Positions 1 through 64,000 of a DNA stretch of 64,000 bases are shown here, piece after piece; position 1 is the stretch's first letter; the number at the start of each line of letters is the position of its first letter. The translations under genes were made by a program, and so were the position numbers. The notes under the pieces are model-generated. The model made no database searches and was not told the DNA's origin. It was given only the letters and a program-made list of their open reading frames with translations. The DNA comes from Adineta vaga (taxonomy: Eukaryota; Animalia; Rotifera), in the NCBI GenBank assembly GCA_021613535.1, contig CP075493.1, forward strand, positions 15,562,001 to 15,626,000. The letters are read 5' to 3'.

Positions 1-128
1 GATTTGTTTGATATTGATGCTGTCGATGACGGTTCAATCAGCCGACTATCTTTTAAATGGTTTGACACTTTCTTCGTCTTCGTCTCATTTATATGAGTTG
101 TTCTTCCACTATTATTCATTTTGTCCAT
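1..128 (-). CDS. possible 5' end of a gene running off the window edge (MDKMNNSGRTTHINETKTKKVSNHLKDSRLIEPSSTASISTN...)
   Basis: ATG at 128 on the minus strand, frame open to the window edge; no recognisable domain. Confidence 0.3.
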   Translation of the reverse strand, partial: MDKMNNSGRTTHINETKTKKVSNHLKDSRLIEPSSTASISNK

Positions 129-504
129 ACGACGCCGGGTGAATGCTATGCTGTGAAACGACAAGTTGAATTTTCTTATGAATAGAAATAAAACTGTCCT
201 TATTTATATTATTCTTTCTTCGATTTTCGTTACTGTTTGCTTCTATGTTTGTATTATTCTTTCCAACTTTGTCAGAACTTCACGTTACTTTTCTCCGAAA
301 TGTTGTCGCGAATGAAGAAGTGGCAGACAAGAAATTTATTCAAGATTAGAGAACGAAAAAAGGTAAAGATTCGAAAAGGACTGGGAATGAGAGAAGAAGT
401 TTGGACGAATGAAGAATTAAAGCTTTTATTCGTATCCTCGACATAGTTGTTGATTTTCGATGTTTTCTGTCGTTTTGAAGAAAATGTTTTTTTTTGACCT
501 TTCT

Positions 505-525
505 CCCACACCCACCCTCAAGATG
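505..525. repeat. solo C-rich arm of the telomere-like hairpin family (cccacacccaccctcaagatg)
   Basis: Approximate reverse complement of the left arm at 40811 (catcttgagggtg...). Confidence 0.6.
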
Positions 526-673
526 CTGATATTTGAAAAAGAGAAGCGTTTTCTCTTGGATTAACATAAAATACGTTATTAATGTATCAAAAGATTCTGA
601 TTGAAAACAAACATCTAGATATAGAAAGCGAATGTATAAAACATTTTGTTTGTAAGAAAATAAAGTTTAAAGA

Positions 674-1075
674 ATGCATAATTTTACAATATTTTTGTGT
701 ACAATTACTTGTATTGGATATGTTTCAATGATTGTCAAAGCAACTGATACAACATCTATACGTCCCAAAGGTCGAAAAGAAGGTTATGATGCATTAGTTT
801 CTAGTTGCGGTCCAAATAGAGGATGATGTGATGAACATGATGCTTGTTGGAGAAAATATAATTGTAATTATGCTAGTTGGGCTCTAGTTGGTTAGTATAG
901 AAAAAAAAAGATATAATTATTATCATTTTATAGTATTACTTAAATTCTAGGTGAATTTGGATGTTTGTTTAGTAAATGTTGTCAAGGTAATGTAAAAGTT
1001 ATGAGTTGTATAGCAACTCAAAATCCTGGACCATCTACTTGTTGCTCAAAAGGTACTTGTGGACAGCCGAACTAA
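674..1075 (+). pseudogene. small secreted Cys-rich phospholipase A2-like gene with one in-frame TGA (exons 674-890, 951-1075)
   Basis: Manual translation: MHNFTIFLCTITCIGYVSMIVKA (signal-like)...SCGPNRG*CDEHDACWRKYNC...GEFGCLFSKCCQGNVKVMSCIATQNPGPSTCCSKGTCGQPN*. A 60-nt GT-AG intron (891-950) keeps the frame. TGA at 824-826 replaces the first Cys of a CCxxHDxC PLA2-type motif. Confidence 0.6.
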
Positions 1076-1130
1076 AAGCATAGCGTATTTAAGAATTAAC
1101 CTTAGTTACTATAATTAAGCGATTCTTTTA

Positions 1131-1187
1131 TTGAGGGTGTGGGTGTGCTCTTAATCCTCACGCTCACCCAGACCTAGATCCACACCC
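1131..1187. repeat. telomere-like inverted hairpin element
   Basis: ttgagggtgtgggtgtg - spacer - cacgctcacccagacc...cacaccc. Confidence 0.65.
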
Positions 1188-2346
1188 GACGTGCTTCCAT
1201 GTTCGATTGTGTATATACCATTTGAGTTAGGAATGTATTGATTATCGTGTCGTTGCCAAATATGAATTTTTCCTCCACCATTTCTGTTTGGGCTACTGAT
1301 TTGAGTGTTTACGATCAGCTTTGATTGACAATAACTTCATGTCAAGGATCATAAATATCAGTAGTATGCTGTACATTGGATGCCGCTTTTTCATGATCAT
1401 TAGATACTTGATGATGACTCTTCTCGTTTTGCAAAATTTTCGCTACTGAGCAGTTATATAAATGATAACGTGTATTTGTTATTTATCGATATGAAGGCAT
1501 CAAACACAAAATAGGCGTTGTTATTATACTGTCTCGTTACGAGGTATATGCATGTGCACATCTGAGGATGTATCTATTGAGTTTATATTCCACCACGTCC
1601 GTAGGACATGGAGGAGTGGATGGTCCAAAAACGGGATGTGAAACGCACCCATCTGTCGTCCCTAATCCATTCAGATGAATGAAGAAGTATCCTAGTGCCT
1701 TGAAACAGTCATTAAACGTGCTTTTTCAGCGTCGTATTACGAGAGTAATTTGTAGGAAATCAGTGACAGTGGTGAAAACATGACGAAATATCGGTTCAAG
1801 ACAGCGCATGTCGTGTCATAACACTTGTTTAGCAGCGTGTTGTATGGTGGCTGCGATAACTTTTCTCCATCATTGATAGGAGATGACTTTGCATCAAGTA
1901 AAACTTATCAGTGCGAGCAAGAAACTCTTATCAACACGTGCAACTCTTCATATTACTTTTTCACAATCTTGACGAAGACAGGTTTGGCTGTGGGGAGCTC
2001 GACCAACTATTCGAGATGCGATATTCGCAATAGCTCTTAGATATCCAATATTACGCGAGAATACAGCACCAACTTAATGAGAGACTCTCATCCGACTTTC
2101 TTTCCTTTGCTGCTTGTTCCAGGTGGATTTCAGTTTTGAGATACAATTTACATATTTCAGTGCATTTGTTGATAAACGATATACGTGTCAGAATATAGAG
2201 TGGATTGTGATATAATTCCTACCGACCTGCTTTGTTTACCTTCGAAATGCAGTGTAGTTGGGACTAGTTTTATCCTCCAGAAAATGCTGAAGAGCTAATT
2301 ACCTCTTTCTCTACGACATAAGCCTTGCTTTGCAGAATGAGCAGGT

Positions 2347-2757
2347 ATGAAAGAGGGTTTTCAACTGAGAATATCAGACAGTCAATATACTGTACTTACT
2401 ATTTTAGTTTCGCACAACATGTCAAAGACAGCTATATGCATGCCTGCCGATCCTAAAATTGTGATGTTCTGCCAGATAAAATACTGCAATCTCTATGGTT
2501 TATCGATGCTAGAGCCACCATACGTGATGATGGCACTAAGTGCATTGAAACGTCTCAACTTTAAGGTTCATGCTACCACTTACCGAACACATGGCGATGA
2601 GACAATATACTTATGCGAACACATGAGCGAAGGAGTGCAATTTGATATAGTTCAAAACACGCTAAGTGGAATCTGTCAAGACACGTTAATACCAGTCACT
2701 ACACGTGCTTTCAGGAGCAAGGATGGCCAGATCATAATTCGCTGGGTATGCGGCTGA
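2347..2757 (+). CDS. hypothetical protein in a GC-richer segment; 3' end runs into a hairpin element
   Basis: 136-aa ORF from the track; no recognisable domain. Confidence 0.3.
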   Translation: MKEGFQLRISDSQYTVLTILVSHNMSKTAICMPADPKIVMFCQIKYCNLYGLSMLEPPYVMMALSALKRLNFKVHATTYRTHGDETIYLCEHMSEGVQFDIVQNTLSGICQDTLIPVTTRAFRSKDGQIIIRWVCG

Positions 2758-2824
2758 TGGGTGCGGGTGAGTGTGGGTATGGATTTGGAACAGATGAACA
2801 CCGACATGCACCCGCACACACCCT
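2743..2824. repeat. telomere-like inverted hairpin element
   Basis: gggtgcgggtgagtgtgggtatgga - spacer - caccgacatgcacccgcacacaccct. Confidence 0.7.
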
Positions 2825-3213
2825 TCGCTTTCAAACGCACGCTGATGTCGATTATTTTACAAATCAAATTTTCGAATGATAATCCAGAGCAGAATGATGA
2901 AAGATTATAACAAAACATCATCCTTTTTTCCATACGATTCTTTTGATTTTGATTCAATAAATGACTAAAGATGATTCTGAATAAAATAGAATTTGAGAAT
3001 AGCTGCCATGAAGGCCTAAATTTCTCTTTCTTCATATAACTAAGTATATCAGATCGTAAGCTTACAAACAGACCAATTTTCGTCCGATAGCATAACATAA
3101 ATATATCATTGAATCAATGTCATGTTCTTCTCGGACGAAATAGAGAGAAAAAAATGAACATATGTCTATCGATGAAAGATAAAACAGACAGTATTGTCTG
3201 AGAGTGAATAAAT

Positions 3214-4894
3214 ATGAATTTGCTTGATTTACCGAATGAAATTCTTCTTTATATATTAGCCGAAATGAATGTTGTTGATGCATTATTTAGGCAAAGTGGA
3301 CTCAATCGTCGACTTGATCAATTATTATTCAATAGTATCTATGTTCGTGAACTGGATTTTACAATAAAATCATGGGATAATTCGATTTCTCCAATAAATG
3401 ATTTAGTAATTAATCAAGTTTGAGAGAAAATTCTTCCTCGTATTATTGATAAAATTATCAAACTCATACCTGAACCATATGCAATCGAACGTGTTCTCAA
3501 TAGTACTATTTATCCGAAAGTTTCTTCATTATCATTGTTGAATTTTCGAAGTGAAATACTTTTACAACATCTTACAAGTATAATGATCATATTATTTGAA
3601 TAATATAATTATTGAAAGTATTGTAGAAAACGATATTCTTATTGAATTAATCCGACAGCAAATTACACATTTGTATGTGAATACTACTGATGAAACAAAT
3701 GGTAACAACGATGAATTAAAAATATTTGAATTAATTTTATCACTGTCGAAATATTTGATCGAATTAACATTTCATCAATCATTTAAAATTAATGATGAGC
3801 ATCTTTTTATGCATCATCTACCATCGACAATTCCTATCTGTTCCACATTGACTAAACTGAACATACAAGTGAATACGTTTGACGATTGTTTTTCTCTTTT
3901 AAATGATCATTTTCCATCATTATCACATTATTCAGTTTACATTACTAACATTTTATCGACTTCCCTAGATATAAATAAAATAGTAAGTTAAAGTTATTTG
4001 AAAATATTTTCATTGATTATTATTATGGTCTTCTAGATAGATTGATCACAACTGAAATATTTTTCATTAACATCATATGTTGGCACATACTTTTACAACG
4101 ATCTTATCGTACCATTGATACAAAAAATGTCTTATTTAGAAGAACTTCGTTTAGTTATAACTGTTCCAAGAGAAGATACATATCAAGTTACTGATGGAAA
4201 TAATCTTTATACGGATATTCTCATTCATCTATCTCAATTGAAAAGTTTTCGATTTAGTATTTATACCTATATTTATAACGGAAATGTATCAATCGATAAT
4301 TTTCGTTCGAACGATGATATTCAACAGAGTTTTGATTATAATAGATTCGGAGAAATTGGTTCGTATATTCAAGAAACTTCTGAAAGAGACGAATACGGAT
4401 GTCATGTGTATTCACTTCCATTTACCTTTCAAATGTTCAATCGATTGAGTATGTCATTTTCAGATGGAATATTCTATCATGTTAAAGTTTTAGTTGCTAA
4501 TGATTATGTACCGTGGGAGAAGAATTTTTTAAAGAAAATTGCTCAATGTTTTCCTTTTATTGAAACATTACTTATTGTGAATTCTAAACCACAGGAAAAC
4601 AAATCACAATTGAGTAAGGAAGCAGAGAAGCTGGAATTAACAACGTTTACTCGATTATTCGAACTTCGTGTGGCATTAGCACATATGAATTATGTTGAAC
4701 AATTATTATTCAATCGTTGTATACACCTACCTCGACTTCGAATATTGGAAATGTAATATAGTCAACTAATTACATTAACAGATAATTTTACAAACGATCA
4801 AACCCAACTCAATTGTTTTCAAGTACAACATTTGATGATTGACGAATGTTTTGTTCGGCCACAAAATTTTTGTCTATTTTTTCCTTCGTTATAA
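3214..4894 (+). pseudogene. F-box (N-terminal) / LRR-like protein, disrupted
   Basis: MNLLDLPNEILLYIL F-box motif. Short introns near 3580-3625 and 3983-4040. In-frame TGA at 3421-3423 (INQV*EKILPRI) and TAA at 4754-4756 (ILEM*YSQLITLTDNFTND...FFPSL*), with coding-like sequence continuing past both. Confidence 0.75.
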
Positions 4895-5456
4895 TAAACA
4901 ACCAAAAGAATAGGGATGAACAAGGAGATAGTTTAATTAAGTAACTGTACGATGTTAAGATTTTTGATGAATATTCAATATCTTATCCATTCAATAATGT
5001 TTCTTTTAACAACCATTTATTTTGACTGACGAAAGAATGATAAAACAAAATTTCTTCTCATCAAATTTTTAGTAATATTTCGATCATATCGGAAGGATGA
5101 AGATCATCACAAACAATTAATTTAGATCTTGAATTAAAACATCTCTCTGATTTAAATCGTTATTTTAATGATGAATATCGTACTCCTCTACCCATTCTAA
5201 TAATCAAAAATCGAAGATATGTTAATGAAAAACAACTCATCTTATTAACTAAACTTATTTGAAAACATTATCAACAATCGTGAACATCATTCTCAAAGAA
5301 TTCAAACAATCGATTGTTAGAAGAATCACTTTCAAAACAAGAAAAAATTCATTTATACAGATCGATATTTGAACCACGAAGAAAAAGATCAGTATAATAC
5401 AAAAGTTCAAAATGTCTGAAATCATAGCTAAGAGACTAAAACAAATAATTAGTAAG

Positions 5457-6074
5457 CTATAATCTTTGTAAAAGTCTATGTAAAAGTTCTTGTTGATGTT
5501 CAATATTTGTTTTCCCATAGAAAATACAATTATTATGATTATCTCGATTAATTAATGTTAAATCAAAATATTTTTCCAGAAGATAACATCCAACTTCACT
5601 TACTGCAACTCCCGACCATTCTGTTACGATTGATTGATTTTTTCCATAAGATAAAAGACTTTCTAAGAAATATTTTACCAATAGACGATATACTGGTAAA
5701 TTCGGACGTTTTTGATAATCTGGATCAACTACCATCGAACATATATGAATAGAATAATTCTTATTAATTCCATCATTCCAACTTCTCATATCATCATTCG
5801 TAATATGTGTACGTTCATCAAATTCCGGTTGAAGTGTTTTTAGAAAAGCATCCTGTTTCAATGGTATGACAGATATATAACCAATCAGATGATTGTTATC
5901 TTTCGCTAACCACCACATGAAAGGATTGAATTGATACCATTGAAAAAGTAAATTAGACGAAAGAACAATTGATGACTGATAAACTTTTTTGGCTAAAGAT
6001 TCAATTTCATTCATAGTTTGTTCAGCTTCTTCAGATGGGATTCTATGAGTGATTGATAATGAATTTAGTATCAT
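5457..6074 (-). CDS. GNAT-like N-acetyltransferase
   Basis: 205-aa ORF with LIGYISVIP and the IHICSMVVDPDYQKR motif-A-like segment; an upstream exon is possible (ttttag immediately before the ATG). Confidence 0.65.
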   Translation of the reverse strand: MILNSLSITHRIPSEEAEQTMNEIESLAKKVYQSSIVLSSNLLFQWYQFNPFMWWLAKDNNHLIGYISVIPLKQDAFLKTLQPEFDERTHITNDDMRSWNDGINKNYSIHICSMVVDPDYQKRPNLPVYRLLVKYFLESLLSYGKNQSIVTEWSGVAVSEVGCYLLEKYFDLTLINRDNHNNCIFYGKTNIEHQQELLHRLLQRL

Positions 6075-6776
6075 CTAAAAAAGATTGTACATTGGTTTTC
6101 TTCATAGAAATGAAATCAATGTTAAAAGAAAGAAATTTTTTACATTTATATTTTATCTTTTCTTATCTTAATGATGAGTCAAGGATTGTTACAATACGGT
6201 CGATTGTCGAATGAGAAAGTAAACAAGCGCCATCTATAAAATCCTCATAGATGTAAAAGGATTCTCTTTTTCATATAATTGGTTCGATTATTTACAAAAT
6301 CTAGTCGAAAAAATGATGATGTTCGATGTTGTGGATCATGTAAAATGTTTTTTCGACGAAATTTTCTACTTTTTATCGTTAAAGTCTATTTGTTTTTCTA
6401 TTTATTCGAAAGAAAAATGTTCATTTATTTCAGAATGTCAAATAACAATAATCAATCATTATTAACATTTGATCAATGATCTGTTCTATCGAATATTAAT
6501 AACAGTTATGATTTATCAAAATAATTTAACAGCACATGCAGCAGAAATTGCCAGACATGAAGTTTTACTTCAAAAAATGATGTGAGAAACTGAACAATTA
6601 TTACAGATTGATTTTTTTTGTTAAAAAGATGTTGACAAAAATAAAAATTCGTTTTTTTAATTCTATCTTTAACATAAATGTGTGTGAAAGATAAGTAACG
6701 AACTCACTCACTACAATTTCGATTGTGATAACGATTTTATTTCATTTTTTTGTCGTAGATTTGAAAATATTTTTCA

Positions 6777-7337
6777 ATGACTTCTGTTGAGACTATAGCT
6801 GATAGTCGATTTGTTCTTCGTCGTGCTATCGAGACGGATAGTGTTGCAATCTCTCAACTTAGTCAACAGACATGGAGGGAAACTTATCTAGAAGATTTGG
6901 CTCTGCCTATACCTGAACATGATGTGGAATTCTATCTTCGTACAAAGAAAAGTCCAGATTGGTATGCAAAGAAAATTGCTGATCCATTAGAAGCAACTTG
7001 GGTGATTGAAGATAAAATCATTGATGAAATTGTCGCCTATCTCATTGTTGGTCGGCGTGAAGTACCTCATCCAGATTTTAGCCTAAATCAAGATGGTCAT
7101 ATTGAATTTCTTTATATTCGACGTGATCGACAATCTCAAGGACTTGGACGACAATTAATGAATTTGGCATTATCATGGATGAAAGAACAATTTCCCGGAC
7201 GACCTGTTTGGTTGACTACATTAGCTTGCAATTTGAAATCACAAAAATTGTACACATACTACGGTTTCACTACTGTAGGTGATTTCTACTCATATGTTGG
7301 TGATACGAAACGACATCTCATTATTATGCGACGATAG
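6777..7337 (+). CDS. GNAT N-acetyltransferase (bacterial PaiA-like)
   Basis: Intronless 186 aa; IEFLYIRRDRQSQGLGRQLM (R/QxxGxG acetyl-CoA motif) and VWLTTLACNLKSQKLYTYYGF. Confidence 0.85.
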   Translation: MTSVETIADSRFVLRRAIETDSVAISQLSQQTWRETYLEDLALPIPEHDVEFYLRTKKSPDWYAKKIADPLEATWVIEDKIIDEIVAYLIVGRREVPHPDFSLNQDGHIEFLYIRRDRQSQGLGRQLMNLALSWMKEQFPGRPVWLTTLACNLKSQKLYTYYGFTTVGDFYSYVGDTKRHLIIMRR

Positions 7338-7668
7338 ACAATTGCTTGTCTTAAAGTTTACTTTGTTACATTCTTGTGCAAAAATTAACACTATTGTTAT
7401 GTTTATTCACATATTGATTTTTCCACGAAGTCATTCTATTCTACAACTTTTAACCTCAGATTGTGAATAATCAAACTGATGTTTTGCTAAAGACTTGAGT
7501 TAACGTTGGATGTTTCTTGCATCTAAAGAAAACGTATTTTGATGAATAAGAAAAGATTTAAGCAAATATTCTTGTTTACCCATCGATAAATTGTGGTCTG
7601 TTCAGTTTTTGTTCTTTATTAACACCGAATAAAGCAAAGATATCAGATGCAATCTCTTCGACATTTAT

Positions 7669-7780
7669 TTGAGCGGGTGAGTGAGAGTATTGCATCTATC
7701 TAACACCCACACCCATACCCTCAGAAACTGTGACACAAACGTCACCAAACTCACATCTTCACCCACCCCACCCTCACCCC
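7669..7780. repeat. telomere-like inverted hairpin element plus an extra C-rich arm
   Basis: ttgagcgggtgagtgagagtattgcatctatctaacacccacacccataccctca, followed by cacccaccccaccctcacccc at ~7760-7780. Confidence 0.75.
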
Positions 7781-8039
7781 TAATCCATCACAGCACTAAA
7801 TATCGAGACGCAACACAGACTATGTAAGAAAGACAATATATCATAAACAAGAGAAAAACCCACTCGTTCTCTTATTGTATAATCACAGAAAAAAATACTT
7901 TAATAAAATAAAAGTTGTAAAATAGTGATATTACGATTCGTCAATACCCATGAAGATAAAGCGCTGTTTCTTTTCCTTTTGTTTTGTTATATGATTGCTA
8001 TACATTTTTCAAATACGTTTTATTAATCTGTATACGACG

Positions 8040-11000
8040 ATGGGACAACAATTGTTTAAAGTTGATTTTCAAAGTATTGATTTAAATGATGTACAATTGA
8101 ATTCAACTGATATTTTACTTGACAATGAGCAAGAAAATATTCTGTTTTTTTTCCCGAATCAAACTGATGAAACAATGATTAATAATGCAGAACAACTATT
8201 TAGTGACAAAATTCATCAGCAACTTTTTCGATTAACTCATTCGAATGAATTAGATAAAATTCATACTGATATTAACCGTATTCTCAGCAATGAAGTTTAT
8301 CCTTCCATAAATAATGATTATAAAAAAGTTATTCAACAATTAAAATTTACTTTGGAAAACCAACATCAACTTTGCACATTTTTATCGCACAAATTCGAAG
8401 ATAAATCTATTGAAGATGATATCGAACAACAAACGAGTGTCGACAATAACCAATTTCCTTATTTTGCTATTCAATCTTCAATATCAGTTTTACTTTTATT
8501 AATAAAATCTGTTGAAAAAATAGATCCGATAATTATTCCACAAACCATTACATTAATATCTCAATTATGTGAACAACTTCCCATAGAATTCTCATCGGTA
8601 CAATTTGACACAAACTTATTATTTCAATCATTACAACCAATCCGAGATTATTTCCATGAATTATCATTAAGAAATGATCCAATTATTGCAATAACAGCAA
8701 TTCAAATTCTATTGAAACTGTCTATTGCTCAATGTTCATTCAAGGAGATGTTACCTTTATTAGCCAGATTGATATTTGATACAGAGACAATCTATGATGT
8801 TCGATGTTTGTTCATTCAATTGAATAAGATCATGCCAACGATGATTACATTACAAGGAGAATGGAGCAATTTTAAAAGAATAGACAAAGCAATAGAATTC
8901 TTAGAATCAATTGGCGTTTACCCAAATACACAATTGATGAAGTTGAATAAGAAAATGTTTACTGGTCAATTTATCGCTGCAATTATTCTTACACATATTG
9001 ATATTAATCAAATCGATGTTAACCAACAAATTAACTATGATTTAGTCCAAAATTCATTTTCATTTGAATTTCATCCAAATACCTTTGAAATTTTATCTAA
9101 TATTATTACACAATTAAATACTATTCTCAAAAAAGATTCTAAATCTATCATAATTTCCATGTTAATTGTCTGTTTAAGATTGTTTACTACACATCTAAAG
9201 TATTTATCTGCGAGTCAATTGAATCTTCATCGAGATTTATTTCCGGAATCTTCTCAGAAAAATTTCGATCTCAACAAATTTGTCACTGAAGAACAACTGA
9301 TCAATTGGTTTGAATTATTATTAGATTTATCTTATGGTCAGAAAGAGGTCTCTGAAGAAGCATCAAAAGCATTTATCTATCTTCTTGATCTACGATTACC
9401 ATCATTTACAGAAAAATTATCCTTCATACATCGATATGTCGTTGAAAATAAATATCCAATTCTCAATAATCAACTAATATTCGAATTACATAAAAATGAA
9501 AATTTACTTTGTTGGATCGCTATTCTTAGTGATGAGAATAACAACCACAAAGGATTGAAAATCTTAGAATCTTTTATCGAGATTTGTTTTAATCCACCAG
9601 AACAAAGAGATAAAGAACAAATTACACAAATCGAAAAAATGCTTTTATTATTTCAACATCTTCTTATCTGTCAATTATTTCTTCCTACTAATGATCATTC
9701 CGTAAATCGATCCACCAATGTACCAAGTTCAGTAGTTATTCAATATCTAATATATTTATTTCGATATAATTTAAGAATAACAAAAAATATTTTATTCAAA
9801 TCTACACTCGTCGGCTTGTGTTTAATGACTAAGGTCAATGAATTATTTGATTTTACAACTGTCCAACCTATCTTTGCTGCTATTTTACCATTATTAGTTA
9901 ATTATATACTACATATGTTAACGAAAAAAAGATTTATTTCAAATTATTATGATCTTATTAGTTGGTTAATAGCGAAAATGACTTCTATACTAATATCAGG
10001 ATTACCTTTAGATTCTTTAGAAATTAAATATATGGAAAAATTGCAATCAACAATTTTTACTGGTGGATATAGAAAGTCAACGTCTGAAAAAAGTACTTAT
10101 CTATCAAACTTACTCGATTCAAATCTTGCAAAATACAGTGAATTTAAATTAGATTTTCACACCGACGAATCAACATCTGATAATGAATTTTTAATGTCTG
10201 TCTTTAATAATAGTGAAGAGGGTGCAAGACTAATCACAAAAATGAAAATGTTTATTAAAGAAAATCAATATTCATTACAACCATCAATTGAAGAACAAGC
10301 TAATAATTTAGTATCTATAATGTATGCAGTATACATAAAATATTTTGATCGAATCAATCTTGCCAAATTCGAAGTCATCCAAACAAATCAACAACACACT
10401 TATAGTCACCTACTTTCCATCTTTAAATATGCTAATCATGTTCGAACTGTATTAGGAACGATTAAAGCCAGTGGTGGTAATTGCGAGGAATTTTATCAAC
10501 AGGTAAAAAAGAATGCATTGTTTCTCCTTTTATCCATGAATAAAAGTGACTCCATTCCTATAATTACGGAGGATACGCCATCACCAGTCATTGAACTTCT
10601 AGTAACACAACCACATCATCGTCAATTTCAACGACAAGTTTCTCGATGGTCAAAAGCTAAACATGTTCTCAAACTACTTCGACATTTAATGCAAGCTTGT
10701 ATTCGATTTAAGAAATTAATGCACAAAAAACAAGCACGACAAAAACGAGTTGATGCAGAAACTCTTCTCAGTCGAGCTATTGATCAATTTATTTATAAAG
10801 AAAAAGATTTTGAATTAGATGAAATAATAAAATGTCTCGATCGACAATATGAACGAGCAATAACACGATTGATTACCTATCGATTTATCGAAAAATTCAT
10901 GCAAGATGTTGTTCAATTGAAGAACAACAACAACAACCAATCACGAGTATTAACAACGTTGGCTATTCTTTTACCGATGTTGAGAAAGTCTAAATTGAAA

Positions 11001-14000
11001 TGGTCTTATTGCGAAAATATATCCGCCGTAGATTTTTACCTTCGGAAAGCAATTCGAAAAAGTTATTTCTCCATTTTCGACACAATTCTACCTAATTTAT
11101 CAAGTTCACAATCAAATACTTTTATACAAATTCTCTTCAATCACTTCAATTTTCAATATACATCTGATGATCTTCTCATTCTATTACATTACCAAATCCC
11201 ACGAAAATGTTTTTCTTTAATTGATGCTCATTCGGATCGAACGAAATTTTTCGCCTATAATTGGTTTCGATTGTTTACCGTAAACTTGTGTCAAAATATT
11301 CAATTAGATCAAACTAAAGGAAAATTCCAACCGATTTTAGAGCAACAACGAGATCTTTTATTTCGATCATTTATTCAAAGTCAACTCGAACTAATTGAAA
11401 CGACTAATACAGACGAAGAAGAAAAGCAAGAACATCTACCAGAATCATTCAAAGATTTGCCTTACAGTTGGTTTCATTATCTTTTTATCCGAGATGTATC
11501 AACGGGAATTTCGTCTAAATTCGAAAAAGAGCTTTGGATCAATCAATATTTATTTCTGCTACTTCGTTGTTTTCATTTCGACGTACATCTTCGAACAATA
11601 TGTGCTACTTTATCGTACATTGAACGCTTATTGAATATTTATCATCAAAGTAGATCCAAAATAACTAGATTACTTTCCTTGAAAATTCTACGTCAATTAA
11701 TTCCATATCTGCCGAAGCATACTAACGACGGATCGAAAATTCTAATAGAAGAATTTTTAATTGAAATTCTTCATTCCATTAACGCAAGTTTCTCTTCTTC
11801 ACAACAGCTACCTGCTGAATTAGTCACGGAATTAATTTATCTGTATCGCACTGTAGTGTCTTGTTGGTCACCATGGCAATTGATGGCTATTAACTTCATC
11901 TTTAATTCTATTACATCTCATCTAAACTTAACATCATTCCAATCAAATGACACACTGATCGCCTCATTATGCATATTGGGTGGATACATAGATCATGTCA
12001 GTTTGGGTTCTATCGTTCGAGTGACAACTGATCAAGAAATAAATTATGAGTCTCGCTTAGCGATGGTCATAGAGATAAATTCAGACTCTTCGATCTGTTC
12101 AATCCAATATTTCGATGGAAATCAAATTCAATCGAAAACAATTGATCAACTTCAAGTTGTTGTTCAAGTTACACCACCTAATCTACTGTCATTACCGACA
12201 GTAGATGTATCGATCGATTCCATTTTCGATGCATTTGGACACTTTCTCCAACTCAAACCCATCGCATCTGAATCATTAAAATTTTTACAAATGAAACGTC
12301 GTTCTCTCTCTGCTCTCAATCATCTTTTACAATATCAAAAGATGGTAGAAATATTCATGAGTAAATCATACGCTTCACTCATTGCTCAATTATCCATGCC
12401 AGAATCTCTAACAACATCGACTAATCTTACTTACTTAAACAAAAAACTTCTAGAGCAATATTCCCTCCACTTAGATATGTGTCAACACTCGCAACCCGTT
12501 TCCAACGATCATCGATCAATTGTAGTAGCTTTATCAACACCGATCTCAAAATATAATGGATGGAAATCATTTGCATCGAAAACAGAGATTCAAATGTGGA
12601 AACAAGGTCGAACTGGTAATGACAAAATTAAATTGATTCCATTTCCAATTAGTGCTGTCAAACCAGAAGTTTTCGAGACATGTGGTCAAAATCATCAATT
12701 CAAAGGACGAATTGTTCTCAAACAAGGATATAGTCATGTAAAATATCCAACTTTTACTGTCGAGAATATTCAACTGACTGAAGGAAAATGGTATTTTTGT
12801 GTGAAATTACTCACGCGTGATATTATTCAAATCGGATGGGCAACACAAGGATTTACAGCAGAACGTGTTCATAAATTCGGATTAGGTGATGATAAATATT
12901 CATGGTCTTATGATGTTTTATGTAGAGTATTTCTCAATGATGGAATAGAGGGAGACCAATCCAATGATATTCGCTGGAGAAAAAATGATGTTTGTGGTTG
13001 TGGAATTGATATCGATGGTAAGAATACTAATATCAAATACTGGCTAAATGGTAAACTATTAGATGCAGCTTTTAAACATCTAGAGTTTATTCCTCAATCA
13101 GATACGAAATGTAATCTACTTCCTCATGGACGAGCAACAACTTTTTTTCCTGGAGTTTCTTTACTAAATCGAGATTCATCAACGAATTCTTGTGAATTGA
13201 TTTTTAGTCCCGAAGATATGCAACAATGTCCCCTACCGATTGGTTACAAGCCAGTTCTATTACCGACATTAGTTCATACCGAGAATTCTCTCGTTGCATA
13301 TCCTTCCCATGCTTATGTTGTTGGTGACATTTCAAAAGACTATGTCTATACATCACGAACTATGCCATCAACATTACTTTTACGTGATTTTGTTAATAAA
13401 GATCATTTCGCGGTTAGATTTCAGATTGATGAATATGGAGTTATTTTGTCGGAAGATAGCGAAGGTTTTCCGTTAACTATTGAGAGAGACGTCTCTTGTT
13501 TTTCCATCACATATGATTTCCAACTTTTACAAACCGCAAATGAGATGGAAACCATCACATTAGTTATGACGAATAGTTTTTCCATCGAAATTCCTTTGAC
13601 AAACTTTAATCAAATAACTCGAGTGATCATGGTGGGTAATATCAATGAACAACAACTTAAAGTTTATTGGGATAATCAAAACCAAACATATCAAACTCGA
13701 TTTCCAAATGAAACAACGAATCTATTAACTCTATATCATTTGTCAAAGATTGCTGCTAGACTGAAAAATATTGCTATTTGGAATTATGCTCTTCCTGAAG
13801 ATCATATTCATCGTTTATTTACTTATGGTCTCTTTTACATTGCAACAGACTATCAACAATTGGAAGAACATCGAAAACGAATGAATACTTTTTCTTTCAT
13901 AGATAAACAATTTTCAGACGAATATCTCATTCCATTTGATGAACCATTTGATGAAGATATTTGGCAAAGAAAGAAAAATCAGGCTGATCAAAATGAAGAG

Positions 14001-17000
14001 AAATACTTTTCAAAAGAAGAATCATCAACAATTGAATTAATTGGAAATAAAAGTTATCTTGTCCTTGAAAAGCCCATCGAACAATGGTCAGAATATACTA
14101 TTATTCTCGATGTATCCATTGTAAATTGGCCGATCAACGGCAAAGAATGGTCACTTATACAACTGAACGATATGTCGAAAATATCTATTACACACGAAGG
14201 TAAAATTTGTTTGAAATCTGAAGTAACCGAAGAGAAAAGTCAATTGACGTTAAATCTCAACGAATACTATCGTTTGTGTATCATTGTTAAAGAAACATCA
14301 TGTCAAATCTTTACTAATGGACAATTGCAGATCGATATGAAAGTGAAGGATGCGCAATTTATCGCTGAGTCAAATCGATTTTATTTATTTCAAGAAAACG
14401 ATATATTGGAAGAAACCAGCTATGAAAATACTTTAAGAATCCGTTGTCAATCAATAACTTTACTCAATCGATCGATGCCAATAGATGAACGTATCAAGAC
14501 TCCAAATTTTTCACTTCAATCATTAGTAACACCACCATTATCAATCATCGTACCGAGTTTAATCGCCATTGGACATCAGCTAGAATGGATTAAATACATT
14601 ATCGAACAATACAAAACAACAAACGTTGCGATGATTGATCGTATTCTGCGCGAACAGAAAGGACAACTGGAGAAGAATGTTTTAGAAAATAGGAACAAAC
14701 AATTTATACAGATTCTCTCCGCTTTAAGTCCGACAATCGATCAACAAAAGCTGAATGATTTGATCTCTGCTGAGAAGTTTTTCAATTATGATCAAATTAG
14801 CAATGTTAGTCGATTCATTCTAACTCATTGGAACGATTTACAACGAACCGAATTACATGATCTCGGTAACGAGATTGAACTCAACGATTGGATTCATAAC
14901 CCATCGATAATTGCAGCAGAAAGTAATGGTGGAATTCAAGTGAGCAATCGAAATCGTCGTAATACTCAACAGTCATTATCTTCTTCTTCTTCTTCTTCTT
15001 CTTCAAGCGAAGACAATGACGATGACTCTTCTAGCGTTTCTTCGGATCGTCGAAATGACCAACGTGAGGATAGTGATGAAGTAATTGTTTATAGATTGTA
15101 TGATCTAGCTGAAGAACAACGCGAGAAATTAATCTACCTTGAAAATCAACAAAGAGCAATGGAAGATCTATCCAGTCAAAGATATACTCAATCACATATC
15201 TATTGTGAACAAAACTTAATAACGGTTTATGCTCGTGATATCCTTCTTAATATGCTCAAAGTCTGGTCAAACCAATCGATAACGCTTTTCCCTTTGGATA
15301 AATTTGGTGATTGGAATTTTGTAGTGAAATTATTTCGAGTAATGTTTTATCATTACACATCCATTAAAGAAAATATTGATGACATGAGTTTATTAATCCT
15401 TTCACTGTTGAAAGTAGAAGTAAAACAAATCATCGAACAAAATCTTGAAAATAGAACACCGTTACTCTGTGCATTACAAGAAGATATTTTTGGTCAAATC
15501 ATTCAATTTCTACTGGAATCATCCTCATTGCGAAATGAGAGTTTAAAATTTATTTGGAAAGTATTGAATCTTTTTGTAGAATTGATTAGAGATAAATCGA
15601 CAATGAAACAAAATCAGATCGATATACTGCTCCCACACGTATTTCCTGTTCCAATGATCAATCTAATCTTCAAACTTCTTCAATCAGTTGAAGATCATCA
15701 ATCGAAAATCTTCATTGTTCGTCTGTTTTCTAGTTTAATTCAAATCAGTAATTCTTTTAAATTAAATGTAGAAATAAAACAATTTTTTGTTACATTACTT
15801 CATGAACTTCCATCGAATGAATCGATTATGGATGTAGTATTTCTTCTCAGTGAACAACAGGCTGAACTACAATATGCTGAGTTGCCAGAAAATGTTCCCG
15901 AACTCTTCAAATGCATTCATATCATCATTGCTTTGACTGATCTAACCAAACAAACTGTCGTACGAGAAGAATTATTTACCGAATTCAAAGATCACCTAAA
16001 CGGCGTGCAATTCACTCGTGCTGATTTCAACAGATCTAATGCTCATTTCAATCAAATTGCCGATTTTCAATTACTTGATTTCATGGACAAAAGTCAAAAA
16101 TTTAAAAAATCTCCTATTGAATTTCTTCGTACTTTACCGGAAGAATCTACTCCTAATTCAATTTTTTATCAGAATCATCCGTCATTATCAAGTATTCCGG
16201 CTGATTGTGTGCGGATTCGGGCGATAGTTTTATATATACTGAATGCTCTTATCATTAATATTTCATCGTTCGTCGATTGCAGTTTATCGCCAGGAGAAAG
16301 TTTTCTAACAGATCAAATTCGAAAAGCAAAGATGTATATTTTTTCTTCAAAGAAATGTCAACTTCTCGATCAATCAATTCTAGCAACCGAATCGGGATCT
16401 AATCATGAAAATCTTTCCGTTTATTTCGATGTCCTCAAAGCCTCTCTTTCCAATGAAAACTACGAAAATACGATGTTTTATCAAGCTTACCGACAGCTAT
16501 GCGACAAGGCACAGGATAGTTTCAGAAAAAAAGATAAACAGCTCTGGATAGCACAGTATATAGATATGCATAGTACTGATATAGGTGGGCCTTATCGTGA
16601 TTCAATTACTCAGATTTGTTCGGATATCTGTAGTACACGATTACCCTTATTTATTTTATGTCCAAACGGTCGAACACACAGTGCTTCGAATCAAGATTGT
16701 TGGATTCCTAATGTTTTTCCACCGAATAAATCCATTCCAGAAACATTCCAGAAACAATATCGTTTTGTTGGTCAATTGATGGGATTAGCTACTAGAAAAA
16801 AACATTATTTGAACGTCAAATTTGCACCATTGCTTTGGAAAGAATTACTCTACGAACCGATCACTATCCACGATATACAAGCCATTGATGCACAAAGTTT
16901 TACATTGATTCACGAAGTTGAACAGCAAATTCAACAAGCTATGTTATTTGATACCGATGCTAATACTTTTGATATTTTCAATAGTGTTTTAAGTGAAGTA

Positions 17001-17717
17001 CATTTCGAAGTGGTTGGTTCAGCACAACAAACTTTTGAATTGATACCAAATGGAAGTCAAATTCCAATTACTGCAGAGAATTTTTCGAACTATTCTTTTC
17101 ATTATCGTCAATACCGTCTTAATGAATTTCATCGGCAAATTGATTATATTCGTCAAGGATTGCATTCAGTGGTTCCTTCTTATTATTTGAATATATTTAC
17201 GGCTAAGGAATTAGAAGAAGCTGTTTGTGGCAAAGGTTATATCGATGTCGAACTTTTGAAACGAAATACAACTTACGGAGATGGTTATAATCAAAATGCA
17301 CCTGTGATTGATTGTTTTTGGAAAGTGATGAGTGAAATGTTCACTGAAGAACAAAAGAAAATGTTGTTAGTATTTGCTTGGGGACGAAGTACACTACCAA
17401 TTCGAGACGAAGATTTCAGTTCAAAATTCAAGATTTGCAAATATCATGTGCAAAGCGACAACATCGATCATACACTTCCACGTAAGTCATGTTTGATAAA
17501 ATTTGAAGAATAGTGAAATAATGGATGTGTTTTAGGATCTCATACTTGTAGTTTTACTATCGATCTACCTGAATATTCGACTTTAGAGATCATGCACGAG
17601 CGTTTGAATTGTGCAATTACTTATTGTTCAAATATCGATGGTGATGGAAATATGGATGCAGAAAATGTCAATTATAACGATGACTCCAGTAGTGATGATG
17701 ATGATGATGATGAATAG
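8040..17717 (+). CDS. giant SPRY- and HECT-domain E3 ubiquitin ligase (~3200 aa; exons 8040-17481, 17536-17717)
   Basis: SPRY: GKWYFCVKLL...IQIGWAT...GLGDDKYSWSYD. HECT: DIGGPYRDSI...YRFVGQLMGLA...FELIPNG...ELEEAVCG...FWKVM. A 54-nt intron (17482-17535) restores LPRSHTCSFTIDLPEY with the catalytic Cys. First ATG is at 8040. Confidence 0.9.
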
Positions 17718-17966
17718 GAAAAATCAAGCATCATGTCATTTTTATCTTTATTATGTAAAACCTATATAATCTTGAGGATGAGCTGTGAAGATGTATAATA
17801 ATAAAAAGTCACATAACTACTGATCTTAGCAGATTACGCGTGCTTTGTGCACCTCCACTAGTATAGTATATGAAGACTAACTAGTTCTGGAGAAAAGACA
17901 TCTATTAAGTGCTTTGAACATTCATATCTACCAAATCATCCAAATTATCTGTCGGCAAAAGAAAAT

Positions 17967-18036
17967 CTTGAGAGGGTGTGGGTGTGGGTGAGAGTATTGT
18001 ATCTATCTAACACCCACACCCACATCCACCCTCAAG
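17967..18036. repeat. telomere-like inverted hairpin element (best-preserved copy)
   Basis: cttgagagggtgtgggtgtgggtg-agagtattgtatctatctaa-cacccacacccacatccaccctcaag. Confidence 0.85.
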
Positions 18037-18149
18037 CATTTTTAATGCATTTAAAAATACGTCAATTGCAGTGCGTTCAAACAAAAAAGTCATGCGAATA
18101 TTTTATTAGAATTGAAACCAGCAACATGAAATTTATGAAAAATTCTTGA

Positions 18150-18608
18150 TTAACATAGGAAACGATAAAATCTCTGGAGATTATTATAACGTGTTTCCCT
18201 TCGAATACGAAAAACAATAATTGCAATAGTTGTGATTAATACAATCAGCGAAAGCCTGCGATAGAGATACCTAGTATCGTATGATCACTTTTTCTTTTCA
18301 TTGAAGTTGAGGTAGTAGTGTAAGAATTCAACATATTAGCTGAGTTGATTATTGGTTTTGTTTAGTTTTTCATTGAAATACGAAAGAACGGTGGTAAAAT
18401 AATTGCTGGTAGCTGTTGAAATTCCGGTAATTTTTCAAGTTTTAAGCATACATATAGAGCACAATCGTTTTCAATAACTCCCATAACATATTCGCTATAG
18501 CCTTTAGGACATTCTTTTGTAGCGAAAGGAAGTATAGCATTTCCCTGAGAACATGAAAACATACCGCCACAATGGGGTAAATTTGCCGTATCTAATACTT
18601 GATCGGCT
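18150..18608 (-). pseudogene. 3' fragment of an MPEG1/perforin-2-like gene (end of P2 domain + TM helix)
   Basis: GGMFSCSQGN...KECPKGYSEYVMGVIENDCALYVCLK...LPAIILPPF resembles the MPEG1 P2 C-terminus. It is followed by a stop, a Ser/Thr stalk and a frameshifted TM (TILGISIAG/LSLIVLITTIAIIVF-RIRR). The 5' part is absent. Confidence 0.6.
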
Positions 18609-18609
18609 A

Positions 18610-18672
18610 GGGTGTGGGTGAGAGTTGTGTATTTATAACCCTTATGTCCATCTACATTCTGATCCACATCCT
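18610..18672. repeat. telomere-like hairpin element with a degenerate right arm
   Basis: gggtgtgggtgagagttgtgtatttataaccc...tccacatcct. Confidence 0.6.
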
Positions 18673-18720
18673 GGATGACTTGAGTATTTTATGAATTAAT
18701 AAATAGAAAAAATAGATTTG

Positions 18721-21700
18721 TTAGTTCTTACAATTGTTCTTATAAATAGATAAGTCATTTGATACTCTATTTGTAACAACTAAATTCAATTTTCCATTAT
18801 TTTTTAGAGAACCCGATGCAATAGATGTTGGTGAATTTCCAGTTACGTATATAAGAGGAGTCTCGAATGTTCCATCACCTCGTCCAAGTAATACACTAAT
18901 AGTATTATCAACTGTATTTATTACACTTAAATCAAGTTTTGTGTCATTATTAAAATCTCCATCAGTTAAAACACTCGGCCATGTACCCACTGTATAATTG
19001 ATCGGATTTTGAAACGTTGCATTACCATTGCCAAGGTATATGCTCACAGTATTAGCTAATTGATTCGTTATTGCTAAGTCTTGTTTACCATTTTTATCAA
19101 AATCATTCGCTATTATGTAAATTGGCCATAGTCCGGTCGTATAATTCTTTCGAGTTGTAAAATTTCCAGTACCATCACCAAATAGTATAGTGAAAAGGTT
19201 ATCGTAGGAATTTGCTACTACGATATCTATTTTATAATTACCATCAAAGTCACCTGTTGTTACAGATGATATCTTACGACCAACTGTATGAAATGTTGCA
19301 TTCTTGAATGTTCCATTTTTATCACCAAGAAGTACGCTAACTGTAGTATCTTCATAATTAACTACGATTATATCTAATATGTTATCGTTATTCAAATCAG
19401 TTGATGTTAATGCTTCTGGCCAACTACCAACCATATAGGTTTTAGATGATTGAAAAAACCCATCTCCACGATTCAGTAGTACAGTAATAGAATCGTTCCA
19501 AGAGTTTGTTACTGCAAGATCCATTTTTGTATCATTATTGAAATCCTCGGCTATGACACAAGTTGGTGTTTGACCAACCATATAACTCATAGGTGTTAGG
19601 AAATTTAGATTTCCATCATTAAGTATAATATTAACGGTACTATCACCATAACAGCTCATTGCTAAATCTGGCGTTTGATTATTATCAAAATCAGCTGCAT
19701 GTACAAATCGTGGTAGTTGACATGCAAGCATCTGTACTGGATAAAAATAAGTGCCAAATCCAAGAGAACATATGAGACCGATTGTATTACCATCATTGCG
19801 ACCGATGAGGAGATCTAGATAACTATCATTATTTAAATCAACCGAAATAACTGACGTTAGAGAAAAGCCAATCGGATGTTCTACAGATATGTTAAAACTT
19901 CCATTGCCATTTCCCATTAAAATATAGAGTAATGGATCGAATTGAGTGATCACTGCCAAATCCAATTCTTTGTCATTATTGTAATCTAATACTGCCATAG
20001 AAATTATACCATGACGAAACAGATAATTGATTCCAGTTTGAAAAGTACCATCACCATTTCCATATAATATACTAGTTATATTGTCATCTCGATTAGCTAT
20101 GATAAGATCCAGTTCATTATCATAATTAAAATCATCTACTACCATAGCAATAGGATAAGAACTAACAGTATAGTTATTTGTCAGTTCAAACATTCCATTT
20201 GCACGGCCAAGTAAAATACTGATACTGTTATCCCCGGAGTTTGCAATTGCTAGATCTAATCTACCATCATGATTGAAATCGGATGATACAATAAAATTTG
20301 GTGTGCGACCAACATTATAAATGAAAAAAGGTTGAAAGGTTCCATTTCCGTTTCCAAATATAACAAGAATCGTATGATTGATCCAATCTGTCACTACTAA
20401 ATCCATGTTTGTATCATTATTGAAATCCCTTGAGATCACATAAGATGGACTATTGTAAAGACTATAATTCATCGAACTATGAAAAAGTCCATTACCTTCA
20501 CCAAACATTACGATGACAATTTTATTAATTTTATTGAACACTACCATATCCAGATTACCGTCTTTATCGAAATCTCCTGATATTACAAACTCTGGCATTC
20601 GATTAACTTTATACGATCCAGGAATTTCAAGAGTTTCATCTTCTTTTCCAAGGAGTATCCCCACAGTACCATCTTCAGTTATAATTGCCATATCTAATTG
20701 TTGTTGATTTCTGAAATGACCAAATGTAGCAAACATTGGTTTATGTCGACCTGGAAGAGTAATTGGCGTCTGAAAAGGATCATTACATTCTTCTTCTGAA
20801 AACAAAAGACTATTCATTATTTTCAATTAAGGAGTTTAAGAACAAATTGAACCTGATAATTTGTTCTTTGATCTTGTTGCTAAAACTGATGCAAGAATAA
20901 TTCCACCAATAATTAAAGCAAATAAAAGACAAAGTGGAATATCATATCGTTTCTTTCGATACCATTGACGACTAAGGAAACATTTCTTAGAGTAAATTAC
21001 ACAAAAAAATCAAATTCAACTTACACTATTTTTGGATAAACATTCGCTCCTAAAATAAAACATCAAGAATTATTGAGAAATTGAAATTTCTTTCTTTTAC
21101 CTTCAAATGGAGGTTTCAGTAAAACTTGTTCCGGTTTAATTTGCTTCAAATGAATAATATAAAGATCTGATGCTGGACTAAATTGTGATTGAACAATCAT
21201 TTGAGTATTTGGTAAGAGAAGAACTTCATTTTCAGTAACAAAATGTGAATGATTTTGAATTGTTCGACCATTAAATGCTTCAACAGAGAACAATGTTCGA
21301 TGTCCATCTTTTCCCAAGTAAATATTATTTTCCAAAACAAGAGTTTCTGTTGTACATGATGAAAATGCTGACCATGTTACTTGTTTTCCAGATGGAAAAT
21401 TTTGACTTAAATTCTTTGTCACTCCTCTCCAAACTGTCAAAGGCGGAACACAAGGTAATTTAACAAGAGCAGTTAAGAATAATTTCAAATATTTATAATA
21501 TGGTTGAAGAAGTTCTTGATTATTACTTTTTAATGTTCGATTGAGCATTCGATAAAAACTTGGATGAGGTTTAATCCATTCAATTGTATAAAGACGAATT
21601 GCTGCACTTTCATCAATTGTTAATCCATCTGATGGTTGTTCAGGTGTTTCATCAAGTGCCATTTTAACATATTTTGCTAGATCATGAATGATATTTTCTA

Positions 21701-21995
21701 ATGGTGCACATGCTTTATAAAGTGGTAATAAAGGTTCATATGCATAATCAATCAATGGAAGGAAATTTTCTTCTGTATCATTGGTCTGCTCTGATGTATT
21801 TGTGATACCAACAAAATCTTCGACAATTCGAGCGCTATTAGCAAGAGTATTCGTTTGAAATCTTTCATCAGATATTCTTCCTTCAACGTAATTATTTTCA
21901 TCTGAAACATTTGGATGATCAATTACTTCGGGATTATCATGTGCAACTGACACTAATTCAATTTGATCAGATTTTCGTCTTGATGGTTGATGCAT
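18721..21995 (-). CDS. type II membrane protein: ADP-ribosyltransferase (R-S-E) - TM - ~14 FG-GAP repeats; paralog 1 (exons 21995-21101, 21049-21025, 20971-20853, 20795-18721)
   Basis: ART motifs TVWRGV, FSSCT, ENEVLL. Three GT-AG introns (51, 53, 57 nt) join in frame: ...PPFEG-ANVYPKIV-RQWYRKKRYDIPLCLLFALIIGGIILASVLATRSKNKLS-EEECNDPF... into DFNxDGxLDL...G.GDGTF repeats. Confidence 0.88.
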
Positions 21996-22387
21996 TATAC
22001 TGATTATTTTTGTTAATCCTAAAAGTAAAGCAATAAATTGATGCTAAAACTATTGAAAATGATAATGTGAAAGAGTAAATATATGTATTTATATCGTTCC
22101 TATTGATTATATCGATTGATGATACGAAGGTTTCCTTTGTATAGGATAATAAAAAAGAAAGCATCAATAATATTTATTATATCGTCATGAATGTATGAAA
22201 CATGTAGACGATTACTGTGGATATTTATGACTCATACAAAGGAAATAAATGATAATTAAACGTTGTCCTCTTGCACACAAAATATAAAAAAACGTACAGT
22301 CGTAGAAATCAAACGAAACACATAGAAAATTTAACCCATGTATTTACGATATGTCGTTGATTAGGAAAAGCTTGATTGAAATTATCA

Positions 22388-23803
22388 TTATGTACTATTG
22401 ATATTGTTCGTTGCAAAATACATTTTACTATTTTGTTTATCAATCATTCCAATGTCTCCTATGTGAAGATTCATTGGTAAGAATGTTGTTCGATCACCTG
22501 TTGCTTTTATCATTTCTACATCAAGTCTTTTAAGTTCGATTTGAGCTGACAGTGGTACTTCTTGTAAGACTTTAGCAGCTTGAGCATGACGTTCGGCAGC
22601 ATAAAAATCAGCATCAGCCTTTGTTCGTATGACATATGCTTCAGCTTCTGCATGAATTTGTGCTTGCTGTTTTTCTCGTTCAGCCTGTTGCATGGCAATA
22701 TCTGTTTGCGAACGCATATTGGCGAGACTAGTAGCAGTTTCGACACGTGCTTGTGCTCGTTTTCGCAAAAGATCTTTCACACTGTTATCAAATTCAAGTT
22801 TCTCGATGTTTAAATCCTGAAGTTCAACGCCCCATTGTTTCACTTTGTACGAAAAATCATGAAGAAATGCCGTTCGAATATGTTGATTGAAATTGCTTTC
22901 TTCTACAATCGATGTAACACTTGTCACGTCCTTTTCTGATGCTTTCATTGGAACAGAGGGTGCAATTTCATCGATAGCAGCGTTGAGAAAAAGCGAAGTG
23001 AGTGTTGCTTCAGCGGCTCGTTTTACTGCTCCATGAATATCTTGTACAGTCATAAATGCTATTCTTGGATCATGAATACGATAGGTAATAAGTCCTTTCG
23101 CTATTATAGTAACTCCATCTCGAGTGTTCACCATAAGTTGATCGAGTTCTCTCACTTGAAGTTGAACGGATTGAAAACCAGTTTTCTTATCGAATAGAAA
23201 TGTAGGTGAATTTGTTTCGAATGGACCTGTTTCAGTATCTTCAGGTCGAATAATAATCTGTTTACCAATATCGAATGCCACAGCAACAAATCCGACTGGC
23301 ACAGTTATCCGACGGTATGTTCCCAATTCGATATATTGAGCATTCGCTGGAGTACTCTTTTCGAAAATATGCGGTGCAGTTAAAATGTAACGACCAGGAT
23401 CGAGTAAGATACTTTCTCCATTTCGAAGACTTAATCCAAGTTCTCCTTGATTGATTGTTACAATTTGAATATTACCCAACGTAATAACTTTATCGGTAAT
23501 ACTAACTACACTGATTAAATGATTGAATAGAGAATAGAATGTATATCGACCAGGTGCCAGAAATCTTGGACTACGATTGAACATAGCTAAACCAAGTTGT
23601 CCATCTTGAATAAGATTAAATCCAAGTCCAGTTGGCATTCGTGGATGTTCAAGTAATCCTCGTTGTTCAAGTTCATCATAAAGCGATCGATTTGGATCCA
23701 TTCGTATGTGCATGTCATTACCTGCATGTTGTATTGTCTGGCCGAAGGTTTTCTTGTAATCGGAAACCAATTTTCCATCGATATCGGTCGAATTTATAGA
23801 CAT
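22388..23803 (-). CDS. SPFH/Band 7 (stomatin/prohibitin-like) domain protein
   Basis: Intronless 471 aa; [35 protein letters not shown] and a C-terminal AE-rich coiled coil. Confidence 0.8.
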
Positions 23804-24506
23804 ACGTAATCAATATCTTTCAAATAATAGAATCAAAATTAATCACTCTTCTATTCTTTAGATTATACACAGATTCTTGATAAATATTGAGTGGAACAGT
23901 ATATAACTAATAAAAATTGAAACAAACATGACTTTGTTGAGAGATACTTTCATAAGATATCTCTTATTTGTTTATCTTACGTCATTAGATAAGAGCAATG
24001 ACGAATTCTTCTCAAGTAAAGGATACTGAAAAGTTTTCGATTTAACTTTGTCTTATCTACTGAGAAAGAACTATCCCCTTGACCAAAGTTGAATTCTCAG
24101 TTGTACCAGGATACAGATGTTTTTCTTTTTTTTTTACAAAGAATCCATCAGTACATTGTTTCACCTATCTCCATAAGAATTTATTATAAAATTTATAACT
24201 GATATTTTCATTGAGATTAAAGAAGAGTTATATCATGATCATAAACTTGAAAAAAGACTCGTAAAATAATAATAAATACAAAAAAAAGAATCCTCATTTA
24301 TAATTCTTTACTTTTTTTATCAAAATTCCCATGTGATAACAAACTCCCTTAAACTTTTTTTTCTGTATTTATTTACTTCTCTCAATCGTAGTTTTCATCT
24401 ATTACATATATATATATATATTGTATAGAAGAAAGAAAGTCATAGATTTAGTTCAGTTAAAACGTGGTTGTTGATTATTATCTGTGCAATTAAATCTCTT
24501 CGAACA

Positions 24507-26199
24507 ATGGAATATACACTATCAGCTACGACATTACGAGATGATCAATCTATAAGTCGAGGTAAAATACAACTTGAAAAAATCAAAGCAAAAGAAATAT
24601 CACCAGTAACACTCATTCGTATGGAACAATTAGTACCAAATGAAACACCGATAGAGAATAGTATTGGTAAGCATGAAGATCAATTGTGAGTTTTGTTTTT
24701 GTTAAATGTTCATTCGTTAGATGAGGAACCTGATTCTTTAAAATATATTCTTCGTCAACGACATGGCATTCATAGAGAAAATTCGAATTTATCCGAAAGA
24801 ATAAAACGATTCTATGAAAATCAAGATGATCTTATTAAAAGTTATGAACAGACTGAAAAACGAGCAAATAATGATAAAGAAGAACAAAAAAAGAATGAAA
24901 ATTCAAGTAAAAAAATAAAGAAAATGACATCTATTATGTCTCGAGTATCACTCGCTGTGAACATCGTGAGTAATTTATCAATAAATTCAATATTTTTCAT
25001 ATGAAATTTTTTCAGACATTGTTTATAATCAAAATCATTGCTGCAATATTATCGAAATCACTTTCAGTTGCTTCAACTGTAGTTGATTCAGCTGTCGATT
25101 TAGCGTCTTCTGTAATTCTCTTTTGGGCATCTCATGCTGTCAAAAAACGAGACATTTATTTATATCCACAAGGTTAAATTCTTTTAGACTTGAACGCCAT
25201 AGCAATCTTTAGTATGAATTACTTTTGATTTGAATAGGTCGTACACGTTTGGAACCAATTGCTATAATTATTCTATCGGTAATTATGTGTTCGGCATCGG
25301 TAATGGTTATTTATAATTCAATTGATACAATCGTTAATGATGTCGCATATTTTGTGGAAACGAATACAACAAAAACTCTCTCTGAAATTGATATGAGTGT
25401 ATTTCCAATGACAGTTATGGGTGTAACAGTGGTTAGTAAAGCTATTTTGTTCATACTATGTTATCGTGTGAAAAGTCCAATAATGTCTGCTTTGGCAGAA
25501 GATCATAGGAATGATGTTGCTTCGAATATAATTGCACTTGGTTGTGGTTTAGTTGGTAAGCATAAGAACTCTTTTCTTTTTTTATCAACTTTCGCATAAA
25601 CCTTTACTCATCCTATAGGTTCCTATGCTTATCAGAATAGCATCGATCAACGAGCTATTGTTGTCGATCCAACTGGTGCCATACTCATTTCTATATATAT
25701 TATTATATCATGGATTCGTCAAGCTAATCGTAAATTATTTGTTACTATTGATGTATCTATAATCTCTTTTATTTCGAAGGTCAAATCAAATGTTTGACTG
25801 GATATACAGCTAAACCTCAATTTCTATCGCAAATTATTGTGAATATCATATTTTACTTCAAAAGAATTCTATTTTCTTTCTCATTTAATTTAGTGGTTAA
25901 CATATCATCATTCACCTTTGATTGAAAAGATCGATACAGTTCGTGCATTTCATTTTGGTATTTCATTACTCGTTGAAGTTGACATTGTCTTGCCTGAAAC
26001 GATGTTACTCAAAGAAGCACATGATATTGCCGAAGAATTGCAACAGAAAATTGAACGATTACCAGAAGTTGAACGAGTATGTTTTCGACTTTTTTAATGT
26101 TTTTTTTTTTTCATTTATTTATTTATTCATTCATAGGCATTCGTTCACGTCGATTATGAATGTCGACACAAACCAAGCGATGAACATAAAATGGTCTAA
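24507..26199 (+). CDS. cation diffusion facilitator, Mn-CDF (MTP8-11-like) metal transporter, multi-exon
   Basis: Spliced reading gives VVDSAVDL (TM2 DxxxD), YPQG-RTRLEPIAII, ALAEDHRNDV (TM5 DxxxD) and IDTVRAFHFG...VEVDIVLP...[29 protein letters not shown]. Confidence 0.88.
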
Positions 26200-26268
26200 A
26201 TTAAATTCACTAAATTTTCTTTTTTATTAGCACTTTCGAATTCATTTAAAAAAAATTTGAAAAGTAAT

Positions 26269-26343
26269 TGGTAGTAGTGGGATTTGAACCCACGAAAGAG
26301 CAGTGCTTAAAACTGCCGCCATAGACCGCTCGGCCATACTACC
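26269..26343 (-). tRNA. tRNA-Leu(TAA) with a short (6-nt) variable loop
   Basis: GGTAGTA/TACTACC acceptor stem, A73, D-arm GCC-GAGCGGTCTAT-GGC, anticodon arm GCAGT-TTTAAGC-ACTGC, V-loop TCTTTC, T-arm GTGGG-TTCAAAT-CCCAC, downstream T-run. Confidence 0.75.
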
Positions 26344-26503
26344 GAAAAATAAATTGACAAATATAATTTCCATTCAGAACATACTCACTTATGCAATATG
26401 TCTTAGCTATTGCATCATACATCAAGAAAACAGTATGAATGTGACGTCATTTTTTCGTTCTTTTTTACAAAAAATGAATCTCTATGTTATGTCGTTATTA
26501 ATT

Positions 26504-26862
26504 TTATAAAGATAAATAAGATTTGAGATGGATGATCCATTTGTTTTTCTTCTCATCAAAATCACATAAACGAATGTAGAACGAGAATGATGGTTTAATT
26601 AATTGTTCTTCTTCGTCATAATTCGAATAAGGAGCTACATCATATCCATCATATTCACTAATTTCAATAATAAAAAGTACGTTTCCAAATTGTTCAGCTT
26701 TTTTTCGATTTCGACTTGTTGATGTAAATGCAGGAAATAGAAATAATTCATCTTTATGTGCACTTTTTTGATGATAATGTTCAATTAATTTATCGGACAA
26801 TTGTGCTCCTCGATAAACATAGATTTTTTTATTTTTATCCCCACCACTCGGTATAAATAAAA
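26504..26862 (-). pseudogene. 5'-truncated ADP-ribosyltransferase fragment
   Basis: VYRGAQL, FTSTS and EEEQLI motifs present. No natural start: the ORF's N-terminal HPHPHPH is translated hairpin DNA, and the IDE stop lies ~140 bp upstream. Confidence 0.65.
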
Positions 26863-26918
26863 GAGGGTGTGGGTGAGGGTGTGGGTGAAGGAACAAGTAT
26901 TACCCACGCCCTCACCCT
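26863..26918. repeat. telomere-like inverted hairpin element
   Basis: gagggtgtgggtgagggtgtgggtg-aaggaacaagtatta-cccacgccctcaccct. Confidence 0.8.
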
Positions 26919-26998
26919 TTTCTTTTTCTTCATATGACAAGTTATGACGAAGAGAAATGATTTTTATTTCTTGAATTAAACAAAACGGTTTATTAGGA

Positions 26999-29900
26999 TT
27001 ATAATTTATAAAGAATAGGTATATGGATCTCTTCATATGGTTGCGCAAGTGGATAACAAGACAATTGACTTTTCCATACAAGAATATTTTCTATCCATTG
27101 AATCTAAGAAGAAAAACATAAGTGATTTTATTGAAAAATTCAAGAGAATTTTACCTTTGGTAGATTTAATTCTCTTTGGTTTTCTGTTTCAATGATTTCT
27201 ACCGATGAAATTATTCTATCTCCTTTACTCAACGAAGATGGTCGAACAAAAACCATTAATTTTCGACGTAAAAGTGAACGTGGTGAAATATAATGATCAT
27301 AGAATTGAATTAAATCATTACGTTCAAATGTTTTAACAATTTCACTTTCAAGTTGAGCTTAAAAAAAATAACGAGGAGAAATTCTTTCGTTTTGTTTTCG
27401 TCAATAACTTACGTCTATTAAAACAGAATTGATGAGAAGTAATTTCACCCCAAAATTCATCTCCTTGATCTTCCATACTTTTTGGTATTTCAGTCGATTT
27501 GATAATAAAAGCATCACGTTGCTTTCGAAATTCATCATCAGACATTTGTTCAATGTATTCCTATATAGATTTAAGATTGATATTCAATAATTCTACATTC
27601 TTTTCATATACATACTCGAATAGAATCGAGAAATAATTCAATTCGTTGATTTAAATAATCTAATTCACTAGTTGATTGTATAATTATTTGAATACCTTGT
27701 GCACCATAGATACGATAAACACCAGACTGAACAATATATCCCAATTGTTCTTTCGTACGTAATTGATTGAAACATGCTTCATGAATAAGATGAGAAAAAA
27801 GATTAATTAATGCATTATTTTCTAAATTTTGTTGAAAACATTGAAGAAAGATATGAATAGCATTAGTACAAGATCCATCATTGAGCATCGTATACGCAAA
27901 ATTACAACCTATAGAATATTAACAAAAATTATCTTTTGTTTTAGTTTGTTCGCACATGAAGAATTTCACCTTCGGGCAACATAAGATGTCGTTGAGTAAA
28001 CCACATATTGGGAAATAGTGGTTGAAATAGATGATTTTTATGAAATTTTTCTTGAAAAATCCTCATATAATCGATGGCTTGCTAAATAAACGATACAAAC
28101 ATCGGACGATATGATTAAACATCATTCAGAATGACACCTTACACTTTTAGTCAAATTCCCATACATAAATGAGTCAACATAAAACCGAGTAAATAGACAT
28201 TGCTTAAATATTTCCATATCATGTGATGTGATTTCTAGAAGAAAATCGCTGATGAATCAACTCGCATCTTTTTCTTAACTATATTTACCATCAACACAAC
28301 TTAATAATTCATCATTATTCCATTGATATTCCGCTGTTAAGTAATTAATACCACATTTTGCCATTGAATACGATTCTTGAGTATGAAAATTTTTTAAATT
28401 TTGTTTTCTCTATTATATTCAGAAAACAATTTCAGTTAATAAGAATAAAATCATACTTACAAGTTCTCGAAAAATTTCAAATCGTTGTTGATCTATTTTA
28501 AAATTCATCATACGATCAATGATTTTTTCAAATAATATACAAGTTTTATGATTATATCCATTAATACTTAACTAAATAGTCGAAATTTCGAATGAATGTC
28601 TTTGCTAAAATATAAATATACCTCAATGCCATATAATGATGTTGAAAGATTGTATTTGAGACCAGCAAGTCGTGCTGGATAAGTAAGATCAGAAAGTGAA
28701 TCTTTGACTAATTCAACATAAATTGAATTCATATTTCGATGAATTGGATCGATATTAACTAAAGAACTTTATGAAACAAAGAAAAACATTTTGTTTAGAT
28801 GAAATAGAAATAATCTACTTGGATAAATTAAAATAAAGAAATACTTTTGGTAATTTATAAAATCGATCTTCAGCATAATAAAGTCGAAAATATTCATTCT
28901 CCTATAATAAAAACAAATGTTAGACTATGAGAACATCTAACATTTTCTCACTTGGATTTTTATTGGTAATTGTGGACATTTTATTGTTATATTCTTTATT
29001 AAATTTAAAAAATTCAATAATCTTTTTAGATAATGATTCAATTATACTTACTTGATCATTATGATACAATTCGAAGTTCGTTGGTATGAAATCATTGGGT
29101 AATGGTAAATAAAAATCATCAATATTGATATTTGTTTCACATTTCTACAAAGAACATTTTCTTTCAATTCTATTCTAGAATAGTTTATTTACTTTAATCA
29201 AATCATCAGATAAATCTTCTTGTTTATATTTTATTCCATACCATTTTTCTTTTTCAGTTGCTATTGTTGTAAACTCTTTACCAAAGAGAAATATCCTAAA
29301 TAATATACTGAGAATAACAGATTAATTCATCGTATAATCTATACTTCATTTTGCTCGGTATTAGATATTCATTGAGCAGATGGCAAATGAGATCCGGTCG
29401 AAATTCTCGTAAATCATAACCACCAAAAAGACAATCAGTTAATGGATAATCCTAAATAGATATGAACGCAACTGTCTATAAATTTCAGTAACTTTATAGT
29501 AAATAATATACTCGTATTTCACTAGCTAAATTTTTAACAAAAGCGTAAGGCGATTCTTTTTCAGCAAATTGAAAATTCATCATTCGCATATTCTATAAAT
29601 ATTGAAAAGATTTAATCATCAATAATTTTATTTTCTTTATTTTACTTTTCGTTCATCGAAAATCCGTTTTTGTGGTCCTTCCTTACGTAGCATTGCCATA
29701 TATTGATAGATAATAACAATAATTTCATCCCATCGTTCTATAGACAAGATTCAAAAGAATTTTTTCACAAAATAAATTTGATTTACTTAATCCTTCAATA
29801 GTTAATTCTACTTCAATGGTAAAGAAGTTAAAACCAGGTGCATACTGTGTTCTACTATAAGATAGAAGTCGCGAAGCGAAACCTCGTTTTTTTACATGGG

Positions 29901-31092
29901 AAAATAGTGAGCCTTTGCCCTGATGGCTCATCAAAAATGAGAGATACAATCCTGGCTAAAATAAAATTAAAATAATCTTCAAATTTTCGAAAATGTTCTA
30001 TACATTGCAATAATAAAGCTCATGATAATCTGGGATTACCCAGTTGATACTCATGAGACGAAATTCAGCAATGGGTTCTACATAACAAATCTTCAAAATA
30101 GAAAGTCGACATTGAAAGAAGAACTATGAAAAGAAGAAATAACCTTTCGTGTTGTTGGACCATATGGATCGGCTGAATATTTCTGTGCTATTAATTGTTT
30201 ATTGGGAATTGTTTTGAAACTATTAACAACAAATGATTGAAGTTCATCAAGAGAATCTAAAATTATTTTGAATAAAATGAGAAAATTGAAATTTTTCTTC
30301 CTACGTACGATTACTCAATACAACTAGACTCATACGATTAGCTGAATAATGTTTTTCATAAAAATCAATTAAAACTTGTCGAATATCGATTCCCATTTGT
30401 TTAGGTACTGTTTGTAATGATTCAATATTTCCAGTAGTAAATCTTGAAAAGGGATGTTCAGGATCTGATGTGAATTTTTCTATTTGAATAATTCGTCGGT
30501 AATCTAAAGATAAATTTTTTTCGAATTCGGAATGAACCGCTTGTACTTCACGATCGATTGATGATGAAGAAAACAAAGGTGAAATGAAAAATTGAGCAAA
30601 TCTAAATTAATCTGAAAGTGAATTGAAAATAACGAAAAAAAACGATATACATATCGAGTACATCAGCTAATGCATTTGGATTAATATCAAAATGATAATT
30701 CGTTTCTCTAGCATCTGTAAATGCATTGGAATTGCCACCATTACTTTCGATAAATTTCTTAAATTCATTTTCATTTGGATACTACAAAATACAATCGATT
30801 TTTATTTGTTTCTTTTTGGGAAAATCATTCGATACTATACTTTCGTACTACCCATGAAAAGCATATGTTCTACAAAATGAGCAACACCAGGAATATCTTT
30901 TCGATCAGCCAAAACACCAACACTTACACTAATAGCAACAGCTGCTTTATCAAGACTTTCATGATTCACCAATACACATAGCATACCATTCGAAAGTTCC
31001 AATCCACGATAATTCCATTTATCAATATCACTCTTTTTGATTCTATCAACAATACGTACTATTGGTGAATCAGATAATGATAACGATTCCAT
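26999..31092 (-). CDS. IDE: insulin-degrading enzyme (insulysin, peptidase M16A), many short introns
   Basis: GVAHFVEHMLFMGSTK inverted zincin HxxEH, DREVQAVHSEF, HPFSRFTTGN, FNQLRTKEQLGYIV; last exon IQWIENILVWKSQLSCYPLAQP...YKL*. Confidence 0.9.
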
Positions 31093-31563
31093 TTTAGAAT
31101 CTAATAATATAGAACGTAGATTTTAAATTAAATTAATTAATTAACATATTGTTTATTCAAGAAAGTCAAAATGATCAAAATTGAAGAATTAACTAAAATC
31201 ATTCTGTTTGAATGTGCCTAACAATTTAAGTTAAGTTAACAAATACTCACTCGGTTTTTTCCGTTTTTAGTATCAAGTAATAATATTCTTTTCTTATGAA
31301 GAAAAAGAGATGTAGTTTGATATTGAAATAATATCATTGTTCTTTATATAACATTCGACAAGAGAATCAGATAAAGATTTGTTTTTTGCATTTATTATTG
31401 TGAAGGAAAGGGAAAAAAAATGAAAACTCTTAGTTATGTTTCAAGATTAAAACGTCATTAAATGACACATCACCTTGTAAACTATGTTCTTTTTATAATA
31501 AGAAAGAAGAGTATGTAGCTGTGAATTGTGAGGTTATCTTCAATCGTGTCTTCAAAAAGTAAT

Positions 31564-31638
31564 TGGTAGTAGTAGGATTCGAACCCACGAAAGAACAGTG
31601 CTTGAAACTGCCGCCATAGACCGCTCGGCCATACTACC
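31564..31638 (-). tRNA. tRNA-Leu(CAA) with a short (6-nt) variable loop
   Basis: GGTAGTATGGCCGAGCGGTCTATGGCGGCAGTTTCAAGCACTGTTCTTTCGTGGGTTCGAATCCTACTACTACCA; all four stems pair; TTTTT terminator 6 nt downstream. Confidence 0.78.
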
Positions 31639-31831
31639 GAAAGATGTAGTGAGAACATAAGATTCTGTTCTCTTAGAAAAACATTCTTCATAGAATCGAT
31701 TGTTCATCAAGTGAAAAACAATAGATTTCAATTCCATGAGATATAACCTTAAATTCATCATAGATTGACATTATTATCATTTACCGATCATCGTTTCGAA
31801 CAGATACACTTCGCTCGTTATGACGCATTAT

Positions 31832-31876
31832 AGGGTGTGGGTATTCTTTTCATTACACACCCACACCCGCACCCTC
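31832..31876. repeat. telomere-like inverted hairpin element at the edge of tRNA module B
   Basis: agggtgtgggt-attcttttcatta-cacacccacacccgcaccctc. Confidence 0.75.
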
Positions 31877-32120
31877 GTATCTGACTACTCACAAAGAGTA
31901 GACTTTTGTTTTTATTCTATTTATATCGATTCTGAAAGAATGGAAAATATTTCTTTCATATTTTTATATACATATCTGTTTTGTAAGAAACTAAAGAAAA
32001 GAAAATCCGAAAAAGACTTCTTTTCTTAGTAACTCAAGTGATACTAAATCATACGAAATTGAAAATAGGCTTGATGCTATTGGCGTTATCAGAGATAAGC
32101 TGTGGGGGAGGGAATCGATC

Positions 32121-32170
32121 TGAGGGTATGGTTTAAAAGGAAATGCTTACACCCACATCCGCACCGTCAA
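32121..32170. repeat. telomere-like inverted hairpin element (degenerate)
   Basis: tgagggtatggt-ttaaaaggaaatgctta-cacccacatccgcaccgtcaa. Confidence 0.6.
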
Positions 32171-32347
32171 AATGAAAGAACAGAAAAACAAGTTTTATTA
32201 TATGATCCATTTATTAGTTGGTTTTTCCTTCCATAGATACATAGTATGTGATGAATTATGTAAATTTGAACAGTTGTTAATAAAAATATTTGAAAATCTA
32301 TAGTAGATAGCGCCAATACTGTTTCATTTTATGATCCACATCTCCCA

Positions 32348-35300
32348 TCAGAATTTTCTGGGTCCACCACTACCACTATGCTAAAAACAAATCAATAGTT
32401 TTCGTTGTTTTTATATAAATATAATTTTTCTTTCATAATCCTTTGTATAAAAAAATTATTTTCGAAGAAATGTTCGTTGAAAACATGTTTATTCTCACTT
32501 GTATTTTTTCATTGTAATGCTCCTTCCTTTCTTTTGAATTTTCTCGTAACTGAAAAATAAAGACAAAATGCCAGTATTCGATGTTATTGATTGCAAAATA
32601 ACTTTACTTTATTGTATGCATTTTGAAGTTCATTAAATCTTCGTTGTTGACTTTCATATTGCTCTCGAGTATTCTAAAATATGATGAAAATCATGAAAAC
32701 TGACGAAGAAGATAAGAAAGATTTGTACTGTGAGTTCATGTTTGCAACGATTTTGTTCCTCTAATACACGTTGAAGATCATCTTGTAGTTGTTCGATTCG
32801 AACACTATATCTTTGAAGTTTTTCTTCTTTATTCTGTATATTGATAAACATTAGATGACATAAATACAGATATCAAATGATTTTACTTCAATAATACTTT
32901 TCAATTCTCTGATGTTCCTTGGTTCTTTCCTTCTTTCCTAGAAAGAAAAAAAGAAATGAATCATTATGCATAATGATAGCTTCTCATAAAGACAGTATTC
33001 GAGAGATTTTGAATTTTATCTCTATGACGAGTACCGATTCATCCACAGAATGATTCTATTTTAATCCATAGTGAATTTATATAGCTTTTCGATTAAATAT
33101 ATACTATTTCTTCATATTTTGCGTGTAAATCATCATACTGTTGCTGGTATTTTTTATTTAAATTTCTTCGATATTGTTCATAACGTTCTTTCGAAATCTA
33201 AATCGTGAATTTGTAGATTCAATGTTTGAATTTTCTAAATATCTCATTGACAAAATCTTCAATTAAACAATCAACAAAGATATAATATACATTCGCATAT
33301 CGACTATGATCAATTCTTTTGAGTTGATTATTTTCATCTGCCAGTTTTTTCACGCGACGTTCACTCGCTTCAACCTATGAAAACTCAATCAACAATACTT
33401 GAATTTTTAAACTGTTTATATCTTCTTCAAGTTCCCTGATTCTTAATTGATACTTTTGACTAAAAGCACGTTCAAGATTAGTTTCATGAATTTTATATTC
33501 CTGAATAATATATAATCGATTCGTTATACATACACAAATTTCAGCATCTTTTTCTAGTAATTTTTTTTGACACTAAAATTGGCATTTGATTCCGAGAAAC
33601 TCTCAATAAAGAAATAATTTTCCATACGTACATCATCATATTTTTGTACTAATTCTGTAATATGATTCGATATATGAGAGATATTCTCTGTATCATGTCG
33701 AAGTTGTTCAGTTGTGTGATTAACAACAGTTATCGAATCCTGTATAAGAGAAACGGTTTCTACTCATTCAACAGACAGAAGATCGAAATATCATACTTCA
33801 GGTTTTGGATCATATGAAACAACCTAAAACAGGAAATTGTTCAAATAGTTTAGTTCAATCTTTAAATTAAAAAAATTCAAACCGATATTGAACTTGTTCG
33901 TATCAATGACTAACAGATAATTGCAAAATAAAAACATGTTTTTTTAGTTATGTTCTTGTATCTGTTTCCTATCATACCTGATCATGTGATTGAAAACGAC
34001 CTAATAAATCATTAAGGTTAGCAATTTGTGTCCGTAAATGTTGTTCCGTGCATCGGAGTGCTTCACATTCTTTTTGTAGTTGCTAAAATTTTATCATAAA
34101 TAACTCTTCAATCATAGAAAAGATACAAACATTGACATTTAAACTGTTTTATCCTTGCTATAAATACAAAAGAAAATCAAAATGAAACGAAATGATTTGA
34201 TATACAAATCATAAGATAAAAAAGCGAATTTGCGCTCGTAATGGTTAAAATGAAGCGTCTTTTCTCGTATAAATCAACACTTCTCTTATTCGCTCATTTA
34301 TGCAAGTGATTAATTTTAGGCAAGTTTTAAGATGAAATAAAATATTCACTTTACCTCATGTTGATATGTATCGTAATTCGATGATGAACATGATCGATGT
34401 TTATGAATATTCTAAGCGAAATTCTTTGAGATAAAATAAAGTGAAAGACAATTTTTTCAATCATACAGCAACTTGCTTATCAAAATCGTCTTTTAAACGT
34501 CGTAATGTATTATCTGCTCTAGTTTTGTGTTCATCATATTTTTTCAATTCTGCTTGATGTTCTTCATTGATTTGTTTTAATTTCTTAATAAATATTGAAT
34601 AAAAAAGAATGTTATTGATGACAGGTTAATTTTCGTTTTGTATCTTGCTTTTTTTAATGAATCTATTTCATTTTGAAGTTGTCTTTCACGTTCGTCGAAT
34701 TGTACAGTAGAAATATTAACTGGTGTTGTTGAACGTATATGTGAGAAGCTAGATGGAGTCGGTACTTTATTATTGGTATCATCAAGTGTTCGGCGAAGTT
34801 TGATATTTTCTTCATTACATATTGCAAGTGCAGCTTTCAATTCACGAAGTTCTTCATTGTCAACAGTAGTTTGATTATCGGATGTTTTTGTTGACGATGA
34901 CACGTGACTTGAAAAGTAGAAACAATGACAAATAAAGAATAGAGAACGAAGATCTTTCTTTGCAAATAAGCTGTAGAACAGATGAAAAAAAAATACTCGG
35001 TATCGTTAATGATTGAAGTTAGAAGTGTTTTTGTAAGTATTGTCGAACAATAGTTGTATTTCACATACAAAGTCATCTTTGATTTCTTCATAAAATGTTT
35101 CTCAACGGAAAACTTTCTCCTACAAATTCAATTATTTGATATCATGTCAGCATCAACATATTCCACTTCATCATCACTAGAATTTCGAATCTCACTTGAT
35201 TGTGTTGTACCCATTAACGAACAAAATAAGTTGAACACTTTCGACTGTCTTTCATCTCTCTCTCTCTTATGTCATCTAGTTGATCTTTCATTCATTTTTC

Positions 35301-36859
35301 TCTCCTGCTTCTTTTACTTCTACGATTTCTCTATTCTATTCAACTAAGTTACCAGAACAAAGACAAAGAGAGAAAAAGTGAGAAAGGCTATAATCACCAA
35401 CTCGATCAACAATTTATTTCATTCCATTAAAAGTTGATAGACTTGATATCTGACAAACTAAACGCAGACATACCAAGTGGGTGATAATATATTCAAGTCA
35501 TGGCGGTCACTTTGTTCTTCCAGAAACAAAATACGTAATTTCAAATTGAAATTTTCACGTCGAAGCTCTTGAACTTCCTAAAAATCAATAAAATCATTAA
35601 TATTTAAAATCATTGAAAAACCAAAAAAATTGTCTATCTTTATCACTTCCTATTTTTCTCCTTCAAATACATAGTCTTTTGTCAACTAAGATTATGATAT
35701 TAGTTTAACAACTGATCATAAGAAAAATGATTAGAAAACAAAACATTTACTGTATTAATTTCACCCATTGTTCTTGATGTCATAGGAGAATTAAGTTGAG
35801 GTTGTTGACTTCTTCCTTTTGGAGTTTCTAAAGAAAAAAAATATTCATTTTAGTTTTATTGTAAATCAATACTTATCTTCTCCAGATTCGCGTGTTGAGT
35901 CCGAAGTGATTTTGTCAAAAATTTAAATTTAACAGAAATCGTGAAAAATTTATAAACGGTTATAAATATTTATAAATCCGTCTGGTTTATAAATATATAT
36001 AAATATTTCTTAATTCGATGGATTTATAAATTAGTTTTGGATTTATAAATATAGTCTCGATGTTCGTAAATTGCGCATCAGATGTTCAGAATCTAACACT
36101 AAAACTGAAAATTTGTGTAACAAAACTTTTGCCAGAATTCCCCGCTATAAATTTACTTAGAATATCAGTTTTGTTTTTCTGCTATCTATGCCAATATAAA
36201 AGTCAACTTACACAATAATTCGATTTCAAGTTTATAAATCAAAAAACCGATTTATAAATGCCTAACGTGTTTATAAATGCTTTAAATTGCAGAGTCAAAA
36301 ATTTACGATTTATAAATCGATTTATTTATATCGGTTTATAAACCTCCCTGTTTCGGACTCATCAATGTTGTTGATATTCGATAGTATTCAATGAGATATC
36401 TCTAAAAAATGAATATCAGAGCTATAAAACAACATATTTCTATTTAATAAAAACTATCAAAGGACAATCGTCACTGTGTCGATGATTATCTGAGATTATT
36501 AATACATTGTATAAATCTGTTAATTAAATTAGATGGCACGTATATTTTCCTCATTTCATTGATTTACGGCTGATTAAAAAATATTAGGAAAATTTTACCA
36601 TCTAAGTAGTCACTTTCATTCTGAATAGAAAAGTTCTCTGTCGGTTTATTTAATACGCTGGGGCATAGAATTGACACAATTGTTACTCGACGAAGGAAAG
36701 GAAAATGTGTTCTTTTTTTTCTTTAACGCTCTTTCACTTTTACACAATAAACGATCTTCAGATTTGCTGGACTTGCAAGTACCATAACTAAAACTGAAAT
36801 ATTTTAGTGGAGAAATCTTACCTGTACGCTGATTTATATCTTCTTATTTGTGTCTTCAT
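32348..36859 (-). CDS. multi-exon coiled-coil protein of unknown family (5' extent and integrity uncertain)
   Basis: Many short exons with GT-AG introns and heptad-like segments (EELRELKAALAICNEENIKLRRTL; EEKLQRYSVRIEQLQDDLQRVLEEQ); last exon HSGSGGPRKF*. Confidence 0.5.
35896..36361. mobile_element. non-autonomous DNA-transposon-like insertion rich in TTTATAAA motifs
   Basis: Many TTTATAAA copies; right end reads cagggaggtttataaaccg on the minus strand; bracketed by the 10-bp inverted pair tgagtccgaa/ttcggactca. Confidence 0.4.
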
Positions 36860-37136
36860 GTGTCTTGTATGTATCATAGTTGTCGTTATCTATTTGTTCT
36901 CTGTCTCTCTCTGTTTATTTAATGATTAAACTTTTTCACACATGTCTTTTTTTATTGTGAATAAAACATTCATATAGTCACGAGTAGTGTCGACAACTGC
37001 TGCTGTTCTCTCTCACTCTCTTCTTCTTTGACATCATTACCATTGCGTCTCTTAACATCATATATGGTAGGAATATAAAGTTTGATTTATTCTGTCTAGT
37101 TTTATATTTAAGATAGAAATAAGAGTTAATAATAGT

Positions 37137-39593
37137 TTATTGATGATTATGTTCGAGTTTTTGTTGAAGGCGTGCAATATTTTTTCTAGTTTTTCTACAA
37201 ATCTCACCATAAGAATGAAGATCAGTATTACACATTTTCATTATTGAACGATAATAGTGTAATGCCTTTCGTAATTTCTTCATATCTTCATATACAGTAG
37301 CTAAACGATCAAGATTAATCATTAAATCATACATTTTGTCGGGAAAATAACGTTGACGAATGTCTAAAGCTTTTTTGTAAAATTCGATGGATTTTTCGTA
37401 TAGCTTCATGGTTCTGTAAGTCCGAGCAATATTGTCCAGAGTACGAACCATATGTTCATATTCTTTCGGTTTCAGTCTCTTTTGAGCGCTAAGTGCTTCC
37501 AATCGATATTCCAGAGCTTTGCCAGGATCATGTTCAAAAGTTTTTGCAATATCTTCAAGGATGTTGGAAACATTACGTTGTTGAGGAGGTGGTAGACATT
37601 TCCGTGTCATCTCAAGTGATTTTTGATAATAATCCAAAGCTTCGTTTCGGTTCTTCATTGCAAAATATATTTTACCGATGAAGTATAAACTAGAAGCGAT
37701 GTTAAGATGTTCGGGTAAGAGACATTCTTGTCGAAGTTTCAAAGCCATAAGGTTACAGTCAAGTGCTTTATCGTACTTTCCTTGTCGCCAGTAAGACCTT
37801 GCTATGTCAATGTAACTAAACGCATGTATATGATGTTTAGGTGGGAAAAATAATTTTCTTATTTCCGAAGCTTTATTTTGATAAATTATCGCTTTCTCAT
37901 GATCTTTTACACGCCAATAATACCGCCCGATGGAACTGTATATGGCTGCGCTCTCACCGTTATTATCACCTATTGTGCTTTTGAAAATATTTATCGCTTG
38001 TGTATGGCATTCTAAAGCCTTTGAAAATTTCCTCTGTCTATCAAAAACTAGACCCTTTCCGTGAAGTATCAGAGCTAAATGTATTTCCTCTCCTGAATTA
38101 GATTTCGAAGCTAAATTATATGCTTCATTTAAATGTTCTAAGGCTTCTTCACACTTATTCTGATGTTGTAGAGCGATACCAATTCGATTATGAATACGGG
38201 AAAGCTTTTCACCACCTGGATTCTTTAAAAGTTTTCGAAAATAATCTAATGATTTATTATACTGTCCAATTCTTTTTAATAATATTCCTATCATCAGTCT
38301 CGGACTTTCATACTTCATATCTTCTCTATATATTTCTTTATATTGTTTCGCAAGTTCTCCTCCTTTGTCAGTTGTTTTTATTTTGATTGAGTAATAATCA
38401 TTCTTAACGTCTTGCTCTATACTCTCAACCTGAAAGATTGAACCTGCATTAAACAAATATTCTTCTTCCGCATTACCAAACTGACTTAAACTGCTTATAT
38501 CCGCGAAAATGATCGAATCTTTACAGTGACATAGATCGCACTCGATTTCATATAAAACTGGTATAAAATCTGAATCTCTTCGGATAAATATTTCTGCACA
38601 CGAAATATTGCGACTAGTAGACCAATATTCGTTAGTTGCAATAAGCTTTCCTTTCGTTAACGTCAAACTTTCTAGTTCTTGCTTATGCAGACCTGAACCA
38701 CGGTATAAAATGAGTTTTTCTTCATTTTTATTCTTCATCTTTTCACATTCTCGATGGAGTTGTTTTGATAAACCAGCTATGTAGTAACGAAATTGATAGA
38801 GCTGTTCAATATCTTCTGTTCGGAGAGCCTTATTAATTATTTCAAATATAAATGTTGGCTTTGTATACCACCGAATACAATCTTTAATTTGAAAGGTTCG
38901 ATCGAATTCGTCGATCGTTTTAAGAGTTTGATCATTATCTTGATAAATTTGACGACAAACGTTTAACATTTCTTCCTTTGCACCACAATCATCATCAGGA
39001 GATAAGTGTTGAATAACTTCATGGAATAATTGAAACCTACGATGAAAAGTCATTTTTATATATTTTTATTTCTTCTCGTTATAGAACACAAGATATCCTG
39101 TTTCAAGTTCAAATATACATTACCAGAGATATCGACCAGAATATTTTGATAAATCACAAGTACCTTGCTGATATCGATTATAATTCGAAGGTAATTCTAT
39201 ACATTTGTTGAATTTATCGACAGTTTCCTTTATTGATTGAATAAGATCATCAGAATTATTAAAACTACCCACAATTTTTTCTTTAATAATATTATCAAAT
39301 AAATCTGTAGAATTTGCTGGAAAAATAAATAATGACTTTGATGACGATAGTTCGAGAATTCCTCTACGATACTTGACTGCATCTTCAGCAGATATAATAA
39401 CAAATATCTTTTGATTTTTTGTTGTTTCCATACTCTGGGTGAGTATATCAATATCCGTATAACAAATAATATTGATATTTTTAACAATTTTATTCTTATC
39501 ATCATCACCGGGATTGAACCACATAAGCGTTACATTTTCCTCAAGTTTTTTAACAGAATTCATTGTAGTTAATAAACGATCTTGTGAAGACAT
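37137..39593 (-). CDS. ADP-ribosyltransferase + TPR repeat protein (exons 39593-39124, 39036-37137)
   Basis: Intron 39123-39037 joins GRYLW-FQLFHEVI in frame. ART motifs LYRGSGL, WSTSRN, EEEYLF, followed by ~8 kinesin-light-chain-type TPRs. Confidence 0.88.
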
Positions 39594-39862
39594 TCCTTGG
39601 TACCTCTTCAGATCGACGACATCTTCATCTGATTGGTGAACTGTGTAAGAGGAAAGGAAAGAAAATATATTCGCTTATTCTCTTCAACAGATAGAAAGAG
39701 GGCGCTTGTTTATAGCGAACATGCTTAATGATTATTCATATTTTACGTAATAAATATTTATTAATAAATAATACAGATATATACAAAAGAAAAGAATGAA
39801 GTAGTATCTACCAATAATAAGTAAGAATATTGACGAACGAATAAATAAATATTAGCAAAAAG

Positions 39863-40412
39863 TTATGATATAACTGGATAAACTTCTTGAATAATTCGAA
39901 TCAAATTTTCAAGAGATCGATTACAAAATTTACGACGCCACATAAACTGAGCTGAATGAGAATCTAATAAACTACGATGTTGTCACATTTGATGCTTCTT
40001 TCTAATCTTGGCTACCATCCACATGTTCTCGACCGTTTGCGTATGAACTAATGTCGTCGGATCCACAAAATTAATAGAATGGTTAACAGTTTCATGAGTA
40101 TAACAATTTGGTCCATTATTAACATTAACTATTGAATTGTAAGCACGCCATTGATCACTATAAAATGTAGTACCAGGTAAAATAAATTGATGAATAAGTG
40201 GTAAAAATGTAGCAGCATCACGACGATCTACAGGTATAGCAAAAAATTCACGAGTATCGCGATCAATGCCTCCGAAAACCCATTGAGTTCCTACGGCACG
40301 TCCTCTGTTGTATTTTCTCTTTGTCCATGCACTCTCATCTATCTCGACTACATGATCTACGCCGCCAATGACTGCCGGATGTTTAATAAAATATTCTCCG
40401 CATAAATATCTA
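39863..40412 (-). mobile_element. Merlin/IS1016 (ISXO2-like) DDE transposase remnant
   Basis: Manual translation, not in the ORF track: IGGVDHVVEIDESAWTKRKYNRGRAVGTQWVFGGIDRDTREFFAIPVDRRDAATFLPLIHQFILPGTTFYSDQWRAYNSI...HETVNHSINFVDPTTLVHTQTVENMW...HQM*...FMWRRKF; in-frame TGA at 39983-39985. Confidence 0.88.
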
Positions 40413-40810
40413 ATAACTATATTTACAAAATAAGAGAGTTTGTCTCTTTCTTTAATTCACAAAGAAAGAACAAATAGCTATTTAGAAAGAGTTAGATATT
40501 CTATAGCAAACCATCTATGAATTCTATTTTGTTATAAATCAAAAGATCAGCAATATCCAAAAAATAGAACACAGGAAAGAAAATTCTGATTAGAAATTAG
40601 CTTAAATGAAAGAAACAGAAAAACAATATAAGAAAAGATCTACATAATAATAATATTGAATATTCTAGCATAATTCACTCTATCACCCTATCAAAAATGA
40701 TTCAAATATAAATAAATACGTAAAAAAATTCGTTCATGAATTAAATAAGAATTAATCAATATTTTTATCATCAACATTATTATCTTCATTTTTAAATGTT
40801 GGATTTCGGC

Positions 40811-40890
40811 CATCTTGAGGGTGCGTGTGGGTGAGGATGGGTAATACTCTTCTTTTCACCCTCACCTACCCACAACCACACCCACACCCT
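40811..40890. repeat. telomere-like inverted hairpin element
   Basis: catcttgagggtgcgtgtgggtgaggatgggt-aatactcttctttt-caccctcacctacccacaaccacacccacaccct. Confidence 0.8.
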
Positions 40891-40894
40891 TTAT

Positions 40895-41350
40895 TGCGAG
40901 GGGAGGTTCACGTTTTTTTTCAGATACTGGTGTACCGTCTAAAGTCAGCATAGTGTCACACGAGATTTAAAAATGCCTTAGCAATGTAACAAAGTATTCA
41001 AAATCTGTCGAAGACGCTTTAAATGAAAGGTTATCAGTGAGAAATAAAAGCAGCAAAAACAATGAAAAGGTTTCCCTTACTCGCGTTAAAACAGAACCAT
41101 CAAGTAAAATCTGAAAACCTTGTTGTCACACTGTACGTCACCCGAGATTTTGTATTTTGTTTCTGCTGTAACTCCTGTCAACTGAAACAAACTGAGCTGG
41201 AATTTTTATCATTTGATCTACTAGTTATAGTGAACTATTGTTGAAAATATCGGCATTGGAAAATGTATCTTTCATATGAAAGTCGGTCAAATAGTGTAAA
41301 AGTGTCGCGCGAGTTTTTTTGGGTGAACTGTCACACGAGACTTTTGTGAG
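40895..41350. repeat. four spaced copies of a GTCACACGAG-like motif; possible transposon subterminal region
   Basis: gtgtcacacgagattt (~40953), cgtcacccgagatttt (~41136), gtgtcgcgcgagtttt (~41302), ctgtcacacgagactt (~41328). Confidence 0.4.
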
Positions 41351-41774
41351 ACAGTTAGTTTAGATTTTTCTATTCAACATTAGCACAAAACTAACGCGGA
41401 AGTAGTTCTGTATACAACAAATAATTACTCTGATGATATAGATAATAGACACATGACATTACTTAATTTGAAAATAAATTTTCATTGTTCAATCCTAATT
41501 TGCAAACTCCCCAGAAATCGTCGATGGTAATAGCATAAAAAGTGTTCATTCAGTTTGTCAAAAGTATTCTTTTACATCGCGCTTTTTTAAGATGAACAAA
41601 TAAATGGTTTTTGAATGATCTTTTAACTATTGTTAATACATAATTCATAAAATAAGACATTTTTTCTATTATATATTACTATATTTTAAGTCTAGTTCAA
41701 ATTGCAAAATATAGTATAATTAGTTAGAATAGGTGATAGATATATTTCCTATAAAAATATTTGTGTTTTACTAA

Positions 41775-41927
41775 TGGGTCAAAACCAAAACAAAACCGAA
41801 ACATTATCAAAACCAATACATCAATATCAAAACCTAATCGAAACCACCTCAAAACTATTATTCCAAAACCAAAACTAAATCGAAACCAAATCTCCAAAAC
41901 CAAGAGTTTTGGTATTGGTGCATGCCT
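41775..41927. mobile_element. one end of a hAT-like MITE with AAAACC/GAAACC subterminal repeats
   Basis: About ten RAAACC motifs ending in ggtgcatgccta (TAGGCATGCACC on the minus strand); no partner end seen. Confidence 0.45.
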
Positions 41928-42219
41928 ATTTATTGCTGGTGACAATCAAGTCTATCTATGTCAATGGTTATGATTAGTTACTGGTGTCAAGTTGAAGTTT
42001 AATTCATTGAAAATAACCAAATTAGTTCAATATGGTTTTCTTAACATCCAATTCCATGTTTTGTTCTAATTTACATTTGTAACATCTGTATATTTTTCAT
42101 TGAATTGTGTTTGTGTTATAATTGATAATGATCTTCAAATAAGGTCGAACATTCCTGTTTAATAAAAAAACTCTTTACATTTCATTAAAACCTCGTTCTT
42201 CGTTATATTATATTATTCA

Positions 42220-42745
42220 ATAAATGACACGTCACCTTGTAAAATATGTTCTTTTTATAATAAGAAAGAAGAGTATGTAGCTGTGAATTGTGAGGTTATC
42301 TTCAATCGTGTCTTCAAAAAGTAATTGGTAGTAGTAGGATTCGAACCCACGAAAGAACAGTGCTTGAAACTGCCGCCATAGACCGCTCGGCCATACTACC
42401 GAAAGATGTAGTGAGAACATAAGATTCTGTTCTGTTTCTTTTCATAATCAATCATGCAATAACTCTCACTTATTGCATCATACATCAAGAAACAGTAACA
42501 ATGTGATGTCATTTCATTGAAAGCATAGAAAACATTCTGCACAGCATCGATTGTTGATCAAATGAAAAACAATAGATTTCAATTCCATGAGATATAACCT
42601 GAAATTCATCATAGATTGACATTATTATCATTTACCGATCATCGTTTCGAACAGATACACTTCGCTCGTTATAACAATGCGTTATAGGGTGTGGTTATTC
42701 TGTTCAACACACACCGACACCCAACTGTGACATATCCTCAAGATG
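42220..42745. repeat. dispersed tRNA-bearing module, copy C (ends in a hairpin element at 42687-42745)
   Basis: Near-identical blocks shared with copies B and D; terminal agggtgtggtt...cacacaccgacaccc...cctcaagatg. Confidence 0.85.
42326..42400 (-). tRNA. tRNA-Leu(CAA) with a short variable loop
   Basis: Identical to 31564-31638. Confidence 0.78.
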
Positions 42746-43027
42746 CAAATATGCATTGAAATTAAAAAAAGAGAGGTAGAAAACGAGTATTTCCACTATT
42801 TTAAAAGGTCAAGTATATGTTTATCATACTAAAAGAACGATTTATGCCGTACTCAAACGTTCGAAGATTTTTTTGCCTTGTCATGCACTTTGTTTTTTGT
42901 CTTCTCAACATTATATAAATCGTTCTTTTCTTTTCCTTTTTCTTTTCACAGTAGTACACGTGAATCGTGTAAAAACGTGTTGCATTTAGAAGTATCAATG
43001 TTATAGTTTACGTTATACTTATAAGTA

Positions 43028-44053
43028 ATGGCAAACTCTTTACATCGTTTAAATTCTTCATTAAGTGATAAGAATTTTAAACTATCATGGGATATCGTTC
43101 GGTCTAAATTGATTCCACTTGATCATTCATCGATTGATGCAATTCTTACACACGACAATCCTCAACAACCTACTATTGTTCTTCCTGATGGCCGAACATT
43201 TTTCTGGTACCTTGCTATAGGAAGTATGAATAATCCGATATCATTGTATCTTCGAAATCTCTCTCCAATTCTTTCGTATCCAGCAAGATGTCTTAATTAT
43301 CGTGTTGTTTTTCGAGGGCCTGGTGGTATGGCTGATTTAGAACTGTGTGATGAAGCAGAATTCGATGGAGTTGTTCATTTACTTTCTGAAGAGCAAATGG
43401 ATCGTTTAGATAAAATGGAAATGAGCTATCAACGAATCGTAGTTCCGATTATTGACTATCAAAATCAATCTCATGCTGTCTATGCATATCAAATGACATT
43501 AACGAATATGCTAGATAATTTGCCAAGCGAACGTTATCTCGATATCATTGTGAAAGGATGTGAACATTATGGTGTTCGCTCAGAGTATATCAATCGACTA
43601 CGACAGGAGCAACCAGTAGTGCCTCGAAAAGAACCGCACATGTATCAGTCTATTACGGATGTACCGTCTGATGTATTTTATACACTTGATGAACTTGCAA
43701 AACATAACGGAACTGATCCTGAATATCCATTATGGATTTGTATTAATGGTAAAATTCTAGAACATGTTGGACTACCACCTAGTGATGATCCTGATTACGA
43801 AACACAAAAACGTTTCCACGCCATTATCCATTCACGATTTTCTGGACGTGAAGCTGATTTTGAAATAGCCAAAGGCTTATATGAACCTTTGCACAAGTTA
43901 CCATTAAGTGAAGAAGACTTGTCCGATGAACATCGAGCAATGCTTGAAGATAATTATCTATCAATGCTGTTTCGAGGTGGTCAAAACAATATCTACTGGA
44001 AACCCGTCGGACGATTGTATCGGTCGAGCAAGAATACGAACTCCTCCTCATAG
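43028..44053 (+). CDS. gamma-glutamylcyclotransferase (AIG2-like) domain fused to a cytochrome b5-like heme/steroid-binding domain
   Basis: FWYLAIGSMNN...GVVHLLSEEQMDRLDKMEMSY...PSERYLDIIVKGCEHYGV (GGCT) followed by FYTLDELAKHNGTDPEYPLWICINGKILE (cyt-b5 fold start); intronless. Confidence 0.75.
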   Translation: MANSLHRLNSSLSDKNFKLSWDIVRSKLIPLDHSSIDAILTHDNPQQPTIVLPDGRTFFWYLAIGSMNNPISLYLRNLSPILSYPARCLNYRVVFRGPGGMADLELCDEAEFDGVVHLLSEEQMDRLDKMEMSYQRIVVPIIDYQNQSHAVYAYQMTLTNMLDNLPSERYLDIIVKGCEHYGVRSEYINRLRQEQPVVPRKEPHMYQSITDVPSDVFYTLDELAKHNGTDPEYPLWICINGKILEHVGLPPSDDPDYETQKRFHAIIHSRFSGREADFEIAKGLYEPLHKLPLSEEDLSDEHRAMLEDNYLSMLFRGGQNNIYWKPVGRLYRSSKNTNSSS

Positions 44054-44933
44054 CTCCATAAGAAAATGTATTGTCGTCGAAAGGAAGACAAAACAATTTT
44101 GTCCCTGAAATGGATCTAAATGAAAAAGGTTCACGCGATGTTTCTCATTTAAAGCTAATTTAAGACCAAATTGTTTCCCCTCTTTTCTCTTTTTTTGAAA
44201 AATTCTATTTCATAAAGAGATATTTGTATGAAATTATGTTACGGTCAAGCGGCATCATTATCTTTGCATAATAAATATACTGAAATTTACTTTTAAATGA
44301 AACAATCTATTTAGCTTCAGTTTCGATAAGTTCTATATAATCAATATCATCTTCACATTTTGATGATCCTGACTTTTCGGTCAATATCATTGTGATGAAT
44401 CATAAACTACATTGATCAGGGTATGAGTGAATGTGGATGTGTACTAGCTTCCATAATCTATGTTTCATCCCGGCTAAACGAATAGTCAGATGATAATAAT
44501 TACTTCATGATTCAATAATCACAAGTAAAGAACTAAATCAATTCGAAATATACGAAGAAATTAGAAAAGATTATTTCAATCCAATAGGGGTGTGTACTAG
44601 CTACCATAATCTAGATTTTATCTTAAGCTAGGAAGACTCTTCAGATCGGTAAAATTTGTTATAATGCAAAGATAAACAAAATCGATATTTAAATTAGGTG
44701 TTAATGATGAGATTTTTTCTATTTGATATAAAGTTATCACTTCGACCTTTTTCATTTCTATTAGCAAAGTAAATGTGTTTAGGCATTCAGTTGATTAACT
44801 ATTCAATATTGAGGATTAATACTTCTTTTGTAATTATATCGGTACTCAAAATTCATCATTAATTTGAACAATGACGTTAAATGTGTTTTTTTTGTGTCTA
44901 AGATAAAAAGCTTTTAGCATCAACGTTGATAAA

Positions 44934-46087
44934 CTAGAATTTTCTAATAATATCTTGTACCTCTTGAATATGAGAATTGAATAGTTGAAACGAAAATATT
45001 TCTTTTTCGAATAAGGAAAAAGTCTTTAAATTAATTTTTTTTAAAACTAAAAACGTTTCATATAAACTTCTATTATGTTCATCTGGTTTCTTTTTAACTT
45101 CTTCTTTATATATTGTCCAAAATCGTGTCAACAAATGATCTATTTCTTGTTTTGAACGTTGCCCATTGCGTTGAAGTGTCTGGATTAATGATGATTCACT
45201 CCAACTTTGTGTAGAATCAGTTATTTTTTGAGCAAATTCTTCAATTGTTAATTAATCTTGTTGATATGGTTCATAAATATTTGATTTACTAAGACGATGA
45301 TCAGATGTAATCAATTGAAATGAACAACGATTAAAAATTTCTTCATTAAAACATTCTTCATATGAACGACGATGCATTGGAAAAGTATAATCAAGTAATT
45401 CTTCGTCATTCAATGGAAGTAATTGAGCACATTTATAAAGTAAATCATAACCATATTTAACCATACTTTCGCCATGTTTATCAGTACAATGAATTCCAAG
45501 AATAAGAATACCACCTGGACGAAGTTCACATGAACGATGTTCCAAAAATTGAATATAATCAAGTTGAGCTTGTGTTTTAAATGCTTCAAGTTCTTCACCT
45601 TAAGCAAAACATGATATACAATGATTTGATATATTACATGGTTTTCGAGAAAGCCAATGAATAGAAGATGATGAATGACTCAACGTTACAGAATTTAATG
45701 GAAGACATTGTTCGTAAAAAGAACGACCATTTGCTACACCAAAATAAGATTTATCTTCTAAAAGAATATTGAACAATGATGACCAATCATTTGTTGGTAG
45801 ATCATTATGAATAACTAAAAATGTTCTTTCAGTTTTTTTGATTTCGTGAATAAGATCAATTATAATTTTCATAATATAATGAGAATTAGAACCGTGAGCA
45901 GAATCAAAATCTGCAAGAATTATTGGAGAAGGTGAAGGGATAATTCAAGTGTATGAATTGCATTTTGAATACATGTTCTGGAAGATTGAATTGCAGCCAG
46001 TTGTGCATAAGAATTAGAATTATATGAACCTGTCATACCTAATATTCCTTCGGAATTTATTGTCAGTGTATTTTGATGAATATCCAT
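44934..46087 (-). pseudogene. SABATH-family SAM-dependent carboxyl methyltransferase, disrupted
   Basis: GMTGSYNSNSYAQ, ADFDSAHGSNS, HNDLPTNDWSSLF, GRSFYEQCLP, SSSSIHWLS, FLEHRSCELRPGG. Frameshift near 45940; in-frame stops at 45600-45602 and 45252-45254; intronless. Confidence 0.82.
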
Positions 46088-46912
46088 TATTTTTTAACGA
46101 ATACAATATTATTATACAGAAAAAAGAAAAATATATCATAGAAGCACATCATTATATCACTAAATTTTTTATCTTCAGATAAAATTATGATATTGTTCTT
46201 TTGTTATTCTAACAGATATCTAAAGCAATACCAAAGTTTTTTTTTAAATATTACGAGTTTGAAGCGATGTCACACGCCTAGAATATCCGAAAATACTTCT
46301 CCTCTTCAGATGGGTGTGCGTCTGAGAATAAATCCATATTAAATAAATAAATTCTAGTAGCCCCTCACATATTTTCTTCGCACGGGAAGTGAGGACGAAC
46401 AAAGTATTATATTACATCATCATACTTCCTAAATAAAAATGAGAGAGAAAATATCTCGAGGCAATATAGTTTTCGATAACAATCAACGTGGGAATATCAT
46501 ATACTGTTTAGAAGTGACTAATAGCTAATTAGAGTTTCATTCGATTAATAAAGCTAAGATTCGAAAAGCTATAAAGTATCATTTGTAATTTATCGATACA
46601 TCTAAACTGGAAAAAGAAATTAGTAATATAATGGCAGATGATTTCCTTTACCACGATCTTTGTTGGAAAAATCGAAACATAAATGAGTAACTAGGAAATA
46701 CATTAAAATCACAATTAGGGGTAAGTGTGGTCAGATTTATCTTTCGTTTCTCCAAAATGCAGTCGCAAAAATGTCATATTTCGATTAATCGATTTGGACA
46801 TTTTTATTCGAATATGAGGAAGTATTTATTGACTGAGTCATATAAATATACCTGTATAAATAGTGTAATTCTATCATAACATACTGCATATATCAAAACA
46901 ATACAGAAAAAT

Positions 46913-47889
46913 ATGAACAGCTTTATGAAGGTTCTCGTTGTGTTGTTACTGCTTTCCATTGATGTTTTATTGGCTCAGGACGCAGCTAATTCAACCGTTG
47001 GTATTAGTAGTGCAATAGTGATACGTCCACGATCAATGTCTATCGACTTTTGGACACAAGAAAGAATGAAAGCAGCTAAAGAACCTACGATTGTTCCACC
47101 GAAAAACAGTTCAAGCACTGGTCGCGCTATGTCAATATCAACTGGTCCTCAACTCACAGTTCCTGGTCATACTTCTGATACTACTAGTCCATTAGCAAGA
47201 GCTCTCAATGCTCGTGGACGTTATGTAGCTACTACTGGCGAGTATTTTGGTCATGCGATAAGACATCATTAAGCTGTTGTTCTGCAAGTGTTATACCATC
47301 AACAAGTGGCGATCTGGTTGTAACAGCAGGTCATTGTGTGTACGATACCACTGCATCACAATGGTTGACCAGTTGTAATTGGATTTTTGTACCAGGTTAT
47401 GAGAATGGTAATGCTCCTTATGGCCGATGGCCTGCTCGACAAGTAGCTGCTTTAAATCTATGGACTCGATCAAATCCAAATTTTAACTACGATGTAGCCT
47501 TTGTTGCTTTATCACAAGTAAATGGAAAACACATTACACAAGTCACTGGAAGTCAATCATTAGGTTTCAATTATCCTCGAAATCAACCAACATATGCTTT
47601 TGGATATCCAGTTAATCTTGCCAAAGGAGAAGTTCTTCAATTATGCAAAGGAACAACAAGTGCTTCGAAATACACAGCAAATAGTTACATTGGACAAGGA
47701 TTGTCTAATTGCTACATGGCAGGTGGTTGTTCAGGTGGTCCATGGTTACAGCAGTTCAATGAAGCAACTGGTGTAGGAGTGACCTATTCAGTAAATAGTT
47801 TCACCTATACGTTAGCACCAAATACAATCAATGGGCCTGTCTTCGACTCAAATATTCAAACACTTTGGAACTATATGACCGCTCGTTAA
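46913..47889 (+). pseudogene. secreted trypsin-like serine peptidase (actinobacterial type) with a single 1-nt frameshift
   Basis: Signal peptide, FWTQERMKAA, TTG/RVFW...CSASVI...VVTAGHCV, YDVAFV, GGCSGGPW (H-D-S triad intact); frame changes at ~47238. Confidence 0.8.
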
Positions 47890-48603
47890 GAACGGTATAA
47901 ATCATTACAACTATAATCCCGATTGCATGTACTTTTATACTGAACTTTTTTTTTCTTAATTATTTTAAGCATTTAATAAAGAATATGATATCCTCATTTT
48001 TCCTATGATAATTCTTATGAAATAACTAGCGATACGATATTATGAAGGTTAATTTATAGATTGATCAGTAAACTGATGTTTCTCTCACTCACACTCTCTC
48101 ATATGATGGTAGCAGATGTTTATGTCGTTTCATTTGTTGTTGAAAGTGCTGTTGAAATGGTTTACCTCGTTGAACATTCGATCGACTAAGACTCACAAAA
48201 ATAACAATTAATATAGTAGAAATTGTATTGATAATCAATGGACCAACAAAAGTCAGTGTCATTGTTGGTAGAAAAGCAAATGGAAATAATAAAAATCATC
48301 GAATACAAAACTTCAATAGAGAATTCTATTAGTTTGAATAGAAATAAAATAGATTGTTTTGAATTACTAAAATGATAAATATCTCAATGGAAATAAACAT
48401 ATCCTCTAAAAAATAAACTAATGATATATTTTATCATACTTGTGTAAATAATCTATTTCAATGACTTTTTTTTCATTTTGTTTTTGTTCTGCTACTTCGT
48501 AATGATGTTTAGTTACATTGCCTCGTTCTTTTATCATATATTTATACAATTATAGATAAGGCACGTTGTTACTTTTTCGTTTGTCTTTCGACAATACCAA
48601 TAC

Positions 48604-49125
48604 ATGGCAAGAGCAAATACAACAACCTGTTTCACATGTAGTCGAAGTAACGGTACATACTTATGTGTAAATTGTTCGCAATACTTTTGTTTTGAACATT
48701 TGAATGAACATCGTCAGTTGCTGGAAAATCAGTTAATTAGTATAGAAGATCAACGTAATAATTTTCTTCAGACAGTTAATGAACAGAAATCGAATCGATT
48801 AAAGCATTCAATTATAAAACAAATTGATCGATGCGAATATGATTCAATTAATAAAATTCGACAAGCGGCAGAAGAATCTAGACAACTATTAGTTCCACTC
48901 GTTCAAAAACATATTCCTAAAGTTGAAGTCAAATTAAAAGTATTAACTGAACGGCTAAAACAAACTCGACAAGAAAAGGATATTAACGAAACTAATTTAA
49001 TAGAATATAAAGAAAAATTAGACCAATTAATCGAGGAACTGGACAAAATAAGAAATGTTTTAATTAAAGAAGATACCACACCATTCATAGCAAAACTTTC
49101 AGTTGTTATACTTTCTCGTAAGTGA
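48604..49125 (+). CDS. B-box-type zinc finger + coiled-coil (TRIM-like N-terminus), probably 3'-truncated
   Basis: CFTC...CVNCSQYFCFEHLNEH, then a coiled coil; splice donor gtaagt at the ORF end; the putative second exon runs into tRNA module D. Confidence 0.7.
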   Translation: MARANTTTCFTCSRSNGTYLCVNCSQYFCFEHLNEHRQLLENQLISIEDQRNNFLQTVNEQKSNRLKHSIIKQIDRCEYDSINKIRQAAEESRQLLVPLVQKHIPKVEVKLKVLTERLKQTRQEKDINETNLIEYKEKLDQLIEELDKIRNVLIKEDTTPFIAKLSVVILSRK

Positions 49126-49239
49126 TACACAATATCAGATCCTTCGAAATTGAGCAAATAACTTACTTAGCTAAACTTTATCATATTATAGCACAACTGT
49201 ATATTCCAGCTATTTCTAACGTAATAAAAAGAAAATATT

Positions 49240-49890
49240 TACTCGGTTTTTTTTCGTTCTTAGTATCAAGTAATAATATAATTTTCTTTTGAAAAAACAG
49301 AGATATAGTTTGATATTGATGTAATATCCTTGTTCTTTGTATAACATTCGACAATAGAATCAGATAAAGATTTGTTTTTGAAATTATTATTGTGAAGAAA
49401 AGAAGAAAAAATTAAATTTTTGCTAATGTTTCAAGATTAAAACTTCGTTAAATGACGCATAACATTATAAAATATGTTCTTATTATAATATAGGAAAGGA
49501 GTAATGATTTCGCAAGAACAAAGGTGAGAATGTGGCTGTGAATTGTGAGGATATCTCTAATCGTGTCTTCAAAAAGTAATTGGTAGTAGTAGGATTCGAA
49601 CCCACGAAAGAACAGTGCTTGAAACTGCCGCCATAGACCGCTCGGCCATACTACCGAAAGATGTAGTGAGAACATAAGATTCTGTTCTGTTTCTTTTCAT
49701 AATCAATCATGCAATAACTCTCACTTATTGCATCATACATCAAGAAACAGTAACAATGTGATGTCATTTCATTGAAAGCATAGAAAACATTCTGCACAGC
49801 ATCGATTGTTGATCAAGTGAAAAACAGTAGACTTCAACTCTATGAGATGTAACCTTAACTTCATCGTTTCAGAAAGATACACTTCGCTGA
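49240..49890. repeat. dispersed tRNA-bearing module, copy D
   Basis: Matches 31250-31460 on one side and 42400-42580 on the other. Confidence 0.85.
49581..49655 (-). tRNA. tRNA-Leu(CAA) with a short variable loop
   Basis: Identical to 31564-31638. Confidence 0.78.
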
Positions 49891-50139
49891 TTATGACTGA
49901 TTATAACCAATATTGATCAGTTTAAATAAAAGAAAAGAATTGCACGTATCCAAAACCAACATATACTGAGAGATGAAAATATTCATTCTGCATGTGTTCC
50001 CTCAATAACAATTCATACACAGATATACGTGTTGTTTGTTTGGAAAAGTACATTAACTATGAAATTCTAGACTTCTGAGCAAATATATTTAGATGATGAA
50101 ATGGTTTTAGACTTTGTCTTTTATTAATAAGTATAGAGC

Positions 50140-50188
50140 TGAGGGTGTGACTGAGGGCTTTCTTTCATTTTAACCCACATCCTACCCT
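50140..50188. repeat. telomere-like inverted hairpin element (degenerate)
   Basis: tgagggtgtgactgagggc-tttctttcattttaa-cccacatcctaccct. Confidence 0.65.
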
Positions 50189-50767
50189 TCCAAACAAAAC
50201 TACGTGCTGGTCTAATGTAAGTAAGTAGAACCGATTTACCCTTACACTTTTTGACCTGTAATTCAAGCAGAGTGTGAGAATGTTGTTTTTTCAACAAGTG
50301 AATATATGGAGATGAAGAAAATGTTAACAATAGCTTCAAATAACAAACATATATTTCAATTCTTATCAGTTGCAATTTTTTTGTTCTAACTCAAGTCAAA
50401 TACAGAATCGTTTTCGAATAATTATTGATATTTCATTTCGCAAAATAATAAACGATTTTAAAATTATTTGATATTGTAATTACAATTTTCATAACAAAAA
50501 AAAACCCTTTTTTTTCGTTTCCTGGTTGTCATGTAATTGCACAAAGAAGCGGCATCAGCTGGATGAAGTTAATGAATGGTTTTTTCCTTCCATCTCAACA
50601 TACGAATAACATGACAAAAAAATAGAGAAATGAATAAGCATAAGGATTCCTACTAAATTTATTATCGTATGTAGGAAAATTCCATGTGTTAGATTTATTT
50701 ACAAGCGATATGTTGGAAAAAGATTTTTATTTCGTTTTCAATAATTGTTGAAAGAAGTGAAACAATA

Positions 50768-51376
50768 ATGGCCAAACAAAACTATATGAAACAAAAATCA
50801 ATTCAAGATGCGATGATGATCGATAGTCAAGATTCAAACGAAGAAGATAATCAAACTAGTCTTTTTCAGAATTTTGTGGAATTTGAAATCATCAAACATG
50901 TCAGAGATGTTCCATTTTATCGTATTATTAGCAGACATTTAAATGCAGATGGTGCTAGACATGAATTTATTATCAGAAGAATTGATATTCCATGGTATTG
51001 CGAAGCAGATCGAAGAACTGTTCAGCAAAATCGAACTGTTTTTACTTTTCGTTTTCCTAATTTGGATTTTTCTAACTCTTCGTATGATGGCTTTGAAATA
51101 GATAATAATTCACTCTTCATACCATCGGATGGATATTATCATAGGGTAAATCAATGGTGGGAATTTAGAGGATCAAATTTTTGTCAATATATTCGTAATC
51201 TACTGCCTGGTTTTCAAAGGGAAAATGAAACTTGTCGAACACGAATTTTTATTAACAAAAAGTGGAAACGAACTGATATTGTATTCAATTTTGACACTAC
51301 AAATCGACGAATCATAATGACATTTGAAGATGCTGATCCTAAACGACCAACTCAAAATACAAACTATTGGTATTGA
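50768..51376 (+). CDS. hypothetical protein (202 aa, intronless)
   Basis: ATG-initiated ORF with globular composition; no domain recognised. Confidence 0.55.
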   Translation: MAKQNYMKQKSIQDAMMIDSQDSNEEDNQTSLFQNFVEFEIIKHVRDVPFYRIISRHLNADGARHEFIIRRIDIPWYCEADRRTVQQNRTVFTFRFPNLDFSNSSYDGFEIDNNSLFIPSDGYYHRVNQWWEFRGSNFCQYIRNLLPGFQRENETCRTRIFINKKWKRTDIVFNFDTTNRRIIMTFEDADPKRPTQNTNYWY

Positions 51377-51391
51377 CAAGAAAGAATCAAT

Positions 51392-51434
51392 CTCGAGGGT
51401 GGATGTCTATCGTCTTCACCATATATACCCTCAA
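51392..51434. repeat. telomere-like inverted hairpin element (degenerate), between convergent genes
   Basis: ctcgagggtggatgt-ctatcgtctt-caccatatataccctcaa. Confidence 0.6.
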
Positions 51435-51557
51435 TTCAGCTATATTTCAATTTCATCATTCTACTCAGATTTATAATAAATAGTATTTATCCGTAATAAT
51501 CCTATGCTCATTATCAAGAGAAATTCAAAAAGTGTTGACATGTCTGTAGAAATATTC

Positions 51558-54500
51558 TTAGAATGAAGGAAAACGTTTGCGTATAGTTTGTTGATAACGA
51601 GCGATCGTAGTACGAAATTCTTTTTTATATCCTTTTGATGGTATAACAAATATGATAAAAGTAAGTATGGGTGGCATAAATGAAATAAAATATCCAATAA
51701 GAAACAGCCAAGTATGAGTCATTGTTTTCATACAACCAGTAGTAAATGTAATAATTAAACGTGGTAATGTAAGACAATTTAATAGAGCTGAAGTAATTAA
51801 AAGATGTTTATGTTGTTGAAATTGTTTCATTAAGATTTGTTTATATATGTTTGATTCGTATGAAAAGATGATCGAGAACGTGCAGTTTTTATAATAATAA
51901 TAAAAGCGGAAAATAAATAAATTAAAAATGGAATTGAAAAATGACAAATATCCATTGCTTCATTAAATCGTTGAATATTTGATGAATAAGTAACAATACA
52001 CCAAAGTCTTTGTTCATCATTATTATTTTCATTAATAAGACGTCGATGTAATGGATCAATAATATTTGTTAAAATTGTTAATAAAACAAGAAGAATAATA
52101 ATAAATTTCGATAATTTTCTACTTTTCTTTTCATTAAATCGAACACCTTTTATTGTTGTTATTGCTCGTTGAAATGAAATACAAGCATTTAACCATTGAT
52201 CCATATGAAGACTAATTCGTAATAAATAATCAATAATTCGACATTGAATTAATAAAAAGATTCGATTCGTATTGGAATTGATTTGTACAAATAATAAAAT
52301 AAAGAATTTCAGAAAAAATATTGTTATTGTAAATAAAGTACTTATTGATGAACTATACAAATAAATTCCACAAGCATTTTTAAGTAAAATTTTATTTCGA
52401 AATGTAATTAAAGATAAAATTCCATTAAGAAAACCAATGAATGTCATAAGAATTGTTAATATAAAACTAAATTTAATAATTAATGGTTGATTAAAAAGAT
52501 GAACGTGTGGTCGAATTGAATAACCAATAATTGCATCAAGAAATAAACTATGTTTAGCTGAATTAAATTGACAATATGTTCCGTAAAAACATGTTGGACA
52601 AATACAAATTGATATTTGAGGACATGTTGAACTATCTTGTAAACATTGTCCATGATTTTCGCATTGACTTTGTCCAGCACAATCATATTTTAATGTTGAA
52701 TTAAATTCAAAACAATTTGCTTGTCGTTGATGAGAAAAATCTTGACATAAACAAAAGAAATTTTGATCAAAAAAACATAATAAATTCGGTGAATATTTTA
52801 TTCGACTTATTAAATGTTTCATTAGAAATTTCAGGAAGATATGGACAACGATCAGATGATTGTATTTGTTTTCTTATTATTTGTGATTGATTATAAATAT
52901 CTTGAATTAAAACTAAATAATAATCTTTAAGTGAAAATTCAATAAATACAATATGAAATTTAAGTGACCAATAAATTTCTATTGAACTTCGATCAAATGG
53001 TATTTTTTTAAATAAAATTCCTTTTTCCGGTACAGAACTATATTTAACTTCAAGAAAATGTATGAACATGGTTTCGGGTAATAGAAGATTCTTATCAAAT
53101 GATAAAATCAGTTTATTCGATTGGATTTCACATCGTTCTCCAAAGAAATTCTTTGGACAAAGACATTCAAATTTCTTTGAAGTTGATATATGTTGATTAA
53201 ATGGAATACATTGACCTCCATTTAAACAAGGATTATTTAAATAACAAATATAATCATCAATATAACATCGAGAACCCCATTTATTTATGGGACAAACACA
53301 AATTGAACGATTATTTGCTAATTGACCAAGACATAATGAATCTAATAAACATTGACATTGATATTTTATTGTACAATATTGACCAGACCATCCGGAGTAA
53401 CATTGACAGAATGTTCTTTCTTTTAAATCATTAAAATATCGAATACATTGACCATGAATACATTTATTATCAGAACAACTTTGAAAATTATTTTCATTCG
53501 ATGGAATAGTTAAAACAATTGCAAGTCGTTGAATTGGTAAAAATAGAAATGGAATATCAATGACTAAACTTCCACGATAAGTTAAAGAAAGTTTTTCATA
53601 AATATCAATATGAATTAAATAAATTTTCGATTGATTTTTTGGTCGTATTGAATATAATAAATAAATATTATATTTTGTTTGACAATTTTTCATTGAAAGA
53701 AATGTTATTTGTTCAGAAGAATGAATCATTCGTTCAGTTGTATTTTCCATTAAGGAAATAATAAGAATAAATGATGTTTGCCATGAATCTGGATATGTTT
53801 GAAGTTTTAATGTTAAACTTATTCGTTGATTTTGATATTGACAATGTGAACCGTAATAACTTGGTGGACAAAAACATATTTCATTACTTTTATTAAGATT
53901 TGTTAATAATTTTAAAGGTAAACCACGATTACATCGTCGAGGTTGATAAGTAAGGACGTAATACAATGCAAGAAAATCTACATTACGTTTTCGTTCATAT
54001 ATCTTCATTGGTTTTGATTGACCCAATGAAAAATGAGTAATATCAAGACTAGGTGTAATTTTAAAAAGATTACAATAGAATTTATCTTTTTCTGAATGAA
54101 TAAGAGAATTACTTTCATCACAAGTAAGAGAATAAAATAGACTAGGAGTTGAACTTAATTGACAGAATTGTTCATCGGCACCTGTCTTACAATGTTTGAA
54201 ATCATCACATAAATACGTACGAAATTCAAGATGTACAGAAGAAGAAGAATTATCATTTGCACAATTAAATCCAATGGTATAATGTGTCGTATTAGTTCGA
54301 ATTTTTTGTGATTCATCAATTCCACCTAAACAATCGATTCGTCCATTATTGATTTTCTCTAATGAAAGACACGTCAATTGATTTGTCATTGGTGAAATAC
54401 AAAAATAATCATCTAATGAACAATTATATTCCAATGATAATGATGGATAACAACCAATTTCATCTATTATATTAAAACAATCGAAATAACCATTACAACG

Positions 54501-56284
54501 AGTATAAGTATTATTACATAACCATTCATTACATTCCGTTTCATCCGTATGATTAAGACCATCAATAAGTATAGGATTTAAATCAACAAATCCATTACAA
54601 ATAGTTGGAAATGAAATTAATTCACGAATATGTTTCGATGATAGATGTTCATCATCACAAAAAATAGCTTTATTTCCAAGATTAGATTGACAATGACAAA
54701 GTCTATCTCGAAGTAATTTTCGAGAAATACATCGATTCGTTGTTGGACATTGGAAATGCATTGAAGAAGTTTCATTTGAACAAATTTTACCAAATGAAAT
54801 TTGTACATCTGCATTTTCATCATCATGATAATCACAATCAGCAATAGAATCAAGAAGACGAATATTTGAAATACATTTCAAAGAGTTCAAACATTGATAC
54901 ATCATTGAATGATTACAAAAAGTTAAATTCTTTCGTCGAACTGTATTACAATTAGAAAATAATTTAATCATCGGTTCAATATAGTTATTAAATGTAAGAA
55001 AACCGACTTCTTCAGCTTCGATATTCAACGAAGGAAAATCTTTTATATGACGACAAGATTTGTTTTCAAATTGAATAACATATGCATTTGGATTAACTCC
55101 TCGACAAAGTTCTGAATTATAACATACATATTCAGGATCATATTTTACCTTTTCAAGAACTGTTGTTTTAGTTATAGCTAAATATATATGACCATAGAGA
55201 ATTGGTACAGATGGTAAGAAAAACATCTCAGGACAATGTTTTTCGATTTCACTTGGACATCTTCCATTCAAACAAATATCATTACAATTTAAACCAAAAG
55301 AAGATCCAAATTGATATAACATTTCAATGTGTTCCAACAGATGTCAGACATTGTACTTGGCTTAATTGAAAACATAAAATGCCACATAACAGTCAATCGA
55401 TACATTTTACATGGAAAATTACCCATTGTAAAAATAAATTTATTATCTAAACAAGTAATATCTTCACGACGAATTGTTGGCTCATAGAGAAGAGATTCTC
55501 TGTATTGAATCAATGGAGTTTGTCCATAATCTCCATATATATCTGATTCATCAAGACATTCTGCTCCGTATATTCCATCATCAAGATATATTAACGGAAT
55601 ACATTGTCCATCTCGACATCGATATTCATTTTCATTACATTGATTTATTTCTAATTGCCAACAATGTTCTTCATCATTTCCATCAATACATTGTACATAT
55701 CCATCACAAATATTGATCCAATCTAAACAAAGTAATGATGAACCAAGATTACATTCTAAATGAACATAACATGTTCGATCATCTGATGTAAATGTTATAT
55801 TCAAATAATAATCATATATAATATCATTCAAAGATAAATGATGATTTGATTTATAATGATTAACAAATGAATATTGACAAAATGAACCAAATTGTGGTAA
55901 AGTACAATTATAAAATCTTGTTTTAGATAATGATGATGATGATGTTGGTAATTGATTTAAATAAATTTCATAAGATTCAATTATATCTAATGGTGTTGAC
56001 CAAAGATATAATTGATAACTCGTTATATTCATTTTTGAAAGTTGATCAAAAGTAAATTGGTTTTCATTTTGAATATTTGATATTGTTATCCATTCTCCAA
56101 GACAATAGGATATGATCTCATAAGATTGTTCTTCAAAACCAATTGAAGAAGTTACATGAAGACAATCATGTTGAAAATCATTATTTATATTTGACTATTC
56201 TGTTAAATCAAGATTAATTTCGATAGAAGAAAATACAATGAAATATTTGTACATTAGAGAGAACAACGCTTTTCTCACTAACAT
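51558..56284 (-). pseudogene. LDL-receptor class A / EGF repeat-containing 7TM (GPCR-like) gene, disrupted
   Basis: LDLa (CLDWINICDGYVQCIDGNDEEHC), EGF (CIHGQC...CQCYSGWSGQYC) and rhodopsin-like TM segments (GFLNGILS, WLNACISFQRA) split over four overlapping ORFs in different frames without evident introns; early in-frame TAG near 56200. Confidence 0.8.
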
Positions 56285-56465
56285 GATCAATGTATGATAT
56301 GAAGAAGAAGAAAAAAAACACGTTCAAATAGTTCATCTATATTTAAGAAATCTACGTTATCAATCATATTAGAACGAAGTATGCAGAACGTGCTGCTTGT
56401 CATTTACATTATTAGAATATGATTTTATTTCATTGTAATAAAATGATGTGAAAAGAAAAAAAAGA

Positions 56466-57788
56466 TTAGTTTTTGATGAATTGTTTAATGGCATTGACAA
56501 GTTGCTGGCGTGTTTTTAAAACTCCAGTATTTGGATATGATGTTCCACGAGCAGATGGATCATGAAAATAAGATGCATAAAATCTATCTTGTCTTATAAC
56601 AGGTTCAAAATAAGTACTTCTTGCCATTGGAAGAAGATAACGATAAGGTTTTGTTGTTGAAAAGTCTTCATTGGCTACAACAGCTGCTTGCATTCGTGGT
56701 GAGGCCATAAATTTAACAAAAGCTTGTGCAGCAGTTAATTTTTCTGGTGATAAATTACGTCGAAAAACATAAGCATCATTAAAGAAAGATGGTTTATAAG
56801 TTGAATCACCGAATGGTATTGGTTGTATTTTAATTTCTTGAGGATTTGATAGTAAACCATATTTTAGAATATAGAAAAGTCTTTCCGAATAACCAAACAT
56901 AGCTGGACTATGTTTATTACCAAATAATTCAGCTGGTAATTCTACATCTTTTTTAAATGTTCCATCAAGACAAGGATTTGTTCTCCAAAAAAGATCACAA
57001 AGTCGTGCAAATTTCTTCATTGGTTTAAATGAAAGATATTCATATCCATGAAGAGCTTCAGCTTCCGCACGAGATGTCAACATTGATTGATCTCGATGAG
57101 AATCCATCCAAAGAGCTGTCATAGTCCAACTTGAATCTAAATTTCCCACCAGACGAAATGGTTGACCTGCACCTGTTTTATTCACATATTTTTCCAATTC
57201 TTCTAACGTATGAATTGGATTCATATTTGTTACATCACCATGTGTAAAGAGAAAAAATGCACACATTATATGAGGATAAGCATATGTAGCTTGATTAACT
57301 TGCACAGCTGAATAAGCAGCTGGATGCCAATCATATGTTTCTGTACTTGGATATGTATAATTAACTTGAGGACTAACAAGACCAATATCAACAAGATCAC
57401 CAAGAACTAATGTATCAATTTCTACGACATCATATCCTGATTCATTTGGTTGAAGAAGATTTGAAAGAAATGTTAAATCATAAAAATCATCATTGGTATT
57501 CATTTGATGAAAATTAAGACGAATTTTTGGATAAACTTTTTTAAATTCATCACGAATGAATTGCAATAAATGTGCATTATTTCCATTATATGGATCAGGT
57601 ATATATGGGAATGGTGCCACTTTTAAAATTGTTTCATCAGGCAATGCTTTTTCATCAAATAATTCGTCGTTAGTAGGAACATTTTCAATAATCGACGATT
57701 GTTTTGAATAACTTTTCATTTCGACACTATTTCCATAATTGATTAACAAAATAATTATTATCAATCCAATAAAATATTTCTTATCCAT
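56466..57788 (-). CDS. secreted thiaminase I (thiamine pyridinylase)-like protein
   Basis: Signal peptide; LKVAPFPYIPD, YDVVEIDT, YAYPHIMCAFFLF (catalytic Cys position) and FGYSERL (catalytic Glu position) correspond to the thiaminase I motifs LKVAIYPYVPD, YGLPQILC and GYSE; intronless. Confidence 0.8.
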   Translation of the reverse strand: MDKKYFIGLIIIILLINYGNSVEMKSYSKQSSIIENVPTNDELFDEKALPDETILKVAPFPYIPDPYNGNNAHLLQFIRDEFKKVYPKIRLNFHQMNTNDDFYDLTFLSNLLQPNESGYDVVEIDTLVLGDLVDIGLVSPQVNYTYPSTETYDWHPAAYSAVQVNQATYAYPHIMCAFFLFTHGDVTNMNPIHTLEELEKYVNKTGAGQPFRLVGNLDSSWTMTALWMDSHRDQSMLTSRAEAEALHGYEYLSFKPMKKFARLCDLFWRTNPCLDGTFKKDVELPAELFGNKHSPAMFGYSERLFYILKYGLLSNPQEIKIQPIPFGDSTYKPSFFNDAYVFRRNLSPEKLTAAQAFVKFMASPRMQAAVVANEDFSTTKPYRYLLPMARSTYFEPVIRQDRFYASYFHDPSARGTSYPNTGVLKTRQQLVNAIKQFIKN

Positions 57789-58133
57789 ATTTGGTATTCG
57801 ACGCTAATATCAACACACTTTTGAATCAAACGAATGCTCTGGATATTCAGACTCTCTCTCTGTCTGTCTGTATATATATAGCTTAATTTCAAGTATAAAT
57901 ATAATCATAATAATAAAAAATACACTTGAAAAACATTAATAATAGTTTAAAGATTCTTTTTTTAGATACTTTAGATATAAGTATGTCAATTTTATTTAAT
58001 CGATATCGTAAATTTTATCTTTCAAAATAATCGTAATTCTTCGTTGCTTTATTCAATGAAAAGATAAAATACCTTCGATATGATATTTATATATTTTTAA
58101 ATATATTAGAAAAGAGAAAAAAACAATCGATTT

Positions 58134-61100
58134 TCATTTCTTGCAAATATTTGTATAAACAGATAATTCATTGGATACACCATTTGTAACAATAAGATTT
58201 AATTTTCCTTTATTACCAAGATAACCTGATGCAATAGAATTCGGTGAATTTCCACTTATGTATGTTATAGCAGTTTCAAATGTTCCATCACCTCGTCCAA
58301 GCAATACACTAATGCTACTATCAGCTGTATTTACGATACTTAAATCAAGTTTACCATCATTATTATAATCGTCAGCAATTATAGCACCAGGCCACAGACC
58401 AACTGTGTAATTCATGAGGTTTCGAAATGTTGCATCACCATTTCCAAGGAATATACTCACACTATTATCATTTTTGTTCGTTACCGCTAAATCTTGTTTA
58501 CCATCATTATTAAAATCATTGGATGCTACAGCAATTGGCCAAATACCAGTCGTGTAATTCTTTTGAGTTGGAAAATGTCCAGTCCCATCACCAAATAATA
58601 TGGTAAAAACATTATCATAAGGATTGGTTACTACAATGTCTAATTTATAATCACCATTAAAATCACCAGATCTCACCGAAGATGGTTTACGACCAGCTGG
58701 ATAAAATGTTCCATTCTTTAAAATGTCATCTTTATCACCAAGAAATATACTGATTGTAGTATCATCAGAATTAGCAACGATTACATCTAATCGATTATCA
58801 TTATTCAAATCCACGGATGTCAATGCTCCTGGACAACTACCAACCATATAATCTTTTGATCTTTGAAAAAATCCATTTCCGCTATTCAGCAATATACTGA
58901 TGGAATTTCCAAAAGAATTTGCTATTATTAGATCTGCTTTCGTATCATTATTAAAATTACCCGATATTACAGAACGTGGATATGCACCAATAAAATAACT
59001 CATAGGACTTAGAAATGTATTATTTCCAATACCGAGTAGAATACTAACAGTGTTATCACCATAATTAGTCACTGCTAAATCTGGTTTTTTATCATTATTA
59101 AAATCAGTTATGTGTACAGTCCATGGTAGATGACCAACTATATAACTATTTAATTCAAACCCGCCATTTTCGTGACCAAATAATGCGATAATATAATTGC
59201 TATCGTCACGACCAACTACGAGATCAAGATAACCATCAAGATTCAAATCAAATGAGGTTACAGATAATGGAAAGAGACCAACGTAATAATCCCAATAACC
59301 TATAAAACTTCCATTGCCATTTCCAAACAGAATCTTAACGATAGCGTCATTATAAATAACCACTGCTAAATCAAGATAATTATCATCGTTAAAATTACCA
59401 GATGCGATCGATAGTGCACCACCATTGGTGGGATAGTTTAGTGGATTCTGAAAAGTACCATCGCCATTTCCACATAATATACTGATTTGATTATCACCTC
59501 GATTTGCCACGGCAAGATCTAGTTTATTGTCATTATTAAAATTACCTACTGTTATAAAAACTGGATAATTGCTGGCCCTATAGATGTTGACAAGTTGAAA
59601 ATTTCCATTTGCGTTACCAAGTAAAATACTGATACTGTTATCATCGGCGTTGGCTACTGCTAAATCTAATATACTATTATTATCGAAATCAGCTGCTATG
59701 ACAAATTGTGGTGAATGACCAACTTTATAAGTTATATAAGGCTGAAAAGTTCCATCTCCATTTCCAAATATAACAAGAATCTGATTATTGATAGAATCGG
59801 TTACTATTATATCAAGATTTGCATCATCATTAAAGTGCCCAGATATCACGGAAGATGGCCAATTACTAAGCGTATAATTTATCAAATTATGAAAAAGACC
59901 GTTACCTTCACCAAACATTATGATAATAACATAATCAATAGAATTAGATACAACAATATCCAGATTACCATCTTTATCAAAATCTCCTGATATTACAGAA
60001 GATGGCATTCGACCAGCTTTATATGTTCCAGGAATTTCAAGAGAACCATCTTCTTGTCCAAGGAATAAACTGACAGTATTATCAGTAGCTACAACTGCCA
60101 CGTCGAATTGTTTTTCATTTGTAAAATGACCAAACGTTACAGACGTTGGTCGATATCGAGTCGAATAGCGAATTGGTGCTTGAAAAGGATTATCACATAC
60201 ATCTTCTGAAAACATAAGATTAATAAGTATTGCAATACTCATCAGAAATTAAATCTTTAACCTGATAATTTGTTCTTTGATCTTGTTGCTAAAACTGATG
60301 CAAGAATAATTCCACCAATAATTAAAGCAAATAAAAGACAAAGTGGAATATCATATCGTTTCTTTCGATACCATTGACGACTAAGGAAACATTTCTTAGA
60401 GTAAATTACACAAAAAAAAACAGATTCAACTTACACTATTTTTGGATAAACATTCGCTCCTAAAATAAAACATCAAGAATAATTGATAAATTGAAATTTC
60501 TTTCTTTTACCTTCAAATGGAGGTTTCAGTAAAACTTGTTCCGACTTAATTTGTTTCAAATGAATAATATAAAGATCCGATGCTGGACTGAATTGTGATT
60601 GAACAATCATTTGAGTATTTGGTAAGAGAAGAACTTCATTTTCAGTAACAAAATGTGAATGATTTTGAATAGTTCGACCATTAAATGCTTCAACAGAGAA
60701 CAATGTTCGATGTCCATCTTTTCCCAAGTAAATATTATTTTCCAAAACAAGAGTTTCTGTTGTACATGATGAAAATGCTGACCATGTTACTTGTTTTCCA
60801 GATGGAAAATTTTGACTTAAATTCTTTGTCACTCCTCTCCAAACTGTCAAAGGTGGAACACAAGGTAATTTAACAAGAGCAGTTAAGAATAATTTCAAAT
60901 ATTTATAATATGGTTGAAGAAGTTCTTGATTATTACTTTTTAATGTTCGATTGAGCATTCGATAAAAACTTGGATGAGGTTTAATCCATTCAATTGTATA
61001 AAGACGAATTGCTGCACTTTCATCAATTGTTAATCCATCTGGTGGTTGTTCAGGTGTTTCATCAAGTGCCATTTTAACATATTTTGCTAGATCATGAATG

Positions 61101-61429
61101 ATATTTTCTAATGGTGCACATGCTTTATAAAGTGGTAATAAAGGTTCATATGCATAATCAATCAATGGAAGGAAATTTTCTTCTGTATCATTGATTGATT
61201 CTGAAATATTTTTGATACCAATAAAATCTTCGACGATTCGAGCGCTATTCGCAAGAGTGTTATTTGAAACTTTCATACTTATCGTTGGTAAGATTTCATC
61301 AGGTATTCTTCCTTGAAGGTTATTATTTTCATTGAAAATATTTGGATGATCAGTTATTTGTTTATTAGCATTTATAACTGATACTAATTCAATTCGATCA
61401 GATTTCCGTCTTGATGGTTGTTTGCTCAT
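58134..61429 (-). CDS. type II membrane protein: ADP-ribosyltransferase (R-S-E) - TM - ~14 FG-GAP repeats; paralog 2 (exons 61429-60511, 60459-60435, 60380-60262, 60205-58134)
   Basis: Same exon structure and phases as paralog 1; the junction reads ...KNKLS-EDVCDNPFQ; ART motifs TVWRGV, FSSCT, ENEVLL. Confidence 0.88.
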
Positions 61430-61912
61430 TAACGTTTGAAATTATAATATCTATTTGTGAAGATTTAACTTTAAAAAATCTCGAAATAATACAACGCAAA
61501 AAAAATCGATATTTTTCTCTCTAGTAGATTAATCGACGACGTGCGTACATGATATAAATAATGAATCATACGATTTTCTAGAAGGTTTTTATCGATAATG
61601 TTTGTTTTTCATCATATAAATACAAACTGTTTTTATTTTCTTCCTATGTTAATAACACGCGCACATTTAATGAGAGATATAAACGTCTACGTCAGTCATA
61701 TCTCTTTCCTATAACGAGTATTGATAATTTCTAAGGCTAAAGAGTAAAATGACTGATAGTTATGTGTAATTTCATAAACAAGTGCGACCTATTTATACGT
61801 AGAAAGAAAAATGCTCATATAGAATACTAGAAAAGTGATTACATTTGGATGATAAATATTTTCATCAAGGTTAATGAAAATAAAACGAAAAGAAAGAAAG
61901 AATCGTTTTCTT

Positions 61913-62650
61913 CTAAAAATCGTAATGATAATCATAATCGATGACTTTCTCAGGATCTTCTTCACCTCGAATCCATTCTTTAATAATTTTAATACGAACA
62001 TTTTCTTTATAATTATCCATTTGTTGATCGATATCTAAATTCATTTGTCGAATTAATCCTGTATGAATATCAATAATCCAAGTAACATTCCATCGTTTAT
62101 TTCCAATTAAACCATTTAAACAGAAACCATTTCGACCTTGAATTGTCGCTTGATTTTGAACATGATTAATATATGTTAATTCATAATTAATTTCAAAAGC
62201 ACCGCCAGCCATTACAACAGACCATTTTTGTCCTTCATAAAACTTTAAATCCGGTGTCATTAAACTCTCCGGTGTTGGAAAAAGCATCCATTTATAACCA
62301 TTTGGATTATCACGAGATCGAAAATCACCGAATAATGTTTGTTGAATTAAACGATCAAAATATGGTCGTTTTAATAAACGATTTGATTCTGTTTGATTCA
62401 TTGGATCTAATTGAACTTTAAGATTAGTTATATGAATCATTGTTTTGTTTATTTCAACAATGTTTTCAATACTATGAATTTCACGTTGATGAATAAGACG
62501 ATTTTCGTTTGCAAGATCATAACGAGTTTCAATCGTATGATAAATACTTCGATAATTCAATTGAGGACGAAATTTTAAATCGACTGGCATTTTTGATCCA
62601 TGTTGAAGAATTCCAAATAAAAAATAATATTGTAAAGGACCATCTAACAT
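61913..62650 (-). CDS. hypothetical protein (5' exon uncertain)
   Basis: 245-aa ORF with globular composition; no family recognised. Confidence 0.55.
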   Translation of the reverse strand: MLDGPLQYYFLFGILQHGSKMPVDLKFRPQLNYRSIYHTIETRYDLANENRLIHQREIHSIENIVEINKTMIHITNLKVQLDPMNQTESNRLLKRPYFDRLIQQTLFGDFRSRDNPNGYKWMLFPTPESLMTPDLKFYEGQKWSVVMAGGAFEINYELTYINHVQNQATIQGRNGFCLNGLIGNKRWNVTWIIDIHTGLIRQMNLDIDQQMDNYKENVRIKIIKEWIRGEEDPEKVIDYDYHYDF

Positions 62651-64000
62651 AATTTTAGTGAAAAATTCAATATTCTGTTCTGTATGTAATCGTACAAGAA
62701 TGGAAGAAAACGTTCGAACACATTAAACAATCACCATGGAATCATTTTTGTCACAGAAGAAAAGAATTCTTAAGAAACATGTGTTACATTGTTTCAAAAT
62801 GATTGAGAGAAGAGAAAGTATAATCTCTTTCATCTAATCATATTCGAATGTTTAAGTAAATCTCATAACTATTTGCGTGTCAAACTATATTAATCTTTTA
62901 TTTTCATTCATTATTGTCTTATCGAAGTTTATAAGAACGTGATATAATGTCAGTATTTCAAATAGTTACTTATCTCAAAGTTATAGAAACGTTTGTATTC
63001 AAACAAGTTCTTTTCTGTTTAATGTTCAAAGGTAATGTAGTATGTTTGAGTATTGATCATTGTCTAGAACATTCAAAGGATAAATTCTTTGTATTTTACC
63101 ACAGAATACATTCAAACTATAAACTATAAATATGAACGACTAAGCGTGGATTTGAGGAGCTTATTGTTAGTGCTTCTGAACCGGTCAAAATATTTGATTT
63201 ATAAGCGAAAATAATTCTTTGTGAGGAATTGAACGGAACCGAATCTATTGAGTAAGAACTGATTATAATCAAACCTTATGTTACTTATTCGTATGATACA
63301 AGCACTTAAGAATTCCCTATTTCAAAAATATATTATTCTTTGAAATAGTGGTAGCTGGAGATGATTTCAACTATGTGTCATTACCCTCAATACTTGAGTT
63401 AATGTTTTTTTTTAAATATTGTAACGTCAATAAATATTCACAAGAAATAATGAATACAAAACTATATTTAATGATAAGGGGAATATTGTCCGAAGTCATG
63501 ATTTTTTAAAGTATATGAATGTACAGAAAAGTGTCCGTGAATTTACCGAATGAGCGTTACTAGTTATCATAATTCATCAAAATAGATTTAACCAAAAACC
63601 TGAAATAGCTTGTAGAGAAGATGTTATGTTCATACTGAACTTGGCGAAACACATGAGTTTAGAAACACGATTATACTACGAGAAAGAATCCTCGAACGAG
63701 TGTTATTTGTTTAAATGATAATAAACTAATTTTTTTTAGTTTCAAAAGGATCAATGAGAGTAATCATGCGTATGTCATAAACTCAGTTATAAAAGTGCAT
63801 TTTTTATTCAAGTGAGCGAGTTCTTTTTTTCTCAAATGTTGAGATTTATAGAAATGATAAATCTTTTTCTTGTTAGATCGTCATAGAAACTTGAATAATA
63901 TAATAAAAGAAGAAATTGAATTTATTTTTCTGTAGTTGAGTATCTCGTTGTTATATACTTGTTTATTCAATTCTCAGTTTTCATGAAAGATTTTTTCAAT

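Follow-up and report, generated by a model that had tools for sequence, protein, structure and literature searches.

How do two genes come to share a long central stretch that is nearly identical, introns included, when the sequence on either side of it has diverged? The question is raised by two genes, here called A and B, in the window that we analysed, a 64,000-nt stretch of Adineta vaga chromosome 1. The original prediction, made by eye from the sequence, held that recent gene conversion or exon swapping keeps a catalytic and transmembrane (TM) module constant between the two loci while the sensor exon diverges, a constant/variable organisation that it took as typical of diversifying immune receptors.

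Structure and kinship of the two genes

Both genes, and all of their features given below, lie on the minus (-) strand of the window. Gene B (58134-61429; 1044 codons in an exon-by-exon reading) comprises exon 1 (61429-60511), intron 1 (60510-60460), a micro-exon (60459-60435), intron 2 (60434-60381), a TM exon (60380-60262), intron 3 (60261-60206) and exon 4 (60205-58134), which closes with the stop codon at 58136-58134. Its introns are all GT-AG and the reading frame is maintained, and the same four-exon layout recurs in paralogs that are just ~70% identical. In gene A (18721-21995; 1037 codons), exon 1 occupies 21995-21101, intron 1 21100-21050, the micro-exon 21049-21025, intron 2 21024-20972, the TM exon 20971-20853, intron 3 20852-20796 and exon 4 20795-18721. 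Both genes were searched exon by exon, and the codons at exon junctions were checked by eye. The two start codons are separated by 39,434 nt, in direct orientation, which agrees with the predicted distance of ~39 kb.

Genome-wide, A and B are each other's closest relatives. Across the 100.8-Mb genome, each FG-GAP exon (exon 4) finds the other as its best match, at 73% over the full length, ahead of next best matches that are partial and at most 70%, and the ART (ADP-ribosyltransferase) tree and the FG tree both group the two genes as sisters with 100% support. These results point to an old pair of sister duplicates, and the suggestion of exon swapping between non-sister genes finds no support, given that the two FG exons are nearest to one another. 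Self-BLAST of the window returned a sole shared stretch (18695-21989 versus 58105-61420), and neither this search nor pairwise alignment gave any alignment of the promoters or the 3′ flanks. A segmental duplication was also considered as the origin of the pair and was ruled out, as the neighbouring sequences differ and alignment is limited to the gene bodies.

Predicted architecture of the encoded proteins

Exon 1 of gene B (in frame at 60512-61429, 306 aa) encodes a 79-aa hydrophilic tail, in which no signal peptide was found, followed by the ART domain. The match to Pfam PF01129 scores 43.4 bits in B and 40.6 bits in A (cut-off 22.3), and B carries the R (TVWRGV), S (SAFSSCT) and ExE (TENEVLLLP) motifs, with WRG, F(S/T)S and ExE invariant across 25 A. 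vaga paralogs. By profile and motifs, the domains of both genes are assigned to the R-S-E type and are predicted to be arginine-type enzymes; a PDB sequence search with the ART exon yielded nothing beyond a designed Kelch repeat, a spurious match. The TM exon of B encodes a basic stretch (RQWYRKKRYD), a hydrophobic helix (IPLCLLFALIIGGIILASVLA) and then TRSKNKLS, and the absent signal peptide together with the positive-inside rule suggests an N-in/C-out topology.

Exon 4 of B (in frame at 58137-60203, 689 aa) contains ~14 FG-GAP/VCBS repeats of 49 aa, matched by Pfam FG-GAP_3 at 1.2e-69 in 11 stretches, and its counterpart in A (18724-20793, 690 aa) likewise consists of FG-GAP repeats (FG-GAP_3, 2e-63), of which blades 7-8 are degenerate. 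The AlphaFold model of B exon 4 (pLDDT 81) is all-beta with 59 strands. A fold search with this ectodomain model gave the multi-propeller matches UmbA4, DDB1 and SF3B3 at TM-scores of only 0.2-0.37, generic hits that confirm the class of fold and nothing finer. When the differences between A and B were analysed by repeat phase, the conserved positions proved to be the structural DxNxD, LDL and GxG positions.

In A. vaga at least 30 loci, these two genes included, make up a family with a common layout, namely a predicted cytosolic ART with R-S-ExE intact, a micro-exon, a TM exon and a single large ectodomain exon that carries FG-GAP or PAN domains depending on the locus. A constant, predicted signalling module joined to a variable ectodomain is thus the layout of the family as a whole, and family-wide identity declines along it, from 73% in the ART to 63% in the TM exon and 53-55% in exon 4. 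Other bdelloid proteins combine the ART domain with LRR, TPR, AIG1 GTPase and MACPF domains. No close orthologue of A or B was found in the protein databases searched, with the ART exon, with the FG exon and exhaustively among representatives; the best matches reached at most 74% protein identity for the ART and at most 44% for the FG part. A literature search returned no description of this family, in which a cytosolic ART of the R-S-E type would be joined to extracellular propellers. The family would consist of bdelloid single-pass membrane proteins, in which a single TM helix connects a cytosolic arginine-type ART with an extracellular FG-GAP propeller in the putative topology given above.

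A near-identical block between diverged flanks

Positions 60259-61193 of gene B (935 nt) and 20850-21783 of gene A (934 nt) differ by 12 substitutions and one single-base indel (98.6% identity by pairwise alignment). This block extends from the last 683 nt of exon 1, which hold the ART core, across intron 1, the micro-exon, intron 2 and the TM exon to the first 3 nt of intron 3, so that the near-identical ~930 nt with about a dozen differences read by eye, introns included, is upheld, with coordinates correct to within 1-3 nt. The micro-exon (25/25 nt) and the TM exon (119/119 nt; A 20853-20971, B 60262-60380) are identical in the two genes; intron 1 matches at 49/51 positions (96%) and intron 2 at 51/54 (94%), compared with 41-47% identity for the introns of unconverted paralogs. 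At the 3′ edge of the block divergence climbs from 0% to ~40% within 10 nt, at the splice donor, and the edge is pinned to ~5 nt. Intron 3 is the first old sequence beyond it (B 60261-60206, unalignable with A 20796-20852): the donor sequences gttcaatttg and gttaaagatt are exactly those noted by eye, and from +4 onwards similarity is at background (34/57 after optimal alignment).

Promoter, 5′UTR, N-terminal tail, intron 3, exon 4 and 3′ flank have all diverged between A and B. The FG-GAP exons share 72-73% of their nucleotides and 58.3% of their residues (estimated by eye at 55-65%), and the N-terminal tails, also predicted to have diverged, are ~84% identical in nucleotides with a 21-nt indel. 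The proposed comparison of dS across exons and introns gave values far from uniform, with 0.042 in the block (dN 0.004), 0.61-0.62 in exon 4 and 0.12-0.24 in the N-terminal tail, climbing as a gradient to either side of the block. If the block had diverged as far as the FG exon, the binomial probability of seeing at most 13 differences in its 934 nt would be 7e-109, and it would still be 5e-52 at the 16% divergence expected for an equally old, unconverted ART core. The identity of the block thus exceeds what chance or uniform divergence would give, and the block is a patch of high identity between old flanks, not the product of a crossover.

Interlocus gene conversion as the probable source of the block

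One way to dispense with copying altogether would be purifying selection on the ART-TM part, or a recent duplication of the whole gene followed by runaway evolution of the ectodomain. The ART is indeed the most conserved part of the family (block dN 0.004; 73% vs 54%), but the homogenisation extends to synonymous sites and to two introns, and these data refute such a reading. Moreover, the gene as a whole must be old, since exon 4 has a dS of 0.62 and no alignment was obtained for intron 3, the promoters or the 3′ flanks. We give this alternative practically no credence. Because synonymous sites (dS 0.04 against 0.62) and two neutral introns have been homogenised with old sequence on either side, what is seen is copying between A and B at the level of DNA and not selection at the level of protein, and in this the original call of gene conversion holds.

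If mis-assigned reads or a collapsed repeat had placed the block in one of the loci, the result would look similar at first sight. The block sequence is known from a single assembly, exact look-ups of the exon-1 ORF products of A and B, which did not cover the genome's own records, gave no match, and an assembly of A. vaga from 2013 held artefactual structures (PMC8494291). Against an error of assembly or polishing, 13 differences remain and are structured, the flanks at both loci are unique and not swapped, a repeat of 0.9 kb is far shorter than long reads, and mis-polishing could not replace introns that are otherwise unalignable. In addition, a third copy gives independent support for the block sequence, four other pairs of loci show the same pattern with varied identities (95-99.5%) and tract lengths, and the structure of the AV20 assembly was cross-checked by three assemblies (PMC8494291). 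An artefact is on this evidence very unlikely.

The block is, in our judgement, likely the result of non-allelic gene conversion of the ~935-bp ART-TM module, probably repeated, with an edge set by loss of homology. In this scenario ~935 bp from the middle of the gene, from the ART core to the TM exon with two short introns, would have been copied from one locus to the other by non-allelic, non-crossover homologous recombination, that is, by interlocus gene conversion. In A. vaga, homologous chromosomes have been shown to recombine and to undergo gene conversion with each other (PMC8494291). More than one event is the most likely course, given the segments of 0%, 0.4% and 4.4% divergence within the block and the dS gradient to either side. 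Conversion tracts would need flanking homology. The ectodomain exon, which evolves fast, and intron 3, which is neutral, may long have been out of reach, such that the edge drew back to where constraint stops, at the end of the TM exon. The converted domain coincides with the part of the gene that is most alike across the family, and the sharp 3′ edge is therefore most economically attributed to lost homology. Selection against the overwriting of a diverged ectodomain might be added but would not be required. Two observations sit less easily with this account. Conversion at ~16% divergence would be inefficient, so that the model requires near-continuous conversion since the duplication, and simple edge erosion would predict a less abrupt 3′ edge than the one seen at the splice donor.

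Uneven divergence within the block

The differences are spread unevenly, with 11 of the 13 falling within 252 nt (A 21010-21261; chi-square p=1.4e-5), a patch that may be older or differently sourced. A third copy, C1:15.215M, was used to polarise the differences. It is a degraded copy of the A lineage, with a 5′UTR in common with A; compared with B it shows 90-93% identity in the block, only 81% in the tail and background level in the 5′UTR. At all nine polarisable sites A is the odd one (9:0, p=0.004), a placement that the gene conversion account does not explain.

Recurrence of the pattern and position of tract ends

The same conversion pattern was observed in at least three further independent pairs of the family. 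The pair C2:385k/484k shares 682 nt at 97%, with a dS of 0.13 in the core versus 0.97 in the FG exon; C6:316k/319k, which has a PAN ectodomain, shares 1049 nt at 99.1%; and C3:6.275M/6.289M shares 1110 nt at 99.5%, with a second tract of ~600 nt within the FG exon. Between C3:4.858M and C3:6.275M, dS is 0.24 in the core versus 0.60 in the FG exon, and the control pair C2:484k/C5:305k is uniformly ~95% identical along the whole gene. The FG exon of C2:385k had looked like a non-sister swap in the free tree, but the AU test does not reject sisterhood (p=0.69) and the constrained tree is even better, so that no incongruence between the modules is shown. The constant/variable layout is real, and further pairs of the family show it too.

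The 3′ ends of four independent tracts all fall between the micro-exon and intron 3, over a span of ~200 nt. Two of the four stop within 5 nt of a 5′ splice site (intron 3 in A and B, intron 2 in the C2 pair), and the other two stop 22-32 nt upstream of the splice donor, in the TM exon just past the TM helix. The predicted switch exactly at an intron accordingly describes A and B and does not serve as a rule; with just two of the four tracts ending on a splice donor, it is the module boundary, and not an intron, that recurs as the limit.

Bdelloids have reverse transcription of the Penelope type that retains introns. A patch whose 3′ edge needed no homology, formed by microhomology-mediated template switching or by repair from an incompletely spliced transcript or a free 5′-exon splicing intermediate, would agree with the two tracts whose ends lie no more than 5 nt from a 5′ splice site, with the lack of alignable homology directly 3′ of the junction in A and B, and with a report from A. 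vaga of host genes retro-copied together with their introns (PMC3846280). It is at odds with the two tracts that stop within the TM exon and with 5′ ends that lie away from the transcript start. Segments of different age in the block speak for repeated homologous events instead, and no retroelement sequences or target-site duplications were found at the junctions of the block in A and B. We regard this route as very unlikely and retain gene conversion limited by homology.

Selection on the ectodomain and the receptor reading

The constant/variable design might alternatively be selected: selection would purge tracts that overwrite an ectodomain, since distinct ligand specificities are useful, and a uniform ART-TM signalling cassette may be favoured as well, giving a diversifying, possibly immune, receptor repertoire. 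Such a design would accord with the clustering of four independent 3′ tract ends in ~200 nt at the module boundary, with the joining of one ART-TM module to ectodomains that differ (FG-GAP or PAN), and with the fusion of the bdelloid ART elsewhere to LRR, TPR, AIG1 GTPase and MACPF. The opsins offer a possible precedent by analogy, in which a peak of divergence is kept by selection despite ongoing conversion (PMC3924837). Pairwise dN/dS in exon 4 of A and B reaches 0.9-1.1 only in the first 75 codons, the first blade, and is ~1 in the N-terminal tail too; it is 0.46 for the exon overall, and no part of it clearly exceeds 1. In the C3 pair, moreover, a 600-nt conversion tract has survived within the FG exon. 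These two results leave the predicted diversifying selection on the sensor unsupported, and the module boundary is also where family-wide identity drops, hence homology alone would suffice. We hold a selected design to be possible but somewhat doubtful.

A bolder reading, which we think unlikely, is that these are candidate bdelloid surface receptors that signal via cytosolic arginine ADP-ribosylation, with an ART-TM ‘constant region’ held by recurrent conversion and propeller or PAN heads kept different by selection. If true, it would describe an innate recognition repertoire with the logic of plant R-gene/RLP clusters, in which ectopic conversion replaces sexual shuffling in an asexual animal. 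If the family does signal across the membrane, it would represent a new receptor type.

Comparison with known systems

The catalytic part resembles the ARTC or R-S-E mono-ADP-ribosyltransferases (PF01129; vertebrate ecto-ARTs and clostridial C2/C3-like toxins), with a profile score above threshold and the R, S-x-S-type and ExE motifs intact. Vertebrate ARTCs are secreted or GPI-anchored ecto-enzymes, whereas the ART of A and B is N-terminal and lacks a signal peptide; by prediction it lies in the cytosol, attached to a TM helix and, beyond that, to an extracellular propeller. In overall design the proteins recall Hcr9 (Cf-4/Cf-9), clustered plant receptor-like protein and R-gene paralogs that reportedly exchange sequence (work attributed to Parniske and colleagues, 1997): both would be single-pass receptor-type proteins with a conserved membrane-proximal or TM part, variable repeat ectodomains and exchange between paralogs. 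The predicted effector of A and B is an ART and not a short tail or a kinase partner.

The process itself is already known, as partial gene conversion between paralogs is textbook, and A and B are an unusually clean case, with an edge placed to ~5 nt, two introns as neutral witnesses and a third copy that polarises the changes. Recurrence in at least four pairs implies that the ART-TM module behaves as a unit of concerted evolution while FG-GAP and PAN ectodomains evolve freely, and trees of the family based on the ART will mislead on gene age and orthology. The recurrence offers a concrete handle on how multigene families are reshaped in an asexual animal whose DNA repair is famously active. 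In the human G-gamma and A-gamma globin genes, a conversion tract is said to end in intron 2 (Slightom and colleagues, 1980). Interlocus conversion with mosaic divergence is described for the red/green opsins (PMC3924837) and for Tigriopus GOT1 (PMC3728101). A and B share with the globin, opsin and GOT1 cases a kilobase-scale tract that includes introns, old flanks, paralogs tens of kb apart and regions that escape homogenisation. Unlike in those systems, the module-limited pattern is found in at least four pairs, in an asexual bdelloid rotifer, and the part that escapes is a whole 2-kb ectodomain exon and not a few sites. The paired Siglec receptors (Siglec-5/14 and Siglec-11/16; PMC4042635, PMC5701461) likewise show partial conversion between neighbouring paralogs that leaves one module near-identical, with the polarity reversed: in Siglecs the ligand-binding ectodomain is homogenised and the signalling tail differs, whereas in A and B the ART-TM module is homogenised and the ectodomain differs.

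Gene models and encoded proteins

Genes A (window 18721-21995) and B (58134-61429) both lie on the minus strand, with an identical four-exon layout and GT-AG introns of 51-57 nt. Read from the sequence, gene A (1037 codons) comprises exon 1 (21995-21101), a micro-exon (21049-21025), a transmembrane (TM) exon (20971-20853) and exon 4 (20795-18721), and gene B (1044 codons) comprises exon 1 (61429-60511), a 25-nt micro-exon (60459-60435), a TM exon (60380-60262) and exon 4 (60205-58134). The same structure, micro-exon included, is found in paralogs only ~70% identical, supporting this splice model predicted from DNA. Database searches were made with each exon separately. Exon 1 encodes a ~79-aa hydrophilic tail (N-tail) lacking a signal peptide, followed by an NAD:arginine ADP-ribosyltransferase (ART) domain that scores 43.4 bits (B) and 40.6 bits (A) with Pfam PF01129, above the cut-off of 22.3. 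Its R (WRG), S (FSS) and ExE motifs do not vary across 25 paralogs. In the TM exon product, a 21-residue hydrophobic helix is preceded by a basic stretch and followed by a short basic one, and exon 4 encodes ~14 FG-GAP/VCBS repeats of 49 aa each, which form an all-beta multi-propeller in the structure model (pLDDT 81). The predicted topology is N-in/C-out, such that the ART domain would be cytosolic and the propeller extracellular. The FG-GAP ectodomain exon (58137-60203, minus strand) is intronless; outside bdelloids, the database sequences most similar to it are VCBS/FG-GAP proteins of bacteria (up to 44% identity). This exon may be of bacterial origin.

Within the 64-kb window, resemblance is confined to the bodies of genes A and B, and the neighboring genes differ. 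Directly downstream of gene B lies a 440-aa ORF (56466-57788, minus strand) that has no introns and carries SBP_bac_8, a bacterial extracellular solute-binding protein domain; it is a candidate for horizontal acquisition. A single 3172-aa ORF (7995-17513, plus strand) has a SPRY domain and ends in a HECT ubiquitin-ligase domain; no Pfam family matched its first 1500 aa. Between A and B lie a short dispersed repeat (26260-26452, 31241-31868, 42217-42722 and 49233-49865; ~200-460 nt, 82-98% identical), a TPR_12-rich 638-aa ORF (37137-39053, minus strand) and an AIG2-like ORF (43028-44053, plus strand). TPR and AIG-type domains also serve as ART fusion partners elsewhere in bdelloids.

A homogenized ART-TM block

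Pairwise alignment of A 21783-20850 with B 61193-60259 (934/935 nt) gave 12 substitutions and one indel, confirming the original prediction of a near-identical block running from the ART core to the TM exon, introns included (intron 1 49/51, micro-exon 25/25, intron 2 51/54, TM exon 119/119). The predicted collapse of identity at intron 3 was likewise observed, the likeness stopping 3 nt into that intron, with 34/57 positions identical beyond. At the 5′ edge, seven differences cluster in 13 nt (A 21796-21784); upstream, the N-tails are ~84% identical with a 21-nt indel, and the 5′UTRs and promoters are not alignable. For exon 4, DNA identity is 72-73% and protein identity 58.3%.

Synonymous divergence (Nei-Gojobori) is clearly not uniform across the gene: dS is 0.042 in the block, 0.12-0.24 in the N-tail and 0.61-0.62 in exon 4 overall (dN/dS 0.46), where it is 0.24-0.40 over the first 100 codons and 1.3-1.6 in the middle. 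Between unconverted paralogs, intron identity is just 41-47%, so that constraint cannot account for the 94-96% identical introns of the block, and so few differences (≤13 in 934 nt) would arise with a probability of no more than 5e-52, whichever plausible background is assumed. The likeness of the block is a copying of DNA, not protein constraint, and interlocus gene conversion is well supported as its cause. Each FG exon is the other's best match in the genome (100.8 Mb in six contigs, the window lying in C1), at 73% over its full length, the next matches being partial and ≤70%. Two trees, one of ART-core DNA and one of FG protein, each place A and B as sisters at full support, with path lengths between them of 0.012 and 0.79, respectively. 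The block is thus a patch between old sisters rather than the product of joining unrelated genes. A single unequal crossover is ruled out by the old sequence flanking the block on both sides.

The remaining differences are unevenly spread (chi-square p=1.4e-5), with 2 in the first 522 nt and 11 in the following 252 nt, which run from the end of exon 1 into the start of intron 2; the final 160 nt are identical. Together with the dS gradient around the block, we read this layering as repeated conversion, in which the converted domain would have contracted over time. Polarity comes from a degraded third copy ~365 kb away (C1:15215502-15216047, loci L011/L025; its GenBank entry is the hypothetical protein UJR18121.1, 250 aa), which retains the 5′UTR, N-tail and ART core with a ~225-nt internal deletion and is without TM and FG exons. 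Wherever it polarizes a site (9 of 9, p=0.004), the deviating state is that of A. Its 5′UTR is 74% identical to that of A versus 52% (background) to that of B, and it shares the tail features of A, indicating descent from the A lineage. Its block sequence is 90-93% identical to B and 88-93% to A, while B's tail reaches only 81%; the block of B therefore belongs to a pool common to it and the A lineage, and its flanks do not. An assembly artefact would also yield near-identical blocks, but is very improbable given that the differences are structured, the flanks unique and unswapped, the block short relative to long reads and its sequence matched by the third copy, and that the pattern is repeated at other loci with different ages.

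Recurrence and the 3′ limit of the tracts

At least 30 genome loci carry an ART core at 68-76% nucleotide identity, most with an identical ART/TM/FG-GAP layout, and the homogenization pattern is a property of the family. Between C2:385k and C2:484k, a 682-nt tract (97%; core dS 0.13 versus FG dS 0.97) ends 5 nt into intron 2. The convergent pair C6:316k/C6:319k (L007/L008, C6:314394-321000) shares 1049 nt at 99.1%, ending 22 nt before intron 3; its ectodomain exons encode PAN/Apple domains in place of FG-GAP and have diverged between copies. In the convergent pair C3:6.275M/C3:6.289M, a 1110-nt tract (99.5%) ends ~32 nt before intron 3, and C3:4.858M shares a 460-nt tract with this pair (95%; core dS 0.24 versus FG dS 0.60). 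The control pair C2:484k/C5:305k is uniformly ~95% identical across the whole gene. Gene and flanks (C2:482560-488564, L006+L037; C5:303661-309277, L013+L036) are ~95% identical over ~4.7 kb at the ends of homoeologous chromosomes 2 and 5, a likeness far beyond that usual between homoeologs, which points to recent ectopic transfer from one subtelomeric region to another.

All four resolved 3′ ends fall within the ~200 nt from micro-exon to intron 3, and only two of them coincide with a splice donor. What recurs as the limit is therefore the boundary between ART-TM module and ectodomain and not the intron itself; the switch "exactly at an intron" originally proposed was a coincidence of one pair. 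Splicing could be involved were the templates RNA or splicing intermediates, or were copying of the intron-retaining Penelope type (PMC3846280), a low-probability explanation.

Among unconverted paralogs, identity is 73% in the ART core, 68% in the micro-exon, 63% in the TM exon and 53-55% in exon 4, with introns at background. Gene conversion requires flanking homology. Short neutral introns between conserved exons would be carried along, and intron 3, next to the fast-evolving exon 4, would be left out; a tract edge would erode quickly through neutral sequence and stall at the last constrained exon, which would give the observed end. The main alternative, selection against overwriting of diverged ectodomains, is compatible with such a homology limit, but two results speak against its strict form: C3:6.275M and C3:6.289M share a second identical tract, ~600 nt long, within their FG exons, and no dN/dS clearly above 1 was found in A versus B.

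Family distribution and precedents

A representative protein search with the ART core returned 3239 cluster representatives (E ≤1e-3), the named ones all bdelloid (Adineta steineri, A. ricciae, Rotaria, Didymodactylos). An ART+FG-GAP protein is present in Rotaria too, and other bdelloid fusion partners of ART include LRR, TPR, AIG1 GTPase, MACPF, polyubiquitin and PBZ domains. Full-text literature searches found no description of receptor-like ARTs of the present type; that FG-GAP families, among other repeat families, have expanded in A. vaga is touched on in passing in PMC3846280. An immune-receptor role for the family, as first proposed from its constant/variable organization, is plausible by analogy. 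The A/B conversion is a very clean new case of a known phenomenon, and the gene family itself is the more original part. Among the closest precedents for such partial conversion is that of globin genes. Others are the conversion of opsins (PMC3924837) and of Siglec paired receptors (PMC5701461, PMC4042635).
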